Assembly (NCBI RefSeq): GCF_965237655.1 | Contig: NZ_CBDEGB010000001.1 | Location: 756,033-820,032 of the forward strand | Origin: Candidatus Poriferisodalis sp. | Lineage (GTDB): Bacteria > Actinomycetota > Acidimicrobiia > Acidimicrobiales > Poriferisodalaceae | Direction of reading: 5' to 3' | Length of the DNA stretch: 64,000 bases | Shown here: positions 1-64,000 of the stretch, piece after piece | How the letters are laid out: the number at the start of each line of letters is the position of its first letter | Position numbering within the stretch: the stretch's first letter is position 1 | Notes under the pieces: model-generated | The model's database searches: none | Told to the model about the DNA's origin: nothing | Seen by the model: the letters and a program-made list of their open reading frames with translations, nothing else | Program-made: the position numbers and the translations under genes

Positions 1-153
1 GACGAGATCGAGGCCAAGGTTGCAGATGACTTGGCCGCCGGCCGGCTGATCGATGAGATGATCGCTGAGCGCGAGCGTTCGATTGCGCTGGAGCAAACAG
101 GCGGATCCAGTCGAGCCAAGCTGCGGGGCAGGCACTTCGGTCAACGCCACTAA
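1..153 (+). CDS. 3' end of an unidentified CDS (possible partner/antitoxin of the downstream DUF5615 gene)
   Basis: Frame open from the window edge to TAA at 151-153, 8 nt before the next ATG. No motif recognised. Confidence 0.3.
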   Translation, partial: DEIEAKVADDLAAGRLIDEMIAERERSIALEQTGGSSRAKLRGRHFGQRH

Positions 154-161
154 GCCGGACA

Positions 162-593
162 ATGAGGTGGCTGCTTGACGAGATGCTGCCGCATGCGGCT
201 GCAAGAATCCTGAACGAACGGGGCCACGACGCCGTTTGCGTCGCAGATACCCAACTGCGATCCGCTCGCGATGAGGATGTCTACGGAGCCGCTGTCGCAG
301 AGGGCCGGGTCGTCGTATCGGAAGACGAAGACGACTATGCGCGCATTCTGAGTCATGCACTCGAAGCTGGCACTCCAGCGGTTCCCGTCGTCGTTGTTCG
401 CAAGAGTCGACTCCGACGCGGCGGGCAATGCCCTACAGCTTGGCTGATGCTCTCCACCGCTGGTCACTGGAGAATCCGTCGCCGTACACCGGACCGCATT
501 GGCTATAGGCGTCCTCAACGACGCTGCCCGCCTGTGTCGATCTGCTCCATGATGCGCGGTGTCTCGGCGAGAGCGGCGCAGATTCGTAGGTAG
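162..593 (+). CDS. DUF5615-family PIN-like (toxin-type) protein, probably frameshifted near nt 405
   Basis: N-terminus MRWLLDEMLP...RGHDAV...DEDVYGAAVAEGRVVVSEDEDDY fits the DUF5615 pattern. The tail of the tracked ORF is R/C/P-rich and overlaps the convergent gene. An alternative frame ends at 506-508. Confidence 0.55.
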   Translation: MRWLLDEMLPHAAARILNERGHDAVCVADTQLRSARDEDVYGAAVAEGRVVVSEDEDDYARILSHALEAGTPAVPVVVVRKSRLRRGGQCPTAWLMLSTAGHWRIRRRTPDRIGYRRPQRRCPPVSICSMMRGVSARAAQIRR

Positions 594-3500
594 GTCTGAA
601 CATCCTCGAAGTTGAGGACGCGTCCTTTGCGGTCTTGGAGCCACTTCTTCGCCGGTTGGTAGCCACCGATGGTGAATTCCCACGTCTGAGGTGATACGCC
701 TTCGAAGTGCTGGTCCCGGTTGATCCAGACTCGGCCGGGCGCGTCGCCCGTCGGATCGCTGTAGCGGACGCTCTCTACCCTTCCAGTGCCTGAAACCGCG
801 AAGGACGGCTTGTCGTCTCCATCTGCGTCCATCAAGTGGAGCGATACGAGCTCTGCGCCGAGTCCCGCCAGACCAGCAAGCAGGCCTCGACTTCCTGGCA
901 GCGGGATGCGCGGGAAATCTGACTTCAAGAAGTCGGCGTATCGATGTCGGTAATCCGTACTGTGGAGCACCGCGTAGATGTAGTGAAAGGCGTCCTCTGG
1001 CCCAAACGTCGACTCCAGATCGCCTGGGGTGTCCGGGAGGAAGCGCATTCCGACCGAAACTGCGAACGCCTCGGTGTACTCCGGTGCAAGATTCGGTGAG
1101 CGTTGGTTGGCACCGAGGCCCATTCCATCGCCACTCCGCGGGTACAAGTACAGCGGGAACAGGCAGTTGCCGCCTCGCCTGAACAAATTGAAGTCCGTCG
1201 GCGCATTCACGGCGATCGCAACGTCCCAGCTGTTGGACCCGACGACGTTGCCTGCGCGACCAGCTGCCAGGCCAAGATTGGACCCGGCCAGCATGTGATG
1301 CATGACATCCGATCGCGGCCTGCAAATGAAGCCGCCGGCCGTACCCGTGTAGTACGTCGCCCTGACGTCGAACGGCCGGTAGAGAATCGGCTTGACGTAC
1401 TCATTCGCATCGGCATGCGATCGGATGTCTTCTTGTGCTGATGCGACCTTCCAATCTTGTGAGTCTCGCCCAAGTGCGTATCGTTGCCGGGCTGCATCTT
1501 CGGTGAGACCGCTGAATTCCTCAGCGAATCGGCGCATGTCGTCTTCGGTCCACTGGATGGCGATCTTGTCCCGGGCCGTCACGATGCCCACCGAGTTGAC
1601 CGGCGCGATGTCCGTCAGTTTCCAGCCTGCTTCGAATTCCTCGAGCAGCGCATAGTCGCGCGGCACGAAGAAGTAGTCCGGCGAGCGGGGCGACACCTCA
1701 CGCCACGTGGTGCTGGTGATGTCGTTCTCCGCTAGCCACGCGTACTTCCCCGATTTCTCATCGCCCCGCGCGCCCCAGAGATCGGCATGCATGACTTTCG
1801 CCAGGCCTTCAAGGCTGTCACCGTGCCTGACGAAGATCCCGATTGCGACGCCTTGCTGGATGTCGAAGACGTTCTGGTCGGGGTCTCCGTCTGGGGTTCG
1901 TTCCCTTCGCTTGGAGTTGCCGTGCAGGTCGAGCACCAGATCTCGTCGAAGGTCTCCATGAGCGACTGGCGCATCCCGCGGAACGTCGGATTGTCGAGGT
2001 AGCTGTGATTCGTGACGAAGCCGAGCACGCCCTCACCGGTCTGCCCGATACGCCACTGCGCGAATCGAATGAACTTCACGTAGTCGTCATTGAGCCACTT
2101 TGGATTGCGCTCGTCGAGCGGCTCGCCATCGACCGTGAAGTAGCTCTCCGGGTCCTCGGCGACTCGGCCTCGCAGCAGATCGCTGATCCACGGGCCCTTG
2201 TTTGCCGAATGACCTGAGTAGGGCGGATTGCCGATGACCACCATCACCGGATGGTCGCGCTTGATTGCGTCGGCGTCGCGAGCCTCGCGAACGATCTCGT
2301 TGGCGAACATTGGCCCGCTTGCGGTCTCGTGCGCCTCAGCAAGGGAGTTTGTGAGATACACGCCCAATCGTTCCCCTTCGGGCATGACGAACTGGTCAGA
2401 CTCGCCGCTGATTTCCAGAGCGAGCTTCAGGTGGCAAATGGCGTACGGCGCCATCAGCAGCTCGAATCCGAACAAGCGTGGCAGCAAGTGCTCCTGAACG
2501 TATTGCTCCCAAGCACCGGCAAGTCCAGTGTCAGCGAGACTGGTGCGGACATGCGACACGACCTCGCGGAGAAACGTGCCCGTGCCAGCCGCCGGATCAA
2601 GGATTAGGACCTTCGGGAGCTTGCGCGTCTGCCCATCTTCTGCGGATACCTTCACTTCGGCAGTATCAGCTAGACCGGCGTTCAGCCCAAATCGCTCGCG
2701 TAGCACCCAATCGACGCTTCGGACGATGTACGAAACGACTGGTTCCGGCGTGTAGAAGACGCCGCGCAGCTCGCGAAGCTTCGGATCGTAGGCAGCCAAG
2801 AAGTCCTCGTAGAAGTGAACGACGGGGTCTTCTTGGCGCGTGGGCCTCCCGAAACCCTCCAAGATCGCTGCCATGTCGGCGCGTGCGAGCAGTAGGGCGA
2901 AGTCGTCAATGATCCATGCGATGCGAGCGTCGGTGTTGGGTCCGGCGATGTGCCCGAAGACATCTCGCAGGAACGGCGTGGCTGCGCGAATACCGCCGAC
3001 TGCCGAGTGAACGCCGCTGGCTGCCCATCATGGAGGCACCGCGCAGCGAAGAGTCCGTAAGCGGCCGTCTGCGCTTGCAGGTCGGCGAAGTCGCTAATGC
3101 TGACATCGTTGATCAGCACCTCTCGATAGCTCGCCAGCAGTCCTGTCAGCGCCGAGGCACTACCGGCGTCGTGCGTCAGGATCTGTTCGATGGTGTTACG
3201 CAGCAGCCTCGTTTTGGATGCCATGCGCCTGGCGAGGTCAGCTGGCTCTCCGACAACGGGCACCTCAGCATCGAAGAAGTCGGTGAGCAAGTCCCGTACG
3301 GAATCGTCGCCGCCAGCTTCCACGGACAGGCGCCCAGCGCTGTCGAACAGTCCAAGCTTGGCCTCGGCGCGCAGTTCTCCGTTCGCGAACCAAGGGAATT
3401 CCAAGTAGTCGGTGAGGATGAGATTGGGCAGTGCCTCGCGGTACCGCTGGAGCTGCTCACTTTCCTCTTGAACATCGAGATTTGTGCCGATGTCCTTGCA

Positions 3501-3707
3501 CTCGACATGTCCGATGGGAACCTGCCGTTGCTCGACAATGAAGTCGGGCGCGCCGTAGTCCGCGTGTGTCGGCTCGTTGATCGCATCGACGTCTTTGCCG
3601 CCAACATCCTTCAGCAGCTTCTGCAGCGCGGGCCGGTAGCTGTGCTCAGTCGCTCGGCCACTGCTGAAAGTCGTACACAGGGATCGGCGGTACTCGGCGA
3701 ACGGCAC
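515..3707 (-). pseudogene. Type IIG/IIL (MmeI / type ISP-like) restriction-modification enzyme with N6-adenine methyltransferase, disrupted by two frameshifts
   Basis: Three consecutive minus-strand ORFs (2682-3707, 1732-2874, 515-1936) read as one protein. It has an N-terminal PD-ExK-like APDFIV...GHVECKD, the motifs FYEDFL, YTPEPVV, LDPAAGTGTF and NPPYSGH, and a C-terminal GGYQPAKKWLQDRKGR tail. Frame switches lie near 2979-2990 and 1935-1950. Confidence 0.75.
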
Positions 3708-3808
3708 TGGGCACTCCTCGACATCGCGAATGGACAGCGTGAGTCTCGCCTCAGGGTGTCACATCGTCCCGTAGCGATCTGAGCCAGCGCGACGCGGCGA
3801 ACCGCTGT

Positions 3809-6361
3809 TCAGGCGTGGTAGATGGCCTGCAGGACGTCCATGCGGGCGGCGCGGCGGGCGGGCAGGATTGCCGCGACGATGCCCATCACCACGCAGAGCA
3901 GCAAGATCACGACGAACTGTCCGATGGGAACGCCGAATTCGCTCACGAACGACTCGGGCATCGCCGCCACTGAGACGGCGCCGAGCACCAGGCCGAGCAC
4001 GATGCCCATCAACCCGCCAAATACCGCCACGATCACGGCTTCCCAGCGGATCATCCGCCGTGTCTGGCGACGCGTCATGCCCACGGCCCGCAACAGCCCA
4101 ATCTCGCGTGTCCGCTCGAACACCGACAGCATGAGCGTGTTGACCACGCCGAGAGCTGCGATGACGACAGCAAAGAGCAGCAAGGCGTTCACGGTCAGCA
4201 GGAGCTGATTCAGCTGGTCCTCGGCGTTCTGTGCGAACTCGTCGGAATCCCGCAGCGTCACTTCGGGGTAGCGATCGGTGACGGTCTCAATCGCAGGACG
4301 GACGCTGGCGGGATCGATGCCAGGCGCCACCGAGGCGGCGACGAAGACGTCATCTTGCATTGATGACCCAAACACCTCCTCGTAGGTCGACAGGTCAACC
4401 GCCCAGTTGCCCACGATGCTGGCGTCGTCGTAGACGCCGACAACGGTGAGGGTCCGCGTGGTGTCAGGGAATACCGCGGTCAACGTGTCGCCAGGCGACA
4501 GCCCGAGATCAGTCGCCGGGTCGGCATGCACGAGCACACCGTCGTTCTCGAGTCCGTCGTAGCCGCCATCGACGATGCCCGCATGCACGACCGAACCGAA
4601 GGCGGCACTGGGGACCCCGGCAATGTCACGCCCAGCGCCGCCGATCAGCGCCCGCGCGCCTGTGCCCGGCCCGCCGCGAAAGCTGATCGCCAGATCCACC
4701 TCTGGCAGCTCATTGAGCTCGACTGCGAGCTGGCGGCTGAACACGCCCGGTCCCTGCTGCTGTGCGGGTGCGACGTAGTAGTCGGCAGTGATCGACGTCT
4801 CCAGCAGCGAGGTCACCGTCTTCTTGAAGCTGGTGCCCACCACCAGCACCATCGTGACCAGCGCCAGGCCCACCATGAGCGCGGCAGCAGTGGCCGAGGT
4901 GCGATGCGGGTTGCGCGCAGCGTTGTTGCGCGCCAGCGTTCCCGAGATGCGGCCTATCCAGGCGATGGGCGCACCAACCGCCCGAGCGATCGGCGCGGCA
5001 ACCTGCGGGCTGAGCAGCGCCACCGCAATGAACAGCAAGAGCGCCCCAGCTCCCAGCGCGAGCAGGCGTGTCGTGGTGTCTCCTGCACCGAGCACTCCCA
5101 GGATCACTGCCAGCCCGCCCACAACGGCAAATGCCAGGCCAACGAGCACGCGCCGGCGGGTGCGCGTCGCGGACAGCACGAAGTCGTCGGTGAGGGCGGC
5201 AATCGGCGGGATGCTGGCCGCCCGTCGCGCCGGGGACAGCGATGCCAGCAGCGTCACTCCGATTCCCACGACGATGGCCACGATCCAGGTACGCGGTGCC
5301 AAGATGATCCCCCCGCTCGGCAACCCGCCGCCATCGCCGGCAGCACTGATGATCTGGTTGATGAGCGCCGCCACGCCGAGACCGCCGAACAGACCTGCCA
5401 CCGAGGCCACGCCGCCGATCAGCAGCGCCTCCAACAGCACCGACGTGCGCACCTGTCGGCCCGACGCGCCCAGGCAGCGCAGCAGTCCCAACTCCTTGAT
5501 GCGCTGCCCCAACACAATCGAGAACGTGTTGTTGATGATGAAGGCGCTCACCACAAGCGCGACGGCCGCGAACGCCAGCAGCGCGCTCTGGAACACCGTG
5601 ATGATGACGTCGAAGAACGCACTGAACTCGTCGGAGACGATCTCGCCGGTGACGGCCTCGAAGTCTGCGGGCAGGGTTGCATTGACCCGTTCGGCCAACT
5701 CGTCGGGGCTCAAGGCCCCCGCTGCACTCACATTGATGTAGGAGAAGCTGTCGGGAAGACCGAACAGGCGCTGGGCCGTCGGCGTGTCGAACAGCACAAA
5801 TACAGCGCCGAAGTCCTCCTCGCCGAAGCTCGCGATGCCCGACACCGCGAAGTCCTCGGGCTCGGCAAGGGTGCGGACATTGACGACGTCGCCGATGGCA
5901 ATGTCGTATCGATCGGCGGCGAATTCGTCGAAGAGGACCTCGCCGGTCCCCGGCGCATCGCCTCGCACGATCTCGATCGCTGAGACGGCGTCAGCTTCGT
6001 AGTTGTAGGCAAGTGTGGGTCCCTGACTGCGCACCAACTCGCCATCGGCGGTGCTGACGAATGGGAAGCCCTCGACGATGCCGGTGACGCTGGCCACCCC
6101 GTCGACGCCTGCGAGCTCATCGGCGAGGGAGTCCGGCGAAGGGGGGCGGGTGAGGTCGTTGCTCTCGATCGCAGAAATGCCGCGCACCCGCACCGAGATC
6201 GGCGCGCCCACTTCCTCCGCGATGTCGTCAAAGACCGCTCGCAGGCTGTCGGCCAGCACGAATGATCCCGACACGAAAGCCACACCGAGCACCACGGCGA
6301 ACGTCGTGAGTGCCAGGCGGATCTTGCGGTCGAAGAAGGACCTGAGAGTGAGCTTCAGCAT
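3809..6361 (-). CDS. ABC transporter permease, FtsX/MacB-type (two FtsX-like membrane modules)
   Basis: 850-aa ORF with an N-terminal TM, large extracytoplasmic domains and repeated FtsX-like TM bundles. It sits 15 nt downstream of an ABC ATPase gene. Confidence 0.85.
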   Translation of the reverse strand: MLKLTLRSFFDRKIRLALTTFAVVLGVAFVSGSFVLADSLRAVFDDIAEEVGAPISVRVRGISAIESNDLTRPPSPDSLADELAGVDGVASVTGIVEGFPFVSTADGELVRSQGPTLAYNYEADAVSAIEIVRGDAPGTGEVLFDEFAADRYDIAIGDVVNVRTLAEPEDFAVSGIASFGEEDFGAVFVLFDTPTAQRLFGLPDSFSYINVSAAGALSPDELAERVNATLPADFEAVTGEIVSDEFSAFFDVIITVFQSALLAFAAVALVVSAFIINNTFSIVLGQRIKELGLLRCLGASGRQVRTSVLLEALLIGGVASVAGLFGGLGVAALINQIISAAGDGGGLPSGGIILAPRTWIVAIVVGIGVTLLASLSPARRAASIPPIAALTDDFVLSATRTRRRVLVGLAFAVVGGLAVILGVLGAGDTTTRLLALGAGALLLFIAVALLSPQVAAPIARAVGAPIAWIGRISGTLARNNAARNPHRTSATAAALMVGLALVTMVLVVGTSFKKTVTSLLETSITADYYVAPAQQQGPGVFSRQLAVELNELPEVDLAISFRGGPGTGARALIGGAGRDIAGVPSAAFGSVVHAGIVDGGYDGLENDGVLVHADPATDLGLSPGDTLTAVFPDTTRTLTVVGVYDDASIVGNWAVDLSTYEEVFGSSMQDDVFVAASVAPGIDPASVRPAIETVTDRYPEVTLRDSDEFAQNAEDQLNQLLLTVNALLLFAVVIAALGVVNTLMLSVFERTREIGLLRAVGMTRRQTRRMIRWEAVIVAVFGGLMGIVLGLVLGAVSVAAMPESFVSEFGVPIGQFVVILLLCVVMGIVAAILPARRAARMDVLQAIYHA

Positions 6362-6376
6362 CGATCTGGCGCAGCC

Positions 6377-7159
6377 TCAGTCGCCGAGGTGCTTCATCAC
6401 GTCGAGCACGTCGTCGGCCTGTGGGTTGCTCATCTCGTTCACGATGCGACCGTCGACGAGGAACACCACCCGGTCGCTGTATGACGCCGCCACAGGATCG
6501 TGGGTGACCATCACAATCGTCTGTCCCAGTTGCCGCACGGCGGTCCCCATGAATTGCAGGATCTCATCGCCCGTTCGGCTGTCGAGGTTGCCGGTGGGCT
6601 CGTCCGCAAAGACGATCGAAGGATGTCCTGCGAGCGCCCGGGCCACTGCGACGCGTTGCTGCTGGCCGCCTGAGAGCTCGCTGGGCCGGTGGCTGAGGCG
6701 GTCGGTCAGCCCCACTGCTTCCACCACCTCGTCGAGCCATTCACGGTCGACTTCGCGCGCGCCGAGCCGGCGCGGCAGCACGATGTTCTCGTACGCCGTC
6801 AGCGTGGGGACCAGGTTGTAGGCCTGGAAGATGAAGCCCACCCGGTCGCGTCGCAGCAGCGTCAGCTCTCGTTCGGACAGGTCGGCGAGCGGCACGTCGT
6901 CGATGACGACCCCGCCCGAGGTCAGCGTGTCCAGGCCGGCCATGCAGTGCATGAGCGTCGACTTGCCCGAACCCGATGGCCCCATCACGGCGGTGAACTG
7001 GCCCCGGGCGAAGCTCACGTCGAGCCCGTCAAGGGCTCGCACCGCCGTGGGGCCCGAGCCGTAGATCTTCGAGGCATCCACCGCCTGCGCGGCAACGGCG
7101 GAATCGTCGGCGAATTGCACGGCGTGATGAGGTGCAGTGGCTGTTCGAGGGCGAGGCAT
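6377..7159 (-). CDS. ABC transporter ATP-binding protein (MacB/LolD-like)
   Basis: Walker A GPSGSGKST, signature LSGGQQQRV, Walker B IVFADEPTGNLD and H-loop VTHD. Confidence 0.9.
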   Translation of the reverse strand: MPRPRTATAPHHAVQFADDSAVAAQAVDASKIYGSGPTAVRALDGLDVSFARGQFTAVMGPSGSGKSTLMHCMAGLDTLTSGGVVIDDVPLADLSERELTLLRRDRVGFIFQAYNLVPTLTAYENIVLPRRLGAREVDREWLDEVVEAVGLTDRLSHRPSELSGGQQQRVAVARALAGHPSIVFADEPTGNLDSRTGDEILQFMGTAVRQLGQTIVMVTHDPVAASYSDRVVFLVDGRIVNEMSNPQADDVLDVMKHLGD

Positions 7160-7261
7160 GGCGGAACGCTACTGCGCGGTTGGGTAGCGTCCTCCGCGGC
7201 CAGAGCACTCGCAACCGACGTTCATGCGGTCCGCTTCCTGCGCCGTTTCTAGAATGCCGCA

Positions 7262-10200
7262 ATGACGTGCCCTGCTTGCGCTACCGAGGTCCCGCAGGGC
7301 GCACGTTTCTGCCCGAGCTGCGGCAACCTGCTCGTGCAGACCGAGGAACGTCGTGTGGTCACGGTGCTGTTCGCCGATCTGGTCGGGTTCACCTCGATGG
7401 GCGAGTCCGCCGACCCCGAAGAGCTGAAGCATCTCGTCGATCAATGCTTCCAGCGGCTCGTGGGCGATGTCACCGCGTTCGGAGGCACCGTCGACAAGAT
7501 CATTGGCGACGCGATCCTTGCCCTGTTCGGCGCGCCCACAGCGCACGAGGACGATCCCGAGCGGGCGCTGCGCGCCGCGTTCCGGATGCGTCGATCGCTG
7601 GAGGCGTTCAGTGCCGAGCGCCGCATGGACCTCCAGATGCGCATCGGCATCAACACGGGTGAAGTGCTGGTGGGCGCCCTGCGAGCCGGCGGCGACTACA
7701 CGGCAATGGGTGACACCGTCAACATCGCGAGCCGTCTCCAGACCATCGCCGAAGCGGGCGAAGTGCTGGTGGGAGACGCCACCCAGGCAGCCACTGTGGG
7801 CATCGTCGAGTACACGCCGCGGGGCGAGATCGGCCTGCGGGGTCGCGACGAGCCCGTGACGGTGTTCGCGGCCAGCGGCGAGCTGGCGCCGCCAGGCCGC
7901 CGTCGCAGTGCGTCGCTGTCGCCGCTGGTGGGACGTCACCTCGAGAGCGCCCTGCTGGATGCCGCGATCGACACCTCCGTGGCCCGCCGGCGCGCTCAGC
8001 TGTGCCAGATCGTGGGCGAAGCCGGCATGGGCAAGACTCGCCTGGCTCGTGAGGCGGCGGAAGGCACCGTGGAGCGTCACGGCGCGATGGTGCTCGAGAG
8101 CATGGCGCTGCCCTATGACGAGACCAACCCGCTGCGCTGCCTGGGCGATGCCATCGCGGCCGCTGCGGGGGTGAACGCCAGCGATTCGACGGTGCTGGCC
8201 ACCAGGCGCATCTCGTCGCTCGTGGCCGATGTCCTGCAGAGCACAAACGGCAACTCGAACGGCGTTGCCAGCTCATCCGACGCCGTCACGTTCGAGGAGA
8301 TCGACGAGATCACCGATGTGGTGCTGGCCGTGCTCGGGCGGGTCGGCACCGGCGATCCCGCCGAGATCGAATGGCGCGCCGAGGCTACGTTCCGTTCCCT
8401 GCGTCGATTCCTTGGGGCGCTGGCGCGGCGCCAGCCCGTGGTGCTGCTGCTCAGCGATGTGCATTGGGCAGAGGAACGGCTGCTCAAGGTGCTCGAACAG
8501 CTGCTGGCGGCACTGGCCAACCAGCCCTTCATCGTCATCACGACGGCCCGCTGGAACATGGACGAGCATCGCTGGACGGTTCCGCCGGGCCGCCACAGCA
8601 CGGTGGTGCTGAATCTCGACGCGCTCAGTCGTGAGGCCACCGCCGACCTGGTGGCCGAGCTGCTGGGCGTGAGCGTTCCCAATCACGTGGCTGAGCAGCT
8701 CTATGAGCGCAGCGGGGGCAACCCCTTCTTCCTGGAGGAAATGTGCGTCCTGCTGCGCGAGTCGGGCGTAGTGGGTCCCGGCGCTCGGCCAGACCACGAG
8801 GAACGCTCGCTGGCGGAAATGCCCGACACGCTGCGAGGACTGGTTGCGGCCCGCCTCGACACGCTCAGCCCACCCGAACGCCGTCTGGTGGACGCCGCGT
8901 CGGTGATCGGCGGCGGCGGTTCGATCAGCGAGCTGCTGGAGATGACGGCATCGCCCGAACCCGACCCCAACGCAGAACAGGATCCAGCGATATTTCAGCG
9001 ACTGGTCGACAAGGACATCTTCACGAGCGAGGCAGACGGCTGGACGTTCCGCAGCGACGTGGTACGCGACGTTGCCTACAGCATGCTGACCAAGGCCGGG
9101 CGGGCAGAGCGGCACCTCGATGTCGCGCTGTGGTTGGCACAGAACCGCGAGGACCCCTCCAGCGAGTCGGTCGGGCTGATCGCCGATCACTTCGCTTCGG
9201 CCGTCGAGCTCGGCGTAAGTGCCGGCGAGCGAGATCACCGAGACGGCGACGTCTTCGAAGGCGGCATGACTGAGGTAGCGATCGAGTGGCTCGGCCGGGC
9301 CGGCCGGTGGGCGGCGGCCCGCGACAGCCACTACGCATCGGCGCAGTTCTACCGCCGCGCCATCGAGATGCTCGGTGACGCCGACCCGCGGCTCATCGAT
9401 ATGGCACTGGGCCGGGCCGCGGCCCGACTGAGGCTCGGCGAGCTGCATGGCGCCCGGGCCGATGCCGAGCTGGCACGGGCCATGGCAACCCTGAACGGCA
9501 ACCGGATCGCCGCGGCGCATGGTTTGCGGGTGCTGGGCGAAGTAGCGCTCGCCGGCGACGAACATGGCGCCGCCGACAAGCTGCTGGCCGACGCGCTGGA
9601 TCAGTTCCGCACGATGGGCGAAGTGCGCGAGGCCGCCGAGTCGCTGCGGCTGCGAGGACTTGCGTCGCTGCGGGCGGGCGATTACGCACGTGCCGACCGC
9701 TACATCAACGAGGCAAACGGCACCTTCGCCCATCTCGGCGACGAGAGCGGCGTGGCGTGGTGCCTGCAGAACCTGGCGTGGCTGTCATTCGAGCAGGGCT
9801 TGATCTCCGAGGCCGGTCGCCGGCTGACCACCGCAATCGAACGATTCATCGACTTGGGCGACACCGTCGGCTTGGCGACCGCCGAAGGCCTGCTGGCGTT
9901 CCTGCGGTTCCACTCGGGCGATCGCGACGAGGCCGAGGAGCTGGCCGGCTCGGTGCACACCATTGCCCACGAGCGGGGTGAGCGGTTCACCGAGGCGATG
10001 ATGGATCTGCTGCTGGCGTCGCTCGGGCTGTGGTCGGGACGGGCGCTCGCAGCTGTGGAACGGGCTCGCGCCGCCGAACAGGTCTTCCGCGATGTCCACA
10101 GCGACTTCGGCGTCGTGCAGGCGCTGGGCCTGCTGGGCCGGTCGTACGCCGCAGTGGGCGAACTCCAGCGCAGCCGGGCGGTGCTGGCGGAGTGCTTCCA

Positions 10201-10966
10201 GCGGGCCAGCGACATGCCAGGTCGTCCGCTCGAAGGATTCGCCCGGGCGGTCCGAGCGGGCGCAGCGGTCCAGATGGGGCACCCAGAGACAGTCACGGAC
10301 GATCTGGTGCGCGCCGGCTGGGACCGGACGTCTGGGCGCGATCCGCACGCTGGAGCGAGCGGGCCCGAGCCCACGAAGCGAGCCGAGCGGACCGCAGTGA
10401 TCGGCCTGCTCGACCTGCAGGTCTCCCTGGGGCTCGCGCTGTTGCAGCTGGGCCGGCCGGCGGACGCGATCACAGCACTCGAAGCCGTGAGCTCGGACGA
10501 CCTGCCGTCCACCTACCTGCACTCCAGCCTGGCCATCGCGTATGCGGCCGTCGGGCGCACGATCGATGCGTTGGAGCAGTCCCGATTCGCCATGGCAAGC
10601 GGCACCGGCACCTATCTCGACATGCGCACCGCCCTCGTGGCCCGTGCGCTCGCGCATGCGCGCGACGCCGATCGGCCGGCGATGGAGGCTGCGTTCGAGC
10701 AGGCCTTGGTGCTCATCGACGCCACCGACAGCCGGCTCAGCCAAGCGGTGGTACGGCTGGCCCGCGCCATCGGCCACGAGTCGTTCGAAGCGCCCGACAC
10801 GGCTGCGCTGCGCTCGGAGGCGGAGGTGGCGATGGCTCAGCTCGGAGCACGCCCGAGCGGCTGGGAAACGGCGTTCCGGCTGGCCGCGGGCCTCGAAGCA
10901 GCGGCACCCGCCATCACTGGCCCGCTGCCCGAGGCGATTCCGTTCCCCGGCGAGGCGGACCTGTAG
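7262..10966 (+). CDS. Zinc-ribbon / adenylate-guanylate cyclase / AAA ATPase / TPR multidomain regulator
   Basis: CPACATEVPQGARFCPSCG zinc ribbon. Class III cyclase block VTVLFADLVGFT...GDAILALFGAP...GINTGEV. P-loop GEAGMGKTRL. Long helical repeat C-terminus. Confidence 0.85.
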   Translation: MTCPACATEVPQGARFCPSCGNLLVQTEERRVVTVLFADLVGFTSMGESADPEELKHLVDQCFQRLVGDVTAFGGTVDKIIGDAILALFGAPTAHEDDPERALRAAFRMRRSLEAFSAERRMDLQMRIGINTGEVLVGALRAGGDYTAMGDTVNIASRLQTIAEAGEVLVGDATQAATVGIVEYTPRGEIGLRGRDEPVTVFAASGELAPPGRRRSASLSPLVGRHLESALLDAAIDTSVARRRAQLCQIVGEAGMGKTRLAREAAEGTVERHGAMVLESMALPYDETNPLRCLGDAIAAAAGVNASDSTVLATRRISSLVADVLQSTNGNSNGVASSSDAVTFEEIDEITDVVLAVLGRVGTGDPAEIEWRAEATFRSLRRFLGALARRQPVVLLLSDVHWAEERLLKVLEQLLAALANQPFIVITTARWNMDEHRWTVPPGRHSTVVLNLDALSREATADLVAELLGVSVPNHVAEQLYERSGGNPFFLEEMCVLLRESGVVGPGARPDHEERSLAEMPDTLRGLVAARLDTLSPPERRLVDAASVIGGGGSISELLEMTASPEPDPNAEQDPAIFQRLVDKDIFTSEADGWTFRSDVVRDVAYSMLTKAGRAERHLDVALWLAQNREDPSSESVGLIADHFASAVELGVSAGERDHRDGDVFEGGMTEVAIEWLGRAGRWAAARDSHYASAQFYRRAIEMLGDADPRLIDMALGRAAARLRLGELHGARADAELARAMATLNGNRIAAAHGLRVLGEVALAGDEHGAADKLLADALDQFRTMGEVREAAESLRLRGLASLRAGDYARADRYINEANGTFAHLGDESGVAWCLQNLAWLSFEQGLISEAGRRLTTAIERFIDLGDTVGLATAEGLLAFLRFHSGDRDEAEELAGSVHTIAHERGERFTEAMMDLLLASLGLWSGRALAAVERARAAEQVFRDVHSDFGVVQALGLLGRSYAAVGELQRSRAVLAECFQRASDMPGRPLEGFARAVRAGAAVQMGHPETVTDDLVRAGWDRTSGRDPHAGASGPEPTKRAERTAVIGLLDLQVSLGLALLQLGRPADAITALEAVSSDDLPSTYLHSSLAIAYAAVGRTIDALEQSRFAMASGTGTYLDMRTALVARALAHARDADRPAMEAAFEQALVLIDATDSRLSQAVVRLARAIGHESFEAPDTAALRSEAEVAMAQLGARPSGWETAFRLAAGLEAAAPAITGPLPEAIPFPGEADL

Positions 10967-10975
10967 GGTCGCCGC

Positions 10976-11389
10976 ATGTCTGCGCAGGCTCAGGGCGGAA
11001 GGGTGCTGATTGCGAAGCTCGGTCTCGACGGCCACGACCGCGGGGTCAAGGTCGTGGCCCGGATGCTGCGAGACGCCGGCTTCGAGGTGATCTACACCGG
11101 CCTGTTCCAGACCCCCGAGAGCGTGGTCGCGGCCGCCATCGACGAGGACGTGGACGCCATCGGGGTTTCCATGCTGTCGGGCGCCCATGAGGCATTGATG
11201 CCGCTGGTTGTCCAACGCCTGCGCGAAGCGGGCGCCGAGGGCATCCCGGTCATTCTCGGCGGCATCGTGCCCGGTGCTGACCTCGAGGCGATGGCTGAGG
11301 CCGGCGTGGCAGCGGTGCTGACCCCGGGCGCCACCTCCGATGAAGTGGTGGCCGCCGTGCGTGGCGCCATCGACCGATCTCGCGAGTGA
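10976..11389 (+). CDS. Cobalamin (B12)-binding domain protein, acyl-CoA mutase small-subunit type
   Basis: LIAKLGLDGHDRGVKVVARMLRDAGFEVIYTG... is the DxHxxG B12-binding motif of methylmalonyl/isobutyryl-CoA mutase C-terminal domains. 137 aa. Confidence 0.8.
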   Translation: MSAQAQGGRVLIAKLGLDGHDRGVKVVARMLRDAGFEVIYTGLFQTPESVVAAAIDEDVDAIGVSMLSGAHEALMPLVVQRLREAGAEGIPVILGGIVPGADLEAMAEAGVAAVLTPGATSDEVVAAVRGAIDRSRE

Positions 11390-11468
11390 CAACCTGAGCG
11401 TTGGCTGAGCAAATACCGGCCTACCGGCAGGCAAACGCAGACAGACCGGTAGATTGCCCGTCGTGCCT

Positions 11469-12323
11469 ATGGAGCGAATTGGGGTGGTGGGCTGCGGCCT
11501 GATGGGGTCCGGCATCGCCGAGGTAGCTGCTCGCAGCGGTTGCGACGTCAAGATTGTCGAAGTCGACGAGGATGCACTCGCGGCCGGCATGGCACGCATC
11601 GAGAAGAGCCTGAACCGCGCGGTCAACGCCGGCAAGCTCGACGACGCCGGGAGGGAAGCAGCGCTCGGCTCCCTGTCGTTCGGGCTCGACCTCGACGATC
11701 TGGCCGATCGAGAGTTTGTGATCGAGGCGATCGTCGAATCCGAGGCGGCCAAGCTGGATGTGTTCGGCCGGCTGTCGAAGGTGCTCACCGATCCCAACGC
11801 CGTGTTGGCGTCCAACACCTCGGCCATCCCGATCATGAAGCTGGCGATGGCAACCGACCGGCCCTCGCAGGTCATCGGCATGCACTTCTTCAACCCGGTG
11901 CCCGTGATGGGGCTTGTCGAAGTCATCTCCTCGCTGCTGACCGCCGAGGAGACCGCCCAGAAATGCCGGAAGTTCGCTACTGAACGGCTCGGCAAGCGGG
12001 TGGTGGACAGCGGGGACCGGGCCGGCTTCGTGGTGAACGCCCTGCTGATCCCCTACATCCTGTCCGCCATCCGGATGCTCGAATCCGGCTTCGCCTCGAC
12101 CGAGGACATCGACGCCGGCATGGTGCTGGGGTGCAATCACCCGATGGGCCCGCTGGCCCTGTGCGACCTCATCGGCCTCGACACGACGCTGGCGGTGGCA
12201 GAGTCGCTCTACGAGGAGTTCCGCGAGCAGCTCTACGCACCGCCGCCGATGCTCAGCCGCATGTGCGACGCCGGCCTGCTGGGTCGCAAGACCGGCCGGG
12301 GCTTCTACACCTACGGCGGCTAG
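11469..12323 (+). CDS. 3-hydroxybutyryl-CoA / 3-hydroxyacyl-CoA dehydrogenase
   Basis: Rossmann motif IGVVGCGLMGSGIA, and HFFNPVPVM plus GFVVNALL motifs. The ATG at 11469 is preferred over the TTG at 11454. Confidence 0.85.
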   Translation: MERIGVVGCGLMGSGIAEVAARSGCDVKIVEVDEDALAAGMARIEKSLNRAVNAGKLDDAGREAALGSLSFGLDLDDLADREFVIEAIVESEAAKLDVFGRLSKVLTDPNAVLASNTSAIPIMKLAMATDRPSQVIGMHFFNPVPVMGLVEVISSLLTAEETAQKCRKFATERLGKRVVDSGDRAGFVVNALLIPYILSAIRMLESGFASTEDIDAGMVLGCNHPMGPLALCDLIGLDTTLAVAESLYEEFREQLYAPPPMLSRMCDAGLLGRKTGRGFYTYGG

Positions 12324-13343
12324 ATGTCTCCCGCTGGCATCGATGCCCCGGCGGTGAGCGCCTGGTTCGCCCGCCATGTCCCGCAGGCTGCCCAGCCGCT
12401 TCGCTTCGAGCTCATCGCGGGCGGGCATTCGAATCTGACCTACCGGGTGCATTGCGCTGACGGCGATTCGGTGGTGCTGCGCCGCCCGCCGCTGGGGCAC
12501 GTGCTGGCCACAGCGCACGACATGTCCCGTGAGCACAAGATCATTTCGGGAGTGGGGCAGACCGACGTACCGGTGCCTCGTGCGATCGCGCTGTGTACTG
12601 ATGAGGGCGTGAACGGGGCGCCGTTCTACCTCATGAGCTACGAAGAAGGCGCAGTGCTCCACTCGGCGGACGAATCCGAGCTCGTTCTCGATGCCGAGCG
12701 CATGTCGTTGAGTCGCCGGGTGGCTGACGTGCTGGCCGAACTGCACGCGATCGAACCCGATGACGTGGGCCTGGGCGACCTGGGGCGCCGGGAGGACTAC
12801 CTCGGGCGGCAGATGCGACGTTGGACCCGTCAATGGGAGCAGTCCAAGACGCGCGAACTGCCGATCATGGACGAATTGGCCACCGAGCTCGACGCCCGCA
12901 AGCCCGAACAGATCGGCTCGGCCATCGTCCATGGCGACTACCGGCTGGGCAACATGCTGTCGAGCGCCGGGGACATCGTGGCGGTGCTCGACTGGGAGTT
13001 GTGCACGCTGGGCGACCCGATGGCCGACGTGGGGTTCCTGATGAACAACTGGGTGTCACCCGATGAGCAATCGGCTGGCACGTCTGCGCCCACGCAGGCG
13101 GGCGGCTTTGCGGCCCGCAGCGACATGCTGGATTGGTACGCCGATGCGTCCGGGCGTGACGTGTCGAATATCGACTACTACCGCGCGTTTTCGTATTGGC
13201 GATTGGCTGCTATATCCGAAGGAGTGCTGAACCGGTACCTGCGCGGCGTGATGGCCGACGCTGAAGAAACCGACACAGACGTGTTCCGCCAAAGCGTCGA
13301 TTTCCTGTCGGCGAGCGCAGCCGAGCGGCTCGCCATCAGGTGA
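12324..13343 (+). CDS. Phosphotransferase (APH/ChoK-like kinase fold) family protein
   Basis: GGHSNLTY, the catalytic loop IVHGDYRLGNML and DWELCTLGDP. The ATG follows the upstream stop codon directly. Confidence 0.7.
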   Translation: MSPAGIDAPAVSAWFARHVPQAAQPLRFELIAGGHSNLTYRVHCADGDSVVLRRPPLGHVLATAHDMSREHKIISGVGQTDVPVPRAIALCTDEGVNGAPFYLMSYEEGAVLHSADESELVLDAERMSLSRRVADVLAELHAIEPDDVGLGDLGRREDYLGRQMRRWTRQWEQSKTRELPIMDELATELDARKPEQIGSAIVHGDYRLGNMLSSAGDIVAVLDWELCTLGDPMADVGFLMNNWVSPDEQSAGTSAPTQAGGFAARSDMLDWYADASGRDVSNIDYYRAFSYWRLAAISEGVLNRYLRGVMADAEETDTDVFRQSVDFLSASAAERLAIR

Positions 13344-13362
13344 CGGTGACGGCTGATCGCTG

Positions 13363-14937
13363 ATGGAACAGGGTCCCGACAGCCGACCCGAAACCGGCGA
13401 CCCGGCGCGGGATCCCCAGCCCGATGCTGAGCCGGCAGCCGAGACGCAGGATGGGTCGTCCCGAGGTGCGTCGGTGCGAGAGCCGCTGGCGCGGCCGGGA
13501 TGCCTGCTGGCAGGAATTGCCGGAGCGGTGGGCGCGCTGGCGGGTGCGCTGATCGCGGGACTGATCCTGCTGGTGGCATTGAGCGGCGACGACTCGGATG
13601 TCGCCAGGCCGACCGACACGGTCACGGTGGCCGAGACGAAGGCCGGTTCGGCGTCGCCGGCTGCCGCCGACACGTCCGAGATGTCTGAGCCGACCAGCAC
13701 CACACGGGCCGAGACGGCTCCCGAGTCGACCAGTCCTGATTCGGCCGCCGCCGATGACGAGCCGGTGAGCGACAGCGCTCCTGTCTTGGGGGACGATGCC
13801 TACCCGGCGCTTGAACCCACTGTCGTCGCTGAGTACTGGGCGCGGCTGCTCACCGGTGAGGAGATCGAGCCAGGCTCGCCGTTGGGAAGCCGCATCGAAG
13901 GCATCAACATCAAGGCCGTTCTCGAGGCGGTCCAGGAATCGGTCGTCATCGTGAAGGTCACAACCGATGAGGGCGACGTCACAGGCTCCGGCTTCATCGT
14001 GACCCCGCAGGGGCGCATCGTCACCAACGCCCACGTGGTCGAGAACGCGAACAGGGTGGACGTGCGGTTCTTCGGGGGCGAGCTGGTGCCTGCTCGGGTC
14101 ATGATCACCGATCCCGCGCGGGATCTCGCGGTGCTTCAGGTCGACCGGGACGGCCTGCCGACGGTGCGGCTCGGCTCCACTGACGGTGTGGAAGTCGGCG
14201 ACGAGGTGATTGCCATCGGCAATGCCCTCGACATCATCGGCGAGCCGACCGTCACGTCGGGAATCGTGTCGGGCCTCAACCGCTACATCGAATTCGAGGA
14301 CGGGAAGCGGTTGGTGCGTCTCATCCAGACCGACGCTGCCATCAACCCCGGCAACTCAGGTGGACCGCTCGTCAACGCCGCCGGAGAAGTCATCGGGGTC
14401 AATACGGCGATTGCCCGGAGGCTCTCCGCAGGCATCGGACTCGCCGAAGGCATCGGATACGCCATCTCGATCGATCATGCTCGACCGATCATCGACCTGC
14501 TGCTCGAGGGCGTGGTGCAGGCCAAGGCCTACCTCGGCGTGCGCATCGTCTCGGTCGAGGACTGGATCAATCGGGACGATCCGCCCGATGCCGACGATAC
14601 GGAGCCGGACGGCGGGATCGGCGATTTGGGTCCGGTGACGGTGGAGCCGGGACCCGACCCCGACGACGAACTCGCCGATATCGAGGTTGCGCCCCAGGTC
14701 ACGTACGGGGCGCTCGTCGTCGGCATCGACCCTGGCGAAGCTGCCGATCGGGCGGGTATCGAGCGGGGCGACGTGATCGTCGAATTCGAAGGCGAGACGA
14801 TCCGGACGAGCAACGACCTGGTGGTGGAGATCTTGGCGCGGCTGCCGGGCGATCGGGTCGAGATGGGCGTGATCGGCCTCGACGGGAGGCTGCGGTCGGT
14901 CGACCTGGAACTGGGTTCCTTCGAGTCAGAGGAGTAG
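13363..14937 (+). CDS. Trypsin-like serine protease with C-terminal PDZ (HtrA/S1C family), disordered N-terminus and TM
   Basis: TNAHVV (His), DLAVL (Asp) and GNSGGPL (Ser) catalytic blocks. PDZ-like GALVVGIDPGEAADRAGIERGDVIVEF. Confidence 0.8.
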   Translation: MEQGPDSRPETGDPARDPQPDAEPAAETQDGSSRGASVREPLARPGCLLAGIAGAVGALAGALIAGLILLVALSGDDSDVARPTDTVTVAETKAGSASPAAADTSEMSEPTSTTRAETAPESTSPDSAAADDEPVSDSAPVLGDDAYPALEPTVVAEYWARLLTGEEIEPGSPLGSRIEGINIKAVLEAVQESVVIVKVTTDEGDVTGSGFIVTPQGRIVTNAHVVENANRVDVRFFGGELVPARVMITDPARDLAVLQVDRDGLPTVRLGSTDGVEVGDEVIAIGNALDIIGEPTVTSGIVSGLNRYIEFEDGKRLVRLIQTDAAINPGNSGGPLVNAAGEVIGVNTAIARRLSAGIGLAEGIGYAISIDHARPIIDLLLEGVVQAKAYLGVRIVSVEDWINRDDPPDADDTEPDGGIGDLGPVTVEPGPDPDDELADIEVAPQVTYGALVVGIDPGEAADRAGIERGDVIVEFEGETIRTSNDLVVEILARLPGDRVEMGVIGLDGRLRSVDLELGSFESEE

Positions 14938-15015
14938 ATGCTCCGGCCGGTGAGTCGCTCAGCGCGTCTCGCACGTGTTCGCGATACTGCGGGCCACGAC
15001 CAACAAGGGAGCGTC

Positions 15016-15846
15016 ATGACAGATCGAGTCTTCGACACCGGAACCGACGACATCGTCGTCGAGGTGACCGACGGCGTGATGACCATCACGCTGAATCGTC
15101 CCGAACGCCGCAATGCGATGTCCACTCCGATGATGGACGGACTGATCACTGCGATCGCCGACGCCGAGGTGGCCTCCGATGTGGGCGCACTGGTGCTGAC
15201 CGGGGCCGGCGGGGCCTTCTGCGCCGGCGGCGACGTCAAGGGCATGGCCGCCGCTGGCGGCGAGGGCGGCGGCAGCCCACTGCAGTACGACGCCCGGGTG
15301 CACCGGCAGCGGCGCAGCCAGCGCGACACCTCCGGGAAGCTGTACGAGATGCCCAAGCCGACCATTGCTGCGCTGGGAGGCGCTGCGGCGGGGGCGGGCC
15401 TGTCCATGGCACTGGCGTGCGACCTGCGCTACGCGTCGCCGAATGCCGTGATCACGACGGCGTTTGCCCGGGTGGGTTTCAGCGGCGACTACGGCGGCAC
15501 GTGGTTCATGTCGCGCCTGATCGGCTCGGCCAAGGCCCGCGAGCTGTATTACCTGTCTGACCGGGTCGACATGGACCAAGCGGTGTCATTGGGCTTGGTG
15601 AACGGCGTGTTCTCCGCCGAGAGCCTGATGGACGAGGTGGGAGCCATTGCGCGGCGGCTGGCCAACGGCCCGACCGTGGCGTTCCGGTACATGAAGGAGA
15701 ACCTGAACCGGGCCGTCAACGGCGACATGGGCGAATGCTTGGACATGGAAGCTGCCCACCACATCCACTGCGGACAGACCGACGACCACAAGGAAGCGGC
15801 GCAAGCTTTCGTGGACAAGCGCGAGCCGGTCTTCCACGGCCGTTGA
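15016..15846 (+). CDS. Enoyl-CoA hydratase/isomerase (crotonase) family protein
   Basis: ITLNRPERRNAM, LTGAGGAFCAGGD and GGAAAGAGLSMALACD motifs. The ATG at 15016 follows AAGGGAG. Confidence 0.85.
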   Translation: MTDRVFDTGTDDIVVEVTDGVMTITLNRPERRNAMSTPMMDGLITAIADAEVASDVGALVLTGAGGAFCAGGDVKGMAAAGGEGGGSPLQYDARVHRQRRSQRDTSGKLYEMPKPTIAALGGAAAGAGLSMALACDLRYASPNAVITTAFARVGFSGDYGGTWFMSRLIGSAKARELYYLSDRVDMDQAVSLGLVNGVFSAESLMDEVGAIARRLANGPTVAFRYMKENLNRAVNGDMGECLDMEAAHHIHCGQTDDHKEAAQAFVDKREPVFHGR

Positions 15847-16094
15847 TCAACTCGCCGTGAGAGCGGGCCGATAACAGCTTCTCTAACTGCTGTTCGATTC
15901 TTGGGGCTGTCGGCGCAGGCTGCGCCGTACGCTTGTGCGGATGCGGAACGAGATCGACCTTCAGCCAGGTCGATCCGGCACGGGTGCCGCAAGTTCCTCG
16001 TGCCGCGACGGAAGCCCCGGTCATCGAACGTCGCGATGACGGCGAGCTCGTCGACCCCGGCCAGCGCAACGGTACGGCCGCGCCGCCCCGAACG

Positions 16095-17519
16095 ATGCCC
16101 GCTGCGAGTCCACCGCCGGGTCGTCCTCGAGCGCGTGAAGCAGTTCCGGGACGGGCCTGGCGGGCGCTCACGGTGGCGTCGCTGGGCACAGTCTTGGTGG
16201 GCTTCAACAGCACCGCGACGAATCTCGCGCTCGATGCGATTCAGGAGAGTTTCGTCGGCGCCACCGCAGCCGATGTGGGTTGGGGCATTGCCGGCTTCAT
16301 GATCGGTACCGCAGCGTTCTTGCCGCTGGCAGGCCGCCTGGCCGATCGCATCGGGCGCAAGCTGATCTTCCAGGCAGGACTGGTGCTGTTTGCCCTGTCT
16401 GCGGTGGCTTCGGCGATTGCGCCCACCGTGTGGACGCTGAATCTGGCCCGGGTGCTGCAGGCCATCGGCGGCGCGGCGATTCTGCCTGCCTCGCTCAGCT
16501 TGGTGCTGCCGCTCTTTCCTACGTCACGACGCACCACCGCTGTGGGTCTGTGGTCTGCTGCGGGCCCGCTGGCGGCCGGAATTGCCCCGGGACTGTCTGC
16601 GCTCTTGCTGGGGGCGGCCGGGTGGCGGGTCCTCTACTTCGTGAGCGCGCCCGTTGCAGTGTTGATGTTCTTGGTGGCGTGGCGCGTTCTTCGGGAGCTG
16701 CCGACGCCGGAGGCTTCGCACCGGCTTGATGTAACCGGTGCCGCCGCAGGGACGATCGGGCTCGCGGCGCTTGTCACGGCGATCATGCAGGGTGGCCGGG
16801 TTTGGGGCTGGACGTCGCCGGTCACACTCGCCGTGGCGGTCGTGGGGCTAGGTGCATTCGCCTGGTTCGTCAACAACTCGCTGCGCCATCCGGAGCCACT
16901 GCTGAATCTGCACCTTCTGCGTCGACGCGGCGTGTGGGTGACGCAGTTGTCCAACTTCTTGGTGGGCGTCTCGTCGCAGGCGATCTGGCTGATCTGGCCG
17001 CTGTTCATGTTCAACTTCTGGGACTACTCCGCGAACCAAGTCGGACTCGGCGTCACGGTCGGGCCCATCGTGGCGGGCGCGTCCACCGTGTTCTTCAGCC
17101 GGCTGGGCGAACGATGGAGCGCGATCACCCTGTGCCGCACCGGTGCGGCCATACAGATTCTGGCCATCGGGTGGCAGGTGGTGCGGCTGGGCACCGAGGC
17201 GGATTATCTCGGCGAGATGGCACCGACGATCGCGCTATTTGGGTTGGGCTGGGGCATGTGTGTGCCGCTGCTCAACAGCGTGGCGCTGGCCTGGGTGGAC
17301 GAGTCGTACTTCGGCGAGATCAGCGGACTGTTCAACACGCTGCGGTACGCAGCTTCCGCGATCGGCATCGCCGGCCTGTTCGCGCTGCTGAAGGACGAAT
17401 CCGGCGAGCGCGCGCTCGTCTATTACCAGCATGTGCTGGCGTTCTTCCTGGTCTTCGCGATTGCGGCGTTCGTGTCGCTGTGGGTTCCCATCGGACGACC
17501 TGACCGCTCGCGCAGCTAA
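16095..17519 (+). CDS. MFS transporter, DHA2 (EmrB/QacA)-like, 14-TM type
   Basis: Motif LAGRLADRIGRK after TM2 and many hydrophobic segments. The start is uncertain. The tracked ORF opens at 15933, and 16095 is the ATG closest to the first TM. Confidence 0.7.
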   Translation: MPAASPPPGRPRAREAVPGRAWRALTVASLGTVLVGFNSTATNLALDAIQESFVGATAADVGWGIAGFMIGTAAFLPLAGRLADRIGRKLIFQAGLVLFALSAVASAIAPTVWTLNLARVLQAIGGAAILPASLSLVLPLFPTSRRTTAVGLWSAAGPLAAGIAPGLSALLLGAAGWRVLYFVSAPVAVLMFLVAWRVLRELPTPEASHRLDVTGAAAGTIGLAALVTAIMQGGRVWGWTSPVTLAVAVVGLGAFAWFVNNSLRHPEPLLNLHLLRRRGVWVTQLSNFLVGVSSQAIWLIWPLFMFNFWDYSANQVGLGVTVGPIVAGASTVFFSRLGERWSAITLCRTGAAIQILAIGWQVVRLGTEADYLGEMAPTIALFGLGWGMCVPLLNSVALAWVDESYFGEISGLFNTLRYAASAIGIAGLFALLKDESGERALVYYQHVLAFFLVFAIAAFVSLWVPIGRPDRSRS

Positions 17520-17573
17520 CGATCACATATTGCGAATGGTGCCGTGCAATCGCGTATGGCACGCTGATCACCT

Positions 17574-18080
17574 GTGTCGTTGGACCAGATGCTCCGGCTG
17601 TTCGCGGTGGCAGCGCTTGCCTGTAATGCGGCGACCGTTGTGGTGTTGTTCCGCCGCGCACGTGGACGGCAGCTGAGTGCTCGTACCGTCACGGGAATCG
17701 CCGCGGCGCTGGCGGTGGGGGCCATGCTCGGCTCGTTGTACCTGTCGGAGATCGCGCACCTCGAGCCGTGTCGCTGGTGCTGGTTCCAGCGCGTCGCCAT
17801 GTACCCGCTGGCGCTCGTGCTGGTGATCGGTCTGCTCGTCCGCGACCGGTGGGTCTACCGCTACGGGTTGCCGATGTGCGTGGCCGGCGCAGCGATGTCG
17901 ACCTGGCACTACCTGCTGCAGCATTTCCCAGGTCTCGAAGGCGCCACGACGTGCAGCCTGGTCAGTCCGTGCACAGTGCGGTACGCATGGGAGTTCGGCT
18001 TCGTGTCGATCCCGTATATGGCCGGCAGCGTGTTCGTCCTGGTTGCGGTGCTGTTGAACCTGTCTCGTCAGCGGTCCTGA
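17574..18080 (+). CDS. Disulfide bond formation protein B-like (DsbB/BdbC family)
   Basis: Four TM segments with CRWCWFQRVAMYP (CxxC at the end of TM1) and a second Cys pair, TCSLVSPC. Confidence 0.7.
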   Translation: MSLDQMLRLFAVAALACNAATVVVLFRRARGRQLSARTVTGIAAALAVGAMLGSLYLSEIAHLEPCRWCWFQRVAMYPLALVLVIGLLVRDRWVYRYGLPMCVAGAAMSTWHYLLQHFPGLEGATTCSLVSPCTVRYAWEFGFVSIPYMAGSVFVLVAVLLNLSRQRS

Positions 18081-18156
18081 CCATTCTTCGCTCCTGACTA
18101 TGAGACAGCGCGTCTGGCTCCTACGGTGGTGACATGATCAAGAGTGAGACCGAGCG

Positions 18157-19041
18157 ATGAGGCGGCTTCTGAACAGGCTGATTCCCCGGACTACAGGCGG
18201 CCGCTGGGCTGCTGGTGTCGGCAATCTGGTGGGAGCCGCGCTGGTCATCTACTTGACCTTCTTCGTGTTTGGCTTCCACCTGATCTTCGTAGACGAGGTG
18301 GTGGACGAGGAGGCCCCCGAGTTCGCCGGCGGCGATGCCGACATCGACGAGCTGATCAGCGAGGCGCGGGGCGACGACACTGACGCAGCGACGGCCGATG
18401 ACGACGAGCGCGCCGCGGTCGACCAGCAGATCGCCGAGCTGGAATCAGAGATCGTCAGCGTGCGTGATGCCGCGATGGCGCAGGACACCGACGAGGCCAT
18501 GGAGGCCATGTACCAGCAGGTGGATGTGCTACAGGCCGAGCTAGCGGAGTTGGAGGCCGAGCGTGAGCGGCTGATGACCCCGGCTGAAGTCGAGCAGGCT
18601 GCCGAAGCTGAGAAGCAGATCACCGAGCACTCGATGTCGGTAGCCGAGCACATGCTTGATGAACCCGAAATGGCCGAAATGGCCGATGACGGCGACGTGC
18701 GGGTGACCGCAGTGGGCACGTTCGGAGCCCGGTCGCATCCCGCCTCCGGCGTTGCGGTGGTGCTCACCGACGGCACTCAGACGTTCCTGCGGTTCGACGA
18801 CGACTTCGCCACCGACAACGGTCCCGATCTGAACGTGTACCTGACGGCGGCAGGCCCCGACGCCTCGGTCGGCGATCTCGCAGCCGATTTCGTCGACCTG
18901 GGCGACCTCAAGGGCAACATCGGTGCACAGAACTACGAGATCCCTGCCGATGTGGACCTCGACCGCTACCGCACGGTGGCCATCTGGTGCGTCCGCTTCA
19001 GCGTCGTGTTCGGCACGGCCGAATTGGAGCCGATGGGTTAG
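18157..19041 (+). CDS. DM13 domain-containing membrane-anchored protein with an acidic coiled linker
   Basis: C-terminus GTFGARSHPASGVAVVLTDG..FLRFDDDFATDNGPDLNVYL...NYEIP...YRTVAIWCVRFSVVFG fits DM13. Confidence 0.6.
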   Translation: MRRLLNRLIPRTTGGRWAAGVGNLVGAALVIYLTFFVFGFHLIFVDEVVDEEAPEFAGGDADIDELISEARGDDTDAATADDDERAAVDQQIAELESEIVSVRDAAMAQDTDEAMEAMYQQVDVLQAELAELEAERERLMTPAEVEQAAEAEKQITEHSMSVAEHMLDEPEMAEMADDGDVRVTAVGTFGARSHPASGVAVVLTDGTQTFLRFDDDFATDNGPDLNVYLTAAGPDASVGDLAADFVDLGDLKGNIGAQNYEIPADVDLDRYRTVAIWCVRFSVVFGTAELEPMG

Positions 19042-19047
19042 TTGTTC

Positions 19048-19073
19048 GAGCGGGCGCGATGGCGCCCGTGCTC
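19048..19073. terminator. Possible bidirectional hairpin terminator between convergent genes
   Basis: GAGCGGGCGC-GATG-GCGCCCGTGCTC imperfect GC-rich stem-loop between the stops of the 18157-19041 (+) and 19072-20106 (-) genes. No clear U-tract. Confidence 0.3.
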
Positions 19074-20106
19074 AGGTTGGTTTGCCGGCTGTCGGAATGG
19101 CCTGGATGTCCTGGATCACGTCGGGTGGCAGGTCGGCGCCGATGTCCATGGCGACGCTGGCGTTGACCTCGTCGACGAGCCCGTCGAAGTGCTTGGCGAT
19201 GGTGCCGGCGATCTCGTCGTGTCGTCCGACGGCGGCGAACAGCCGCACCACGTCGTCGTCGATGCAGCCGGCCATCTGTCCCCAGCCGTCGTTGCGCGAG
19301 AGATGGTTGAGCCGCTCGCCGAGCTCGCCCAGGTCGTGCTGTTCGAGCACTGGCCAGTACGCCCGGGTGCTGCCGTAGAAACCGATTCGGTAGCGAACCC
19401 ACTCGACCATCCGGTCCACGGTCTCGTCGTCGGGCCCGGTGCAGACGAACCCGCCGCCAGTCACCCAGAAGTCGCTGCGGCTGCGCCCGGCCCGGTCGAG
19501 TCCGGTCTGCAGCTGCGGCATGACGTGTTCCCGCAGGTAGTCCGGCGTGCAGAAGCCGTGCAGGCGCACCCCGTCACAGTGCTGCCCGGCGACTCGCAGC
19601 ATGGCCGGGCCGACCGCGGCGATCATGATCGGCGGCGGCGGTCCGTCCAGTGGCTCGGGCGTGAAGTTCGGCGTCATCAGCGAGAAGCGGTAGTGCTCGC
19701 CCTCGTAGTCGAGCCGTTCGCCCGTGGCCCACGTGTTCCAGATGGCCCGTATCGCTTGGACGTATTCGGCCATCCGTGGCGCCGGCGCCGACCACGGCAC
19801 GCTGAACCGCCGCTCGTTGTGCCCTTTGACTTGGCTGCCGATGCCGAGCACGAACCGCCCGCCCGAGGCCGCCTGCAGATCCCAGGCGGTCGAAGCGGTC
19901 ACCATGGGGCTGCGCGGAAAGCTGATGGCCACGCTGGTCGACAGCCGCACCCGCTCGCTGTGCACTGCAGCGATGCCAAGCGGGATGAACGGCTCATGCC
20001 GGTTTTCCATGGTGACGACGCAGTCGTACCCGTCGGCCTCGATCCGCCGCACCTCGTCGGGCACGGCTCGCAGGTTGTGCTGGGGCAATGTCGCGCTGAC
20101 GTGCAT
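19072..20106 (-). CDS. LLM-class (luciferase-like) F420-dependent oxidoreductase
   Basis: MHVSATLPQ...ADGYDCVVTMENRHEPF...GGRFVLGIGSQVKGHNERRF pattern. The tracked ORF extends to 20235 only because it reads through the tRNA gene. The ATG at 20104-20106 is codon 44. Confidence 0.8.
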   Translation of the reverse strand: MHVSATLPQHNLRAVPDEVRRIEADGYDCVVTMENRHEPFIPLGIAAVHSERVRLSTSVAISFPRSPMVTASTAWDLQAASGGRFVLGIGSQVKGHNERRFSVPWSAPAPRMAEYVQAIRAIWNTWATGERLDYEGEHYRFSLMTPNFTPEPLDGPPPPIMIAAVGPAMLRVAGQHCDGVRLHGFCTPDYLREHVMPQLQTGLDRAGRSRSDFWVTGGGFVCTGPDDETVDRMVEWVRYRIGFYGSTRAYWPVLEQHDLGELGERLNHLSRNDGWGQMAGCIDDDVVRLFAAVGRHDEIAGTIAKHFDGLVDEVNASVAMDIGADLPPDVIQDIQAIPTAGKPT

Positions 20107-20181
20107 GGCGCCCTCGGCAGGACTCGAACCTGCGACGCACGGTTTAGGAAACCGACGCTCTATCCCCTGAGCTACGAGGGC
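20106..20181 (-). tRNA. tRNA-Arg (anticodon CCT), CCA encoded
   Basis: Reverse complement GCCCTCGTAGCTCAGGGGATAGAGCGTCGGTTTCCTAAACCGTGCGTCGCAGGTTCGAGTCCTGCCGAGGGCGCCA folds as a cloverleaf. 7-bp acceptor stem, GCTC/GAGC D stem, loop TTCCTAA, and a GCAGG/CCTGC T stem with TTCGAGT. Confidence 0.9.
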
Positions 20182-20364
20182 AGGGGGGAGTGCGAAATCT
20201 AGTGCGCAATTCGGTGCGTAATTGTGATCTGGCACCTAAGCGGCGCTGTTTACATGGTTTGGTGCGACCTAGGGACGATGCTGATGGGTCTGTGGGCGTG
20301 CTGACCGTTCGGGGGCGTGTCGGGGTTGCCTGTCCTGGTACAGGGTGAGCATCGTGGGATCGTC

Positions 20365-22062
20365 TCAGGCAGCTAGGGGCAGCGGACCGTCTCGGGCGTG
20401 TTTCGTCGGCTGGTCGTCGGCTGGTTGAAGGTGAGCGAGGTAGCGCCCGAACCAATCTGAGACGTCGTTGCTGGTTCGTTTGGCGTGGTTGAGCAGTGCG
20501 GTGACGAGGTCGTGGTGCTGTGCGGCGAAGAGCTTGAAGTGGAGTCGGCGGCGTCCGAGTGTGTTGGCTCGCCGGTGAGGGAACATGTCCTTGGTGTGGT
20601 TGTTGGATGATTCGCTGTCTTCGCGCAGTCCGTATTTGTTGAGCATGACCGGGTCGTAGTCGGGGAAGACCCGCAGCGCTGAGGCGAGCCGCTGATGGGG
20701 TTTTGCTTCTCGTTCGGTGTCGCTGCTGTTGTGGCGGATCTCGGTGGTAGCGCCTTGGAGTTGTGGGGGCACGTGGTCTTGGCGGGGGATGTGCCAGTCA
20801 CGGTAGACGGCGTAGCGTCCGAGCCGTTTGCGCCAGCGTCGTCGTACTTGGCCGCCGAGTAGCGGGACGGCGAGGTCGTCGCCGTTGCCGTCGACGAGGT
20901 GGATGGTCGGGGCGCCGTCGATGGCGGTGACGGTCATGGTGGCGATGGTTTCGGTGCCGATGCGGAATTTGTGCGTGCCGAGGTTGCGCGCTGCGGGTCG
21001 CCCGTTGGCGGTCTTGGGCGTGTGGGAGATGCCGATGATCCCGGCGTCGAGCAGGTCGTCGTGCTCGGCTGAGCGCAATGCCATGTCGTAGACGAATCCC
21101 TTGGCGCCTTCTCGCAGAGCCGAATGACGGTCGAGCAGTCCGAGGATGCGGTCGACGGCGATGCGGGCGTCGCTCATCGGACCTGCTTGTGGGTCCTTGA
21201 CGTCGACGGTGAGGGTGATGCGCGTGTTGGGGTCCTCGCCTCGGATGTAGGTTCGTACTGCGAGATTGCCGGGCGCGTCGGCTCTGGTTCCGTCGTTGTT
21301 GAAGAATTCGGTTGCGTCGGGGTCACGGCGGATCTTGGCGCCGTGGTTGTGCGGGGTAGAGAACCAGCATCCGTCGCCGTAGATCAGCTGAGTCGTATGC
21401 GGGTTGGTGTGGGTGCCGTCGGCGGGGTCGAGCAGCCCGGTGTCGAGTGCTCCTTCGACGGCGTGGTCGCTGATGGCGAGTGCGATGTGTTCGAGCATGT
21501 CGTCGGTGAGGAATCGTTTGCAAAAGTTGTGGTACTTGGTGCGGTTCACGGGCTTGGCGGACAGCCGCCGCTCGGGACGGTCGGGCCATGCCTGTTCGAG
21601 CGCCTCTTGGGCTTCGTCCCACAGCGAGCGGACCAGGCCGGCGTGGGGGTCGGGGCCAATCTCGCGGTCTGCTGCGTTCATGCCCTCGCAGACGAGTTCC
21701 ATCTGGCGGTAGGCGAGCATGTCTGCTGCACTGTTGTCTCGCGGACGACCCCTGCGGCGGCCGGTTCGGGAACGGTCGAACTCGTCGACGGCCTGCTGTA
21801 TGAATTCGGCTTCGGCCCAGAACGGCTTGCTGCACAGCACAGCGAAGACGCGCTGCTTGCTGTTGAGAGTCAGGCGCGGCCCGGTGGCCTTGCGGGAATC
21901 GTCGCTGCTCGACCACGAATTGCCCGAGCCTCCGACCGGTCCGTCTCTTCGTTCGTCGGCAGCCGGCTCGGCGTACACCATCCGCAGGTCGCGCATCCGT
22001 TCGGGCTGCCCGTCGACGAACAGCCTGCGGCCCGCGGTGCGTCGTCGCCTGCGCTTAGCCAC
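20365..22062 (-). CDS. Putative DDE transposase (IS4-superfamily-like Y-x2-R-x3-E-x6-K signature)
   Basis: 565-aa ORF containing YGLREDSESSNNHTK, an exact YREK spacing, with candidate upstream Asp residues (GDGCWF, VYDMAL). Overlaps the upstream recombinase-like ORF by 8 nt. Confidence 0.45.
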   Translation of the reverse strand: MAKRRRRRTAGRRLFVDGQPERMRDLRMVYAEPAADERRDGPVGGSGNSWSSSDDSRKATGPRLTLNSKQRVFAVLCSKPFWAEAEFIQQAVDEFDRSRTGRRRGRPRDNSAADMLAYRQMELVCEGMNAADREIGPDPHAGLVRSLWDEAQEALEQAWPDRPERRLSAKPVNRTKYHNFCKRFLTDDMLEHIALAISDHAVEGALDTGLLDPADGTHTNPHTTQLIYGDGCWFSTPHNHGAKIRRDPDATEFFNNDGTRADAPGNLAVRTYIRGEDPNTRITLTVDVKDPQAGPMSDARIAVDRILGLLDRHSALREGAKGFVYDMALRSAEHDDLLDAGIIGISHTPKTANGRPAARNLGTHKFRIGTETIATMTVTAIDGAPTIHLVDGNGDDLAVPLLGGQVRRRWRKRLGRYAVYRDWHIPRQDHVPPQLQGATTEIRHNSSDTEREAKPHQRLASALRVFPDYDPVMLNKYGLREDSESSNNHTKDMFPHRRANTLGRRRLHFKLFAAQHHDLVTALLNHAKRTSNDVSDWFGRYLAHLQPADDQPTKHARDGPLPLAA

Positions 22063-23101
22063 CGCTCGCCTCTGCCGAGTGGGCGGCTGGGTCGAGACGC
22101 CAGCGCAGAGCAGCGGCGGTGCGATCCAGCGAGGTATTGCCCAAGAACGCCGCCGCGGCGAAGATCCCCTGCTGCTGCGCGATTCTCAGCGCCGTGGTGA
22201 GTCGAATGGAGCGGGCAGTGATCTCGGGTTCGCCGCCGAGCCCGGCGTCGACGACTACCTGGCGCAGCCGGACCGTCACCGAGTGAGTAGCGCGCTCGTG
22301 TGTCAGCGAGCCGCTCACGCACAGCCGGCCCCGTCGGTCTGTCGCTTCTGGGCGGTTCCGCAGGTGCTGTGTGATCGCTTCGCGGCCCCAGTCGTCGAGA
22401 GGGTTCGTGCGTGCAACCTTGCCGCCGAACCGCACCGTGCCGGCATCGACATTCACATCGCCCGTGGTCACGCGGGCGATGTCGCTGGAGGTGCCGCCGG
22501 CGAATGCCAGCGCCACAGCGGCAGATCTCGACGAGAACCACAGACCAAAGTCGGCGTGCTCGCGCACCAGCAGTGCCTCAGCGTCGCTCAGCGGACGTGA
22601 CGAGTACGTCGGCAGCACATCTCCAACCGGATCGCCGACGAGAGATGCCGCGTCTACATCGGCGCCGAGCATCTCCGCTGTCTCGAACATCGCCCTCGCC
22701 GCCCAGCGGCGAACCTTCGCTGTTCCCGCGGAAACTCTCCGATAGCGGCCCGATCGGTCCGGCCGAGCAGCCCAGCACCACTCCCAAACCAGCGCTGGGA
22801 AGACGTCTCGCCACGTCACGGCACCTCGAGCGATGAGGAACTTCAGGAGCCGCCCGACCTCCGCAGTGACTTTCTCTGCGGTCGCCGGCTTGGACCCATA
22901 ACGCGCCGCGAGCGCGTCCAGCAGCACCGGCGCCCACGCCTCGATGCGGTCGCCGCCGTTCACGACGAGGGCCCACGCCCCGAGTACGGCGCGCACAAGA
23001 GGCGGAAGCGCGACATGCTGCGGCCGGGTGCGTGTCCAGACCAGCGGCAACACCGGATCCACCACTTCCCCCATCGCGGTGGTGTTAGCTTGCATAAGCA
23101 C
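22055..23101 (-). CDS. Tyrosine-recombinase (phage-integrase) fold-like protein, catalytic residues apparently degenerate
   Basis: The layout resembles an integrase. Core-binding-like N-terminus, then ...ALAFAGGTSSDIARVTTGDV...GKVARTNPL...ITARSIRLTTA...FLGNTSLDRTAAAL. By eye the canonical R, HxxR and Y positions are replaced. Confidence 0.4.
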   Translation of the reverse strand: MLMQANTTAMGEVVDPVLPLVWTRTRPQHVALPPLVRAVLGAWALVVNGGDRIEAWAPVLLDALAARYGSKPATAEKVTAEVGRLLKFLIARGAVTWRDVFPALVWEWCWAARPDRSGRYRRVSAGTAKVRRWAARAMFETAEMLGADVDAASLVGDPVGDVLPTYSSRPLSDAEALLVREHADFGLWFSSRSAAVALAFAGGTSSDIARVTTGDVNVDAGTVRFGGKVARTNPLDDWGREAITQHLRNRPEATDRRGRLCVSGSLTHERATHSVTVRLRQVVVDAGLGGEPEITARSIRLTTALRIAQQQGIFAAAAFLGNTSLDRTAAALRWRLDPAAHSAEASGG

Positions 23102-23538
23102 CCCTCGAGGCAGTCACACGTCTTGCAGGGGTCAAACCACAGACGAGTCGGGGCGCTGTTTTGTCTTGTCGGACTTGGCGCCTTGACTCGTCGCGCTTGG
23201 CTCCGAGAACTAGGGAAGTCGACTCTCGTCACAAAGACGCGGATCCTCAGATCGGAATATCTCCCCGAGGACCCGTCAAGAGACCGCTGGATCCACAAAC
23301 GCCCAGGTGAGACCACACTTCGCGGCGTCACGAGCTCACCCATCGAGACGGCCTTGAAACACGACCCTGGTCGGGCCCGGTGCGCGCGAACGCGCGCCCG
23401 AGCATCTCGCGAAGGAAACAACGGCGGACTCGGGGGCGTCCGTCTGCATCCAAAGTACGTTCTTATATAGGAACATCGGGGGTGCTGTGTATCACACCGA
23501 GCGGAGATCGCGCTGAGCCGCAATTAGCGTGCTGACTG

Positions 23539-23847
23539 ATGCCGTCCCGCGGGCAACTCAACGCACACCCCAGCGACTACCTCGCCGCCGACGAACCTTG
23601 GCCGCGCGGTGGACTTGTCCCTGATGCACCGCCCGAAGCTCGCCTCGCGCTTGCCGTCGCAAGACGGCTGGAAGCACAAATCACTCGACGCGGGCTGAGC
23701 TTGCGTGAGGCCGAGCGTGCCACCGGCGCGTCAGTAAGCGCACTGTCCAACATCCTCCACGGGAACAGCTGGGGCGACCTGCCCACCATCGCCCGGATCG
23801 AGCGGGGACTCAATGTCGCCTTGTGGGGACATGAGCATCTTCGGTGA
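23539..23847 (+). CDS. XRE-family helix-turn-helix transcriptional regulator
   Basis: RRGLSLREAERATGASVSALSNILHGNSWGDLPTIARIERGL is a classic Cro/C1 HTH. Confidence 0.7.
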   Translation: MPSRGQLNAHPSDYLAADEPWPRGGLVPDAPPEARLALAVARRLEAQITRRGLSLREAERATGASVSALSNILHGNSWGDLPTIARIERGLNVALWGHEHLR

Positions 23848-24782
23848 TTGTGACTTTCGAAGCCAAGTGGGTGCGCCCATGGCTCGGCCGAACCTGGTCC
23901 GGCGGCCTCGGTTCGGTGGATCCACCCTTCTTGGTCTGGCACGTCTAATCTGACGCGTGGTGAGGGCTGTGGCTTAGCTTGTGAGGCGGTCTCAGTCGAT
24001 TTGAGCGTCCCCGGCTTGGGTAGGCCGGGGACGCTCCTTTGGGCCACCTGTGGAAATCCGCCTTTCGTCATAGGGCACGCGCGACCATGGGGTTACCGCC
24101 GAGAACCGGCGGCCCCGTCAGCTCACCGGCGGGTTCTACCCAACCGAGGGCCTGTTATGGCCGATCCCGAGCATCGAGTTCGCCGCTCTTGGCGCACCGG
24201 TCAATGCGATGACTGCCCAATCGGAGTCTTTGAGGAAAGTCATGGCGATTCGCACTAGCGAGAGTCCGGCGCCCACCCCGTCGCTTCGGGATCTGACCGG
24301 CCGAGTGCTGGCACATGTCGGAGACGCGACGATGGCACCTGAGTTCGCACGTCATGCGGACGGTGTCGTGCTACGCGACGGGAAGGGCTATAGCGAGGCT
24401 CGCTCGTGCCGGGGAACGTACCTTCTGATTGATCCAGAGATCTATGTGCGTGATAGAGACGGCAAGGGACCTGGAGAACTTGCACCCATTCGAGATTCCG
24501 AATTCATCGAACTGCAGCTGAAATCAGGTGTTTCCTGCCTGCTGGCACCGTCACGCATGAGAATGAGGCCGGACACGAGCACCGTCGACGAATTGCTCAC
24601 GGCCGGCGAGAAATTCGTCAAGACCGCACAGAGGGAGGCGCCGTCTTTGCCGGCGCTCGTCCCGGTAGTCATTCGCTCGAACGAACTTGAGGACAGACGC
24701 TGGGCCAGGTCAATCGAGGCGAGAGGCTTGAATCGCCCTGGGTTTGTTGGAGGCTCCTGATCTTGGAAACGAGGATGGAGTC

Positions 24783-25100
24783 ATGCCACATGAGATGTCG
24801 CCTGGGAAGCCGACGACGCGTCGGTACAGCGAGGCGGAAAAGGAACGGGCTGTGCGTGCGGTGCGTCAGCTGCGCAAGGAGCTGGGCACCGATCACGGGA
24901 CGGTGAAACGGGTCGCGGCCCAGTTGGGGATCGGGGTGGAGTCGCTGCGGTCGTGGGTGCACCAGGCCGAAGTCGATGCTGGGTTGAGGCCTGGTGCGAG
25001 CAGCGAGGACGCTGAGCGGATCAAGGCGCTGGAGGCCGAGAACCGGGAGCTGCGGCGGGCGAACGAGATCCTGCGCAAGGCGTCGGCTTCTTTCGCGTAA
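24783..25100 (+). CDS. IS3-family transposase OrfA (HTH / leucine-zipper part)
   Basis: RRYSEAEKERAVRAV...GTVKRVAAQLGIGVESLRSWV...LEAENRELRRANEILRKASASFA. Confidence 0.85.
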   Translation: MPHEMSPGKPTTRRYSEAEKERAVRAVRQLRKELGTDHGTVKRVAAQLGIGVESLRSWVHQAEVDAGLRPGASSEDAERIKALEAENRELRRANEILRKASASFA

Positions 25101-25121
25101 GGGGCTCGACCGCTCGCTGGG

Positions 25122-26042
25122 GTGACGGTGTCGTTCGTCGACGCTCATCGTGGCGAGCTCGGGGTCGAGCCCGTCTGCGCAGCGCTGCAGGTGGCCCCGA
25201 GCACGTACTACGCGGCCAAGCGCCGCCAACGCGAGCCGTCGGCGCGTGCGGTCTCGGACGCGGTGTGGATGGGGGTTCTGTTGGCGTTGTGGGTCGCGAA
25301 CCGCAAGGTCTACGGGGCGCGCAAGCTGTGGAAGGCCGCCCGGCGCGCGGGTCACGAGATCGGCCGGGACCAGGTCGCCCGGCTGATGCGTGAGCTGGGC
25401 GTACGCGGCGTCAGCCGGCGGCGCAAGATGTTCACCACCCGCCGCGATCTGGACGCTGTTCGGGCCCCGGACCTGGTCAACCGCGACTTCACCGCTGATC
25501 GGCCCGACGCGTTGTGGGTGACCGATCTCACCTATGTCGCGACCCGGGCAGCCATGGCCTATGTGTGCTTCATCGTGGACGCGTTCAGCCGCCGCATCGT
25601 GGGCTGGCGCGTCGCAGCCCACATGCGCACCGAGATGGTCCTCGACGCGCTCGAGATGGCCCGCCGCTCACGCGGCGGCCGGCGCTTGGTCGGGCTCGTG
25701 GCCCACTCCGACGCGGGGTCGCAATTCACGTCTCTGCGATTTACCGAACGCCTCGACGAGATCGGGGCCCGGCCCAGCATCGGCACCGTCGCCGACTCCT
25801 ATGACAACGCACTGGCCGAGACGACCAACGGGCTCTACAAGGCCGAATGCGCCTACGGACCCGACACACACGGCTGGGACGACATCGACCAGCTCGAACT
25901 CGCCACCCTGTCCTGGGTGCACTGGTTCAACGAGCAACGGCTCCACGGCCACTGCAACGACACCCCGCCCGCAGAATTCGAAGCAGCGTTCTACACTGCC
26001 CGACAGACCACCCCAACCGGGGCTGGAAAACCAAACCCCTGA
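25122..26042 (+). CDS. IS3-family transposase OrfB (DDE integrase core)
   Basis: LWVTDLTYV...HSDAGSQFTS...DNALAETTNGLYKAE DDE triad blocks. It is in the same frame as OrfA, after a single TAA. Confidence 0.85.
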   Translation: MTVSFVDAHRGELGVEPVCAALQVAPSTYYAAKRRQREPSARAVSDAVWMGVLLALWVANRKVYGARKLWKAARRAGHEIGRDQVARLMRELGVRGVSRRRKMFTTRRDLDAVRAPDLVNRDFTADRPDALWVTDLTYVATRAAMAYVCFIVDAFSRRIVGWRVAAHMRTEMVLDALEMARRSRGGRRLVGLVAHSDAGSQFTSLRFTERLDEIGARPSIGTVADSYDNALAETTNGLYKAECAYGPDTHGWDDIDQLELATLSWVHWFNEQRLHGHCNDTPPAEFEAAFYTARQTTPTGAGKPNP

Positions 26043-26564
26043 GTCTCCAACAAACCCAGGGCGATTCAGCTTGCCGATAGCGCCAGTGTTCGCCTCCTAT
26101 GAGCATCCGTTCTCGACACCGGCCTGCTTGGACGGCGTTCTTGAGGTCATCGAAGCGGCGCCGTTTGTGTTCGCGATGCGTGGAGATCTCGGTTTGGCTG
26201 GGCTGATGGCGCTTGGAGCCGATGCCGGGGCAGTGGGAACGAGTTCCACGGTTCGGAATCTCTGGCTTCCGCGTAAGAACTCAGGGTCAAATCGCTCCCG
26301 AACGATCCTCGTGCCCGCCGCTGCCAGCTGGGTGCCGTTGACGGATCTCGCAGAGGCTGTTTTGGAACCTCGTGCGGGTGAGCCGTTTCGTTGCGATTGC
26401 CCGGTGTGCGGCGATGGCGGCGATGTACGCGATCTGCTGTCGGTCGGAGCGGCCATCCAGCGAGAGCATTCCAACGCCGCTGCGATCGCTCTCGTGCGCC
26501 AGATTGCGGCGGCCAGCGATCCCGTAGCGAGATGGAGGGAAGTCTGCGAACGGGCGGCCGACAC

Positions 26565-27233
26565 CTATGCCCGCTTCGATACCGACGGAATCATGCCCGC
26601 CTCGCGTCCGCCGATGCTGGACGCTTGGCTGACATGGCTTGGCTGAGTGGTCTCGAGCCACTTCTCGAACGTTCTCTCGGCTATCACCCAACGCTGCCAG
26701 CTCGGGAACACGCGGCGGGCACCGGCAGTTCTGGCGATCCGGCATTCGCCGTCGTGTTGGACTGCCAATCCAACCTGTGGGTCAATCTCCTTGAGCACCC
26801 GCTTTGCGATTCGGCCCGAAGCGATCACGTACCGCGGCGCGTGCGACCCCAGCCACGTGATCCGACGGGCGTCGTCCCAGCACTCGGCGACCTTCGAGAT
26901 TCCAACCATCGCGACAGGCTGAACGGCCACACGGCTTACAGAGTCACCGTCGAATTCGACTGCGCCTCGGTCGACCAGGTCATCCATTGCCAAGAGCGTG
27001 GCGCCGTCGAGGCAATTCAGCGGAACATGAAGGCCCTCAGGCAGATCCATCAGTGCTCGGATGTGGTCGTGGTCGCACATGGCGCCGACGCTGTGTGATC
27101 TCCGACGCTCAATCTCGTGGTGGTTGGGCCGAACCCAGATGTCCACAACCTGGCCGGTGACATCGACGCCCTCGACACGCTCTCCGGCGAACAACTCACT
27201 AGTCATCGAACAGCCTTCGGAAGTCGCGCGCAC
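26565..27233 (-). CDS. Hypothetical protein
   Basis: 222-aa ORF with reasonable composition and no recognised motif. Its 3' end overlaps the convergent TGT-like gene by about 80 nt. Confidence 0.35.
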   Translation of the reverse strand: MRATSEGCSMTSELFAGERVEGVDVTGQVVDIWVRPNHHEIERRRSHSVGAMCDHDHIRALMDLPEGLHVPLNCLDGATLLAMDDLVDRGAVEFDGDSVSRVAVQPVAMVGISKVAECWDDARRITWLGSHAPRYVIASGRIAKRVLKEIDPQVGLAVQHDGECRIARTAGARRVFPSWQRWVIAERTFEKWLETTQPSHVSQASSIGGREAGMIPSVSKRA

Positions 27234-27329
27234 CGGCGCGACGCAAGCGCAGTCCGCATCAGATCAGCCTTGCGAGCGCACGAACGTCTCGCCGGCCCAG
27301 AGTGGAAACTGCTGCTCAACAATTGATGA

Positions 27330-27870
27330 TCAGTCATGTCGTTTTGTCCTTGCTTGCTCTGTACCGCGTCCGGCGACGCCTGACTTGCTTGGAGATCCTG
27401 GAGCGACGAGCGCACGCTTCCCAGAGACGAATCGGTCGCTGGGTGAGGCGACGATAGGCGCCACTGATCGGAGGCTGCCCGCAAGGCTGTCTGCGACCTC
27501 AGCAGGGGCCCCGACGGCGAAAGACAACGGCTCGGCGATAGTGACGCTGTGCCCGAGATTCGCCAGATCCTTGTCGGTGGGTAGGCCTTCGAATAACTCG
27601 CCGATCCTAGATGCCCAGGAAGCCCTCCCATTACGGTGGCACTGCCGACGGCGGTGGTGTCCGGGAAGGGCTCTTGCTGAGCGTCTATGCATTCTCGAGC
27701 CGATCGGTCAGCCCTTCGAATCGAATCGCACTCGCTGAGACACCCAGTGCACCGCACAGGAATGCGCCATCTGCTGGCAATTCGGTGAGACCAATGACCG
27801 TTGCTGCCTTGCCGCCCGCGCTCACAACTCCGGTGCATGTGCCAGCTGCGGCGAGCAGTTCCCGAAGCAT
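27330..27870 (-). pseudogene. Possible frameshifted hypothetical gene
   Basis: Two adjacent minus-strand ORFs (27685-27870 and 27330-27692) in different frames, both with protein-like composition (..IRFEGLTDRLE / ..ELFEGLPTDKDL). No motif recognised. Confidence 0.2.
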
Positions 27871-28098
27871 CAGCTAACGCCGCCGCTGCGAAACGCAGCT
27901 TTGCTCGTGGAGCTCGACTGGTCGCACGCTGTCGGCGGCCATGAGATCCTGCCCAGTGGCGGCCATGTAGCTGCCCGCTGGCGGCCGACGGTTCTGCCCA
28001 GCGGCGGCCAACAGAACTGCCCGCGTTGAAGTCCATTTCCCGTCGGGGTGCACCGCGGCGGGGTGCTCCTCCTACTCGAATAGCCGGTCACCACAACC

Positions 28099-29607
28099 GT
28101 GACCATCGAGCAGGAGGAGCAAGTGAAGTCTCGCGAGGAAATCATGAACATGTTGGAAGCGTTCGACCTGACTGGGTCGTTCCGGGATGCCGGCGAGCTG
28201 GCCGGTTGTTCGCATCACACCGTCGCCGCGTATGTGGCTGAGCGCGACGAGGGTCGGCTGGGGGGTGTGGGCCCGGTGCGGCGGAAACGGATCATCGATC
28301 CGTGGCTGCCGAAGATCGAGGAGTGGGTGGAGCGCTCCTGTGGCAAGATCCGCGCCGATCGTTGCCACGCCAAGCTGAAAGCGTTGGGGTTCGAGGGTTC
28401 GGATCGCACGGTGCGCCGAGCAGTGGCGGAGGCCAAGAAGAGCTTCCGGGCGGGTCGGCGGCGGGTGTATCGGCCGTGGATCCCCGAGCCGGGCATGTGG
28501 GCGCAGTGGGACTGGGGCGCGGGCCCGGTCATCGCCGGGCGGCGGACGAATCTGTTTTGCGCGTGGCTGGCGTGGTCGAGGTTCCGGGTGCCGGTCGCGA
28601 CCTGGGACCGCACCCTGCCCACGGTGATCGCCTGTGTGGATCGGGCGATGCGAGCCTTTGGCGGCGCTGCGACGTATTGGCTCACCGACAACGAGCGCAC
28701 GGTCACGATCGACCACGTCGCCGGGATCGCCGTGCGCCATCCGGAGATCGTTGCGGTCGGCGGCCACTACGGCGTGACGGTCGCGACGTGTGTGCCGGCG
28801 GACCCTGAATCCAAAGGCGGCAGCGAGGCGACGGTGCGGGTCGCCAAGGCCGACTTGGTGCCAACCGACGCGAACCTGCGCGGCGACTACGCCAGTTGGG
28901 CCGAGCTGGTCGAGGCCTGCGAGGCGTTCACCGCTGAGGTGAACGAGCGGGTCCATCGGGTGACCCGGCGGGCGCCGGTGGAGATGCTCACCGAGGAACG
29001 GCACCGGCTGCACGCGCTGCCCGAACGCCCATACACGGCAGCGCTCGGGGAGACCCGGAAAGTCTCTTGGAGCTCCACGGTCAGCTTCGGCGGCGTGACC
29101 TACTCGGTCCCGCACACCCTCGCCGATGAGACGGTGTGGGTGCGCGTCGACGGTGACCAGGTCGTCGTCACCCACTGCGCACCGTCAGGCCCAATCGAGG
29201 TCGCCCGCCACCAGAGTTCGACACCCGGGCATCCGATGATCGACGACGCCCACTACCCGCCACGCCCGGCTGGGCCACTGGCGCGGCGTCCGAAGCCGAC
29301 GAGCGCGGCCGAGACCGAGTTCCTCGCCATCGGAGACGGCGCCCGCACCTGGCTCGTTGAAGCAGCCGCCGCGGGCACGACCCGCATGAAGGTCAAGATG
29401 GCCCAAGCCGTCACCCTTGCCCGCCTCCACGGCCAGGTCCGCGTTGATTGGGCGCTCGGCCACTCCGCGATGTTCGGCCGCTTCGCAGACGGCGACCTGG
29501 CCTCGATCCTGGCTGCTGACCCGCCCGGACAACCCCGGCGCGCCGATGACGCGCACTCGCTGCAGCCCGGCACCGCCGCTTGGGGTCGCCTCGGAGGCGA
29601 CCGATGA
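28099..29607 (+). CDS. istA: IS21-family transposase IstA
   Basis: N-terminal HTH, then a DDE core (WQWDWG..., WLTDNERT...). 502 aa. The stop overlaps the istB start (ATGA). Confidence 0.9.
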   Translation: MTIEQEEQVKSREEIMNMLEAFDLTGSFRDAGELAGCSHHTVAAYVAERDEGRLGGVGPVRRKRIIDPWLPKIEEWVERSCGKIRADRCHAKLKALGFEGSDRTVRRAVAEAKKSFRAGRRRVYRPWIPEPGMWAQWDWGAGPVIAGRRTNLFCAWLAWSRFRVPVATWDRTLPTVIACVDRAMRAFGGAATYWLTDNERTVTIDHVAGIAVRHPEIVAVGGHYGVTVATCVPADPESKGGSEATVRVAKADLVPTDANLRGDYASWAELVEACEAFTAEVNERVHRVTRRAPVEMLTEERHRLHALPERPYTAALGETRKVSWSSTVSFGGVTYSVPHTLADETVWVRVDGDQVVVTHCAPSGPIEVARHQSSTPGHPMIDDAHYPPRPAGPLARRPKPTSAAETEFLAIGDGARTWLVEAAAAGTTRMKVKMAQAVTLARLHGQVRVDWALGHSAMFGRFADGDLASILAADPPGQPRRADDAHSLQPGTAAWGRLGGDR

Positions 29608-30368
29608 ACCCAGCGCCGATCGACGAGGTCGTCGACTTGCTCCGCGCCCTGCGCCTACCCCACATGCGCGCCGCAGCACCGGACCTGTTGGCCACCGCCA
29701 AGGCACAACGCTGGGAACCGGCCGAAGCAATGAGGGCACTGCTGGCCGAGGAGCTCGCCGGCCGCCAAGCATCCTCAATCCGGGCCCGGCGCAAAGCGGC
29801 CGGGTTCCCCACCGGCAAGACCTTCGACATCTGGGACGGAACCGTCAGCTCGATCCCGGCGCCGACCCAGCGGGCGCTACGCACCCTGGAGTGGATCCAC
29901 CGCCACGAGAACCTCGTCGTGTGCGGACCATCAGGCACAGGCAAGACGCACTTCCTTGAAGCGCTCGGCCAGGCCGCCGTCGATGCCGGCCACAAGGTGT
30001 CCTGGTTCAGTCTCGAGCACCTCGGCGCGCTCGTGCGCCGCCACAGCGCCGACGACACCGCCGCCAAGGCCATCCGGCGGATCATGCGCTCCGACGTCAT
30101 CGTGATCGACGACATCGGCCTGCTCCCAGTCACCACCGAGACCGCCGAGGCGCTCTACCGGGTCGTCGACGCCGCTTACGAGAAACGCTCCATCGCCCTG
30201 TCGAGCAACCTTCACCCCGCCGGGTTCGACGAACTCATGCCCAAGACCATCGCCAACGCCACCGTCGACCGGCTGCTCCACCACGCCCACGTCGTCATGA
30301 CCGCCGGCGACAGCATCCGCCTCACCCAAGCCACCGCCGGCAAGGGGGTGACGCCACTGACCAACTGA
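29604..30368 (+). CDS. istB: IS21-family helper ATPase IstB
   Basis: LRLPHM..., Walker A GPSGTGKTH and Walker B VIVIDDIG. Confidence 0.9.
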   Translation: MNPAPIDEVVDLLRALRLPHMRAAAPDLLATAKAQRWEPAEAMRALLAEELAGRQASSIRARRKAAGFPTGKTFDIWDGTVSSIPAPTQRALRTLEWIHRHENLVVCGPSGTGKTHFLEALGQAAVDAGHKVSWFSLEHLGALVRRHSADDTAAKAIRRIMRSDVIVIDDIGLLPVTTETAEALYRVVDAAYEKRSIALSSNLHPAGFDELMPKTIANATVDRLLHHAHVVMTAGDSIRLTQATAGKGVTPLTN

Positions 30369-30761
30369 CCCACGGGCAGAACACCTGGCCACCACCGGGC
30401 AGTTCTGTTGGCCACCAACGGGCAGTCCTGCTGTCCGCCACTGGGCAGATCCCACTGGCCCTTGACAGCACGCCCTCCGGCGGCAGTGTGGTTGGCTCTC
30501 TGTCCGAGGCTGGCGGTACCTCGGAGGTGCATTCAATGCCCGGCCCTCGCCGGTGCCGGTACACCCAGCCATCCCCAGGGGAACAGAGTCGTGCAGCGCA
30601 TTCCGGTACCAGATCTGTACCACGATTCACGGCGCAGCCGCCGTATTCCGACGACGCTGCAGCGCTGGCACCGTTGGATGCGTTCAGGGATCCCTAGCGA
30701 ATCACGGCGACAGCGAAGCCAAACAATCGCGGTGACCCGTGACCACTGCTGAGCAGCGGGC

Positions 30762-32723
30762 CTACGTGCTCAGTGTTTGATTCAGCGCGTCGAATAGCGC
30801 CGCGAATCGATCCAGCGTCGCGTCGGTGAATGTGATGTCGGAGTAGTTTCGGAGCAATGTCTCGGCGACCTGGCCGTGCACGTACTCTCCCTGCGATTGC
30901 TCGAGCCGCTTGACAATGCGATCGCCAGGAGGAAGGTCGCTCTCTTTCAGGGATGTCGCGAAGGTCCTGTTGTAGAGCGTCAGATAGTCGCCTTCGCTGA
31001 ACAGGTCCTCTATGTCGGCGTTGCTAGACGGTGCCGCAACGCTCGTCAGGATCAGCCGGTTGGCGCTGAGGAGGCCTCGTTGGATCATGTCAGCGACTCG
31101 CTGCATGCCTCTCGCGTTGGCATCGGCGAGGACGGTGATGTCCAGGTGAGGACCGATCAGACTGACGAAGGTCGGGATGTTGGTCGCTCCACCCGCCGGC
31201 AGGACTCTCCAGCGGTCATCGAGCTGTGACCGGCCCGTCGCCGCACACAACTGGCTCATGATCGTGAGATAGACGAAGTCGGAAGTTCCCTCGACCAGGA
31301 GGTTGTCCGGCCCGACAAACAGATTCTGCGCGATGTCGTAGCCGAGTGCCGCTTGGAGGGGGAACAGGCTGTCAGAGTGGGCTCCCATCACCTCCGTGGT
31401 CGCGATCGCGCCTGCGGGCGGGCCCAAGTCCTCGACGATCCTCACTCGCTCCAGCCGACCGGCCTCCACCATGAACGGCGAGTGGGTGGTGTACAGCACG
31501 GGCGACTCAGGTGCCAGTCGCTCGTTGATGAAGCGCAGGAAATCCCCTTGCGCTCGGCCGTGAAGGGTGAGCGCCGGCTCGTCGAGCAGCACGACCGGCT
31601 TGTCCTGCTGGTCGAACTCGCTGAACGCCGCCAAGAAGGAGAAGAACCACTGGAATCCGGACGAGCGTTGGGAGAAGTTGTTGGAATACCCGGTTCGGTT
31701 ATCAGAGAGCCGGATCTCAAGGAAACGCGCTACAGCAGTCGTGCCGTTCTGCCGCTGCACGGTCTGCTTGTCAACATCGGTAACCACTCGGAGATCGGGG
31801 TTCTGCGTCCAATACTCGAAGACCTGGTTGGTCAGGTCGATCTGCACCGCGTCGAGCTCGCCGCGCCGCAGTTCATAGTCGTCGTTCTGGAGCTGACTGA
31901 GTTCTGTTCCCGCGAGCTCGAGTAGCGCTCGAGCGGCCTCGAAGCCGCTTCGTGCGGGGCCGTCTCCGTCGCCGCTGGCGATATCGGCGAAGTCGATGCG
32001 GCCCGGAAGCGTCGAGTACTCCGTGAAGCGGAAGAACTTCGGCAGATGCGGCTCAAGGGCGCTCTCGAGTCGGTCTTCGATGCTGCCGCTCTCAAGTCCC
32101 CGGCTCGCGAGAAGGGCCTTTGCCTCATTGATGTTCTTTTTGCTGAGACCAGGCCCCCGGCCGTCGTCCGTCGCCCCAGACTCGTGTTCCTCGTCACCTT
32201 GATCGGCACTCGGCTCAGATTCCTCGCCGTCCGGGACAAGGCCAGCGAGGGCATCCCTGAGGCCGTCCAACGTGTCCGCATCCGCGAGCGCATCTGCGAC
32301 CGGCGCCGCAAACTCGCTCAACAGGTACTCAACAGCGGAATTCTCGGACAACGCGAATTCCCAAGTCCTCTCGCCGCCGTACTGCCGCGCGACCGTGATT
32401 TCACAACTGGTCAAGACTGCCGCGCCGAAGGTGCCGGTGACCTCGGCCACTTCGTGATCCTCGAGTTCGAGCGAGACGGCTATTGGGGTTGCCTTGTCGA
32501 GGTCGCCCTTTCGCCGGTCTTGGACCGCGAGCCACCTCGGATATTGGTCCTCGACGCTGAACACGTCGCCGTAGGCAGGATTGAAGAGGTAGAGCGCTTC
32601 GAGCAGGGCCGACTTGCCGGCTTCGTTCTTTCCGACGAGACACGTCACCTGACCCTCGATCGAGATGACGCCTGAGTCGACGACGTTCCGGAACACCATC
32701 ACCTGAAAAGACTTCAAACGCAC
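30762..32723 (-). CDS. OLD-family / PARIS-like ABC-type ATPase fused to a TOPRIM (DUF4435-like) nuclease domain
   Basis: RLKSFQVMVFRNV N-terminus, Walker A GKNEAGKS (32610-32633), RSSGFQWFFSF, Walker B VVLLDEP and TTHSP. The C-terminus has LLVEGTSDFVYL...VLADAN (31116-31304). The GTG at 32723 is preferred over the tracked start at 32750. Confidence 0.7.
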   Translation of the reverse strand: MRLKSFQVMVFRNVVDSGVISIEGQVTCLVGKNEAGKSALLEALYLFNPAYGDVFSVEDQYPRWLAVQDRRKGDLDKATPIAVSLELEDHEVAEVTGTFGAAVLTSCEITVARQYGGERTWEFALSENSAVEYLLSEFAAPVADALADADTLDGLRDALAGLVPDGEESEPSADQGDEEHESGATDDGRGPGLSKKNINEAKALLASRGLESGSIEDRLESALEPHLPKFFRFTEYSTLPGRIDFADIASGDGDGPARSGFEAARALLELAGTELSQLQNDDYELRRGELDAVQIDLTNQVFEYWTQNPDLRVVTDVDKQTVQRQNGTTAVARFLEIRLSDNRTGYSNNFSQRSSGFQWFFSFLAAFSEFDQQDKPVVLLDEPALTLHGRAQGDFLRFINERLAPESPVLYTTHSPFMVEAGRLERVRIVEDLGPPAGAIATTEVMGAHSDSLFPLQAALGYDIAQNLFVGPDNLLVEGTSDFVYLTIMSQLCAATGRSQLDDRWRVLPAGGATNIPTFVSLIGPHLDITVLADANARGMQRVADMIQRGLLSANRLILTSVAAPSSNADIEDLFSEGDYLTLYNRTFATSLKESDLPPGDRIVKRLEQSQGEYVHGQVAETLLRNYSDITFTDATLDRFAALFDALNQTLST

Positions 32724-32974
32724 CCTGCACCCCCAGTGCCGCTTCGCCACGACACGAAGCGCTCAATCTATTGGGGGACGGAGTGACACCCATCCGGCGA
32801 CGACACCGAGAATCTTGTCGAAGACAGACACGGCCAGTTGGCAACGATGCGCAACTGCGGCCCTCAACGAGTCCGACTGTGGCCTCCGTGCGTGGCTCGG
32901 TTCGGAAAATCGCTTCGAGTGATGTCACACCGGGTCGCTACGGTCCGAATAGCACCCCAACTTGGACGGCGGGC

Positions 32975-33802
32975 ATGGCTGAGAACCTGATGACGGACAT
33001 CGCGACTCGCACTGATATCGGTTCTCGGGATCGTCAGGAGGACCGCGTCCGGGCTGTTGTGAATGCTGATGGCTCATGGATGGTGGCGGTGGCTGACGGG
33101 TTGGGCGGGCATCCGTTCGGCGACGAAGCTGCGCAGGCGGCTGTCGACGCATTGCCGGCTCGTATCGGGAGCACCGCCGAGATGACAGCGGCGTTCGATG
33201 CGGCAAATGCGGCTGCGTGGGTGCTGCACCCGGAGATGCGCGCCGCCGATGAAGGCGAGTCGATGATCGCGCTCACCACTTTGGTCGTCGCTGCGTGGAC
33301 TCCGCAGGCCGGACTGCTGGTGTCGTGGATCGGGGACTCGTTCGGGTTCATCGTGCCGCTCGGCGCCGCGCCGGGCTGGCACAGCAAGCCGCACAATGAC
33401 CTGCTGGGGTTCGTCAGCCGATGCATCGGGATGTCCCGCGCCGACCCCGACAGCTTCGACCTGCCGTCGGGGGAGGTGGACCATATGGGCGATGTCGTTC
33501 CCCGCTCTCGCGTCGGTGGGTGGATCGTCGACGGTGGCTTGCTGGTGGTGCTGGCCAGTGACGGGCTGATCCGCCCGATCCTCGAGGCCTACCGCCGTGA
33601 GTGGTTCAACGACGATCCCGACGACAACAGCCTCGGCTTTGCGTTGCCGGCGGATCGGCGCGGCACCGCCGCAGAGGTAGCGGACACGCTGATGGACACC
33701 GCTCGCGTCGCGGGTCTGAGCGACAACACGACGATCGCCGTCGCCCGCATCGCACCCGAGGTGTCGGCGGACTCGGCCGGTTCAATGGCCGCGGAGGGTT
33801 GA
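32975..33802 (+). CDS. PP2C-family Ser/Thr (metal-dependent) protein phosphatase
   Basis: RDRQEDR, VAVADGLGGHPFG, LASDGL and SDNTTIAVARI motifs. The ATG at 32975 follows GGACGGCGGG. Confidence 0.8.
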   Translation: MAENLMTDIATRTDIGSRDRQEDRVRAVVNADGSWMVAVADGLGGHPFGDEAAQAAVDALPARIGSTAEMTAAFDAANAAAWVLHPEMRAADEGESMIALTTLVVAAWTPQAGLLVSWIGDSFGFIVPLGAAPGWHSKPHNDLLGFVSRCIGMSRADPDSFDLPSGEVDHMGDVVPRSRVGGWIVDGGLLVVLASDGLIRPILEAYRREWFNDDPDDNSLGFALPADRRGTAAEVADTLMDTARVAGLSDNTTIAVARIAPEVSADSAGSMAAEG

Positions 33803-33803
33803 G

Positions 33804-34661
33804 ATGCCGCAACGGGGCTCGTTCGAGTTCACGACCGACAAGACCTGGGACGACACAGCCGAGGTCGCCGCTGACGCTGTTCGGGACGTGCTGGTGGTCG
33901 GGGACATCCACGGCACCAAGACCCACCTCACCGACGCGATCACCCACGCTGCCGATCTCGGTGCCCAGGCGATCGTGCAGGTCGGCGATTTCTGGCTGGC
34001 GGACCGCCATTGGAGCCGCTTCAGCCCCCTGCAGGCGGAGTACATGCAGACTGCTTGCGACTCGCCGCTGCCGATCATCGTGATCGACGGCAACCACGAG
34101 ATCTGGCCCGCGCTGGGCCGGTACGCGCTGACGGCCGCCGCCCGGGACGCAATGGTTGCACGCCGCCCGCTGCATCTGGGCGGATCGCTGTGGTGGGCAT
34201 GGCGCGGCAGCGTCTGGCGCTGGAACAGGCACGCATTCGGCGCGCTCGGCGGCGCCGTGTCGCCTGACAAACGGCTGCCTGAGGTGCGTCACTACCGATG
34301 GCCCGAAGAGGCCCTCACCGAGGACGACATCGAACGGCTCATCGCGAACACCGAAGCGGAGTTCGACGGCCGTCTCGATGTGCTGTTCACCCACGACGCC
34401 CCCGCACAAGTCACCGGTCTCAAGTCAGGCATGACCGGCATCCCCATCGACGTGCTGCGAGAAGCTGAACGCGGCCGTCGGCTGCTCGCCGCAGCCGTCG
34501 ACCGCACCCAGCCCGAGCTCCTGCTGCATGGCCACTGGCACCAGGCCAACGCCGAGCGCATCAGCGACCGCACCGAAGTGATCGGACTCGCTGAAGACGG
34601 ACGCCGAGATAGCACTGCGTTGCTTCGCACCCAGCCGGGCCTTGTGGTGTCCTACGTATAG
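33804..34661 (+). CDS. Calcineurin-like metallophosphoesterase
   Basis: VVGDIHG, VQVGDF, IDGNHE, FTHDAP and LHGHWH form the full MPE motif set. It starts 1 nt after the PP2C stop. Confidence 0.8.
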   Translation: MPQRGSFEFTTDKTWDDTAEVAADAVRDVLVVGDIHGTKTHLTDAITHAADLGAQAIVQVGDFWLADRHWSRFSPLQAEYMQTACDSPLPIIVIDGNHEIWPALGRYALTAAARDAMVARRPLHLGGSLWWAWRGSVWRWNRHAFGALGGAVSPDKRLPEVRHYRWPEEALTEDDIERLIANTEAEFDGRLDVLFTHDAPAQVTGLKSGMTGIPIDVLREAERGRRLLAAAVDRTQPELLLHGHWHQANAERISDRTEVIGLAEDGRRDSTALLRTQPGLVVSYV

Positions 34662-34686
34662 CCGACCGCGACGCTGATTGCTGTCT

Positions 34687-35664
34687 TCAGCAGCGTCGCG
34701 GCCTCTTTCTTGCTGTTGAGCAGATGTGCAGTGTTCCGCGCACACCGCATGGCGCTGCATCTGGCCCGTTGGGGTGCTTTTGCCATTCGCACAGCGCGTC
34801 TTCGAGGACATCGAAGCCGACGTCCAAGTAGCCCTCGAGCTCGATGAGCCGCTCGTCGAGCAGGAGCGGATTGCCTGCCCAGGTGCCTCTTGGTGCGCCG
34901 TACATGCGCCGTGCGCCCTTGAGCGGTCCGGTCGCTCCTTTCAGGTACGCCTTGCGCGGAGCGAAGTCGGCGATGCAGAGCGCTTCGAGGCAGCACAGGT
35001 AATCGAACCTGGCTAGCCGCCCGAACCTCCAGTTGCCCACCATCGAGCCGAACAGCGAATCGAACGGGTCCGCCGTTTGTCGGGCTATCTCGAACAGCGT
35101 CTGGTGGGTTCCTGCTCGGCGCACCCAACCGACGTACGACTCGATGGTCCTGCCGACGCCGATTCGGTCGTTGAGCGACTCGAACTTTCGGTGGTTGCCG
35201 AAGCCGACGCCCGCGAATCGGTGCCGGTTGCGCTGCAGCCACTCCCGCAGCAGCACGACGTCTGAGGACGCAGCATCCCAGTCCCACAGCCCCGGCTCGT
35301 TCTCGCGGCGGTACACGGCGGCAACCATGTGCCAGCCGTGTATGGGCGAGATGTCGAACGCGGTAGCGAGGAACACCAGCCAGCAGGCTTCCTCTAGGTC
35401 GCCTCGGCGGTGATGAGACACAGCAGCGCACAGCGGATCGAAGTCCTCAGACGACGGGTCCGAGCATCCGCCCTCAACATGGCCCTCAGCCAGTGCGCGC
35501 AGCGAGTCCGAGCTGTGCCCGCTGTCGACGAGATGCTCGACGAACTCGCACCGGCGCCCGTCAACGGCAATCCCCGACAGCGTGCCGACCTCTGACTCGT
35601 ACCGAGCCAGCCTCTCGCCCAGCACCCTCGTATCTCGACAGCGCACCAAGTCTGCTCGCACCAC
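34687..35664 (-). CDS. Hypothetical protein (faint resemblance to aGPT-pyrophosphorylase-like DNA-hypermodification families, unverified)
   Basis: 325-aa ORF with FGNHRKF, FGRLARFDYL and GATGPLKGAR blocks. GTG start at 35664. The native SD (GAGGTG) is now 1.57 kb away, on the far side of an IS. Confidence 0.5.
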   Translation of the reverse strand: MVRADLVRCRDTRVLGERLARYESEVGTLSGIAVDGRRCEFVEHLVDSGHSSDSLRALAEGHVEGGCSDPSSEDFDPLCAAVSHHRRGDLEEACWLVFLATAFDISPIHGWHMVAAVYRRENEPGLWDWDAASSDVVLLREWLQRNRHRFAGVGFGNHRKFESLNDRIGVGRTIESYVGWVRRAGTHQTLFEIARQTADPFDSLFGSMVGNWRFGRLARFDYLCCLEALCIADFAPRKAYLKGATGPLKGARRMYGAPRGTWAGNPLLLDERLIELEGYLDVGFDVLEDALCEWQKHPNGPDAAPCGVRGTLHICSTARKRPRRC

Positions 35665-35759
35665 TACTTGTGTTGCGTCTGATTTAGCGCGACAGGTTCT
35701 GAGTTTTTTCAGGCAGCGTCGGGCAGGGTTGGCGGTCTCAGAGGAGGAGGCTGCGGCCG

Positions 35760-36089
35760 ATGAGTTCGCAGGACCGAATAGCGAAGCGGGTGCTGACAGC
35801 GGAGCAGAAGTACGACTTGTGGCTGCGGATGCTGACCGGGCAGATCACCCAGGCCGACGCGGCGGCGGAGGCGGGGGTGGATCGTTCGGTGATCTCTCGG
35901 CTGCGTGCGGTGGCTCGCGACGGGGCGATCGCCGCTTTGCAGGCGTCCAGGCCGGGGCGGCCGCGCCGGTCCCGTGCAGAGGCGACCGAGGCGGCGGCGT
36001 TGCGCGCCGAGGTCGAGCGGCTCCAGTCCACGGTGGTCGAGCAGGCGGTCGAGCTGGCGGTCCTGCGGGGAAAATCGCATTGGGGATGA
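35760..36089 (+). CDS. Transposase OrfA (HTH)
   Basis: LTAEQKYDLWLRMLTGQITQADAAAEAGVDRSVISRLR plus a coiled C-terminus. ATGA overlap with OrfB. Confidence 0.75.
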   Translation: MSSQDRIAKRVLTAEQKYDLWLRMLTGQITQADAAAEAGVDRSVISRLRAVARDGAIAALQASRPGRPRRSRAEATEAAALRAEVERLQSTVVEQAVELAVLRGKSHWG

Positions 36090-37147
36090 GCGGCCCGATC
36101 CCCGCCCGCGTCGACGGGGCCGCCAAGGCAGCGCTGCTCGGCTTGATCGGCGACGCAGCGGCTGCGGGCTGGAGTGCGGCCCGGGCCTGCGCGGTCCTCG
36201 AAGTGGACCGGGGCAGGGTGTGGCGCTGGCGGCAGCGCCGAGCCGTCGGCGGTCTTGAGGACCTCGCCCCGGGCGGGAACCCGATCCATGGGCTCCTCGA
36301 GTGGGAACAAGCCGAGATCGTGACGCTGTTCGACGACTGGGGCGACATCGACCGCTCGCACCGCAAGCTCGCTCATCGCGGCTCCTACGAGCAGCGAGTG
36401 TGGGTGTCGCCCTCGACAGTGGATCGGGTGCTGAGCCGTCACGGCCTTGCCCTGCAAGGCGATCCGCGGCCAGCGCGCAGCGCGAAGACGCCGTGGCCGG
36501 CCTGGTGCGAATGGCACCCGAACCAGCTGTGGTGCTGGGACGGCACCCAGTTCCCGGCCTGCCGCCCAGCCAAGCACGCGTACGCGATCGTCGACCTCGT
36601 CAGCCGCAAATGGATCTGCACCCACCTCACCGCCAACCCCGACTCGGTCGCCGCTCGGGTCCTGTTCATGCGCGGCCTCGACAACGAGGGGCTGCTCACC
36701 GACGAGCTGCGGGCACGCCTCGACGACCCCGACGCCGAACCCCCCGACGACAGAGCCGAGATCCCGCTGCTGCTGGCGATCTCGGACAACGGCACCGAGA
36801 TGCGCGCCAACGACACCCGCCGGTTCATGGCCCTGTGCTCGATCGCCCAGCACTTCGGCCGCCCCTCCACACCGACCGACCAAGCCTGGATCGAGTCGCT
36901 GTGGGGCCACGTCAAACACGAGCACCCCCACCTCACCGCGATCACCGACCCCGCCCTGCTCGCCGCCGAGCTCGAACGGGCCCGAGCCCGCCACAACAGC
37001 GTCCGGCTGCACGAAGCCATCGGCTACGTGACCCCAAACGACGAACACGAAAGCCGCGGTGACGCCATCCGAACCGCCCGCCAACAAGGGATGCGCAACG
37101 CCGACCGGCAACGCCGAGCCTGGCACCGAAACCGACCACTACCATGA
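36086..37147 (+). CDS. Transposase OrfB (rve/DDE integrase core), in the -1 frame relative to OrfA
   Basis: WCWDGTQF..., ISDNGTEMRAN and WIESLWGHVKHE DDE-type blocks. The same frame stays open upstream to 35582. Confidence 0.8.
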   Translation: MSGPIPARVDGAAKAALLGLIGDAAAAGWSAARACAVLEVDRGRVWRWRQRRAVGGLEDLAPGGNPIHGLLEWEQAEIVTLFDDWGDIDRSHRKLAHRGSYEQRVWVSPSTVDRVLSRHGLALQGDPRPARSAKTPWPAWCEWHPNQLWCWDGTQFPACRPAKHAYAIVDLVSRKWICTHLTANPDSVAARVLFMRGLDNEGLLTDELRARLDDPDAEPPDDRAEIPLLLAISDNGTEMRANDTRRFMALCSIAQHFGRPSTPTDQAWIESLWGHVKHEHPHLTAITDPALLAAELERARARHNSVRLHEAIGYVTPNDEHESRGDAIRTARQQGMRNADRQRRAWHRNRPLP

Positions 37148-37606
37148 CCAACCAACCACCACCGCCCACCCGCCGATGCGGCCTGAAAAAACCGGCGATC
37201 TGTCGCGAAGAGTCAGACACACCTCACTCGCACCACTACTTCACCTCACGAACTCGCAGAAACCGCCCCCTCGAGTTCTACCGCGCCAACGAGACACATC
37301 AGCCCCGCCAGTCGAATCCGAAGAACTGGTCGGCACTGATGCTCTGATCGACCCGGACCAGCGGCTTGGGCGACACCGGGCTTGGGCAGCGACTCAGCCA
37401 AGACGCGGTCCACGACCTCGGAATCCTGCTGCTTCGCCTCAGCTACGGGTCGTCTTCCCGGCCGCGGCGAGCGCTCCCGACATCGTCGGCAACGGTAAGT
37501 CGGCGCTAGTGTCATCCCAATGCTCCCCGCCTTCCCGGCTTGCCGGGAATGGCGGGGTCTATCTTTCGCCAAGAAGTTTCTCGACTAGGCGAACGCTTCA
37601 CGACCG

Positions 37607-38137
37607 TCACGTGGCGGCCATAGCTCGTTCCCATCGGGCGCTGCGGATCTCAGGCCGGCGCCCGCGGAGCTCTTGCCTCGACGCAGCTGACCTTGCCGCC
37701 GTCTGAACCGGCACCGACTGCCTCGCAAAGCGCTCATCGGTCCGAATTCGGATCGCCCCGCACACGTCAGAGTTCAAGCGAGCGCTTGACTCGTCGAGCT
37801 TGTCGAGATGCTGGCTCCTGAGATGCAGCATCGTCGCCGCGTGACTATGTGTGCGAGGTGCGGGGTCGCGGGACCACACAAGATCATGCGCCGTGCTGAG
37901 GCTGTCGAAGATCTCGGTGAGCCGTCCGTTGAGCTCAGGATCTCCAATCGGCATCAGTACACCGAACACGATCGCGACCTCCCCGGTACTGGCCTGCCCG
38001 GAAACACTCGGGTCGATGAGGTCGCTGTCCGCATGGAGATGATCGGCGATGCTGTCAACGAACTCGACGAACTCGTCGTAGGTGAGCGGTCGAGCTCCGT
38101 CCGTGTCGATGCGGCTGAGGGTGCTGGTGGTTGTCAC
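37607..38137 (-). CDS. Hypothetical protein
   Basis: 176-aa ORF downstream of the metallophosphoesterase on the same strand. No motif recognised. Confidence 0.4.
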   Translation of the reverse strand: MTTTSTLSRIDTDGARPLTYDEFVEFVDSIADHLHADSDLIDPSVSGQASTGEVAIVFGVLMPIGDPELNGRLTEIFDSLSTAHDLVWSRDPAPRTHSHAATMLHLRSQHLDKLDESSARLNSDVCGAIRIRTDERFARQSVPVQTAARSAASRQELRGRRPEIRSARWERAMAAT

Positions 38138-38325
38138 CTCGGTGAGCGGACGGCGCGGCGGCCAATTCGTGTCTGTCTCCCTCCTGCAAGCGCGTGGGTC
38201 AGACTTCGCTCAGGTGTTCTCGGGATCCCGGTGGTCTATCGGCGGGGTCGACTGTAACGACGCACTGCCAGTCACACGGTCCGCGTCGAGACACTGGTTC
38301 TCTTGGGCTGCAGAACTGCCAGAGT

Positions 38326-38952
38326 TCAGCGGTGGCGGGACTGGGATGGCGTTCGCGCTGGGAGCGGTTCGCGGTCAGCAGGGCCCTCTGCGATTAGTTC
38401 AGCGATGGTGTCCTCCGACACTGGGGCGAAGTCCCATGCGTCAACGCCGACGTTGATCTGGCGGCCTCGCTGGCGCCATTTCTCGTGGATGTGTCCGTGC
38501 AGCAGCCAGCTGCCGTCGTCGCGGGGCCGGTGATCGAGGTACTTGAGATCGTAGGTCTCATCGAGCAGGTACGGGAAGTGGCTGATGCGCACCTTCTTGC
38601 GACCGATCCGAATCGGCTTGGGCGCATCGACGATTCGTTCGAAGCCGCCAAGTTCGAGATAGTCGCTGCGGCTGGCCTGGTGGTTGTCTCGGCCGGCCCA
38701 GCAGCGGTCGTGGTTACCGGGCACGAGGATCTTGCGGCCCCGCAGCTGTGCGACATGCTCGGCGAGGCAGACGCGCAGGTCGCCGAGCGCGATGTCGCCG
38801 ATCACCCGCACTTCGTCGTCGTCTGCGACGAGTTCGTTCCATCGCTCGACCATCGCATCGTTCATCTCGTCCACGTCGGCGAACGGCCGGTCGCAGTAGC
38901 CGATGATGTTGCGATGCCCGAAATGATGATCCGAGGTGTACCAGCGGGCCAT
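38326..38952 (-). CDS. Metallophosphoesterase family protein (COG4186-like small phosphoesterase)
   Basis: MARWYTSDHHFGH, IGDIALGD, VPGNHD and LLHGHIH motifs. The ATG at 38950-38952 is codon 60 of the tracked ORF. Confidence 0.8.
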   Translation of the reverse strand: MARWYTSDHHFGHRNIIGYCDRPFADVDEMNDAMVERWNELVADDDEVRVIGDIALGDLRVCLAEHVAQLRGRKILVPGNHDRCWAGRDNHQASRSDYLELGGFERIVDAPKPIRIGRKKVRISHFPYLLDETYDLKYLDHRPRDDGSWLLHGHIHEKWRQRGRQINVGVDAWDFAPVSEDTIAELIAEGPADREPLPARTPSQSRHR

Positions 38953-39121
38953 GACCGCACCATAGGTATCCGGTGTCACAGCACCTGCATGGTTTTCGCG
39001 CCCGTGGCTCGGCTGCCGCCTGGCGCGGTCGACGCTGAACCGTTGGCTTCCGGTCGTTCGAAATACGGGAAGCCGCATACTGTCGCGTGTGGACACCGCA
39101 CACGACGGGCACGGGGGAACG

Positions 39122-39382
39122 ATGAGCATGTCAACCCAAGCGCGTGATAATCATGCTGCGTTCGTCGAGCGGCATCAGGCACGGCTCGAGCCAGACCACT
39201 CGGGGAAACTGGCTTTGATGCATGACGGCGAAGTCGTCGAGACCGTCGAAGACAAAGACGTTGCGTACGAGCTCGGGCTGCAGCGGTACGGGGCCGGCAA
39301 CTTCTCGCTGGAACGGATCGGCACTTCACCGCATTCGTTCGGCGTGCTCGAATACGCGTTTGCGGGCGAGGCGAGCATCTGA
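39122..39382 (+). CDS. Small hypothetical protein
   Basis: 86-aa ORF after GGGGGA, divergent from the phosphoesterase gene. ...LMHDGEVVETVEDKDVAYELG... No confident family. Confidence 0.4.
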   Translation: MSMSTQARDNHAAFVERHQARLEPDHSGKLALMHDGEVVETVEDKDVAYELGLQRYGAGNFSLERIGTSPHSFGVLEYAFAGEASI

Positions 39383-39847
39383 CAGGACGCGACCCCGGCC
39401 GTTTGCCGAAGCAGTGACGGTTCCGGGACCTTCACAACCCACCCAAGCCACCGATCCGTTGATGACGCGGCCGAATGGACCGGGCAACATGCCGGCGTGG
39501 TTGACCGCGCAACGCCTTGCACACGCTCGCAGTGCGATACGGGCACGCTCAGCCGAGCCCGCCGCCGGCAGGCCGCCGAAGAGCCGGTCCGACGCTTGCG
39601 CGCCTAGCCGCGTGCGGCATCGCCTGGCCGTACACTGACGGTACTTCTCCCCGCCTTGCCGGCTGGCTGGCAATGGCGGGGCATATTGGTCGCGGATCGG
39701 TCTCGCGCTGGCGATGGCCGCTGCGAGTCGGCCCGATCTGCTCTCGCCCTCCCAGATGCATTTCATTGCCGGAGACTCCCCAGGGCGCTCGAGGCGCGGT
39801 CGCGCGCCCGCAGCTTGACCGGACCCGCGCGAGCCGGACGCGTGCCG

Positions 39848-40820
39848 ATGACCGGTTCGCGGCGCACGAGCGCGAATTCGAAGCCGCTGTGCGTCACGTC
39901 ACGGCGGACACGGGCCTGACAGCCCGCCAGGTGGTCGTGGACTATTGGATCGTTCGAGTCCTGTACACGCTGCATCTCCGCCTTCCCGCCGACGGCACCC
40001 TGAGCGAAGCGCAGCCGCGCCGCCATCACGGTCGATCCGCTGAGTCACCGAGCGTCGGCGGGTGGGCGTTCAGCGGTGGGAACTCGCTGTCGATGGCGTG
40101 GGGCATCACCCGCCGATTCTCCGACGACATCGACGGCACCCTGCTCGCCTCCCCACGCCATCAGGGATCGCCCAATCGTCACGCGCACGCCTGCCGAGCC
40201 GTCGCAGAGTGGGCCGCCTCCGATCCCGCAGCGAGCTGCGGGACCACCATCGGGAACCGGGTTCGCGCCACGATGCTCACCATCCAGCCGCAGAAGCCGA
40301 GGTGAAACTCGAGACATCATTGCTGCACGCAACTGGCGAGCTGGCCGCGAGCTGCGAGGTGAATTCGCTGCTCGCCCGCCGCGGCGACCCCGGATCGGTC
40401 GGAAGATTCCCTGAGCTCGGCGGCTTCGAGCTGCCATGTGTCCGCCCGTGGTGGACAGCTGTCAACAAGCTCGACGCGCTGCACCGTCGCGCCGCCACCG
40501 GCGATCTCGATGGGCTGCGCGCACGCGGACGGGACCTGTACGACCTGTGGTCCATCGCCACGCAGCGGACCCACGCAGCCCAGACCCGCGAACAGGCGCC
40601 GCAGATGTGGCGCACCGCGTCCGCAGCCGTGCGCGCACCCACACCGCGGCCCCGACACGGCTGTGGGACCTCGCCCGCGTTCACCGAAAGCACCCCCGCC
40701 TATCAAGCGCTGCGAGACGGCTACCACCGAGCGCTCGACGCCACCGTGTGGGGCGCCAAGCCCCGCTTCGAAACGGCCGCCAAAGCAGCACGCAGCCTCG
40801 ACACAACCGACCACGACTGA
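39848..40820 (+). pseudogene. AbiEii/AbiGii-family nucleotidyltransferase toxin, frameshifted, with no AbiEi partner
   Basis: FSGGNSLSMAWGITRRFSDDIDG is the NTase motif. The C-terminal half (..AVNKLDALHRR...GRDLYDLW..) continues in another frame, switching near 40285-40300. A further shift seems to lie right after the ATG at 39848. Confidence 0.65.
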
Positions 40821-41689
40821 CCTGCCCGGCGACGCGGCACCAGCCGCAACACCAACATCGCCGCCAACTGGGCCGTCACACAGGACCGCGTCCGGGCGAT
40901 TCGCCCAGGCGGCCCGAATTACGCTGAACCCATGACGGCAGCCGGAGACCACCACAGGCCGGCCGCCGACCCTGCCGTGACCGACGCGTTCCGGCAGATC
41001 GCTGTCATCTACGTCGAGACCAGTCGGGAGCTGACCGAATCCGACCCTGACCTGTGCCTCGACGTCCCCGAAGCGCCGCGGCGGATGGAGGTCGTTGGAG
41101 GAGATTCGGGACCCTCTCAAGTCGCCGTCGACTGATATGAGTGAAGACGAGATCCGCCAGGCGTTTGCTGAGTTCGTCGCGGGATGTCCGACGACACTCG
41201 AGGAGTTCTCCTAGCTGGATTCGAACATGGAGGCATAGCGTCAGCGCCGTCAAGGGCGCATTGCTCGGCCATGTTCGTCACGTGTGTCATCTGCTCCGAT
41301 TGTCGCGACTCGCGACGCACCTGCCGCCCGCTTGACTAGGGCCTGTTTACAAAGTCGGATGATGCGGTCATGAGGCCAGGGTATGGGGACCCCACCGAAC
41401 CACCGCCGTGGAATTCCACGCATGTCGTGCGGCACGCGATCACCTGTTCGCGCCCGCTAGGATGTGGGATACGCCGCGCATGACGATGCGCGGCTAGGCC
41501 CCGGCCACTGTCCAATTCGCCTGATGTGACCAGGTCGAGGGGCAGTGTGTCGGGGCCGAACCTTTGAGTCAGGAAGCTGATGCAGACAAGACTCGCCTGA
41601 GAGTATACACATGTTCCTCCCGAACAACAGGCGTGTTATCCGAACACCCGATCCTGGTGGGGTCCCGTGCATAGTGGGTCATGAGACCC

Positions 41690-41794
41690 ATGCTCACTGA
41701 CGAACAATGGGCTCGCATCGAAGAACATCCCCCCCCGAGCTCCGGATATCGCGGGCGCCCATACGCATCCGATCACGGCACCTGTCAACCTTGG
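41690..41794 (+). pseudogene. N-terminal fragment of an IS5-family transposase
   Basis: MLTDEQWARIEEHPPPSSGYRGRP... resembles the conserved IS5/IS427-group OrfA start. It is cut off by the IS3 end at 41795. Confidence 0.35.
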
Positions 41795-41830
41795 TGAGAC
41801 TGGGCTTCCCCCCAAATCGTGGAGGGTTGG

Positions 41831-42727
41831 TCAGTTGGTGTTGGCTAGTTCGTAGTCGGTCGGGCTGGTCATGTCGAGGGTGCTGTGGAGCCGTCGGGTG
41901 TTGTACCAGTCGGTGATCCAGGCGGCGATGTGGCGTCGGGCCTGGCAGCGGGTGGCCCAGTTGTTGTGGTTGACGAGTTCGTGCTGGAGGGTGGAGAAGA
42001 ACGACTCGGCAACGGCGTTGTCCAGGGCGCACCCGACGCGTCCGGTGGACTGGGCGGCGCCGAGGCGCTCGCAGGCGGCGGCGAAGTCCCCCGCGGTGTA
42101 TTGGGAGCCCTTGTCGGTGTGGAAGATCACGCCTGTGACGTCGCCGCCTCGGATGGCGGCGGCCATGTTCAGCGCGGCCTCGGCGAGTTCGGCGGTGGGA
42201 TGGGAGTTCGAGGTCGCGAAGCCGACCACCCGGCGGGAGGACAGATCGATGACGGTGGCCACGAACACCGGGCCCTCGCCGGTGGGGACCTCCTTGAAGT
42301 CCCCGACCCAGCGGCGATCGGGCGCCGCGGCGGTGAAGTCGCGCCCCAACAGGTCCTGCGGGGCCGCTGCTGCTCGCTGGGCCCGTGTGAGGCCCTTGCG
42401 GCGCTTGCGGCGGCGCGCCGCCAGTCCTTGGCGGGCCATCGAGGCCTCCACGGACTTGCGCGACACCGCCCGGCCGTCGCGGCGCAGCTGCGCATGGACC
42501 CTCGGCGACCCGTAGGTCTCCTTGGAGTCCGCGAAGCAGTCCCGCACCGCCGCGTCGAGGTCGGCCCGGCGCGGCTCGATGGCTGAGGGAGGGCCGTTGC
42601 GCCACCGGTAGAACCACGACTCGCTGATCCTCAAGGCCCGGCACGCGACCGCGTGGGGGATCCCGAACTCGGTCCTCTGGGAAGCGACGAAAGCTGCGGT
42701 GCTCACTTTGTCGCCTCGTTCACCCAC
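41831..42727 (-). CDS. IS3-family transposase OrfB (DDE)
   Basis: RWVGDFKEV..., [10 protein letters not shown] and [15 protein letters not shown]. Confidence 0.9.
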
Positions 42728-42990
42728 AGGACCACGGATCGTTTGAGCACATCGCGCTCCATCTCCAGCTCAGCGCAGCGGCGCCGCAGCCGCACCAGCT
42801 CGGCGCGCTCGTCGACATCCAGTGCAACATCGCCGCCGTCGCGGCGCTGGGCCGCGACCCAGTTGCCCAGCGTGCCCGCATGAAGCCCCAGGTTACGGGC
42901 GACCACAGCGATCGGCTTGCCGGTCTCTGTCACGATCCGAACCGCGCCGGCGCGGAACTCCGGATCGAACCTTCTTCGTGTCTCAGGCAT
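42703..42990 (-). CDS. IS3-family transposase OrfA
   Basis: [16 protein letters not shown]...[19 protein letters not shown]...[16 protein letters not shown]. Confidence 0.9.
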
Positions 42991-43046
42991 AGCTCCCTTT
43001 CCTCTAAGAGCATGCCTCCTAGATTCCGGGGGAAGCCCACCTCAAC

Positions 43047-43277
43047 GAAGCGATCGCCTGGTGCGAGCACCCCAGCGCACCGCCCGAGCTCACCACGCTG
43101 GCCCGCACGCTGCGCCGCTGGCACACCGAGATCGGAACCGCCGTGCGAACCCGCACCAGCAACGCCCGCACCGAAGCAGCCAACGCACGAATCAAAGACG
43201 TCAAACGATCAGCACGAGGCTTCCGCAACCTTGCCAACACTCAGACTGTTGGGGCCTTGCCGTCGGGACGGGTCTGA
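43047..43277 (+). pseudogene. C-terminal remnant of an ISL3-family transposase
   Basis: ...LRRWHTEIGTAVRTRTSNARTEAANARIKDVKRSARGFRNLAN is the conserved ISL3 C-terminal block. It has no start codon and abuts the IS3 end. Confidence 0.5.
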
Positions 43278-43472
43278 CCCGCTTGACAACTGGCTCTTCT
43301 TGATGCCTTTCGGTAGATCTGTCGGCTCGTTGCCGACGGCAGGGCGCGCACCGACCGGTCGGGCGGACGTGACCTGATAGGAGCCTTGAACCCCACACCG
43401 TGAGTGTTCTGTCCGCCGTCGCGGCCGGTGGTGCCCCCAAGAGTTGGATGACCACAAGGAGGCATTGCCATC

Positions 43473-44687
43473 ATGACACAGGACCGAACCGAGATATTCG
43501 GCGGGGTCGACACCCACAAGAACATCCATGTCGCCGCAGCGATCGACGCCGCGGGGCGGCTGCTGGACACCGCTGAGTTCGCAGCCGACGCCCACGGCTA
43601 CGCAAATCTGTTGGGGTGGCTCAGCTCGCACGGCCGTGTCACGCGCGTCGGCGTTGAGGGCACCGGCTCGTACGGCGCCGGCCTCGCCCGCCATCTCGCA
43701 ACCGCCGACGTCGACGTGGTCGAGGTGAACCGCCCGAACCGCCAGACGCGCCGCCGCCGCGGCAAGACCGACGCTGTCGACGCCGAGGCTGCTGCGCGTG
43801 CGGCACTCAACGGCCAGGCCGCTGCTGTGCCGAAATCCGCGGACGGCCCCGTGGAGGCGATCAGGATGCTCTCCGTGGCGCGGCGCTCCGCGGTCAAGTC
43901 CCGCACCCAGGCCGCCAACCAGATCGCCGGCCTGATCGTCACCGCCCCCGAGCACCTCAAGGACCGCCTGGCAGGCCACAGCACCGCCTCGCTCGTCGAG
44001 ACATGCACCCGCTGGCGGCCCGACCGCAGCCCCGACCACGTCACCGCCGCCGCCAAGACCGCCCTGCGGTCCCTAGCGCGCCGCCACCAAGCCCTCACCG
44101 GCGAGATCGCCCAGCTCGACGCCGAGCTGCTCGAGCTCTGCGAGCACGCCAACCCCGCTCTGCTGGGCGCCTGCGGCGTCGGCCCAGACGTCGCCGCGGC
44201 GCTGCTCGTCACAGCCGGCGACAACCCCCACCGCATGCGCAACGAAGCGTCCTTCGCCGCGCTGTGCGGCGCCAGCCCCATCGAAGCGTCCTCAGGCGCC
44301 ACCGTGCGCCACCGCCTCAACCGCGGCGGCAACCGCCAGGCCAACAACGCCCTGTGGCGCATCGCCATCACCAGGCTGCGCGTCGACCAGCGCACCATCG
44401 ACTACGCCCAACGCCGACGCGCCCAAGGCAAAACCCGCCGCGAGATCATCCGCTGCCTCAAACGCCACATCGCACGCGAGATCTACCGGCTCCTCACCGA
44501 CCCGCCCCAAACCCCCCACGGCGCCGACCTGCGCCGAGCCCGCCAACGCGCCCGACTCACCCTCCGCGACACAGGCCAAGCCCTCAACGTGCCACTCACC
44601 CGCATCTCAGAACTCGAAAGAGGCCTACGCCACAACAACGACCTCGCCAAGCGCTACCAACAACACCTCGCCCAACTCCCCACTTGA
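43473..44687 (+). CDS. IS110-family transposase (DEDD N-domain) with a C-terminal HTH
   Basis: GVDTHKNIHVAAAID..., VGVEGTGSYG, KTDAVDA and NRGGNRQANNALW blocks. Element ends were not determined. Confidence 0.9.
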   Translation: MTQDRTEIFGGVDTHKNIHVAAAIDAAGRLLDTAEFAADAHGYANLLGWLSSHGRVTRVGVEGTGSYGAGLARHLATADVDVVEVNRPNRQTRRRRGKTDAVDAEAAARAALNGQAAAVPKSADGPVEAIRMLSVARRSAVKSRTQAANQIAGLIVTAPEHLKDRLAGHSTASLVETCTRWRPDRSPDHVTAAAKTALRSLARRHQALTGEIAQLDAELLELCEHANPALLGACGVGPDVAAALLVTAGDNPHRMRNEASFAALCGASPIEASSGATVRHRLNRGGNRQANNALWRIAITRLRVDQRTIDYAQRRRAQGKTRREIIRCLKRHIAREIYRLLTDPPQTPHGADLRRARQRARLTLRDTGQALNVPLTRISELERGLRHNNDLAKRYQQHLAQLPT

Positions 44688-44897
44688 CACACATAGGAGC
44701 ATCTACCGGCTCCGCATCCTGCTCGCCGCCGGACGCCAACCATGCCAAACTCAACCCGTCACACCAATCCGAACCCGACGTCCCAGCTTGGTTGCGTAGA
44801 GCCACGTAATCCCGCTCCGAAGCGGCAGCGGAGTCTATCCTCAGCCTGGTATGAGCCCACTCAGCACGACAACGACAGGCGGCAGCGGAGAGCGTCG

Positions 44898-45161
44898 ATG
44901 AACACTGACGGCGGCGCGTACCGCGTGGTGTTCTTCTGCGTCGAATGCGGGAAGCCCGCCACCGAGGTCCGCACCGGCACCGAGGGCGAGATGCTGCTGG
45001 GACTGCGCTGCGACTCGTGCAACCACCAGGCGTCCGGCGATCCGGTAGCGGAACTGCTCGCCAGGGCGCACCGCGAGGCGGCGTACAGCCTCAAGGACGG
45101 CACCGAACTCGGCTGGGGCGACTTCCCGTTCCGGGCCCGCATCGTCGTGGCCGCCAGCTAG
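44898..45161 (+). CDS. Small zinc-ribbon-like hypothetical protein
   Basis: 87 aa with CVECG...CDSCN (CxxC...CxxC). Confidence 0.3.
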   Translation: MNTDGGAYRVVFFCVECGKPATEVRTGTEGEMLLGLRCDSCNHQASGDPVAELLARAHREAAYSLKDGTELGWGDFPFRARIVVAAS

Positions 45162-45190
45162 CGGCAGCTCAGCGTCCTCCGGGAGCGGGC

Positions 45191-45391
45191 ATGAAGAACG
45201 AGATCAGCGGGTCGACGGCATTCAGGGTGGGTGTCTGCGGCGATTGCGGGGCAGAGGGCCTGGTGCTGTGGTGCAGCTGCGATCGGGTGCTGCTGTGCGT
45301 GTCCGCCGGCGACGGCCTGGGATGCGTGATGTCAGGGCATGCGGAAGGCTGTCCGTGCGACGTGGCGCTTGAAGTGCTCGATCCGGCGTGA
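45191..45391 (+). CDS. Small Cys-rich hypothetical protein
   Basis: 66 aa after GGGAGCGGGC. CGDCG...CSCD...CPCD. Confidence 0.25.
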   Translation: MKNEISGSTAFRVGVCGDCGAEGLVLWCSCDRVLLCVSAGDGLGCVMSGHAEGCPCDVALEVLDPA

Positions 45392-45458
45392 GCGGCAAGC
45401 AGCCCGGCGGCCTGCCGTGACAAGGTCCCAGCGCAGCGTCGCGATCGAGACCGGCGCC

Positions 45459-45881
45459 ATGCTTGAGACCAGGGCCGACTGCCGGCTCATCCACCACCCG
45501 CCGAGCACGCTGCGGGACCCCTACGACGCCCTGAAGCTCGACCCCGAGGACCACGCCGACTGCCGGCGCTGGGCCAGCACCGTGGTGTGGCACCCCCGCC
45601 TGTGCGGGACTGCGACGCCGCCCACCGTCCGGCATCTCAGAGACAGCGACACCCACGGCGTCGCAGCCCACGGCGTCGCAGCCCACGGCGTCGCGGCCAT
45701 CGCCGACGCGCTGCCCGTCCCGCTGCCCGACACCTGGTTGCCCTACTGGCATGAGGGGACGGTGTGGTGGCTGTGCGACCACTTGTCCCAGTGGAGGCCG
45801 CTCACCGCCGGGACGCTGCGAGACCTTCTCGACGCAGGCCTCACTGTCGAACGCCCACGCGGATCGCCCATCGGGGACTGA
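45459..45881 (+). CDS. Hypothetical protein containing an (HGVAA)x3 repeat
   Basis: 140-aa ORF counted from the internal ATG of the tracked ORF 45339-45881. No motif recognised. Confidence 0.3.
   Translation: MLETRADCRLIHHPPSTLRDPYDALKLDPEDHADCRRWASTVVWHPRLCGTATPPTVRHLRDSDTHGVAAHGVAAHGVAAIADALPVPLPDTWLPYWHEGTVWWLCDHLSQWRPLTAGTLRDLLDAGLTVERPRGSPIGD
45654..45698 (+). repeat. 15-bp tandem repeat x3 (CACGGCGTCGCAGCC; the third copy has A>G)
   Basis: Read directly. The units are 45654-45668, 45669-45683 and 45684-45698, in frame, encoding HGVAA x3. Confidence 0.9.
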
Positions 45882-45909
45882 GCGCCCAGCGCTCCGGAAC
45901 GGCGCTGGC

Positions 45910-46560
45910 TTATGGCCCGGCGAGGTAGTCGGTGTCGTCTCGCACGGCGGCGAAGTCGCCGGCGTCGAGGTAGTGGTTCCAGAGCTGCCGGCCGGGGATG
46001 CGCAGCGCTTTGTGCGGCTCGGGCGGTGCCCACCAGGTGGCGGTCTCGACGCGCTTGCCCAGGCGCACGGCTTCCTCGACGGCGGGCAGCAGGTCGGTGT
46101 CGGCGGACACCACCACGGCGACGTCGTAGAGGTCGTTGTGTGCGCCCAGTGCGAGGTGCAGCGCCAGCAGCACGTCGACGCCCTTCTCCTCGGCCCGCCA
46201 GCGCTGCCGGCCGTCAGGATGCATGCCGGCGGGCCAGTAGCGCATCGGGCGGGTGTGCACGCTCACGTCGTCGAGCGCTTCCCAATCGGCCTTCTGGTGG
46301 GCGAATGCCGAGCGCAGCTTCGCGGAGCTGCGCGGTCCCGGCTGGCCCCGGTACACCTGCACACTGTCGAGACGTCGCGCCGGGTCGACGCTGAGGCCTC
46401 GCTGGCACAGCAGCTCGCCCAGCAGCTCCGGATGCACGTGGCCATGCCACGACGGCGACCCTGTCGGCACGAACAGCGCTCGGGTGGTGTGCCAGGTGTT
46501 CTGGTAGTCCACGAACACCGCGACCCTGGTGCTGTCGGACCCGGACGTCGACTCAGGCAT
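45910..46560 (-). CDS. NYN (LabA-like) domain ribonuclease-fold protein
   Basis: RVAVFVDYQN, EKGVDVLLAL and VVVSADTDLLPAV are NYN acidic motifs. The ATG at 46558-46560 is preferred. Confidence 0.65.
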   Translation of the reverse strand: MPESTSGSDSTRVAVFVDYQNTWHTTRALFVPTGSPSWHGHVHPELLGELLCQRGLSVDPARRLDSVQVYRGQPGPRSSAKLRSAFAHQKADWEALDDVSVHTRPMRYWPAGMHPDGRQRWRAEEKGVDVLLALHLALGAHNDLYDVAVVVSADTDLLPAVEEAVRLGKRVETATWWAPPEPHKALRIPGRQLWNHYLDAGDFAAVRDDTDYLAGP

Positions 46561-46713
46561 GGGGCCAAAAGATAACCCCGCCAGGCCCGGCAAGGCCGGG
46601 ACGGCGGGGAGGAATGCACGAACCGTATCGGATGGCACTACGAGACCGCAACACGCGCCGCTGAATCGCCCCGGGTTTGGGGGTTATAGGGCTGTTTCCC
46701 CAAGGAGGTAAGT

Positions 46714-46941
46714 GTGTCTGCAAGTGAAGCCGTTGAGTATTCGCGTTGTGATGGACCGGGTGGGGAAGTCACCTACGCCAATCAAATGCTCATGCCATTG
46801 GGGGGCGCGTGCGATGCATTGATTGGAGCATCGGCCACATCGTCACAGCGCTCAACGCTGCGAACATTCCAACCGCGGCTAGCTGCTGCGGACATCAGCG
46901 GACGCCGGGGCTTATCAGCCTCTAAGACGGCCGCCAGCTAG
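46714..46941 (+). pseudogene. Small ORF with a strong SD, 3' end replaced by the IS982 terminus
   Basis: AAGGAGG then 5 nt then GTG at 46714. The stop codon at 46939-46941 lies inside the IS inverted repeat. Confidence 0.25.
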
Positions 46942-47967
46942 ATGATTAGTTCCAAGGGTCTAGTGGTCGTAGGCGGTGAGTGAGCGGCTGGGGCGTGTTC
47001 GGTGGTAGGTCTCGTTGTGCCAGATGGCGGCGGTGAGGGCGAGGAGGCGGGTGCCGATGCGCACGGCGACGCCGGAGCGGGTGCGGCCTTTGTGGCGTTC
47101 GAGGCTGAGTTGGCCTTTGAGGGTCTGGTTGATCGATTCGATGATCTGGCGCAGGGGCCGCAGGAACTTTGCGCCGGGCCGTGGGGCCTCGGAGCGGGTG
47201 GCGGGGCGCAGCAGGGTGATGCCGACGTCGTTGAGGTCGGCTTCGAACGCTTTGGAGCGGTAGCGGTTGTCGGCGATGAGGGTCTGGCCCGGCCGGGCGA
47301 TCCGGGCCGCGGCGATCATGTCCGCGCAGACCTCGCGTTCGTCGGCTTTCGCGCCGGCGAGCGCGAACGCGATCGGCAGCCCCGCCGGGGTGGCGACAAG
47401 GTGCAGCCGCAGACCCCAGAAGTACCGCGAATGCGACGCGCACCAGCCGTATTGGGCCCATCGGGCGAGGTCAGAGCGCTTTTGGGTCTCGCGGCTTCGG
47501 CCGCACTCGACCGGGGTGGAGTCCACCAGCCACACGTCGTCGTGCCAGGACTCGCACTCGCGTGCGAGACATCCCATGACATGAGCGATCATCTCGGCGC
47601 TGCGCCGCAGCCGCTTGTTGTACCCGTCGCGGTTCGCCAGATAGGGGAACCACGGCCCCAGATGCGCGTGGGCGTAGCGCATGAACTGCGACTCGTTGTC
47701 ATAGCCCAGCAGCGCCGAGATCACCGCCAAGCCGGCCAGCTCCGCGTCCGACAGCTTCGGGGCGAACCCCACCACAGGCCGCCGCGGCGCCCACCCAGGG
47801 TTCTGTGCCAACAGGTCATCGATCCTCACATACAGTGCGGTCGCGAGGGTGTCCAAGTCCGGGCCCATGCTGAGAACCTCCAAGATCGAAGCGTGAATAC
47901 ACACCCCGAGCTTGGACACCCTCACCCCACAACCGGTGGACCCGACCCCTTGGAACTAATCATCTAG
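46938..47967 (-). mobile_element. IS982-family insertion sequence (about 1.03 kb)
   Basis: 21-bp perfect IRs. CTAGATGATTAGTTCCAAGGG (46938-46958) and CCCTTGGAACTAATCATCTAG (47947-47967). Confidence 0.85.
46960..47868 (-). CDS. IS982-family transposase
   Basis: LDTLATALYVRIDDLL..., KLSDAELAGLAV, WLVDSTPVE and LIADNRY DDE blocks. The tracked ORF extends to 47925. Confidence 0.85.
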   Translation of the reverse strand: MGPDLDTLATALYVRIDDLLAQNPGWAPRRPVVGFAPKLSDAELAGLAVISALLGYDNESQFMRYAHAHLGPWFPYLANRDGYNKRLRRSAEMIAHVMGCLARECESWHDDVWLVDSTPVECGRSRETQKRSDLARWAQYGWCASHSRYFWGLRLHLVATPAGLPIAFALAGAKADEREVCADMIAAARIARPGQTLIADNRYRSKAFEADLNDVGITLLRPATRSEAPRPGAKFLRPLRQIIESINQTLKGQLSLERHKGRTRSGVAVRIGTRLLALTAAIWHNETYHRTRPSRSLTAYDH

Positions 47968-48206
47968 ACCCCGCAGCGAACAAGCCAGCCAGAGCGCGAC
48001 AGCGAGGGGGACCCGTTAGCCGGTCCAGTTCTCAGCGGGGTCGTTCGGGAGAGGTTTGATACGTCGGCGCAATGACGCTAGGTGCCTGACCGCTAGGTGT
48101 GATGGCGCTGGACCTCGCTGCGTTCGGCGTAGCGCCGGTCAGTGCGTCCCGATGCCCACGACGCAGGGCTACGCGGCGACCATCGACAGATTCACCGGCG
48201 AGGCTG

Positions 48207-48521
48207 CTAGCGCCGCTTTGCGCGTTTGTCGTCGGCTTCGATGAGGCGCATCACGAGGTTCTCGGTGGTCGTGTAGTCCTCGACGATGTGCTTCTTGGTC
48301 TTCCGGACCTTTGAGAACAGCGGACGGAAGTCCGTTTTCCACACGTCGTAGTACTTGAGGCATTGGCGTTCGGTGCCGAACATCTGCCCGTAGTCGACGC
48401 AGACCAGAGCGTGGGTGATCTGCTTGCGCCGTCCATTGGCTTCCTTGACTCGGTTGATCTGGTCAGGTGTGAGGGTCACCAGGACCATCGGCAGCTTCTT
48501 AGTTCCGGGCATCCGGGTCAC
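48207..48521 (-). CDS. Small basic hypothetical protein (last gene of the MoxR-VWA operon)
   Basis: 104-aa K/R-rich ORF, visibly lower GC than its surroundings, 62 nt downstream of the VWA gene. Confidence 0.4.
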   Translation of the reverse strand: MTRMPGTKKLPMVLVTLTPDQINRVKEANGRRKQITHALVCVDYGQMFGTERQCLKYYDVWKTDFRPLFSKVRKTKKHIVEDYTTTENLVMRLIEADDKRAKRR

Positions 48522-48583
48522 CTAAGCACACTCGGGCCGTGTGCGCTGGATCGGCGCCATGTCCATTTCGCTCTTGTCGGTAT

Positions 48584-49879
48584 TCAGATGATGTGGATGG
48601 TGCGCATCCAAGAAGGGACGTCTTCGGTTGGGGCGTTGTCACCGATGAGGGCGGCGATGACGGTGGGCCGTCCGGGTGGTGGCTGATCGGGCCAGGGTGT
48701 GTATCCGTCGGTGAGGACGATGATGGCGGTGGGCCGGGTTTGGGCGATGGTGTTGATGGCGGTTTCCATGTCGGTGCCGCCGCCTCCGTGCAGGGGCAGG
48801 TTGCGGGTGCCGGTGGTGCGCTGGTGGGCTTGGGTCTCGGTGTCGTAGGCGTAGTAGTCGATGTGGTGTCCGGGCACGACTTGTGTGCAGATGTTGTGGA
48901 TTTCTGCTGCGGCTTGTTGGTGTTCGTCGGTTTCCATGGAGCCTGAGGTGTCCATGATGACGGCGAGGTCGGGGATGGGTCGGGTGGTGGCGGGCCGCAG
49001 GATCTCGCCGTGCGCGGTGTTGGTGTTGGGTCGTCTGGGTGGTCGGGTCCAGGTGTAGTCGGCGTCGCCTGCGCGTTGGTAGGTGGCGCGGCGCAGCGCG
49101 GCGAGCAGGATGCGGCGCCAGTCGACTTGGGGGCGGAGTTGCTGGTCGGCCCAGCGCAGGAGGCTGTCGGGGACGGTGTCGGGGTCGTTTTGTTCGTGGT
49201 CGAGGGCTGCTTGGGCGACGCGTCGGCACAGCATGCGTTCTTGGGTGCTGGTGGGTGTGCCGGTGTCTGGTGGGGGTTCCCACCAGGGGGTGATTCCGGT
49301 GGCTGCGGAGCCGCAGTCGGCGTCGATGCGGTGGATGTCGCCGGTTCTGGGGTCGCCCCATGCGATGGTGCCGTTGTCGGGGTCGATGCGGTCGCTGTGG
49401 AGAATATGGCGGTAGTAGGTCTCGGCGGTCTGGGAGACGGGGTAGTGCATGTCCCATGGCCCGGGCCAGTGGTCGGGCAGTTCGGCAGTGTTGTAGGGGA
49501 GGCCGTCGATGAGGTCGTCGTTGATCTCGCAGTCTGCGGCGAGGTTCCATGCGTGTGTGTGCAGCGGGTTGTTGACGGCGCGTCGGGCGCGTTGGTGGTG
49601 GCCGCGCAGGGCGTGGTTGAGGACGTGCATGAGCTCGACTGCGGTCTGGTCGACGGTGAGGGTGTTGATGTGATCGGGGTTGGCCCAGATGCGCCAGCTG
49701 GTGTCGATGGCGACGGTGTCGATGTGGCCGGTGGTGTGCAGCGGGCAGCGGAACAGCGCGGTCATGTAATACGGGCAGTGGGACGCGATCCAGTAGCGGG
49801 CGGCGCGCATGCGCCGCAGCGCGGCCTGCTGGGCTGCTGTCGAATCGTCGGGATTGTCGTAGTCGTGGTGTGTGCTCAT
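48584..49879 (-). CDS. DUF2201-type protein: metallopeptidase-like N-domain plus VWA domain
   Basis: ELMHVLNHALRGH is an HExxH-like position with the Glu replaced. MIDAS VIMDTSGSM. ...GGGGTDM...VLTDGY. The ATG at 49877-49879 overlaps the MoxR stop (ATGA). The upstream 214 aa of the tracked ORF is an out-of-frame shadow of the MoxR gene. Confidence 0.8.
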   Translation of the reverse strand: MSTHHDYDNPDDSTAAQQAALRRMRAARYWIASHCPYYMTALFRCPLHTTGHIDTVAIDTSWRIWANPDHINTLTVDQTAVELMHVLNHALRGHHQRARRAVNNPLHTHAWNLAADCEINDDLIDGLPYNTAELPDHWPGPWDMHYPVSQTAETYYRHILHSDRIDPDNGTIAWGDPRTGDIHRIDADCGSAATGITPWWEPPPDTGTPTSTQERMLCRRVAQAALDHEQNDPDTVPDSLLRWADQQLRPQVDWRRILLAALRRATYQRAGDADYTWTRPPRRPNTNTAHGEILRPATTRPIPDLAVIMDTSGSMETDEHQQAAAEIHNICTQVVPGHHIDYYAYDTETQAHQRTTGTRNLPLHGGGGTDMETAINTIAQTRPTAIIVLTDGYTPWPDQPPPGRPTVIAALIGDNAPTEDVPSWMRTIHII

Positions 49880-51012
49880 GTGCCGGGCTCGGGGTTGTTG
49901 TGGGGGTCGAGGAGTTCGAGGAACACGTTGTTGAGGAGTTCGTGGCCTTCGGGGAGGCGTGCTTTGGGGGGCCGGATAGCGGCGAAGGTGCGTGCTGCGG
50001 TCATGGCGATGTCGGGTGCGTGCTGTCGGGCTGCTGCGACGCACACTTCGAAGCCTTTGGCCCATCGTGCGGGGGTGTTGTGCTCGGTGACCGCGGCGGC
50101 GACGGCGTGCAGGCACGCGAGCTGCTGATCGGAGCGTTCGGGAAGTCGCAGCGACGCGGGCTCGGCGAGGAGCGCTTCGGGGTCGGGCAGGTCGAGCTCT
50201 GCGAGGAATGTCAGGTATTCCGCTGCGGCGGCGGTGCCCAGCAGCGCTTCGGCGACGAGTTCGTGCACGTCGGGATTGGCACCGGCGGTGTCGGCTGCGG
50301 CGAGGCAGGTGGCGGTGCGTTCCCAGGTGCGCGGCGACGGCCATCCTTGTTCGCCGCTGTCGTCGGACACGCTGGTGCTGTGGGGCACGGCGCACAGCAG
50401 TTCGCTGCGGCGTCGCATGAACGCGGTCTGCATCGCCCGATGGAACGACACCCGCCCAGGGTCCGGGTCGCCGATCTTGAGCGGCTCGGGAACGGGCCAG
50501 CCGCCGAGGTGCCCAGCTGCCCATTCATCGACGCCCAATGGCCACCTGAGGTGTGCGAACCGGTTCGCGAGCGGCGCGGAGAGATCCCACGCCCCGGAGT
50601 TCTGCGACGGTGGGTTCGCTGCTGCGGCGAATCTGGCTTTGGCGCCGAGGTCGATGTCGCCGACTCGGCCGCTGAGCACGACGCGCATCAGTGCGTTCTG
50701 GGTGGCGGGGGTGGCGGTGTTGATCTCGTCGAAGAACACCAGCGTGTCGGAGTCGCGCTCGGCGACGCGTCGCGCCCATGCGGGGGGCTCGAGAATCACC
50801 CCGGCGGGGGTGCGCACCGGCAGCCCGCCGATGTCAGTGGGGTCATACAGCGACGCAACCACCGTCTCGGTCGCCCATCCTGCGGCTGCGGCGAACGCTT
50901 CCACGGTGACGGTTTTGCCGGTGCCCGGGTCGCCCCAGATCAGCACCGGGATGCGTGCTGCGAGCAGGATCTGCATCGCTTCGAGGGTGAGCCGCTGAGT
51001 CGTGTCGCTCAT
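49876..51012 (-). CDS. MoxR-like AAA+ ATPase (AAA_5)
   Basis: Walker A WGDPGTGKT, Walker B LVFFDEINTA and sensor/arginine block ANPP...LANRF. Confidence 0.85.
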   Translation of the reverse strand: MSDTTQRLTLEAMQILLAARIPVLIWGDPGTGKTVTVEAFAAAAGWATETVVASLYDPTDIGGLPVRTPAGVILEPPAWARRVAERDSDTLVFFDEINTATPATQNALMRVVLSGRVGDIDLGAKARFAAAANPPSQNSGAWDLSAPLANRFAHLRWPLGVDEWAAGHLGGWPVPEPLKIGDPDPGRVSFHRAMQTAFMRRRSELLCAVPHSTSVSDDSGEQGWPSPRTWERTATCLAAADTAGANPDVHELVAEALLGTAAAAEYLTFLAELDLPDPEALLAEPASLRLPERSDQQLACLHAVAAAVTEHNTPARWAKGFEVCVAAARQHAPDIAMTAARTFAAIRPPKARLPEGHELLNNVFLELLDPHNNPEPGT

Positions 51013-51115
51013 CGTTTTCTCCTTGCAAATTCAGTCGTCGTTGGAAGCCGCGAACGCTGCCACAGGGGTGTGACACACATCGCACCGAACCGGGACGGGG
51101 CCGTCGTTCGTGAGG

Positions 51116-52756
51116 TCACCGCTGTGTCCATCGGCGGCGGTCGGCGGGGCTCGTGCAGTTCTCGGGAGGCGGTCCGCAGACCGTCACGTATGCGTCCCCG
51201 ACCTGTTTGCGCAGTTCGGCGTCGAGCGCGTCGTTGTCCAACAGCGCCCCGAGCGTGTCGAGGTCCTCGTCGGATTGGGCACACTCAGCGATCGCCCGCA
51301 GCGCACCCAGGGGTGTGCGCAGGTTTCTCGCAGTCGCTTCGCGAACGTGCCGATGCGGGTCCGTGGCCAGACGCTCCAGCAGCCTGACGGGGGTTTCGGG
51401 CATCCCCGCAGCGATCAGGCGGGCCCACCAGTGACTGTCGCACGCGAGACGCTCGGCTACACCGGCCATGTCGGTGCGGTCGGTGGCGGGGTTCGCTGCG
51501 GCCTCGGCCGCCGCTTGGCTGTCGGGGTCCTCGCACAGCCCCCGCAGCACCCCCGGCGGTGTCGCACAGTTCGCGGCGACCCGGCGCCGCACCAACACCA
51601 CACGGTCCCTCGACAGCCGTTCCAGCACTACTGGGGGCGTGGCGTGGTTCGCTGAGGCGGCGGCGCGCACCGACCTGTGCGGATCAGCCGCGAGCGCGTC
51701 GAGCAGCCTCGCCGGCGAAGCGGGGTTCGCGGCGACCGCGACGCGCACCTCTGTGTCGAGGCTCGGGGCGAGCGCTTCGAGGACCCGCACCGGCGCACGA
51801 GGCGCCCGACCGACCGTGGCTCGCACCGTCGGGTCGCTGTGGGAAGCCAGATCGCGCAGCAGCCGTGCTGGCGCACGCGGATGCATCGCGGCAAAGATCT
51901 GCTGGAACACCTCCGCGCTGCCCCCACGCCACGTCTGCCTCGCATAGAACTCCTCCACCCGCCCCACCGCAGCCTCGGCGACCAGCCAGGCGGGCGTGGA
52001 CGGGTTCTGCAGCACCCGCAGCCGAACGCACACATCGTCGAAACTGTGAGCCGTCTTGCAGCCCAACTTCTTGAGCGCTTCGACCGGGGTAGAGGGGTTC
52101 ACCGCCACTAGATCGCGAATCTGCCGATCGCGCTCGCCAGCCAGCTCGCCCAAACGTCGCGGGTCCGCATCCGGGTCCGTGGCTGTGGCCACATCCCGGA
52201 AACGCCGATCGGAATGCGCGGCCATCGTGTCGAAGAACCCCGCACCGAGCCGCTGCCCGACCTGCGTGTCGAACTCCCAGCGGCCCTCGCCCGTCCAGTT
52301 GGACCAGCCCGGCAGCCGCCACGGCGTGCGCCACAACGCACGCTCCAGCCGCTTCGCGAGCACCCACGACACGAACTCCCACGCCGCGTCGCTGCCCAGA
52401 TGCGCGCACGCCACCGCCAACGCGTCACGCTCATCGAACGCCAAATGCCAATATCCATACGGTCGGCGGATCCACAGCCACGCCAGCCGGCGAACCAGGC
52501 CGCTGAGCTGATCAGGGCGCACCAGACTCGCATTCAGCGCCGCCGTGACACCCCGCGCACGTCCCAGCGCCTCATTGGGCTGCCCCAAGGTCTCAAGCAG
52601 TGCCGTCTCCGAAGCCAAAACCTCCTCGTCGACCACAGCCCACACGCCGGCCCGCCGCTCCAAGACGACCTCGACGCCGTCCAGCATCACTCGGCGAACC
52701 AGATCGCCCTGCGGCCACACCACGACCCGGCGCTTGCTCATGTTTGTCCCAGACAT
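51116..52756 (-). CDS. Leucine-rich-variant / HEAT-like repeat protein
   Basis: At least six repeats of the NP(S/A)TPxxxLxxLAxDxxxxVRxxVAxN type in the C-terminal 330 aa. First gene of the operon. Confidence 0.65.
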   Translation of the reverse strand: MSGTNMSKRRVVVWPQGDLVRRVMLDGVEVVLERRAGVWAVVDEEVLASETALLETLGQPNEALGRARGVTAALNASLVRPDQLSGLVRRLAWLWIRRPYGYWHLAFDERDALAVACAHLGSDAAWEFVSWVLAKRLERALWRTPWRLPGWSNWTGEGRWEFDTQVGQRLGAGFFDTMAAHSDRRFRDVATATDPDADPRRLGELAGERDRQIRDLVAVNPSTPVEALKKLGCKTAHSFDDVCVRLRVLQNPSTPAWLVAEAAVGRVEEFYARQTWRGGSAEVFQQIFAAMHPRAPARLLRDLASHSDPTVRATVGRAPRAPVRVLEALAPSLDTEVRVAVAANPASPARLLDALAADPHRSVRAAASANHATPPVVLERLSRDRVVLVRRRVAANCATPPGVLRGLCEDPDSQAAAEAAANPATDRTDMAGVAERLACDSHWWARLIAAGMPETPVRLLERLATDPHRHVREATARNLRTPLGALRAIAECAQSDEDLDTLGALLDNDALDAELRKQVGDAYVTVCGPPPENCTSPADRRRWTQR

Positions 52757-53293
52757 GGCCGCGACCCTCGCGAAGGGGTGTCACAAACATCCAACCTCGC
52801 CGCCGCGAAAGCTCGCCGCGGACACGCCACGACCCACCGGTCCAGGACCGCACATCTCGCCAACGAATGTCACACGCGCGGTCCCAGCTGCCGAGCAGAA
52901 CCGCCCAAGGCCCCTCTTCGCATCGCCGTCGTGGGAATCCGCCGACAGCTTCCCAACCCATTCCCGCGGTCGGTCTCGGCCCGAAATCACTCGCTGTGCG
53001 TCACACCCCACCTCTACGGTGCGATGCAACCCCAGAGCCCGCATCCGCGCCCGAGCGGACCCCCAGCCGTGGTGCGCGGCGGCGCAGCCGAAAAGACGAC
53101 CCTGCCTGAATGCGAGCCTTACGAGTTCACAACTGAACACGCGTGGGACGACATCGCCGCGCTCAGCCCTGACGCGGCGGGGCAGTTTGGGCGAGTGGCT
53201 GAAGTCGCATGTGAGCTTCATGAATTGCCTTCTCAATCTCCCACGGCGTCGCACTTGCCGAAGCGGCCGCCGAGGGCAAGATCGTCGCCTTCG

Positions 53294-54085
53294 ATGAGCG
53301 TCACTGCTTCTGCCCAGCGAATGCAGACGGCTCCCCGTGAACTGACTCGGCTGGGAATGGCATTCTTGACCGCCGCCGACGAGTTCGCAGGGGTGGTTGT
53401 GTCTGACGATGCCTGGGCGGCGGATCCAGAGACGTGGATTCCGAGGCAGAGTTTCAGGCTCTCGCTGTCGAACATGCTGGTCATCCAGGCCGGGCTTGAG
53501 GGAACTCTCAGCAAGGCCCTAATGCCGTTCGCTGCGCGCGTGCTTCTTGAGGACGGAGCTAGATGGGCTGCGCTGCTGCCCGATGCGACTCAGGCCGGAC
53601 CGGGCGAGACCCTGAAGGCGCTGGTCAAAAACGCAACTTGGCGCCGAGACAGAATCGCCGAACGCCTTAGTTCTGAGGGGGTGCCGCAGCACTTGATCGA
53701 CGATGTGCTTGGAGCAGCGCTAGCAATCCCGCAACCCGAACCGCCGGCGCAACCGCCGCCGAGCCTGGACCAGATGCTGCAATCCGCGTACGCGAACGCG
53801 TCCGGTGTCGACTCCGCCCGGGCGATGTACGCCGTGCTGTCACAGTTCGTGCACGCCACGCCCATCTCGAACTGGCACATTCGCCGCGACACCTTCCCGT
53901 CGTTGACAGCACTCATTTACGCCGTCTCGATCGAGGCGGCAGCCCGCGGATTTGAGCGGATCGCCTCGATCACCGCAGTACTGGTCGGTGTCAACTCAGC
54001 GGCTCTGGAAGCGTCCCTGAACGAGCTCCGGGCGCGACGCACAGCGATTTTGCAAGGTGCGTTCATCTACCACGCGCTCGGTTAG
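53294..54085 (+). CDS. Hypothetical helical protein (possibly DUF5677-like)
   Basis: 263 aa from the ATG at 53294. The long upstream part of the tracked ORF 52214-54085 is the antisense shadow of the LRV gene. ...YAVLSQFVHATP... Confidence 0.4.
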   Translation: MSVTASAQRMQTAPRELTRLGMAFLTAADEFAGVVVSDDAWAADPETWIPRQSFRLSLSNMLVIQAGLEGTLSKALMPFAARVLLEDGARWAALLPDATQAGPGETLKALVKNATWRRDRIAERLSSEGVPQHLIDDVLGAALAIPQPEPPAQPPPSLDQMLQSAYANASGVDSARAMYAVLSQFVHATPISNWHIRRDTFPSLTALIYAVSIEAAARGFERIASITAVLVGVNSAALEASLNELRARRTAILQGAFIYHALG

Positions 54086-54234
54086 GCGCGACAGCGCGGT
54101 AGGGGCGACTGCGGGAGTTCAGGCGGGTTGAGAAGGCAGACGTGGACGCGCCGTAGGAGACGTGCGGATGCTCCCTACATTGGGACGTCCGGTATGGCCA
54201 GCGATTGCATTGGTCCTCTGGCCGACAAGGAGGA

Positions 54235-55080
54235 GTGGTGGGAGTCGCCGATCCAGCTGGAGCGCTCGACGTGGCGCAGAAGTTCATAGGGCTCCTTGAG
54301 GAGCACAAGCGATGCTTCGACCAGATCGACTCCTTCGAGGACCTATGGGCGGACGCCAAGGGTGATCACGGCAACGCGCAGGAACCGTTGCGCGAGCGAC
54401 GAGACGATCTCAATGTGGCGATCTGGCGACGACTTCCCTTGGTAGAGGGCATCGCCAAGCAGGTTGACCCCGACTTCACGAACGCGTCGTTTCAGGAAGG
54501 CGCTAGAGGAACCCTGTGGTCTTGGCGCGAGGCGCACGCGTCAGCTCATCGGCTCGTCGGCATCCTTGAACGAACTACAGAAGAAGCCGCGATCTTGGGT
54601 CCCGGCGGCCCGAAGCTCGCAGCCGGGGGAATGCACAAGTGGGTCTGGAACGCAGCAGCAGACCTCTGGGACGGCGAGCATTACAGAGAGGCAGTCAATG
54701 CTGCCGCGGCGGCCGTGGAGCAACACACCCAGCTCAAGCTCGATCGGGGCGACCTAAACGGCGCTGATCTGTACACGCAAGCGTTCAAGGTCGACAAACC
54801 GGACGCCCAACCAGACAGCCGCCGGCTGCGCTTCGGGAACATCCAAGAGCGGACTTCCAACGGCGAACGGACCAAGAATTGGACATCGGCGCACGAGGGC
54901 GCGATGCACTTCGGTCGGGGTTGTGCACAAGGAATCCGAAACCTGAACGTGCACGGCACAGACAGACTCAACGAACAAGAGGCGCTGGGATACCTCGCTT
55001 CACTGAGCGTGCTGGCACGCTGGATCGATGACGCTGAGGTCCGCGAGCCAGCACAGCCGACTCAGCCCACGACACTCTGA
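54235..55080 (+). CDS. TIGR02391-family protein
   Basis: MHKWVWNAAADLWDGEHYREAVNAAAAAVEQHT...GADLYTQAF...GIRNLNVHG...EQEALGYLASLSVLARWID matches the family pattern. AAGGAGG sits directly upstream of GTG 54235/54238. Confidence 0.6.
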   Translation: MVGVADPAGALDVAQKFIGLLEEHKRCFDQIDSFEDLWADAKGDHGNAQEPLRERRDDLNVAIWRRLPLVEGIAKQVDPDFTNASFQEGARGTLWSWREAHASAHRLVGILERTTEEAAILGPGGPKLAAGGMHKWVWNAAADLWDGEHYREAVNAAAAAVEQHTQLKLDRGDLNGADLYTQAFKVDKPDAQPDSRRLRFGNIQERTSNGERTKNWTSAHEGAMHFGRGCAQGIRNLNVHGTDRLNEQEALGYLASLSVLARWIDDAEVREPAQPTQPTTL

Positions 55081-55255
55081 CCAGCGGTGACCAACTGGGC
55101 GAGTTCCGGAGTTGGGGGCCGCGCATTCTACGATGCAAGCATGCAGCGCCCTGACCTAAGGCTTTGGGCTCTGGCACCAATTCCGCGGAGCCGTAGCCTC
55201 GAGTTGTCCCAGACTCGATGCGAATCCGGATTTTGCCGGACTGTCTCTCGACTGC

Positions 55256-56212
55256 TCAGAGTTCGCCGAGGACCGGCTCGACAGCACTCCGCAGTTTCCC
55301 CAGGGTGAGCACCATCCAGGCGTAGGCGTCTGGCCACTGGTCTTCGTCGTCGATGGTGATCTCGGCGGGGAAGTAGGCACTCACACGAGATGCCCGCCTG
55401 TCTTCGAGCGGTGACCATTCCAAAGGTTCGCCGCAAGCCGTCTCGATGTCTACGCTGCGCGCTTCGAGAGCCGAGTACAAGTCGGCCGTGGCGTCTTTGT
55501 CGCCGGTGTCGACGTATGCCTCGACACGCAGGCGCGGGGCTCCGTCCAGCCGACAGAACGAAACGCCGAACGCCACTCCTAGACGCCGCTTGAAGCTCAT
55601 CCACGAGTGCTTCGATGGCTTGCCCTGCCCGGCCCATCCTGGACTGTCCTCGCGGAACGCCGTCTGCGCCGCGGCCCAGAATCTGCGATAGAGCGCATTG
55701 CGCTCGCTGTCCTGGCGGTCCTTGGTCGCCCTGACGCTCTTAGACCAGTCGTCGGGCTGCACCACGACCTGCAGCTGCGGCGCAGGTATCGATTCGCCGA
55801 TGCGCCATATCTCCAGGGCAAGCCCGAAGAAACCGCAGTCCTCAGTCGAGACCGAGTTCAGCCAGTTCAGCGCGGAGCGGTGATCGGGGCGGAACTTCTC
55901 GGTCAGCAGCACGGCGTAGCTCGCCTTGAGGCCGGCCGCGTAGGTGATGAGCTTGCCGAGGTGGTCATGGTTCGTCGAGCCGTACATGTTCTCCACGACC
56001 ACGAGGCCGTCCGACGACAGGTCCCGCAGCACGAGGTCAGCGCTGAACTCGCCGACCTCGACCTCTCGGCCCTCCAGCTCGAGTTCCATCCCGAGGGCCT
56101 CGCTCAGCAGTTCGACATGCTCGGCCAGCCACGGCGTGAAGTCGCCGGCCTCGTCGGGCCACACATTGCGCACGGGGACATTCTCAAGTGTCCCGATCTC
56201 GTTCTCGCTCAT
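55256..56212 (-). CDS. DUF4268-type protein with a NucS/PD-(D/E)XK-like N-terminal nuclease fold
   Basis: WPDEAGDFTPWL...EVEVGEFSADLVLRD...VVVENMYGSTNHDHLGKLITYAA, then a DUF4268-like C-terminal half (ALYRRFW...). The ATG is codon 20 of the tracked ORF. Confidence 0.6.
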   Translation of the reverse strand: MSENEIGTLENVPVRNVWPDEAGDFTPWLAEHVELLSEALGMELELEGREVEVGEFSADLVLRDLSSDGLVVVENMYGSTNHDHLGKLITYAAGLKASYAVLLTEKFRPDHRSALNWLNSVSTEDCGFFGLALEIWRIGESIPAPQLQVVVQPDDWSKSVRATKDRQDSERNALYRRFWAAAQTAFREDSPGWAGQGKPSKHSWMSFKRRLGVAFGVSFCRLDGAPRLRVEAYVDTGDKDATADLYSALEARSVDIETACGEPLEWSPLEDRRASRVSAYFPAEITIDDEDQWPDAYAWMVLTLGKLRSAVEPVLGEL

Positions 56213-56791
56213 CGACGCCCCCTCGCCCGGTCGCGTGTCCTGTCCCGCGAAACGAAGTTGCGAGACCAACTCGGCAGGGCCAGATCTTGCGACTGTCTAG
56301 TACGTTGACCGCAGCGGTGCGTCCCAAGATGAGAAGTACTTCGCCGCAGCAAGCCAGTCTTGAGAGCCGTCAGCGCAGCACCCTGATCAGGGCATACCGT
56401 CCAAACACGTTCCAGAATCGACGTTCGCACGTTCCCCGCCCATTCAACACGGAGCTGTGACTCGGGGCACATCTCAATAACGCTGACCCAATTGGGAGTC
56501 GGTTGTGGCCCCAATCTGAGATCGCCCCGCGCTCCGACCGGCAGTTCTGGCATAGACGCGTTCCACGGCGTTGCAACCTCGAGATCACTACCAGGCAGGA
56601 CGCAGTTTCGCGCACGTCCCGGGCGATCCCGAATCGGCCTGCGGGTGCATATACCCAATGGGAGCACGGCGAACGCCCCCTGTTGCTGCGGGTAGGACCA
56701 CCTCAAGGACAACGTTAGGAACCAACGTTCTTTCTGTGTTCCGGTAGCGTCACTTGGTGCCGCCTAGTTTCGCTTCAGCCGGAGGGATCGG

Positions 56792-57832
56792 ATGTCAAAC
56801 CAGGTCCTGCGAAAGCTCCTTCACGCAGGCTTGCTCTCCGCGCTCGGTGATGACGACCAGCGGCGAGAGCGGGCAGAGGCAGCGTCCGACCGTGTTGCCG
56901 AGTGGCTCGGCAGCGACGGCCGCTCCCAGTTGGCGGCATCGTTGATTCACTCGATTGACGAGTCGATCACGACGATCAACCATCCGGTCTTGAGCTTTGC
57001 TGACGAATGCCTGCTGGAGCAGTGGCCGTCGTTTCGCAATGCGTTCGCTGAGCCACCAGCTGAGCTCCTGCGAGCAACGGTGTTTCAAGCCGCCATCTCG
57101 GCGGCGGCTTCTGACCCGACACTCGAGGCCGTTCTCTCGTACGTGCTTCGGACAGCCGAGACGTTGAAGATCTCGGTAGGCAGATGGCAGGAGGTGGTGC
57201 GAGGTGAAGCCGAGAGGATCAACACGGCTGTCGAGAAGCGTTTGGAAGCCACATGGCTGCCCTCGCCGGCCGCAGGGAAGTTGCGAATGCCGCCGATGCC
57301 GGCATTGGAAGAATCTGGCGACGAGTCATCTGACTTGCGAGCTTTCGCGGAGAAAGTCGGTGGGAACCTCCGGTCGCAACTGGAGGCCCAGTGGGCCGTT
57401 GTCGGTGCGACCCAGTTGAGGGAGAGGCTGTTGTGGTGGCACCTCGCGGCGTACTCCGAGACTCTGAAGATGCGCTACGTCGAAGTGGAAGCCACCGCGA
57501 TCCGCTGCATCGCTGCAGCGGTCGATGTTTGGAGACTGTCGCCCGCCATTGCTCCGCGCGCCGTCGAGCATCTTCTCACGGCCACTGTCGACTCCACCTG
57601 TGAAAGGCAAGTCGCCGTTTCATTCGTGGATTTGGTGGAAGCATGGCAGCAGATCACCTCCGACCACGAGTTCGGTGTCGTTGATGGTGGCCTCGTGCTG
57701 GCTGCGCTTTCAAGTGGCGACGCAAGTGTGACGGGCTCAACCCTTCCGGAGACTCTCACGGCTTGTGATGTCGCCGCGATTGTGTATCGAGATCTTCAAG
57801 TCCTCCGACTGCTCAACGAGACGAACAGTTGA
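56792..57832 (+). CDS. All-helical protein, first gene of the GTPase operon (GASH-like by context)
   Basis: 346-aa A/L/E-rich ORF with no enzymatic motif. GGAGGGA lies 5 nt before the ATG. The family call rests on gene context only. Confidence 0.5.
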   Translation: MSNQVLRKLLHAGLLSALGDDDQRRERAEAASDRVAEWLGSDGRSQLAASLIHSIDESITTINHPVLSFADECLLEQWPSFRNAFAEPPAELLRATVFQAAISAAASDPTLEAVLSYVLRTAETLKISVGRWQEVVRGEAERINTAVEKRLEATWLPSPAAGKLRMPPMPALEESGDESSDLRAFAEKVGGNLRSQLEAQWAVVGATQLRERLLWWHLAAYSETLKMRYVEVEATAIRCIAAAVDVWRLSPAIAPRAVEHLLTATVDSTCERQVAVSFVDLVEAWQQITSDHEFGVVDGGLVLAALSSGDASVTGSTLPETLTACDVAAIVYRDLQVLRLLNETNS

Positions 57833-57850
57833 TCTGCAAGAGATGCGGCC

Positions 57851-58885
57851 TTGACGTCGATCGCTGATCCCTCACCCGAAGTGCCTGGTGGCGAACCGCT
57901 GGCTCACGGTCGGGCTCAAGCCGAGGCTCAAGATGTCGCCTTGGATCAGGCTGGTGGATGCACGAACCGGTACTGCTTTGCTCCTGATTCCAACTGCCAT
58001 CTCGGTGAACTCGAGATTGCCAGTTGCATCAACTGGCAACAGGACATTCCGATCCAGTCCGCTCCGATGGTCGAAGGTGAACGCCCGCCTTGGTCTGGGC
58101 TGGCCCTCGGAACCGTGGATGCAGGCGGCGTCGCTGCAACTCGGCGGGCACGGGTAGTCGCGCTAGTCGGAGGTACCGGCGCCGGCAAGACCTCGCTTCT
58201 TACGGCCATATTCACTCGGCTTCGGCATGGAAGCCCCATCGGTGGCCTGCGCTTTGCTGGCTCGTACACACTCTTGGGATGGGATCAGGTCACCTACCTC
58301 GCCGCATTCCCTCCAGAGGGCACACGAGGATTCCCTCCGCACACCACGAGCGGCCGCGAGCCGGCGCTGCTCCATGTCCGCCTCGCGTCCGGCTCGAGGG
58401 CGTTCTGGGACATCTACTTCACTGACGCCCCCGGGGAGTGGTTTGAAGAATGGGCCTATGAACCTGTCGAGATGCCTGGGGCGCAATGGATATCTGAGCG
58501 TGCGGACATGTTCGTGCTTCTGTCCGATTCCGCTGCGTTGTCAGGCGAGTCACGCGGCGCAGCACGCAACGCATACCGCGTGCTGGCAAGCCGGGTCTCC
58601 TCGGTCGCGAATGGGCGCGAGGTCTACCCAGTTAGGGCGAAGTACGACCTGATGTCCACGGTTGCCGCCGAAATTGACGAAGCGCTCAACAAGACGGACA
58701 TCGACCTCTTCGGGCAAACCGCCGCTCCTCTATCGGTGATCGCAGAATCTCCCGTGCCAGACGCACTCCATGTACTTGACGAGATCGTTCAACGGGTGAC
58801 CGCTCCTGCACAGTTGTCCGTTACCGATCCAAGACTGTCTTCGGACCCGTTCCTCAGTTATCGCAGCCCTTTGGCCAAGACATGA
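57851..58885 (+). CDS. P-loop GTPase-like protein A with a Cys-rich N-terminal extension
   Basis: Walker A GGTGAGKTS (58169-58195), FTDAPGEWF (DxxG-like) and VRAKYD (degenerate NKxD position). The TTG start is uncertain, with an alternative ATG at 58067. Confidence 0.65.
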   Translation: MTSIADPSPEVPGGEPLAHGRAQAEAQDVALDQAGGCTNRYCFAPDSNCHLGELEIASCINWQQDIPIQSAPMVEGERPPWSGLALGTVDAGGVAATRRARVVALVGGTGAGKTSLLTAIFTRLRHGSPIGGLRFAGSYTLLGWDQVTYLAAFPPEGTRGFPPHTTSGREPALLHVRLASGSRAFWDIYFTDAPGEWFEEWAYEPVEMPGAQWISERADMFVLLSDSAALSGESRGAARNAYRVLASRVSSVANGREVYPVRAKYDLMSTVAAEIDEALNKTDIDLFGQTAAPLSVIAESPVPDALHVLDEIVQRVTAPAQLSVTDPRLSSDPFLSYRSPLAKT

Positions 58886-59721
58886 GCTCAACAGGCGAAT
58901 CCGAAACCCCGGCCGAGCTCACCCTCATCATCGGAGGACCCGGCAGTGGGAAATCAACGTATCTGGTGCAACTGTTCGGTCGCCTCCAAGAAGGCTCCAG
59001 CGCTTTCTCGCTCGTCGACGCGCCAGAGAGCCTTGGCCCGGTCAGAGACGGGCTGAACCGTCTCGCCCAAGGGTTGCCAGTTCGCCATACCTCAACCGGG
59101 GCGGAACTCATCCAAGAACTCAAGACCGTAAGGAACGACGGTGCGGAAGTGCGGGTGTCCATCCCCGACTACCCGGGCGAAGCCGTTGACGAACTGGTTG
59201 CTCGTCGCCGTGTTCCTTTCCGCTGGCGCGATCTGGCCGTGGAATCCGCTCGATGGCTGCTGTTCGTTCGGGTCGAGCAGATGCCCGACCTCCCTGGTTT
59301 GCCCGCACGCGAAGTGTCGACCCCAAGCTCCCCCGACCTGCAACGCGAACTGCCCATGGACATCCGGCTAGTCGAGCTGCTCCAGATCTTGCGCCACGAA
59401 CGTCGACGGCGAAAGCCGTCTGCATCCGAGATGCCAGACCTAACGATCGTGATGTCGTGCTGGGATGAGATCTCAGATAAACCTGACGGCATTGCGCCGG
59501 CGTCCATCCTGCATGAGCGGGCACCGCTCATGCACTCGTATGCGGAAGCCAGCTGGGAGCCTGCCCGCTTGTCTGTCGTCGGGCTCTCGGCGCAAGGGCT
59601 TTCGCTCGAAGAGTCGAATCCGAACGCCCAGTTCATTGACCTCGGCCCCGAGTCGATGGGGTTCCTCGTGCGACAAGACGGGACGGTGACAGACGACCTC
59701 ACTGAACTCTTGGCACGATGA
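58882..59721 (+). CDS. P-loop GTPase-like protein B (paralogue of A)
   Basis: Walker A GGPGSGKST (58933-58959), IPDYPGEAV and VMSCWDE. ATGA overlaps at both ends. Confidence 0.65.
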   Translation: MSSTGESETPAELTLIIGGPGSGKSTYLVQLFGRLQEGSSAFSLVDAPESLGPVRDGLNRLAQGLPVRHTSTGAELIQELKTVRNDGAEVRVSIPDYPGEAVDELVARRRVPFRWRDLAVESARWLLFVRVEQMPDLPGLPAREVSTPSSPDLQRELPMDIRLVELLQILRHERRRRKPSASEMPDLTIVMSCWDEISDKPDGIAPASILHERAPLMHSYAEASWEPARLSVVGLSAQGLSLEESNPNAQFIDLGPESMGFLVRQDGTVTDDLTELLAR

Positions 59722-62669
59722 GTGAGCGATTCGGGTGGGCAAGATTCGGCGATGTGAACGGCGGGCACAACCTGATCGATGCGAATGGCATTGAGAGCGA
59801 TCTGCTCAGCGACATTCGCTGGCACACTGACCTGCCGCCTGCCGCACCGTCCGAATGGCCTGCGTTCTTCGCCGGCTACCCGATCGGGGACCAGTACGTC
59901 GTTCAGTTCACCCAGCCCGACACTCAAGCCAGCCGGCCCGGGATGGTCGCAACGACATTGGTCACGGTTGGCCTCAGCGAAGTTGGAAGGGTCGCGCTAG
60001 CAACCCTCCGACGGGCGTCTGCCCTGATCAGCGAACCCGCAGCCCCTCCGCACCGTCACGAACGCATAGACGGCCTCGGCGCTGTCTTGAACCTACTGGC
60101 GGGCTCAGGGCCGGCCTACTGGGTCGGAGACCCGACTTTCGGCCTACTGGTCGACCAACTCTGGGAAGTGCTGAATGCGGAAGATCGAGCGGCGCTCGTG
60201 TTCGGGGCGCTGTTCACGCCAACAAGCATTCCGTACCCACTGATCAGCGGAACAACGCACGGCGTCTACCGCGTGCCGGAGCATCTGCGCTCGAGATTCC
60301 AGACCAGATCGATAGTCAGCGCAGCGAATCCGCCTGTCGCCGGCGAGCCTGCCAGCGACATACTCGCTGGCAGGACGGGCATCGCAGCCGATCTCGGCAT
60401 CGAAACACCATCGCTTCGCCAGTGGCTCCATCTCTCGAAGGCAAACCGCTACTACAACCAAGCTGGCATCTCGAATCCCGATGAGCTCCGGTCCTGCGCT
60501 CATCTCGTCATGCTGCTCGCCCCTGAGCCAGAAGACGGCCTGTCGATCAAACAGCGGTTGGGCACGATGATCGTCGAGTCAAGTGCGAGCGCTCCCTTCT
60601 CGCATATCCGAGGTCTTCGCAGTATCGAGCTCGACGATCTAGGCGTTCAGCTCAGGGACGCCATCGATCCGTGGGCAGATGCAGTGATTCGGGACCCAAA
60701 CCGCATCGATGATCTCGAGGCCGCTTTGGCTGAGACGGCAGTCACCCCGTCGGATCCGCTCTCTTCCAAGTTGGAAGCCGCGCTAGCCGAGCAGATCGCA
60801 GCGAGCGGTCAGGCGATCATGGGCCACTTCGATGCTGCGCTGACTGTGGACAATCGAGCCGTATTCGCTGCGCTTGCCCGCCACCTTGACCGAACCCGGG
60901 GCGATTTGATGTTGGCATCCGTGAGCGCAATCGGTAGTCGAGATTGGACTCACGAGATTGCCCGACTTGAAGAGCTGCCCCTCTTCCACGCCAGCTCGTG
61001 CCCGACGGATGAGCCGATCGGTGCATTCAGCGCGCACCTATCAATCTCTGGACATTCGGCCGAGTCATGCGCGCGACTCGCAGCTAGGTGCAGGCCGCAG
61101 CACGTCGTATCGGCTGCGTGCGCCCTCGGGGCACCCGACCTCATCCCACTTGCTGCAAGAGCTGCTCTACAAGATGTTGACGCTCTCTTGCCGGCGCAGC
61201 CAGCCAACCGACACTGGCTGGACATCTGGGCGCATGCAGTTGACGGCGGTGCCGACCCATGGATCTGGCTCCAACCCGAGGAGGCTGTGGTGCCGGTTAT
61301 CGACGCTCTCATGGACGGCAATCAGTCCATGGCGAGGATTCTGACCGAACTGAGTAAGCACGACGACATCGATCTCGCCACTTACCCCAGACGAACTGAA
61401 GCATGGGGCATCATCCAAGAACCAGCACGCTCCCGCCTGCTCCGCCGCACTGCGGTCACAATTGTCCTCGAGGGCACGGTGACCGACGACCTCGAGCCGG
61501 CGCTGCGCAGCGCTGTTCTCAGCGCTGACGTCATGGCACGAGCAGCAGCCTCGGATGTCTCAGCGGCAATCGATGCCCTTGAGACACTCGCTGCGCATGC
61601 GAACTCCGATATCGCCAAAGCTGTAGTCAAGGCAGCCGATCTCGGAGTCGATGCTGACCGGTTCGCTGACCTCATCGTTCACCGAAGCTGGACAGGGGCA
61701 GCACGCTACGTCATCCGCAAGGCCCCGGACAGGCCGGATCTCGCGTCGATTGAAGGCAAGTGCCGGCAGGTCTTCCTCATGACCGTGGTCGACTGGTTTG
61801 ATGCCATGCTCGGTAGGTACCCGAAGCCAGTTCGCGCACGCCTCAGAAATGACACTCTGCCAGGAACGTTAGATGCGCTGATCGTCACAGCAATTCAGAT
61901 AGAGCGAAAGGCTGTTCGGAAACACCTCGAGGATTGGAAGTCTTTACGCCACAAGAAGATCACCGTCGACGTCGGAACATTCGAAGGCGGCGAGCGGACG
62001 CTCCGCGTCGGAGTCATTGAGGTCGGTCAAGGCAACATCGGCGCAGCCACCATCACGACGATGGCCGTGGAAGGGCTGCAGCCGCAGATCGTTCTGATGG
62101 TGGGTGTGGCCGGCGGAGTCAAGGATGTCGATATCGGCGATGTGGTCGCATCGAGCAAGATCTACTGGGCCGAATCCGGCAAGAGTGAGGCCGATCATGA
62201 GGCACCACGACCTGACCATGGACCTGTTTCACAAGACCTGGTTCAGGTCGCCCGAGATGTTGCCGCAGACGACACATGGAAATCCCGACGGCTGAGCGAA
62301 GCCGACGCGGCCTCAGCACCCAAGGCGATAGTCGCTCCGATTGTGGCGGGCGAGCGCGTCGTCGGGTCCAGAGATTCTGCAGATGCACGCCGAATCAAGG
62401 AGACCTACGGCGATGCCGTCGCAGTCGACATGGAAGATATGGGCGTCGCCACCGCAGCAGACTGGACTGGATCTAAGTGTTTGGCGATACGGGCCATATC
62501 CGACCTCCTCGACGGCAAGGCAGAGGCGGACGCGGGCGGCAGCCAACCAATCGCCGCTGCCAATGCAGCTGCTTTTGCATTCGAACTGCTCGCGAGATTC
62601 CACCACTCGACCTTCGAAGACGCACCATTTGACGAAACTGGCCCACTCACCCAAGACCTCGACAGCTAG
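59718..62669 (+). CDS. 983-aa scaffold protein (GAP1-like by context) with a C-terminal PNP/UDP-phosphorylase (MTA/SAH-nucleosidase-like) domain
   Basis: Residues about 716-960 (nt 61863-62597) hold ALIVTAIQIERKAV, MVGVAGG (62103-62117), VAPIVAGERVV and AVDMEDMGVA, the nucleosidase hallmarks. The N-terminal 700 aa has no recognised motif. Confidence 0.65.
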   Translation: MSERFGWARFGDVNGGHNLIDANGIESDLLSDIRWHTDLPPAAPSEWPAFFAGYPIGDQYVVQFTQPDTQASRPGMVATTLVTVGLSEVGRVALATLRRASALISEPAAPPHRHERIDGLGAVLNLLAGSGPAYWVGDPTFGLLVDQLWEVLNAEDRAALVFGALFTPTSIPYPLISGTTHGVYRVPEHLRSRFQTRSIVSAANPPVAGEPASDILAGRTGIAADLGIETPSLRQWLHLSKANRYYNQAGISNPDELRSCAHLVMLLAPEPEDGLSIKQRLGTMIVESSASAPFSHIRGLRSIELDDLGVQLRDAIDPWADAVIRDPNRIDDLEAALAETAVTPSDPLSSKLEAALAEQIAASGQAIMGHFDAALTVDNRAVFAALARHLDRTRGDLMLASVSAIGSRDWTHEIARLEELPLFHASSCPTDEPIGAFSAHLSISGHSAESCARLAARCRPQHVVSAACALGAPDLIPLAARAALQDVDALLPAQPANRHWLDIWAHAVDGGADPWIWLQPEEAVVPVIDALMDGNQSMARILTELSKHDDIDLATYPRRTEAWGIIQEPARSRLLRRTAVTIVLEGTVTDDLEPALRSAVLSADVMARAAASDVSAAIDALETLAAHANSDIAKAVVKAADLGVDADRFADLIVHRSWTGAARYVIRKAPDRPDLASIEGKCRQVFLMTVVDWFDAMLGRYPKPVRARLRNDTLPGTLDALIVTAIQIERKAVRKHLEDWKSLRHKKITVDVGTFEGGERTLRVGVIEVGQGNIGAATITTMAVEGLQPQIVLMVGVAGGVKDVDIGDVVASSKIYWAESGKSEADHEAPRPDHGPVSQDLVQVARDVAADDTWKSRRLSEADAASAPKAIVAPIVAGERVVGSRDSADARRIKETYGDAVAVDMEDMGVATAADWTGSKCLAIRAISDLLDGKAEADAGGSQPIAAANAAAFAFELLARFHHSTFEDAPFDETGPLTQDLDS

Positions 62670-62776
62670 GTGCCCCAAGCAAGGCCGCTGCGTCATCCTG
62701 AGACCGTCCCCGAGGCAGGCCATCTGCTCATCGCTCGACTGCTGGGCGTCGATGGCGATGTGGTTCTCGCTGGTCG

Positions 62777-63061
62777 GTGGCTCGAGCAAGAAGAGGTGAT
62801 GCTCTGGCCTCCGGTCCTGGCCACAACGCGTTCCGCGAATCGACCAAACGCGTTCCGCAAACCGTCGTAACGCGTTCCGCGGCCACCCAGCGGCATCTCG
62901 CTGACCTGCGAGAACACAGTTTCGCACCAACCCCACGAGGGCAATTCGCACACGTCCCCGAGAGGACGGCTGTCCGAAGTCTGCCCCTTTCGCAGCAGAG
63001 TTCGGCACGCCGTAGCGCTCGCGGCATCCTCGCCGAAGCTGACAAGATGGTTGAACCATGA
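62777..63061 (+). CDS. Possible HicA-like toxin
   Basis: ATGA overlap with the HicB-like gene. ...QRHLADLREHSFAPTPRGQFAHVPERTAVRSLPLS...ARGILAEA loosely follows the HicA pattern. The start is uncertain. Confidence 0.35.
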   Translation: MARARRGDALASGPGHNAFRESTKRVPQTVVTRSAATQRHLADLREHSFAPTPRGQFAHVPERTAVRSLPLSQQSSARRSARGILAEADKMVEP

Positions 63062-63297
63062 AACCTGACGTGACCACCTTGGGACATCGCGTCGAAGTTG
63101 TGCAATCTGGCGAGTGGTGGGCGACTACGGTTCCTTCGCTTCGGGGCGTCTTCTCGCAAGCGAGACACCTCGACGAGGTGCCGGCGGCCGCTTGCGAGGC
63201 GATCGCCCTGATGCTCGATGTTGATCCTGCCGACGTGGGGCCGATCGACGTGCGTGTGCAGCGGCAGCAGGGTGGGGCTGAGCTTCTGGCCGGGTAG
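63058..63297 (+). CDS. HicB-like (UPF0150) antitoxin-fold protein
   Basis: HRVEVVQSGEWWATTVPSLRGVFSQARHLDEVPAAACEAIALML fits the HicB N-domain pattern. No DNA-binding tail is present. Confidence 0.55.
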   Translation: MKPDVTTLGHRVEVVQSGEWWATTVPSLRGVFSQARHLDEVPAAACEAIALMLDVDPADVGPIDVRVQRQQGGAELLAG

Positions 63298-63375
63298 GGC
63301 CGTCGCCGGCAGCGTCGGCGGCATCGCGTCGTGGTTGCGGGCCTTCTCGGCGGGCCGGCAGACGATCGCCGGAGA

Positions 63376-64000
63376 TCACCCGAGATCACCGACGGCGCTC
63401 ACGAGGTCGATGATCCCGATCGAGGGGCGCACGCCGAATCGGAGCTGCGGGGCGTTGCCGCGCTCGCGGCCCACGCCGGTCGACACGTAGATCGGTGTCC
63501 CGTCCAGCTCATGCAGCCCGCCTGCGGCGACGTGCCTCGGCACGCTCGACAACGTCAGCGGCGGCCCGAGGATCGGCAACGAGACCTGCCCACCGTGGGT
63601 GTGGCCGGCTACCAGAAGATCGACAGGCGTCGCTTGCACCAACTCGATGGCGTCCGGCTTGTGCCCGACGAGGATCCGCACTCCGGCTTGCCCGTTGCCC
63701 GCGAGCCGCCGTGCCATCCGCCGAGCCGCCGCATCGTCGCCGAACAGCGTCGTGCCGCCGATGCTCACCGACACGCCCTTGAGCTCGAACGTGTCGAGCT
63801 CGTTGTCGAGCACCCTCGCACCGGTGCCCTCGGTGATCCGGCGGAGGCCCGCGACGGTGTCGGTGTTGCCGCTCACCAGGTACACGAGCGGCACATCGTC
63901 GACAATCCGCTCGATCAGCTGCGTGAATTGCGGTGCTCGCTCGTCCAGCAATTCGGCATCGAACTGGTACAGGTCGCCGGGCACCAGGACGATGTCGGGC
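63376..64000 (-). CDS. Metallophosphoesterase (5' end beyond the window)
   Basis: DIVLVPGDL at the window edge, then VSGNTD, LVGHKP and VAGHTHGGQ motifs. The frame is open to nt 64000. Confidence 0.75.
   Translation of the reverse strand, partial: PDIVLVPGDLYQFDAELLDERAPQFTQLIERIVDDVPLVYLVSGNTDTVAGLRRITEGTGARVLDNELDTFELKGVSVSIGGTTLFGDDAAARRMARRLAGNGQAGVRILVGHKPDAIELVQATPVDLLVAGHTHGGQVSLPILGPPLTLSSVPRHVAAGGLHELDGTPIYVSTGVGRERGNAPQLRFGVRPSIGIIDLVSAVGDLG

What the first reader, a model, noticed from the sequence alone, without database searches (positions are those of the whole stretch)
56792..62669. Candidate uncharacterised defence system: helical protein + two paralogous GTPases + giant scaffold ending in a PNP/MTAN-type nucleosidase
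Seen: four co-directional ORFs follow a 520-bp lower-GC leader, with SD GGAGGGA 5 nt before ATG 56792. An 18-nt gap is followed by two ATGA stop/start overlaps (58882-58885 and 59718-59721), meaning tight translational coupling and probably fixed stoichiometry. ORF1 is all-helical with no catalytic motif. ORF2 and ORF3 are P-loop NTPases with matching Walker A and D-x-P-G-E motifs. ORF4 is 983 aa. Its first 700 or so residues have no motif I can name, and its last 245 or so carry GVAGG and VDMEDMG, hallmarks of the PNP/UDP-phosphorylase (MTA/SAH nucleosidase) fold. Knowledge: as far as I recall, this gene set matches GTPase-centred conflict systems predicted purely in silico by comparative genomics (GASH, DO-GTPase1/2, GAP1 with exchangeable effector domains). 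I know of no experimental characterisation of these. PNP-fold effectors in CBASS and Detocs have been shown to cleave ATP into adenine and ribose triphosphate. Inference: a GTPase switch or timer assembled on the GAP1-like scaffold licenses a nucleosidase that depletes ATP or another purine nucleotide, giving abortive infection. The flanking TA pair and defence genes fit that reading.
Basis: partly seen in the sequence, partly recalled or inferred. Interest (0 to 1): 0.9.

Follow-up and report, generated by a model that had tools for sequence, protein, structure and literature searches.

The report
GTPase-switched nucleosidase defence operon
This four-gene operon in a sponge-symbiont actinobacterium belongs to a GTPase-controlled conflict (probably anti-phage) system that was predicted by computer in 2020, has not been tested experimentally as far as I could find, and carries a killing domain that most likely destroys ATP.

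Summary
Four tightly coupled co-directional genes at 56792-62669 match Pfam GASH (1.3e-29), DO-GTPase2 (1.2e-39), DO-GTPase1 (7.8e-60), and GAP1-N1 (5e-15) plus PNP_UDP_1 (1e-19). This is the GAP1-N1-type "DO-GTPase" system of Kaur et al. (eLife 2020), which already lists a PNPase fused to GAP1. It is a new member of a known kind that has been studied only by computer. It is not a new system.

- The gene order is kept in about 40 loci across many phyla.
- The effector slot varies: PNP fused to GAP1, PNP-EAD1 in trans, caspase-EAD1, or CHAT.
- All six close homologous operons lie next to restriction-modification, toxin-antitoxin, TIR or GmrSD genes.
- The window copy sits in a low-GC3 island beside a PADLOC PDC-S11 candidate gene.
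- The PNP domain keeps the catalytic Glu, Met-Glu and Ser-Asp. It shares motifs with the ATP nucleosidase Cap17 that MtnN lacks.
- A confident AlphaFold model of GAP1 (pLDDT 94) shows an alpha/beta head plus an alpha-solenoid. It has no significant PDB match.

Most likely mechanism: a GTPase heterodimer switch on GAP1 releases an ATP-cleaving nucleosidase and causes abortive infection. The activity and the trigger are inferred. I found no experimental paper.

The parts
56270..56791 (.). 522-bp divergent intergenic leader between the PDC-S11-like gene (minus strand) and the operon. The Shine-Dalgarno sequence GGAGGGA is at 56781-56787.
   Evidence: Sequence. GC is 0.605. No sigma-70-like promoter was found, and only short repeats at chance level.
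56792..57832 (+). GASH protein (GTPase-associated system helical), 346 aa. It evolves fast and is a candidate sensor or adaptor.
   Evidence: Pfam PF19994 GASH, 1.3e-29. It is the first gene in every complete related locus. In distant loci it scores a median 0.13 bits per residue, against 0.43-0.55 for the GTPases.
57851..58885 (+). DO-GTPase2, 344 aa (TTG start). It has an N-terminal Cys4 zinc-ribbon-like motif (C37, C42, C49, C59), a P-loop at 107-115, HTTSGR at 164-169, DAPGE at 192-196 and RAKYD at 262-266.
   Evidence: Pfam PF19993, 1.2e-39. The invariant columns come from the six-sequence alignment A4.
58882..59721 (+). DO-GTPase1, 279 aa. It has a P-loop GGPGSGKST at 18-26, RHTS at 68-71, DYPGE at 96-100, SCWDE at 192-196 and GLSAQG at 234-239.
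   Evidence: Pfam PF19975, 7.8e-60. Invariant columns are in A5. It is a paralogue of ORF2.
59718..60332 (+). ORF4 residues 1-205: the alpha/beta head of GAP1. The Pfam GAP1-N1 domain covers residues 8-93. Residues 1-101 have the secondary-structure order beta2-alpha-beta3-alpha2. Invariant polar residues are H17, D38, D68 and R73.
   Evidence: Pfam PF20012, 5.1e-15. The AlphaFold2 model has pLDDT 94. Invariant residues are from A6 and A7.
60345..61787 (+). ORF4 residues 210-690: the all-alpha solenoid-like scaffold of GAP1. This should correspond to the regions Kaur et al. call GAP1-M and GAP1-C.
   Evidence: AlphaFold2 model. It is collinear with 917 GAP1 family representatives. There is no significant PDB match and no Pfam match.
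61878..62591 (+). ORF4 residues 721-958: the PNP/MTAN-fold nucleosidase effector domain. Catalytic candidates are E729, M905-E906 and S928-D929.
   Evidence: Pfam PNP_UDP_1, 1e-19. PADLOC CBASS 'Effector PN-superfamily' 4.6e-17 and PDC-M60C 4.6e-20. PDB MTANs match at 7e-11.
55256..56269 (-). Context, not part of the operon: a DUF4268 / PADLOC PDC-S11 candidate single-gene defence protein, transcribed divergently.
   Evidence: PADLOC PDC-S11, 1.7e-94. Pfam DUF4268, 1.1e-19.
62777..63297 (+). Context, not part of the operon: two small overlapping ORFs, 62777-63061 and 63058-63297. The second is HicB-like. They may be a TA pair.
   Evidence: HicB_lk_antitox, 2.9e-4, 21.4 bits, below the 27-bit cutoff. 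The first ORF has no match.

Best explanation
The operon is a complete GAP1-N1-type DO-GTPase conflict system, acquired horizontally by an Acidimicrobiia sponge symbiont (Candidatus Poriferisodalis).

**Shown**
- It consists of GASH, then a zinc-ribbon DO-GTPase2, then DO-GTPase1, then GAP1 with a C-terminally fused PNP-fold nucleosidase.
- All four genes are intact, with NTPase and nucleosidase catalytic residues conserved.
- The PNP position is an exchangeable effector slot.
- The locus and its relatives sit among defence genes.

**Inferred**
- The two paralogous GTPases form a heterodimeric nucleotide switch bound to GAP1's conserved alpha/beta head.
- The fast-evolving GASH and GAP1 solenoid surfaces recognise an invader cue.
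- The switch changes GAP1's conformation or oligomeric state, so that the tethered PNP domains are unmasked or brought together. Enzymes of this fold work as oligomers.
- The PNP domain then hydrolyses the N-glycosidic bond of ATP/dATP, giving adenine plus (deoxy)ribose triphosphate as Cap17 and DtcC do. This stops growth of the infected cell (abortive infection).
For: **Identity**
- All four Pfam families are matched above their cutoffs.
- The architecture is described verbatim in Kaur et al. 2020.

**Conservation**
- The order GASH, GTPase2, GTPase1, GAP1 is kept in all complete related loci. These come from Actinomycetota, Bacteroidota, Proteobacteria, Acidobacteriota, Planctomycetota and other phyla.
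- 4-nt start/stop overlaps recur in these loci.

**Effector slot (34 GTDB loci with a readable GAP1 region)**
- PNP fused to GAP1: 14 loci.
- PNP-EAD1 encoded in trans after a GAP1-EAD1 gene: 11 loci.
- Peptidase_C14-EAD1 in trans: 6 loci.
- CHAT fused to GAP1: 2 loci.
- No effector recognised: 1 locus.

**Defence context**
- PDC-S11 is adjacent.
- The four genes have GC3 of 0.65-0.70, against 0.82-0.88 for host genes.
- Six of six close homologous operons are next to MmeI or type I RM, PIN or Phd TA, ThsB-TIR plus caspase, GmrSD or nSTAND genes.

**PNP domain**
- E729, M905-E906 and D929 align with MtnN E12, M173-E174 and D197. D929 also aligns with DtcC D353, the residue whose mutation abolishes Detocs defence.
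- It scores 34.5 bits over only 73 aa against Cap17. That stretch includes shared ES and APRP[DE] motifs that MtnN lacks.
- Its nearest relatives are about 350-aa PNP-EAD1 effector proteins.
- Rousset's Cap17-clade table lists a PNP gene from Rhodonellum psychrophilum, a genome that carries a GAP1-PNP fusion.

**GTPases**
- The P-loop Lys, switch-I Thr and DxPGE are invariant in both. An RAKxD guanine-specificity-like motif is present in GTPase2.

**Evolutionary rates**
- GASH and the GAP1 core evolve about four times faster than the GTPases.
Against: - There is no experimental evidence for any member of this family.
- Neither PADLOC nor NCBIfam has a model for the GASH, GTPase or GAP1 components.
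- The substrate is not determined. Overall scores to housekeeping MTAN models (71 bits) equal or exceed the score to the CBASS PNP-effector model (60 bits). DtcC scores only 20 bits. The Cap17 sequence available to me was truncated before its catalytic Asp.
- Kaur et al. suggested the PNPase might instead generate a nucleotide-derived signal.
- GTPase1 has SCWD in place of NKxD, so it may not be GTP-specific.
- Heterodimerisation, GAP1 binding and the trigger are untested. No multimer prediction was possible.
- No relative was found in IMG/VR viral contigs. That says nothing about the target.
Confidence: 0.6

Rival explanations
1. The system is the same, but the PNP domain does not deplete ATP. 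Either it releases a base or sugar-phosphate as a second messenger, or it attacks another substrate such as NAD-related molecules, other NTPs, or MTA/SAH-like nucleosides. The toxic or protective output would then be different.
For: - Kaur et al. proposed a signal-generating role for PNPase domains in these systems and noted that SLATT pore proteins often co-occur with them.
- Whole-domain scores to MTAN and futalosine hydrolase models (71 bits) are as high as the score to the CBASS PNP-effector model.
- The residues that would define the 5'-substituent pocket could not be examined.
Against: - No SLATT gene or other downstream effector gene is present in the window or in the close relatives. 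The PNP is the last gene or domain.
- The PNP occupies the same slot as caspase and CHAT domains.
- It shares Cap17-specific motifs that MtnN lacks.
- It scores far below the MTAN equivalog cutoff (71 against 169 bits).
- Every immune PNP domain tested in Rousset et al. was an ATP nucleosidase.
Confidence: 0.2
2. The operon is not an anti-phage system. It could be a regulated self-killing or dormancy module used for kin or colony control, for symbiosis, or for conflict between mobile elements. It could also be a metabolic regulator in which GTPases control a purine-salvage nucleosidase.
For: - Kaur et al. frame these systems broadly as 'conflict systems' linked to programmed cell death.
- The host is an obligate-looking sponge symbiont.
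- No phage data exist.
- The system has no PADLOC model.
Against: - The neighbourhoods are defence islands in the window and in six of six close relatives.
- Distribution is patchy and horizontally transferred across phyla, and composition is atypical for the host.
- The effector swaps with proteases, which argues against a salvage role.
- GAP1-N1 systems show no association with multicellularity (P = 0.9998 in Table 1 of Kaur et al.).
Confidence: 0.15
3. The locus is a decaying, non-functional remnant of a horizontally acquired system.
For: - Some relatives look degraded: DO-GTPase1 is split in L001, and GAP1 and PNP-EAD1 are fragmented in L026.
- The locus sits in an IS-rich region.
Against: - All four window ORFs are full length, and every family-invariant catalytic residue is intact.
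- ORF4 is 100% identical to a protein in public assemblies, found on two contigs.
- The fragmented relatives may reflect indel errors in long-read assemblies.
Confidence: 0.04

Closest known systems
GAP1-N1-type DO-GTPase ('GTPase-centric') conflict systems, Kaur, Burroughs, Iyer & Aravind, eLife 2020 (PMC7159879)
   Same: - It has GASH, two paralogous DO-GTPases (one with an N-terminal zinc ribbon and a Glu in Walker B) and a GAP1 with a GAP1-N1 domain.
- The effector is fused to the GAP1 C-terminus or recruited through EAD1.
- PNPase is named as one of the effectors.
- The neighbourhoods are mobile.
- All of this was seen here.
   Different: - The lineage differs. This copy is in Acidimicrobiia sponge symbionts, whereas the paper says the N1 type is commonest in Proteobacteria, Bacteroidetes and Spirochaetes.
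- No Pfam GAP1-M or GAP1-C match was found.
- In my sample, which was biased by the search pattern, PNP is the commonest effector. In the paper the commonest is calcineurin-like phosphoesterase.
Cap17 (type III CBASS effector) and DtcC (Detocs): immune ATP nucleosidases, Rousset et al. 2023 (doi 10.1101/2023.01.24.525353)
   Same: - The effector is a PNP_UDP_1-fold domain with the catalytic Asp conserved (D929 aligns with DtcC D353).
- Cap17-type ES and APRP[DE] motifs are present.
- It sits at the C-terminus of a regulatory protein, and the context is a defence island.
   Different: - The upstream controller is a GTPase pair plus GASH and GAP1. It is not a CD-NTase with a TPALS sensor, and not a histidine kinase with a receiver domain.
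- No cyclic-nucleotide or phosphotransfer component is present.
- Activity and substrate are untested here.
5'-methylthioadenosine/S-adenosylhomocysteine nucleosidase (MtnN/Pfs)
   Same: The fold and the hydrolytic catalytic residues are shared: Glu near the N-terminus, Met-Glu and Ser-Asp. MTANs are the best matches by sequence in the PDB (3bl6, 7e-11).
   Different: - The score of 71 bits is far below the NCBIfam equivalog cutoff of 169.
- The domain is fused to a 700-aa scaffold.
- Several basic residues conserved in the effector family (K802, R831, K934) have no MtnN counterpart.
- The context is a defence island, not a housekeeping locus.
MoxR-vWA ternary systems (VMAP, iSTAND) and CATRA proteins of the same effector-sharing network
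   Same: They draw on the same pool of effectors, including PNP-EAD1 and caspase-EAD1. The next-nearest PNP domains are in CATRA-N/PNP/CATRA-C proteins. The design logic is the same: an NTPase switch plus a variable effector.
   Different: The core NTPase is a TRAFAC GTPase pair, not an AAA+ MoxR with a vWA partner. According to Kaur et al., core components are not exchanged between these systems.
PADLOC candidate system PDC-M60 (component C)
   Same: The C-terminal PNP domain matches PDC-M60C at 4.6e-20.
   Different: Only the PNP domain matches. No PDC-M60 partner models hit the other three proteins.

Membership tests
GAP1-N1-type DO-GTPase system (Kaur et al. 2020) | GASH-domain all-helical protein encoded in the operon | tested here: met
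   PF19994, 1.3e-29, 104 bits against a cutoff of 27. I did not model its helical nature. That rests on the paper.
GAP1-N1-type DO-GTPase system (Kaur et al. 2020) | Two paralogous DO-GTPase genes of the TRAFAC clade, with a conserved Glu in Walker B | tested here: met
   PF19993 at 1.2e-39 and PF19975 at 7.8e-60. DAPGE and DYPGE are invariant. The two proteins match each other at E = 9e-6.
GAP1-N1-type DO-GTPase system (Kaur et al. 2020) | One of the GTPases carries an N-terminal zinc ribbon | tested here: met
   C37, C42, C49 and C59 of ORF2 are invariant in six orthologues, while the surrounding N-terminus varies. Metal binding itself cannot be tested.
GAP1-N1-type DO-GTPase system (Kaur et al. 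2020) | GAP1 protein with a GAP1-N1 domain, encoded downstream of a DO-GTPase | tested here: met
   PF20012, 5.1e-15, at ORF4 residues 8-93. It overlaps the DO-GTPase1 stop codon.
GAP1-N1-type DO-GTPase system (Kaur et al. 2020) | GAP1-M and GAP1-C domains follow GAP1-N | tested here: inconclusive
   There is no Pfam match in residues 94-711 even at E<=10, nor in 10 distant relatives. However, residues 1-690 are collinear with 917 GAP1 family representatives and fold confidently.
GAP1-N1-type DO-GTPase system (Kaur et al. 2020) | Variable effector fused to the GAP1 C-terminus or recruited through EAD1 | tested here: met
   PNP is fused here. Relatives have GAP1-EAD1 plus PNP-EAD1, caspase-EAD1, or fused CHAT.
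GAP1-N1-type DO-GTPase system (Kaur et al. 2020) | Mobile neighbourhood rich in conflict genes | tested here: met
   The locus is a low-GC3 island with PDC-S11 adjacent. Six of six close relatives lie beside defence genes.
Cap17-clade immune ATP nucleosidase (Rousset et al. 2023) | PNP_UDP_1 fold with an intact catalytic Asp (Cap17 D472, DtcC D353) | tested here: met
   PF01048, 1e-19. D929 aligns with DtcC D353 and MtnN D197.
Cap17-clade immune ATP nucleosidase (Rousset et al. 2023) | Falls in the Cap17 clade of the PNP tree, not in a housekeeping clade | tested here: inconclusive
   No tree was built. Support is indirect. Local similarity to Cap17 is 34.5 bits over 73 aa with shared motifs. 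A Rhodonellum psychrophilum PNP gene is listed in their Cap17-clade Table S4, and that genome carries a GAP1-PNP fusion. I could not verify that the two are the same gene.
Cap17-clade immune ATP nucleosidase (Rousset et al. 2023) | Cleaves ATP/dATP to adenine plus (deoxy)ribose-5'-triphosphate | not testable with these tools
   This needs a biochemical assay.
Housekeeping MTA/SAH nucleosidase (MtnN) | Reaches the NCBIfam equivalog score; stand-alone enzyme of about 230 aa | tested here: not met
   NF004079 scores 71.1 bits against a cutoff of 169. TIGR01704 scores 44 against 73.8. The domain is the C-terminus of a 983-aa protein.
CBASS / Detocs | CD-NTase with a sensor domain (CBASS), or a histidine kinase with receiver domains (Detocs) | tested here: not met
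   In PADLOC, only the PNP domain matches the CBASS effector model. No CD-NTase, SAVED, TPALS, HK or REC match is present in the four proteins.

The most novel reading that the evidence does not exclude
GAP1's conserved N-terminal domain may be a longin/roadblock-like GTPase-regulatory platform, with an invariant Arg (R73) and His/Asp residues (H17, D38, D68).

The whole assembly would then be a prokaryotic immune counterpart of eukaryotic heterodimeric-GTPase/longin modules such as Rag-Ragulator/GATOR or MglA-MglB. In that reading, GAP1 acts as the GAP or GEF of a DO-GTPase heterodimer, and the nucleotide state of the pair times the release of an ATP-destroying nucleosidase.

The only support is the secondary-structure order beta2-alpha-beta3-alpha2 in a high-confidence model and the invariant polar residues. 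I could not run a fold comparison on the isolated domain. A PDB profile search found nothing.
Probability: 0.2. Interest if true: 0.7.

Novelty: new member of a known kind. Interest (0 to 1): 0.4.

Why it matters
DO-GTPase/GAP1 systems are one of the large families of predicted bacterial conflict systems that still lack experimental study. GAP1 alone has 917 family representatives at 50% clustering. None of the core proteins has a solved structure or a PADLOC model.

This locus is a compact, self-contained version of the system. It has four genes and a fused effector whose chemistry can be read out through adenine and ATP levels. It and its cultivable relatives (Belliella marina, Rhodonellum psychrophilum, Maribacter) are therefore a practical way to ask how a small-GTPase switch can gate an immune effector in bacteria.

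The finding does not reveal a new kind of system.

Tried and rejected
- **Word-indexed homologue searches** with full ORF4 and with a GAP1-core profile returned only the same 13 close relatives. The exhaustive HMMER search was needed to reach the wider family.
- **First AlphaFold run** with 9 sequences gave a poor N-terminus (pLDDT 68). I replaced it with a 55-sequence run (pLDDT 94).
- **Foldseek against the PDB** with both models gave only generic HEAT/ARM/TPR solenoids. No hit had E<=1e-3 and all TM-scores were <=0.21. I rejected the karyopherin/Ran hits as non-specific.
- **HMM profile of the GAP1-N1 domain against PDB sequences** found nothing meaningful; the best hit had E=1.
- **Pfam scan of the ORF4 middle region** at E<=10 found no GAP1-M or GAP1-C.
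- **NCBIfam** has no model for GASH, the GTPases or GAP1.
- **The leader** has no sigma-70-like promoter and no repeat of note. No terminator follows ORF4, and the one terminator-like site lies inside the ORF4 coding sequence.
- **The IMG/VR scan** found no viral copy.
- **The ORF at 56209-56712 (minus strand)** in the leader has no codon-position GC signal and no family match. I treated it as non-coding.
- **The full Cap17 sequence** could not be recovered, because the supplement cell was cut at 400 residues. The comparison with Cap17 therefore covers only the N-terminal half of its PNP domain.
The PDB MTAN alignments show the same residue correspondences independently.

Full report
**Observation**

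- 56792-57832, 346 aa
- 57851-58885, 344 aa
- 58882-59721, 279 aa
- 59718-62669, 983 aa

The 18-nt gap and both ATGA overlaps are present. The quoted motifs are also present: GGTGAGKT and DAPGE in ORF2, GGPGSGKS and DYPGE in ORF3, and GVAGG and VDMEDMG in ORF4.

Four small corrections apply:
- ORF2 can only start at a TTG.
- The GGAGGGA box ends 4 nt before the ATG, not 5.
- The 522-bp leader (GC 0.605) is no lower in GC than the operon (0.615). Both are below the rest of the window (0.664).
- ORF4's N-terminus does contain a nameable domain.

**Identity**

Pfam places the four proteins as follows, all far above the gathering scores:
- ORF1: GASH, 1.3e-29
- ORF2: DO-GTPase2, 1.2e-39
- ORF3: DO-GTPase1, 7.8e-60
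- ORF4: GAP1-N1, 5.1e-15 at residues 8-93, plus PNP_UDP_1, 1e-19 at residues 721-958

Kaur, Burroughs, Iyer and Aravind (eLife 2020, PMC7159879) define the "GAP1-N1-containing GTPase-centric system" by exactly these parts. They state that one DO-GTPase has an N-terminal zinc ribbon. They also state that effectors, explicitly including PNPase, may be fused directly to GAP1 or recruited through EAD1.

ORF2 has four Cys residues (C37, C42, C49, C59) that are invariant in six orthologues within an otherwise variable N-terminus. Both GTPases keep the P-loop Lys, a switch-I Thr and the DxPGE Walker B with Glu. They are paralogues at E = 9e-6. The locus therefore meets every defining feature I could test.

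The one exception is GAP1-M and GAP1-C, for which no Pfam match appeared. Even so, ORF4 residues 1-690 are collinear with a large GAP1 family. An exhaustive HMMER search found 917 representatives at E<=1e-3.

**Source and context**

ORF4 is 100% identical to a hypothetical protein of Candidatus Poriferisodalis sp. (Acidimicrobiia, a sponge symbiont), found on a 3.9-Mb contig.

The four genes have GC3 of 0.65-0.70. Surrounding host-like genes have 0.82-0.88, so the segment from about 52.7 to 63.3 kb looks horizontally acquired.

Neighbouring genes:
- Directly upstream and divergent is a DUF4268 protein that matches the PADLOC candidate defence gene PDC-S11 at 1.7e-94.
- Further away are a Hypoth_Ymh protein, an AbiEii-like gene, a NYN-domain gene and three IS elements.
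- Downstream are two small overlapping ORFs. The second is weakly HicB-like, below threshold.

**Relatives**

Only 13 protein clusters share more than 45% identity with the GAP1 core. Six carry the fused PNP. Seven end in EAD1 instead and are followed by a separate PNP-EAD1 gene.

All six close homologous operons that I could inspect sit next to defence genes:
- MmeI
- type I RM with Phd
- a PIN TA pair, DUF87 and a methyltransferase
- GmrSD, ThsB-TIR and a caspase
- nSTAND and Eco57I
- type I RM with GmrSD

A scan of GTDB species genomes with DO-GTPase1 patterns found 36 loci in at least eight phyla. I annotated them with HMMs built here. Every complete locus has the order GASH, GTPase2, GTPase1, GAP1.

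| Effector arrangement | Loci |
|---|---|
| PNP fused to GAP1 | 14 |
| PNP-EAD1 in trans | 11 |
| Peptidase_C14-EAD1 in trans | 6 |
| CHAT fused to GAP1 | 2 |
| None recognised | 1 |

The sample is biased by the search patterns, but it shows that PNP occupies an exchangeable effector slot.

Against distant loci, the GTPases keep 0.43-0.55 bits per residue. GASH and the GAP1 core keep only 0.13 and 0.11. That pattern fits conserved switch proteins paired with fast-evolving recognition or scaffold surfaces.

**The effector**

- The best matches by sequence in the PDB are MTA/SAH nucleosidases (3bl6, 7e-11). The alignments pair ORF4 E729, M905-E906 and S928-D929 with the MTAN catalytic Glu, Met-Glu and Asp.
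- D929 also aligns with DtcC D353, the residue whose mutation abolishes Detocs defence.
- The domain is well below the MtnN equivalog cutoff (71 against 169 bits).
- Its closest relatives are hundreds of PNP-EAD1 effector proteins of about 350 aa.
- Against the truncated Cap17 sequence it scores 34.5 bits over 73 residues. That stretch includes ES and APRP[DE] motifs that MtnN lacks.
- Rousset et al. list a Rhodonellum psychrophilum PNP gene in their Cap17 clade with no assigned defence context. That genome carries a GAP1-PNP fusion. I could not confirm that the two are the same gene.

ATP nucleosidase activity is therefore the most likely chemistry, but it is inferred.

**GAP1 structure**

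An AlphaFold2 model built on 55 diverse family members is confident, with mean pLDDT 94 and pTM 0.77. It has three regions:
- Residues 1-101 run in the order beta-beta-alpha-beta-beta-beta-alpha-alpha.
- Residues 120-205 form a second small alpha/beta unit.
- Residues 210-690 are an all-alpha solenoid.

Foldseek against the PDB (entries to April 2026) gives no hit at E<=1e-3 and no TM-score above 0.21. No solved structure represents this protein.

The N1 domain has family-invariant H17, D38, D68 and R73. Its secondary-structure order is that of longin-type GTPase-regulatory domains. That resemblance rests on my own knowledge and I could not test it. A profile search of PDB sequences found nothing.

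**Mechanism**

My best-supported account has four steps:
1. A GTPase2/GTPase1 heterodimer sits on GAP1's head.
2. GASH and the GAP1 solenoid sense an invader.
3. A change in nucleotide state re-arranges GAP1.
4. The tethered PNP domains become active and cleave ATP/dATP, which aborts the infection.

What is shown: the gene set, the intact catalytic residues, the effector modularity and the defence context. What is inferred: the protein contacts, the trigger, the substrate and the outcome.

Three facts fit this account:
- Relatives replace the covalent GAP1-PNP link with an EAD1-EAD1 pair. That fits a recruitment or proximity mechanism.
- DtcC's isolated PNP domain is toxic. That fits release from inhibition.
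- No SLATT gene or other downstream effector is present. That argues against the signal-generator alternative.

**Novelty and score**

I found no experimental paper. PADLOC has no model for the core proteins.

The architecture, including the PNPase fusion, was published in 2020. This is a new member of a known kind, in a lineage not emphasised in that paper. It is worth testing, preferably through relatives in cultivable hosts, but a specialist would not find it surprising.

I score interest at 0.4.

Noticed in passing
window 55256-56269 (-): A DUF4268 protein matches the PADLOC candidate single-gene defence system PDC-S11 at 1.7e-94. It is transcribed divergently from the operon and has host-like GC3 (0.82).
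   Followed up: partly
window 48584-52756 (-): A three-gene cluster with host-like GC3: an LRV-repeat protein (51116-52756), a MoxR-like AAA_5 ATPase (49876-51012), and a DUF2201 metallopeptidase/VWA-like protein (the domains cover residues 238-645 of the 48584-50524 ORF). It pairs a MoxR-like ATPase with a vWA-like protein. I did not test whether it is one of Kaur et al.'s MoxR-vWA conflict systems.
   Followed up: no
window 52214-54085 (+): A 623-aa ORF has island-like composition (GC3 0.71) and no Pfam, PADLOC or NCBIfam match. Its 5' part overlaps the LRV gene on the other strand by about 540 bp, so the true start, or whether it codes at all, is uncertain.
   Followed up: partly
window 62777-63297 (+): Two small ORFs of 94 and 79 aa are joined by a 4-nt overlap, 108 nt after the ORF4 stop. 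The second is weakly HicB-like (21.4 bits, below the cutoff). The first has no match. They may be a TA pair.
   Followed up: partly
window 39517-47925: This is a mobilome-rich stretch: an AbiEii-like gene (39517-40305), an IS3-family transposase pair (41831-42990), an IS110 transposase (43473-44687), a NYN-domain protein that matches PADLOC HEC-09 (45910-46638) and a DDE transposase (46960-47925).
   Followed up: partly
L001 8933-10004; L026 8810-12257: In two relatives the system looks broken. DO-GTPase1 is split into two ORFs in L001. GAP1 and PNP-EAD1 are fragmented in L026. This is either decay or indel errors in long-read assemblies.
   Followed up: no
ORF4 residues 1-101 (window 59718-60020): The GAP1-N1 domain is predicted with the order beta2-alpha-beta3-alpha2 and has invariant H17, D38, D68 and R73. 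From memory, this order is the one seen in longin-type GTPase-regulatory domains. Kaur et al. do not mention this.
   Followed up: partly
related loci L009-L044 compared with the window operon: GASH and the GAP1 core diverge about four times faster than the two GTPases (0.13 and 0.11 against 0.43 and 0.55 bits per residue in 23 distant loci).
   Followed up: yes
host organism / ORF4 PNP domain: The host and several relatives (Candidatus Poriferisodalis, Candidatus Spongiisocius) are sponge symbionts. Rousset et al. remark that an unexplained ATP N-glycosidase activity was reported in sponge lysate. It is pure speculation whether symbiont PNP effectors contribute to that activity.
   Followed up: no
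L020 (Rhodonellum psychrophilum) and Table S4 of Rousset et al.: The published Cap17-clade table lists PNP genes from Rhodonellum, Nocardioides, Cellulomonas and Micromonospora with a blank 'defensive context'. Some of these may be unrecognised GAP1-linked or EAD1-linked effectors.
   Followed up: partly

Follow-up and report, generated by a model that had tools for sequence, protein, structure and literature searches.

Why would a nucleosidase-like domain sit at the C-terminus of a 983-aa protein whose gene is coupled to those of two predicted GTPases? A preliminary description of the window (the whole 64,000-nucleotide stretch of DNA analysed here) had read this domain as a regulated, toxic effector rather than as a metabolic enzyme. 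Having followed up that reading with profile searches, structure prediction and comparison of related loci, we consider it probable that this C-terminal MTAN-fold N-glycosidase is the built-in effector of a GAP1-N1 double-GTPase system, in which GTPase-gated cleavage of ATP and dATP would lead to abortive infection.

Results

The protein in question (P0001) is encoded by an uninterrupted ORF at 59718..62669, on the forward strand like all features given below. At E <= 0.1, a Pfam scan of its 983 residues finds nothing besides an N-terminal GAP1-N1 domain (PF20012; aa 8-93, 59739..59996; E 5.1e-15, 56 bits, cut-off 27), which is beta-rich in the full-length AlphaFold2 model, and a C-terminal PNP_UDP_1 domain. 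Both are also present in five full-length orthologues of 52-61% identity. The GAP1 middle and C-terminal core that lies between them (aa 94-686, 59997..61775) consists of a small alpha/beta part followed by an all-helical body, and in the same model aa 210-690 reach a pLDDT of about 85-93 in most blocks, with a lower 53-80 for aa 400-500. Pfam leaves this GAP1-M/GAP1-C region unmatched, and a search of solved structures returned none matching it at E < 1e-3, only weak alpha-solenoid matches; the region is nonetheless homologous to GAP1-EAD1 proteins from the same type of operon. The preliminary description had called these roughly 700 residues helical and repeat-like, of which the helical character holds, but neither self-blastp nor a DNA tandem-repeat search found any repeats.

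Residues 687-715 (61776..61862) form the junction, where homology to the GAP1-EAD1 relatives stops and the PNP domain starts. The BLASTP alignment with the GAP1 protein of a related locus, L014, ends at aa 686, and in the GAP1-EAD1 relatives EAD1 begins at approximately aa 706-711. This linker has a pLDDT below 50, at aa 690-715 in the full-length model and at aa 701-711 in a model of the domain. In the full-length model such values extend to nearly all residues past 690, which makes the packing of the PNP domain on the scaffold unreadable, and for this reason any mechanism of activation is conjecture.

The effector domain itself spans aa 716-965 (61863..62612), and here the Pfam, PADLOC, PDB, AlphaFold2 and Foldseek results converge. 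All peptides quoted in the preliminary description were found in the translation, with residue 716 starting at nucleotide 61863 and residue 960 ending at nucleotide 62597. Pfam PNP_UDP_1 (PF01048) aligns with aa 721-958 and covers positions 3-232 of its 233 (E 1e-19, 71.3 bits versus a cut-off of 25.1), and the match of residues 716-965 to this complete domain is not a chance pattern. The PADLOC model for the CBASS 'PN-superfamily' effector reaches E 4.6e-17 (60 bits) and PDC-M60C E 4.6e-20, while the best matches of a sequence search against the PDB are exclusively MTA/SAH nucleosidases, the top one at E 7e-11. Modelled separately, aa 701-983 reach a mean pLDDT of 87 and a pTM of 0.86, with structured elements at aa 720-965, and every one of the 50 top Foldseek matches in the PDB is the structure of an MTAN or a futalosine hydrolase (E 2e-20, target TM 0.82-0.84; 4wkb, 1nc1 and others). 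The Pfam match and the superposition of the model on MTA/SAH nucleosidases confirm the proposed PNP/MTAN-like nucleosidase, and its fold is of a catalytic kind, the MTAN type.

The residues that bind the ribose and carry out catalysis are present and conserved as well. E729 (codon 61902..61904, in 'IQIER') corresponds to E12 of E. coli MtnN, which activates the nucleophilic water, and is Glu in 130/132 relatives. M905-E906 (62430..62435), the equivalents of MtnN M173-E174 that bind the ribose 2'/3'-OH, are kept in 131 of the 132, and the same count applies to R925, S928 and D929 of the 'RAISD' motif (62490..62504), which correspond to MtnN R193, S196 and D197. D929 is aligned with D353 of DtcC, and its motif matches 'RGISD' of Cap17 (D472). 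All of these residues are also kept in all six GAP1 fusions. A 'DME' motif had been put forward as the catalytic one; its residues are indeed there, but M905-E906 serve in ribose binding, with D929 as the general acid and E729 as the water-activating Glu. As far as its sequence tells, the nucleosidase domain is catalytically intact.

What differs from MtnN is the pocket around the 5' substituent. In the alignment, the 5'-alkylthio pocket of MtnN has been rebuilt: S76 is replaced by V797, the loop carrying F105 and Y107 is missing, and F207 is replaced by A939. Furthermore, the domain carries a conserved basic cluster of K802, K814, K822 and R831 (62121..62210) whose aligned MtnN equivalents are non-basic. 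Among the 132 relatives, K802 is found in 131, K814 and R831 in 127 each, and position 822 is K or R in all 132. We regard these four residues as candidate polyphosphate contacts, and a polyphosphate-binding role for the cluster as putative.

MtnN and MqnB are the best structural matches and share the catalytic Glu/Glu/Asp and Arg with the domain. MtnN, however, is a free-standing protein of approximately 230 aa, whereas the PNP domain here is fused to a 700-aa scaffold, and unlike these enzymes it is sporadic, island-borne and equipped with a basic, rebuilt 5' pocket. It also scores under every NCBIfam equivalog cut-off: 71.1 versus 169 bits for the MTAN model NF004079, 44.1 versus 73.8 for TIGR01704, and 70.6 versus 124.7 for the futalosine hydrolase model TIGR03664. 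The NCBIfam MTAN and futalosine-hydrolase profiles (71 bits) score about as high as the PADLOC CBASS-PNP model (60 bits). Although databases label such proteins MTA/SAH nucleosidase, E. coli Cap17 and some of the relatives included, it is highly improbable that we are dealing with a housekeeping MTAN-like enzyme, or with a structural module that has no catalytic activity and was fused by chance, considering the missed cut-offs, the absent 5'-alkylthio loop, the conservation of the catalytic residues, the MTAP-like and Udp-like enzymes that the genome already encodes, and the sporadic occurrence of the gene (1/201 genomes of the order), always within the GTPase operon.

That operon, described earlier as a coupled NTPase operon, is real and consists of four genes. 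It starts with a GASH protein of 346 aa (56792..57832; PF19994, E 1.3e-29, 104 bits, cut-off 27), the gene for which holds the same position in the related loci L011, L014 and L018. This is followed by a DO-GTPase2 of 344 aa (P0003; 57851..58885; PF19993, E 1.2e-39, 136.8 bits) with the Walker A motif GGTGAGKTS, and by a DO-GTPase1 of 279 aa (58882..59721; PF19975, E 7.8e-60, 202.9 bits) with GGPGSGKST. Both have a Walker B motif with Glu, DAPGE in DO-GTPase2 and DYPGE in DO-GTPase1. ATGA overlaps at 58882-58885 and at 59718-59721, in the latter of which the start codon of the GAP1-N1 protein overlaps the DO-GTPase1 stop, couple DO-GTPase1 translationally to both its neighbours. Upstream of its P-loop, DO-GTPase2 carries a Cys/His cluster (C37, C42, C49/H50, C59) that, read from the sequence, may correspond to the family's zinc ribbon.

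The same gene set was described by Kaur et al. 2020 (eLife, PMC7159879), in whose list of effectors PNPase appears as one that is fused to GAP1 directly, such direct fusion being one of three modes of effector coupling. The window's operon shares with their GAP1-N1 DO-GTPase systems, in the same order, GASH, two paralogous Walker-B-Glu DO-GTPases and a GAP1-N1 protein whose C-terminal effector varies; in their system, too, one DO-GTPase has an N-terminal Cys cluster. As such, the architecture was already predicted in silico by Kaur et al. 2020, and the 983-aa protein clearly belongs to a known family, of which it is an ordinary representative. A literature search on DO-GTPase/GAP1 systems found no bench test, biochemical or phage, and returned only the 2020 prediction and a passing mention from 2026. 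GAP1-N1 systems have been reported mainly from proteobacteria, bacteroidetes and spirochaetes (Kaur et al. 2020), whereas the GAP1 protein found here belongs to a small, divergent subfamily of approximately 20 clusters at 90% identity. Among GTDB species representatives this subfamily occupies only two loci, both in Acidimicrobiia-type MAGs.

The system lies within a low-GC island (0.60-0.64, versus 0.68-0.71 on either side), with Hypoth_Ymh and DUF4268 genes and an LRV-repeat gene as neighbours, and the orthologous loci adjoin MmeI, PIN and methyltransferase genes. These neighbourhoods are defence islands. One of the 201 genomes of the order carries the system, and both congeners lack it.

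Nearest to the PNP domain are separate PNP-EAD1 genes in split versions of the operon, and next nearest are domains on NB-ARC, NACHT, TPR and TIR proteins; among the nearest 59 multi-domain cluster representatives, 11 carry NB-ARC, four NACHT, nine AAA_16, 13 TPR and eight TIR. These are the kind of proteins found in the Cap17-clade list of Rousset et al. 2023 (bioRxiv 10.1101/2023.01.24.525353), in which actinobacterial PNPs of the 'NLR-like' and 'NLR-like (split)' kinds abound. An HMM built from the window's clade matches Cap17 PNP in one piece with 80.7 bits and sponge DDAN PNP with 65.1, versus 55.0 for E. coli MtnN in two pieces, but DtcC (38.7) and fungal NLRN PNP (35.4) both come out under MtnN. 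The window's clade and the tested ATP nucleosidases have traits in common that MtnN does not share, namely V or I in place of S76, no F105/Y107 loop, and basic residues at positions 802, 822 and 831. Trees that combine the window's clade with Cap17/DtcC, MtnN and Amn show a long-branched polytomy at the deep nodes, and a single defence clade is neither supported nor rejected by the AU test (p = 0.213).

Within the GAP1 subfamily, the same nucleosidase also occurs in a split form. The closest PNP domain to that of the window, at 65% identity, belongs to P0016, a PNP-EAD1 gene located right after a gene for a 790-aa GAP1-EAD1 protein in the same type of operon, and a second example of this arrangement was found. 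Between the window's GAP1 core and the GAP1-EAD1 protein of L014, which has 790 aa, identity is 54% over aa 1-686. Of the subfamily's clusters, six have PNP at their C-terminus and 14 have a length of 787-792 aa; Pfam detects EAD1 in nine of these 14, and a rescan added a tenth (P0136, the GAP1 protein of L014). The split, five-gene version (L014, L015, L017 and L018) has the same three upstream genes and a PNP domain up to 65% identical. Its scaffold, however, ends in an EAD1 of approximately 80 aa, and its nucleosidase is a separate protein of approximately 345 aa with its own C-terminal EAD1. The fusion lacks both EAD1 copies, its PNP domain being covalently joined to the scaffold at about aa 687-715. 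In the PNP tree, P0009 is placed with the split-type PNPs, apart from the window's fusion clade, and its GAP1 core is 51% identical to that of the window, several EAD1-ended cores being closer at 54%.

Discussion

In this study, we show that the C-terminal nucleosidase of the 983-aa protein has a complete MTAN fold and belongs to a GTPase operon of a known type. Its reading as an effector is supported by the fusion to a GAP1-N1 scaffold, by the listing of PNPase on GAP1 in Kaur et al. 2020, and by nearest relatives that reside on immune proteins. From these data we infer that cleavage of ATP and dATP, leading to abortive infection, is its most likely function. Rousset et al. 2023 reported that Cap17 and DtcC cleave ATP and dATP, and that D353A in DtcC and D472A in Cap17 abolish defence. 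The window's domain resembles these two enzymes in fold, in the catalytic Asp, in the hydrophobic residue that takes the place of MtnN S76, in the absence of the alkylthio loop, and in being a swappable effector on immune sensors. Its identity to Cap17 and DtcC is low, however, and the trigger differs: this operon has a GTPase/GAP1 switch, whereas Cap17 uses a TPALS domain that binds cyclic nucleotides and DtcC a phospho-receiver.

So how could two GTPases control such an enzyme? In the scheme we propose, the paralogous GTPases would together act as a switch, with the N1 domain of GAP1 as their binding site, and a cue derived from the invader would shift the state of the GTPases once GASH or the helical GAP1 body has sensed it. 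This change would release or oligomerise GAP1, allowing the tethered PNP domains to dimerise. MTAN-fold enzymes need to be dimers in order to be active. The active PNP domain would then behave like Cap17 and DtcC and cut the bond between adenine and ribose in ATP and dATP, and the resulting loss would drain both the energy and the dNTP supply of the cell, so that phage replication would be stopped by abortive infection or growth arrest.

It should be noted that the fold and the catalytic triad are common to MTA/SAH, futalosine and AMP nucleosidases, and that an equally toxic and regulated enzyme could act on a substrate other than ATP, such as ADP, AMP, NAD, SAM, SAH, MTA, or adenine in nucleic acid. 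The deep polytomy of the trees leaves room for this, as does the identity of just 20-30% between the window's clade and the tested enzymes. We consider such a substrate unlikely, since conserved Lys and Arg residues have replaced the hydrophobic 5'-alkylthio pocket of MtnN, which fits a phosphorylated 5' group, and since the domain retains the Asp with which MtnN reads adenine N6/N7, which points to adenine nucleotides. Moreover, Rousset et al. 2023 tested four members, of bacterial, fungal and sponge origin, and reported each of them to be an ATP nucleosidase. A speculative variant would be that this clade, with its own invariant Lys/Arg, acts on a nucleotide other than ATP, and if so, the chemistry of the effector could be tied to the GTPase switch.

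Alternatively, the PNP domain could generate a signal, with the released base or a ribose-phosphate derivative as second messenger for a separate executioner, e.g. a SLATT pore. This idea originates from Burroughs and Aravind; Kaur et al. 2020 proposed such a role for PNPase domains, and they noted SLATT genes beside nucleotide-related effectors in some GAP1-N1 systems. Here, however, no SLATT, transmembrane or other effector gene was found in or adjoining the operon, nor in loci L011, L013, L014 and L018, and Rousset et al. 2023 found that PNP domains of the immune clade, when isolated, are toxic by themselves and lower ATP. A signalling role therefore appears decidedly unlikely, and direct cleavage of ATP and dATP by the built-in effector is the reading we retain.

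Kaur et al. 2020 proposed that EAD1 docks an effector onto the EAD1 of the scaffold. Given the placement of P0009 and the distance of its GAP1 core, one might suppose that this narrow GAP1 subfamily either fuses one and the same nucleosidase covalently or recruits it through EAD1-EAD1 contacts, and that the two forms were interconverted more than once, but we hold this to be doubtful. If true, nature would have provided a pair with which to ask whether EAD1 is a mere tether, and whether bringing the PNP domains close to one another is the entire activation step.

Apart from an entry point, a natural control and a matter of annotation, the locus brings no new principle. As a compact, four-gene version with well-understood and easily assayed effector chemistry, it is a convenient entry to the control of immune effectors by paired GTPases, and its close relatives, both fused and EAD1-split, offer a natural control with which to examine whether EAD1 docks as proposed. 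Automated annotation names such domains 'MTA/SAH nucleosidase', that of E. coli Cap17 included, and recognising them as immune effectors avoids their mis-annotation as metabolic enzymes.

Results

A PNP/MTAN-like nucleosidase effector had been proposed at the C-terminus of the 983-aa scaffold protein, and all peptides quoted in that preliminary description are found in the translation of the plus-strand ORF 59718-62669, in which 983 codons are open and residues 716-960 are encoded by nt 61863-62597. The C-terminal part matches Pfam PNP_UDP_1 over its full length (E 1e-19, 71.3 bits versus a cut-off of 25.1, profile positions 3-232 of 233), and PADLOC places two matches in the same stretch, the 'PN-superfamily' effector of CBASS (E 4.6e-17) and the candidate-system component PDC-M60C (E 4.6e-20). 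The NCBIfam models for MTA/SAH nucleosidase (71.1 versus an equivalog cut-off of 169) and futalosine hydrolase (70.6 versus 124.7) also match, with scores well below their cut-offs. By sequence, the solved relatives of this domain are MTA/SAH nucleosidases only. An AlphaFold2 model of residues 701-983, built on a 49-sequence alignment, reached a mean pLDDT of 87 and a pTM of 0.86, and Foldseek bore out the expected fold, as the 50 best PDB matches were all MTAN or futalosine hydrolase chains (E ~2e-20, target TM 0.82-0.84).

In an alignment to the MTA/SAH nucleosidase MtnN of E. coli (from NC_000913), E729 corresponds to MtnN E12, M905-E906 to M173-E174, R925 to R193, and S928-D929 to S196-D197. 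The PNP domain is therefore present with an intact active site, and the retention of these catalytic and binding residues in 130-131 of 132 relatives, and in all six GAP1-PNP fusions, argues against a dead domain. The 'DME' motif described earlier as catalytic is indeed there, but according to this alignment it represents the ribose-binding Met-Glu, while the Asp in 'RAISD' serves as general acid. Unlike MtnN, the domain has Val in place of S76 and lacks the F105/Y107 loop, which forms part of the 5'-alkylthio pocket of MtnN; instead, it carries a conserved basic set consisting of K802, K814, K822 and R831.

The remainder of the protein begins with a GAP1-N1 domain (aa 8-93; PF20012, 56 bits versus 27). 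A full-length AlphaFold2 model is confident over most of aa 1-690, where an N1 domain rich in beta structure is followed by a small alpha/beta portion and a long helical body, whereas the C-terminal 290 residues nearly all have a pLDDT below 50, since homologs ending in EAD1 and in PNP stand together in the alignment. Of the earlier characterization of the upstream region as helical and repeat-like, the first half holds and the second does not: within aa 1-705 self-BLASTP gave just the identity match, and TRF found no DNA tandem repeat beyond a trivial 7-bp, two-copy match, so that a repeat-like scaffold is rejected at the sequence level. Foldseek with the full-length model returned nothing at E < 1e-3, apart from a weak alpha-solenoid likeness to karyopherins, PP2A-A and CAND1, which leaves the GAP1 core without a solved relative.

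Upstream and co-directional lie genes for GASH (PF19994, 104 bits), DO-GTPase2 (PF19993, 136.8 bits) and DO-GTPase1 (PF19975, 202.9 bits), each far over the Pfam cut-off. The last three genes of the operon share ATGA sequences (stop of one gene, start of the next) at 58882-58885 and 59718-59721; together with the two DO-GTPase matches, this confirms that the fusion belongs to a coupled NTPase operon. Both GTPases carry a P-loop and a Walker B motif with Glu (DAPGE, DYPGE), and in DO-GTPase2 a Cys/His cluster precedes the P-loop. Scans for promoters and terminators gave no signal over shuffled expectation. Kaur, Burroughs, Iyer and Aravind (eLife 2020, PMC7159879) described a 'GTPase-centric subsystem 1' made up of GASH, two DO-GTPases, of which one has a zinc ribbon, GAP1-N1 and variable effectors. 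The operon in the window is this subsystem and, since that study also counts PNPase among the effectors that can be joined directly to GAP1, its architecture was known in silico beforehand. In the literature we found no experimental papers on DO-GTPase/GAP1 systems; what turned up was the prediction of 2020 and one 2026 preprint that mentions them in passing.

We found just five full-length orthologs in 5.8 billion clusters (52-61% identical, with the same two Pfam domains), and hundreds of matches when the query was the isolated PNP domain. The closest of these (≤65% identity) are proteins of about 350 aa with an N-terminal PNP and a C-terminal EAD1 (PF19955), a proposed docking domain. The gene for the best match, P0016, directly follows that of a 790-aa GAP1-N1...EAD1 protein in an operon ordered GASH, DO-GTPase2, DO-GTPase1, GAP1 and PNP-EAD1, and a Ca. 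Spongiisocius MAG has the identical five-gene layout. The window protein is 54% identical to the 790-aa GAP1 over aa 1-686, with no homology beyond; the EAD1 domain of the relatives begins near aa 706-711. Within this GAP1 subfamily, six clusters end in PNP, as opposed to 14 clusters of 787-792 aa, most of which have a Pfam-detected C-terminal EAD1. Judging from where homology ends and from these cluster counts, the window holds a fused version of a system more often found split, and the covalent link of the fusion would stand in for an EAD1-EAD1 bridge. In a tree of PNP domains, the window protein groups with the relatives P0005-P0007 (support 100/98), and the weakly supported placement of P0008 and P0009 among split-type PNPs is a hint that fusion or fission may have happened more than once. 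At the orthologous locus of P0006 (L011 6933-8001), DO-GTPase1 is called at only 195 aa, and 480 nt separate it from GAP1; this copy may be decayed or mis-assembled.

The PNP domains of Cap17 (CBASS) and DtcC (Detocs) convert ATP and dATP to adenine and a sugar triphosphate, are toxic when such domains are isolated, lose defense upon substitution D472A (Cap17) or D353A (DtcC), and form a clade apart from MtnN, DeoD, Udp, XapA and MqnB (Rousset et al. 2023). We compared the window domain with these, taking the DtcC, fungal and sponge PNP sequences from Table S8 of that study and full-length Cap17 from an E. coli genome. D472 of Cap17 lies within 'RGISD', and D353 of DtcC aligns with D929 of the window protein. 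An HMM of the window clade, run against individual PNP sequences, scored Cap17 highest (80.7 bits, one contiguous match), followed by sponge DDAN (65.1), E. coli MtnN (55.0, in two fragments), DtcC (38.7), fungal NLRN (35.4), DeoD (24.7) and Amn (18.0). Two IQ-TREE runs with the window clade, Cap17, DtcC, fungal NLRN, sponge DDAN, E. coli MtnN, DeoD, Udp, XapA and Amn, and the genome's own PNPs left the deep nodes as a polytomy with long-branch warnings; an AU test for one defense clade (p = 0.213) left such a clade neither supported nor rejected.

Immune-type PNP domains form a very large family, with 1,213 clusters (50% identity) at E ≤ 1e-30 when 1.84 billion cluster representatives were searched exhaustively. 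Fusion partners in 59 of the nearest multi-domain representatives comprise NB-ARC (11), NACHT (4), AAA_16 (9), TPR arrays (13), TIR (8) and EAD1 (3), the same NLR-like settings that prevail in the list of the Cap17 clade given by Rousset et al. 2023. Among its actinobacterial entries are 'NLR-like (split)' ones of Rhodococcus fascians and Micromonospora, and close PNP-EAD1 relatives occur in Rhodococcus and Micromonospora, a correspondence with their Table S4 by taxa and contexts only. Among the relatives P0150-P0290, PNP stands at either end of proteins of 259-1744 aa, some of them TIR-PNP and NB-ARC/NACHT-TPR-PNP fusions. Names of metabolic enzymes are systematically, and wrongly, given to immune PNP effectors; RefSeq names Cap17 of E. 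coli EcPF14 (L016 1998-3515, WP_001534695.1) '5'-methylthioadenosine/S-adenosylhomocysteine nucleosidase'.

The conflict-gene cluster at 53000-62500 has a G+C of 0.60-0.64, as against 0.68-0.71 in the flanks on either side, a pattern suggestive of an island gained by horizontal transfer. On its upstream side the GTPase operon is bordered by genes for an LRV-repeat protein (51116-52756, minus strand), Hypoth_Ymh (54205-55080, plus strand; PF09509, E 1e-22) and DUF4268 (55256-56269, minus strand; E 1e-19). Downstream, two small plus-strand ORFs with an ATGA overlap (62777-63297) follow, of which the first has no match and the second a weak, sub-threshold HicB-like one (E 2.9e-4); no transmembrane segment or SLATT-like character was found downstream of the operon, these two ORFs included. 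The related loci hold no additional effector gene, and their neighbors are MmeI, PIN and DNA-methyltransferase genes. GAP1-N1 occurs in only one of 201 sampled genomes of the same order and in neither of two congeners, and a pattern-based scan of GTDB species representatives gave two loci only, both in Acidimicrobiia-type MAGs. The genome itself encodes one MTAP-like and two Udp-like enzymes. The latter (C2:1433026-1433691, L003; C2:1934412-1935074, L002), given as 257 aa and differing in two residues, occupy opposite strands at a distance of 0.5 Mb and may stem from a recent duplication or belong to a segment that is repeated.

Discussion

The analysis shows the domain and its complete active site, the operon, relatives in both split and fused form, and the immune-type partners with which those relatives occur. 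The earlier observation is confirmed and its reading as a nucleosidase effector is supported; the domain is likely similar in function to the immune ATP nucleosidases. Mechanistically, the paired GTPases would form a switch bound to GAP1-N1, and a cue from an invader would alter their nucleotide state. A conformational change or assembly of GAP1 may then enable the tethered PNP domains to pair; in solved MTANs, which are dimers, the partner subunit contributes residues to the active site. The paired enzyme would strip adenine from ATP and dATP, arresting the infected cell. We infer these four steps as a whole, and consider them probable with an appreciable measure of doubt.

Less probable are the rival explanations that the PNP domain acts as a signal generator, or that it takes another substrate; a dead or a housekeeping domain is more improbable still. 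A housekeeping MTAN in particular is rejected on the sub-cut-off NCBIfam scores, the single occurrence among the sampled genomes and the organism's own MTAP- and Udp-like enzymes. These enzymes, together with the low G+C, the defense-type neighbors and the sporadic presence, disfavor a metabolic role and fit a horizontally acquired defense module. The window adds a new member to a published, computationally defined system, with an effector chemistry of a class known from other systems. It will be no surprise to the specialist, and its chief value lies in offering a compact test case of a predicted GTPase-gated immune system.
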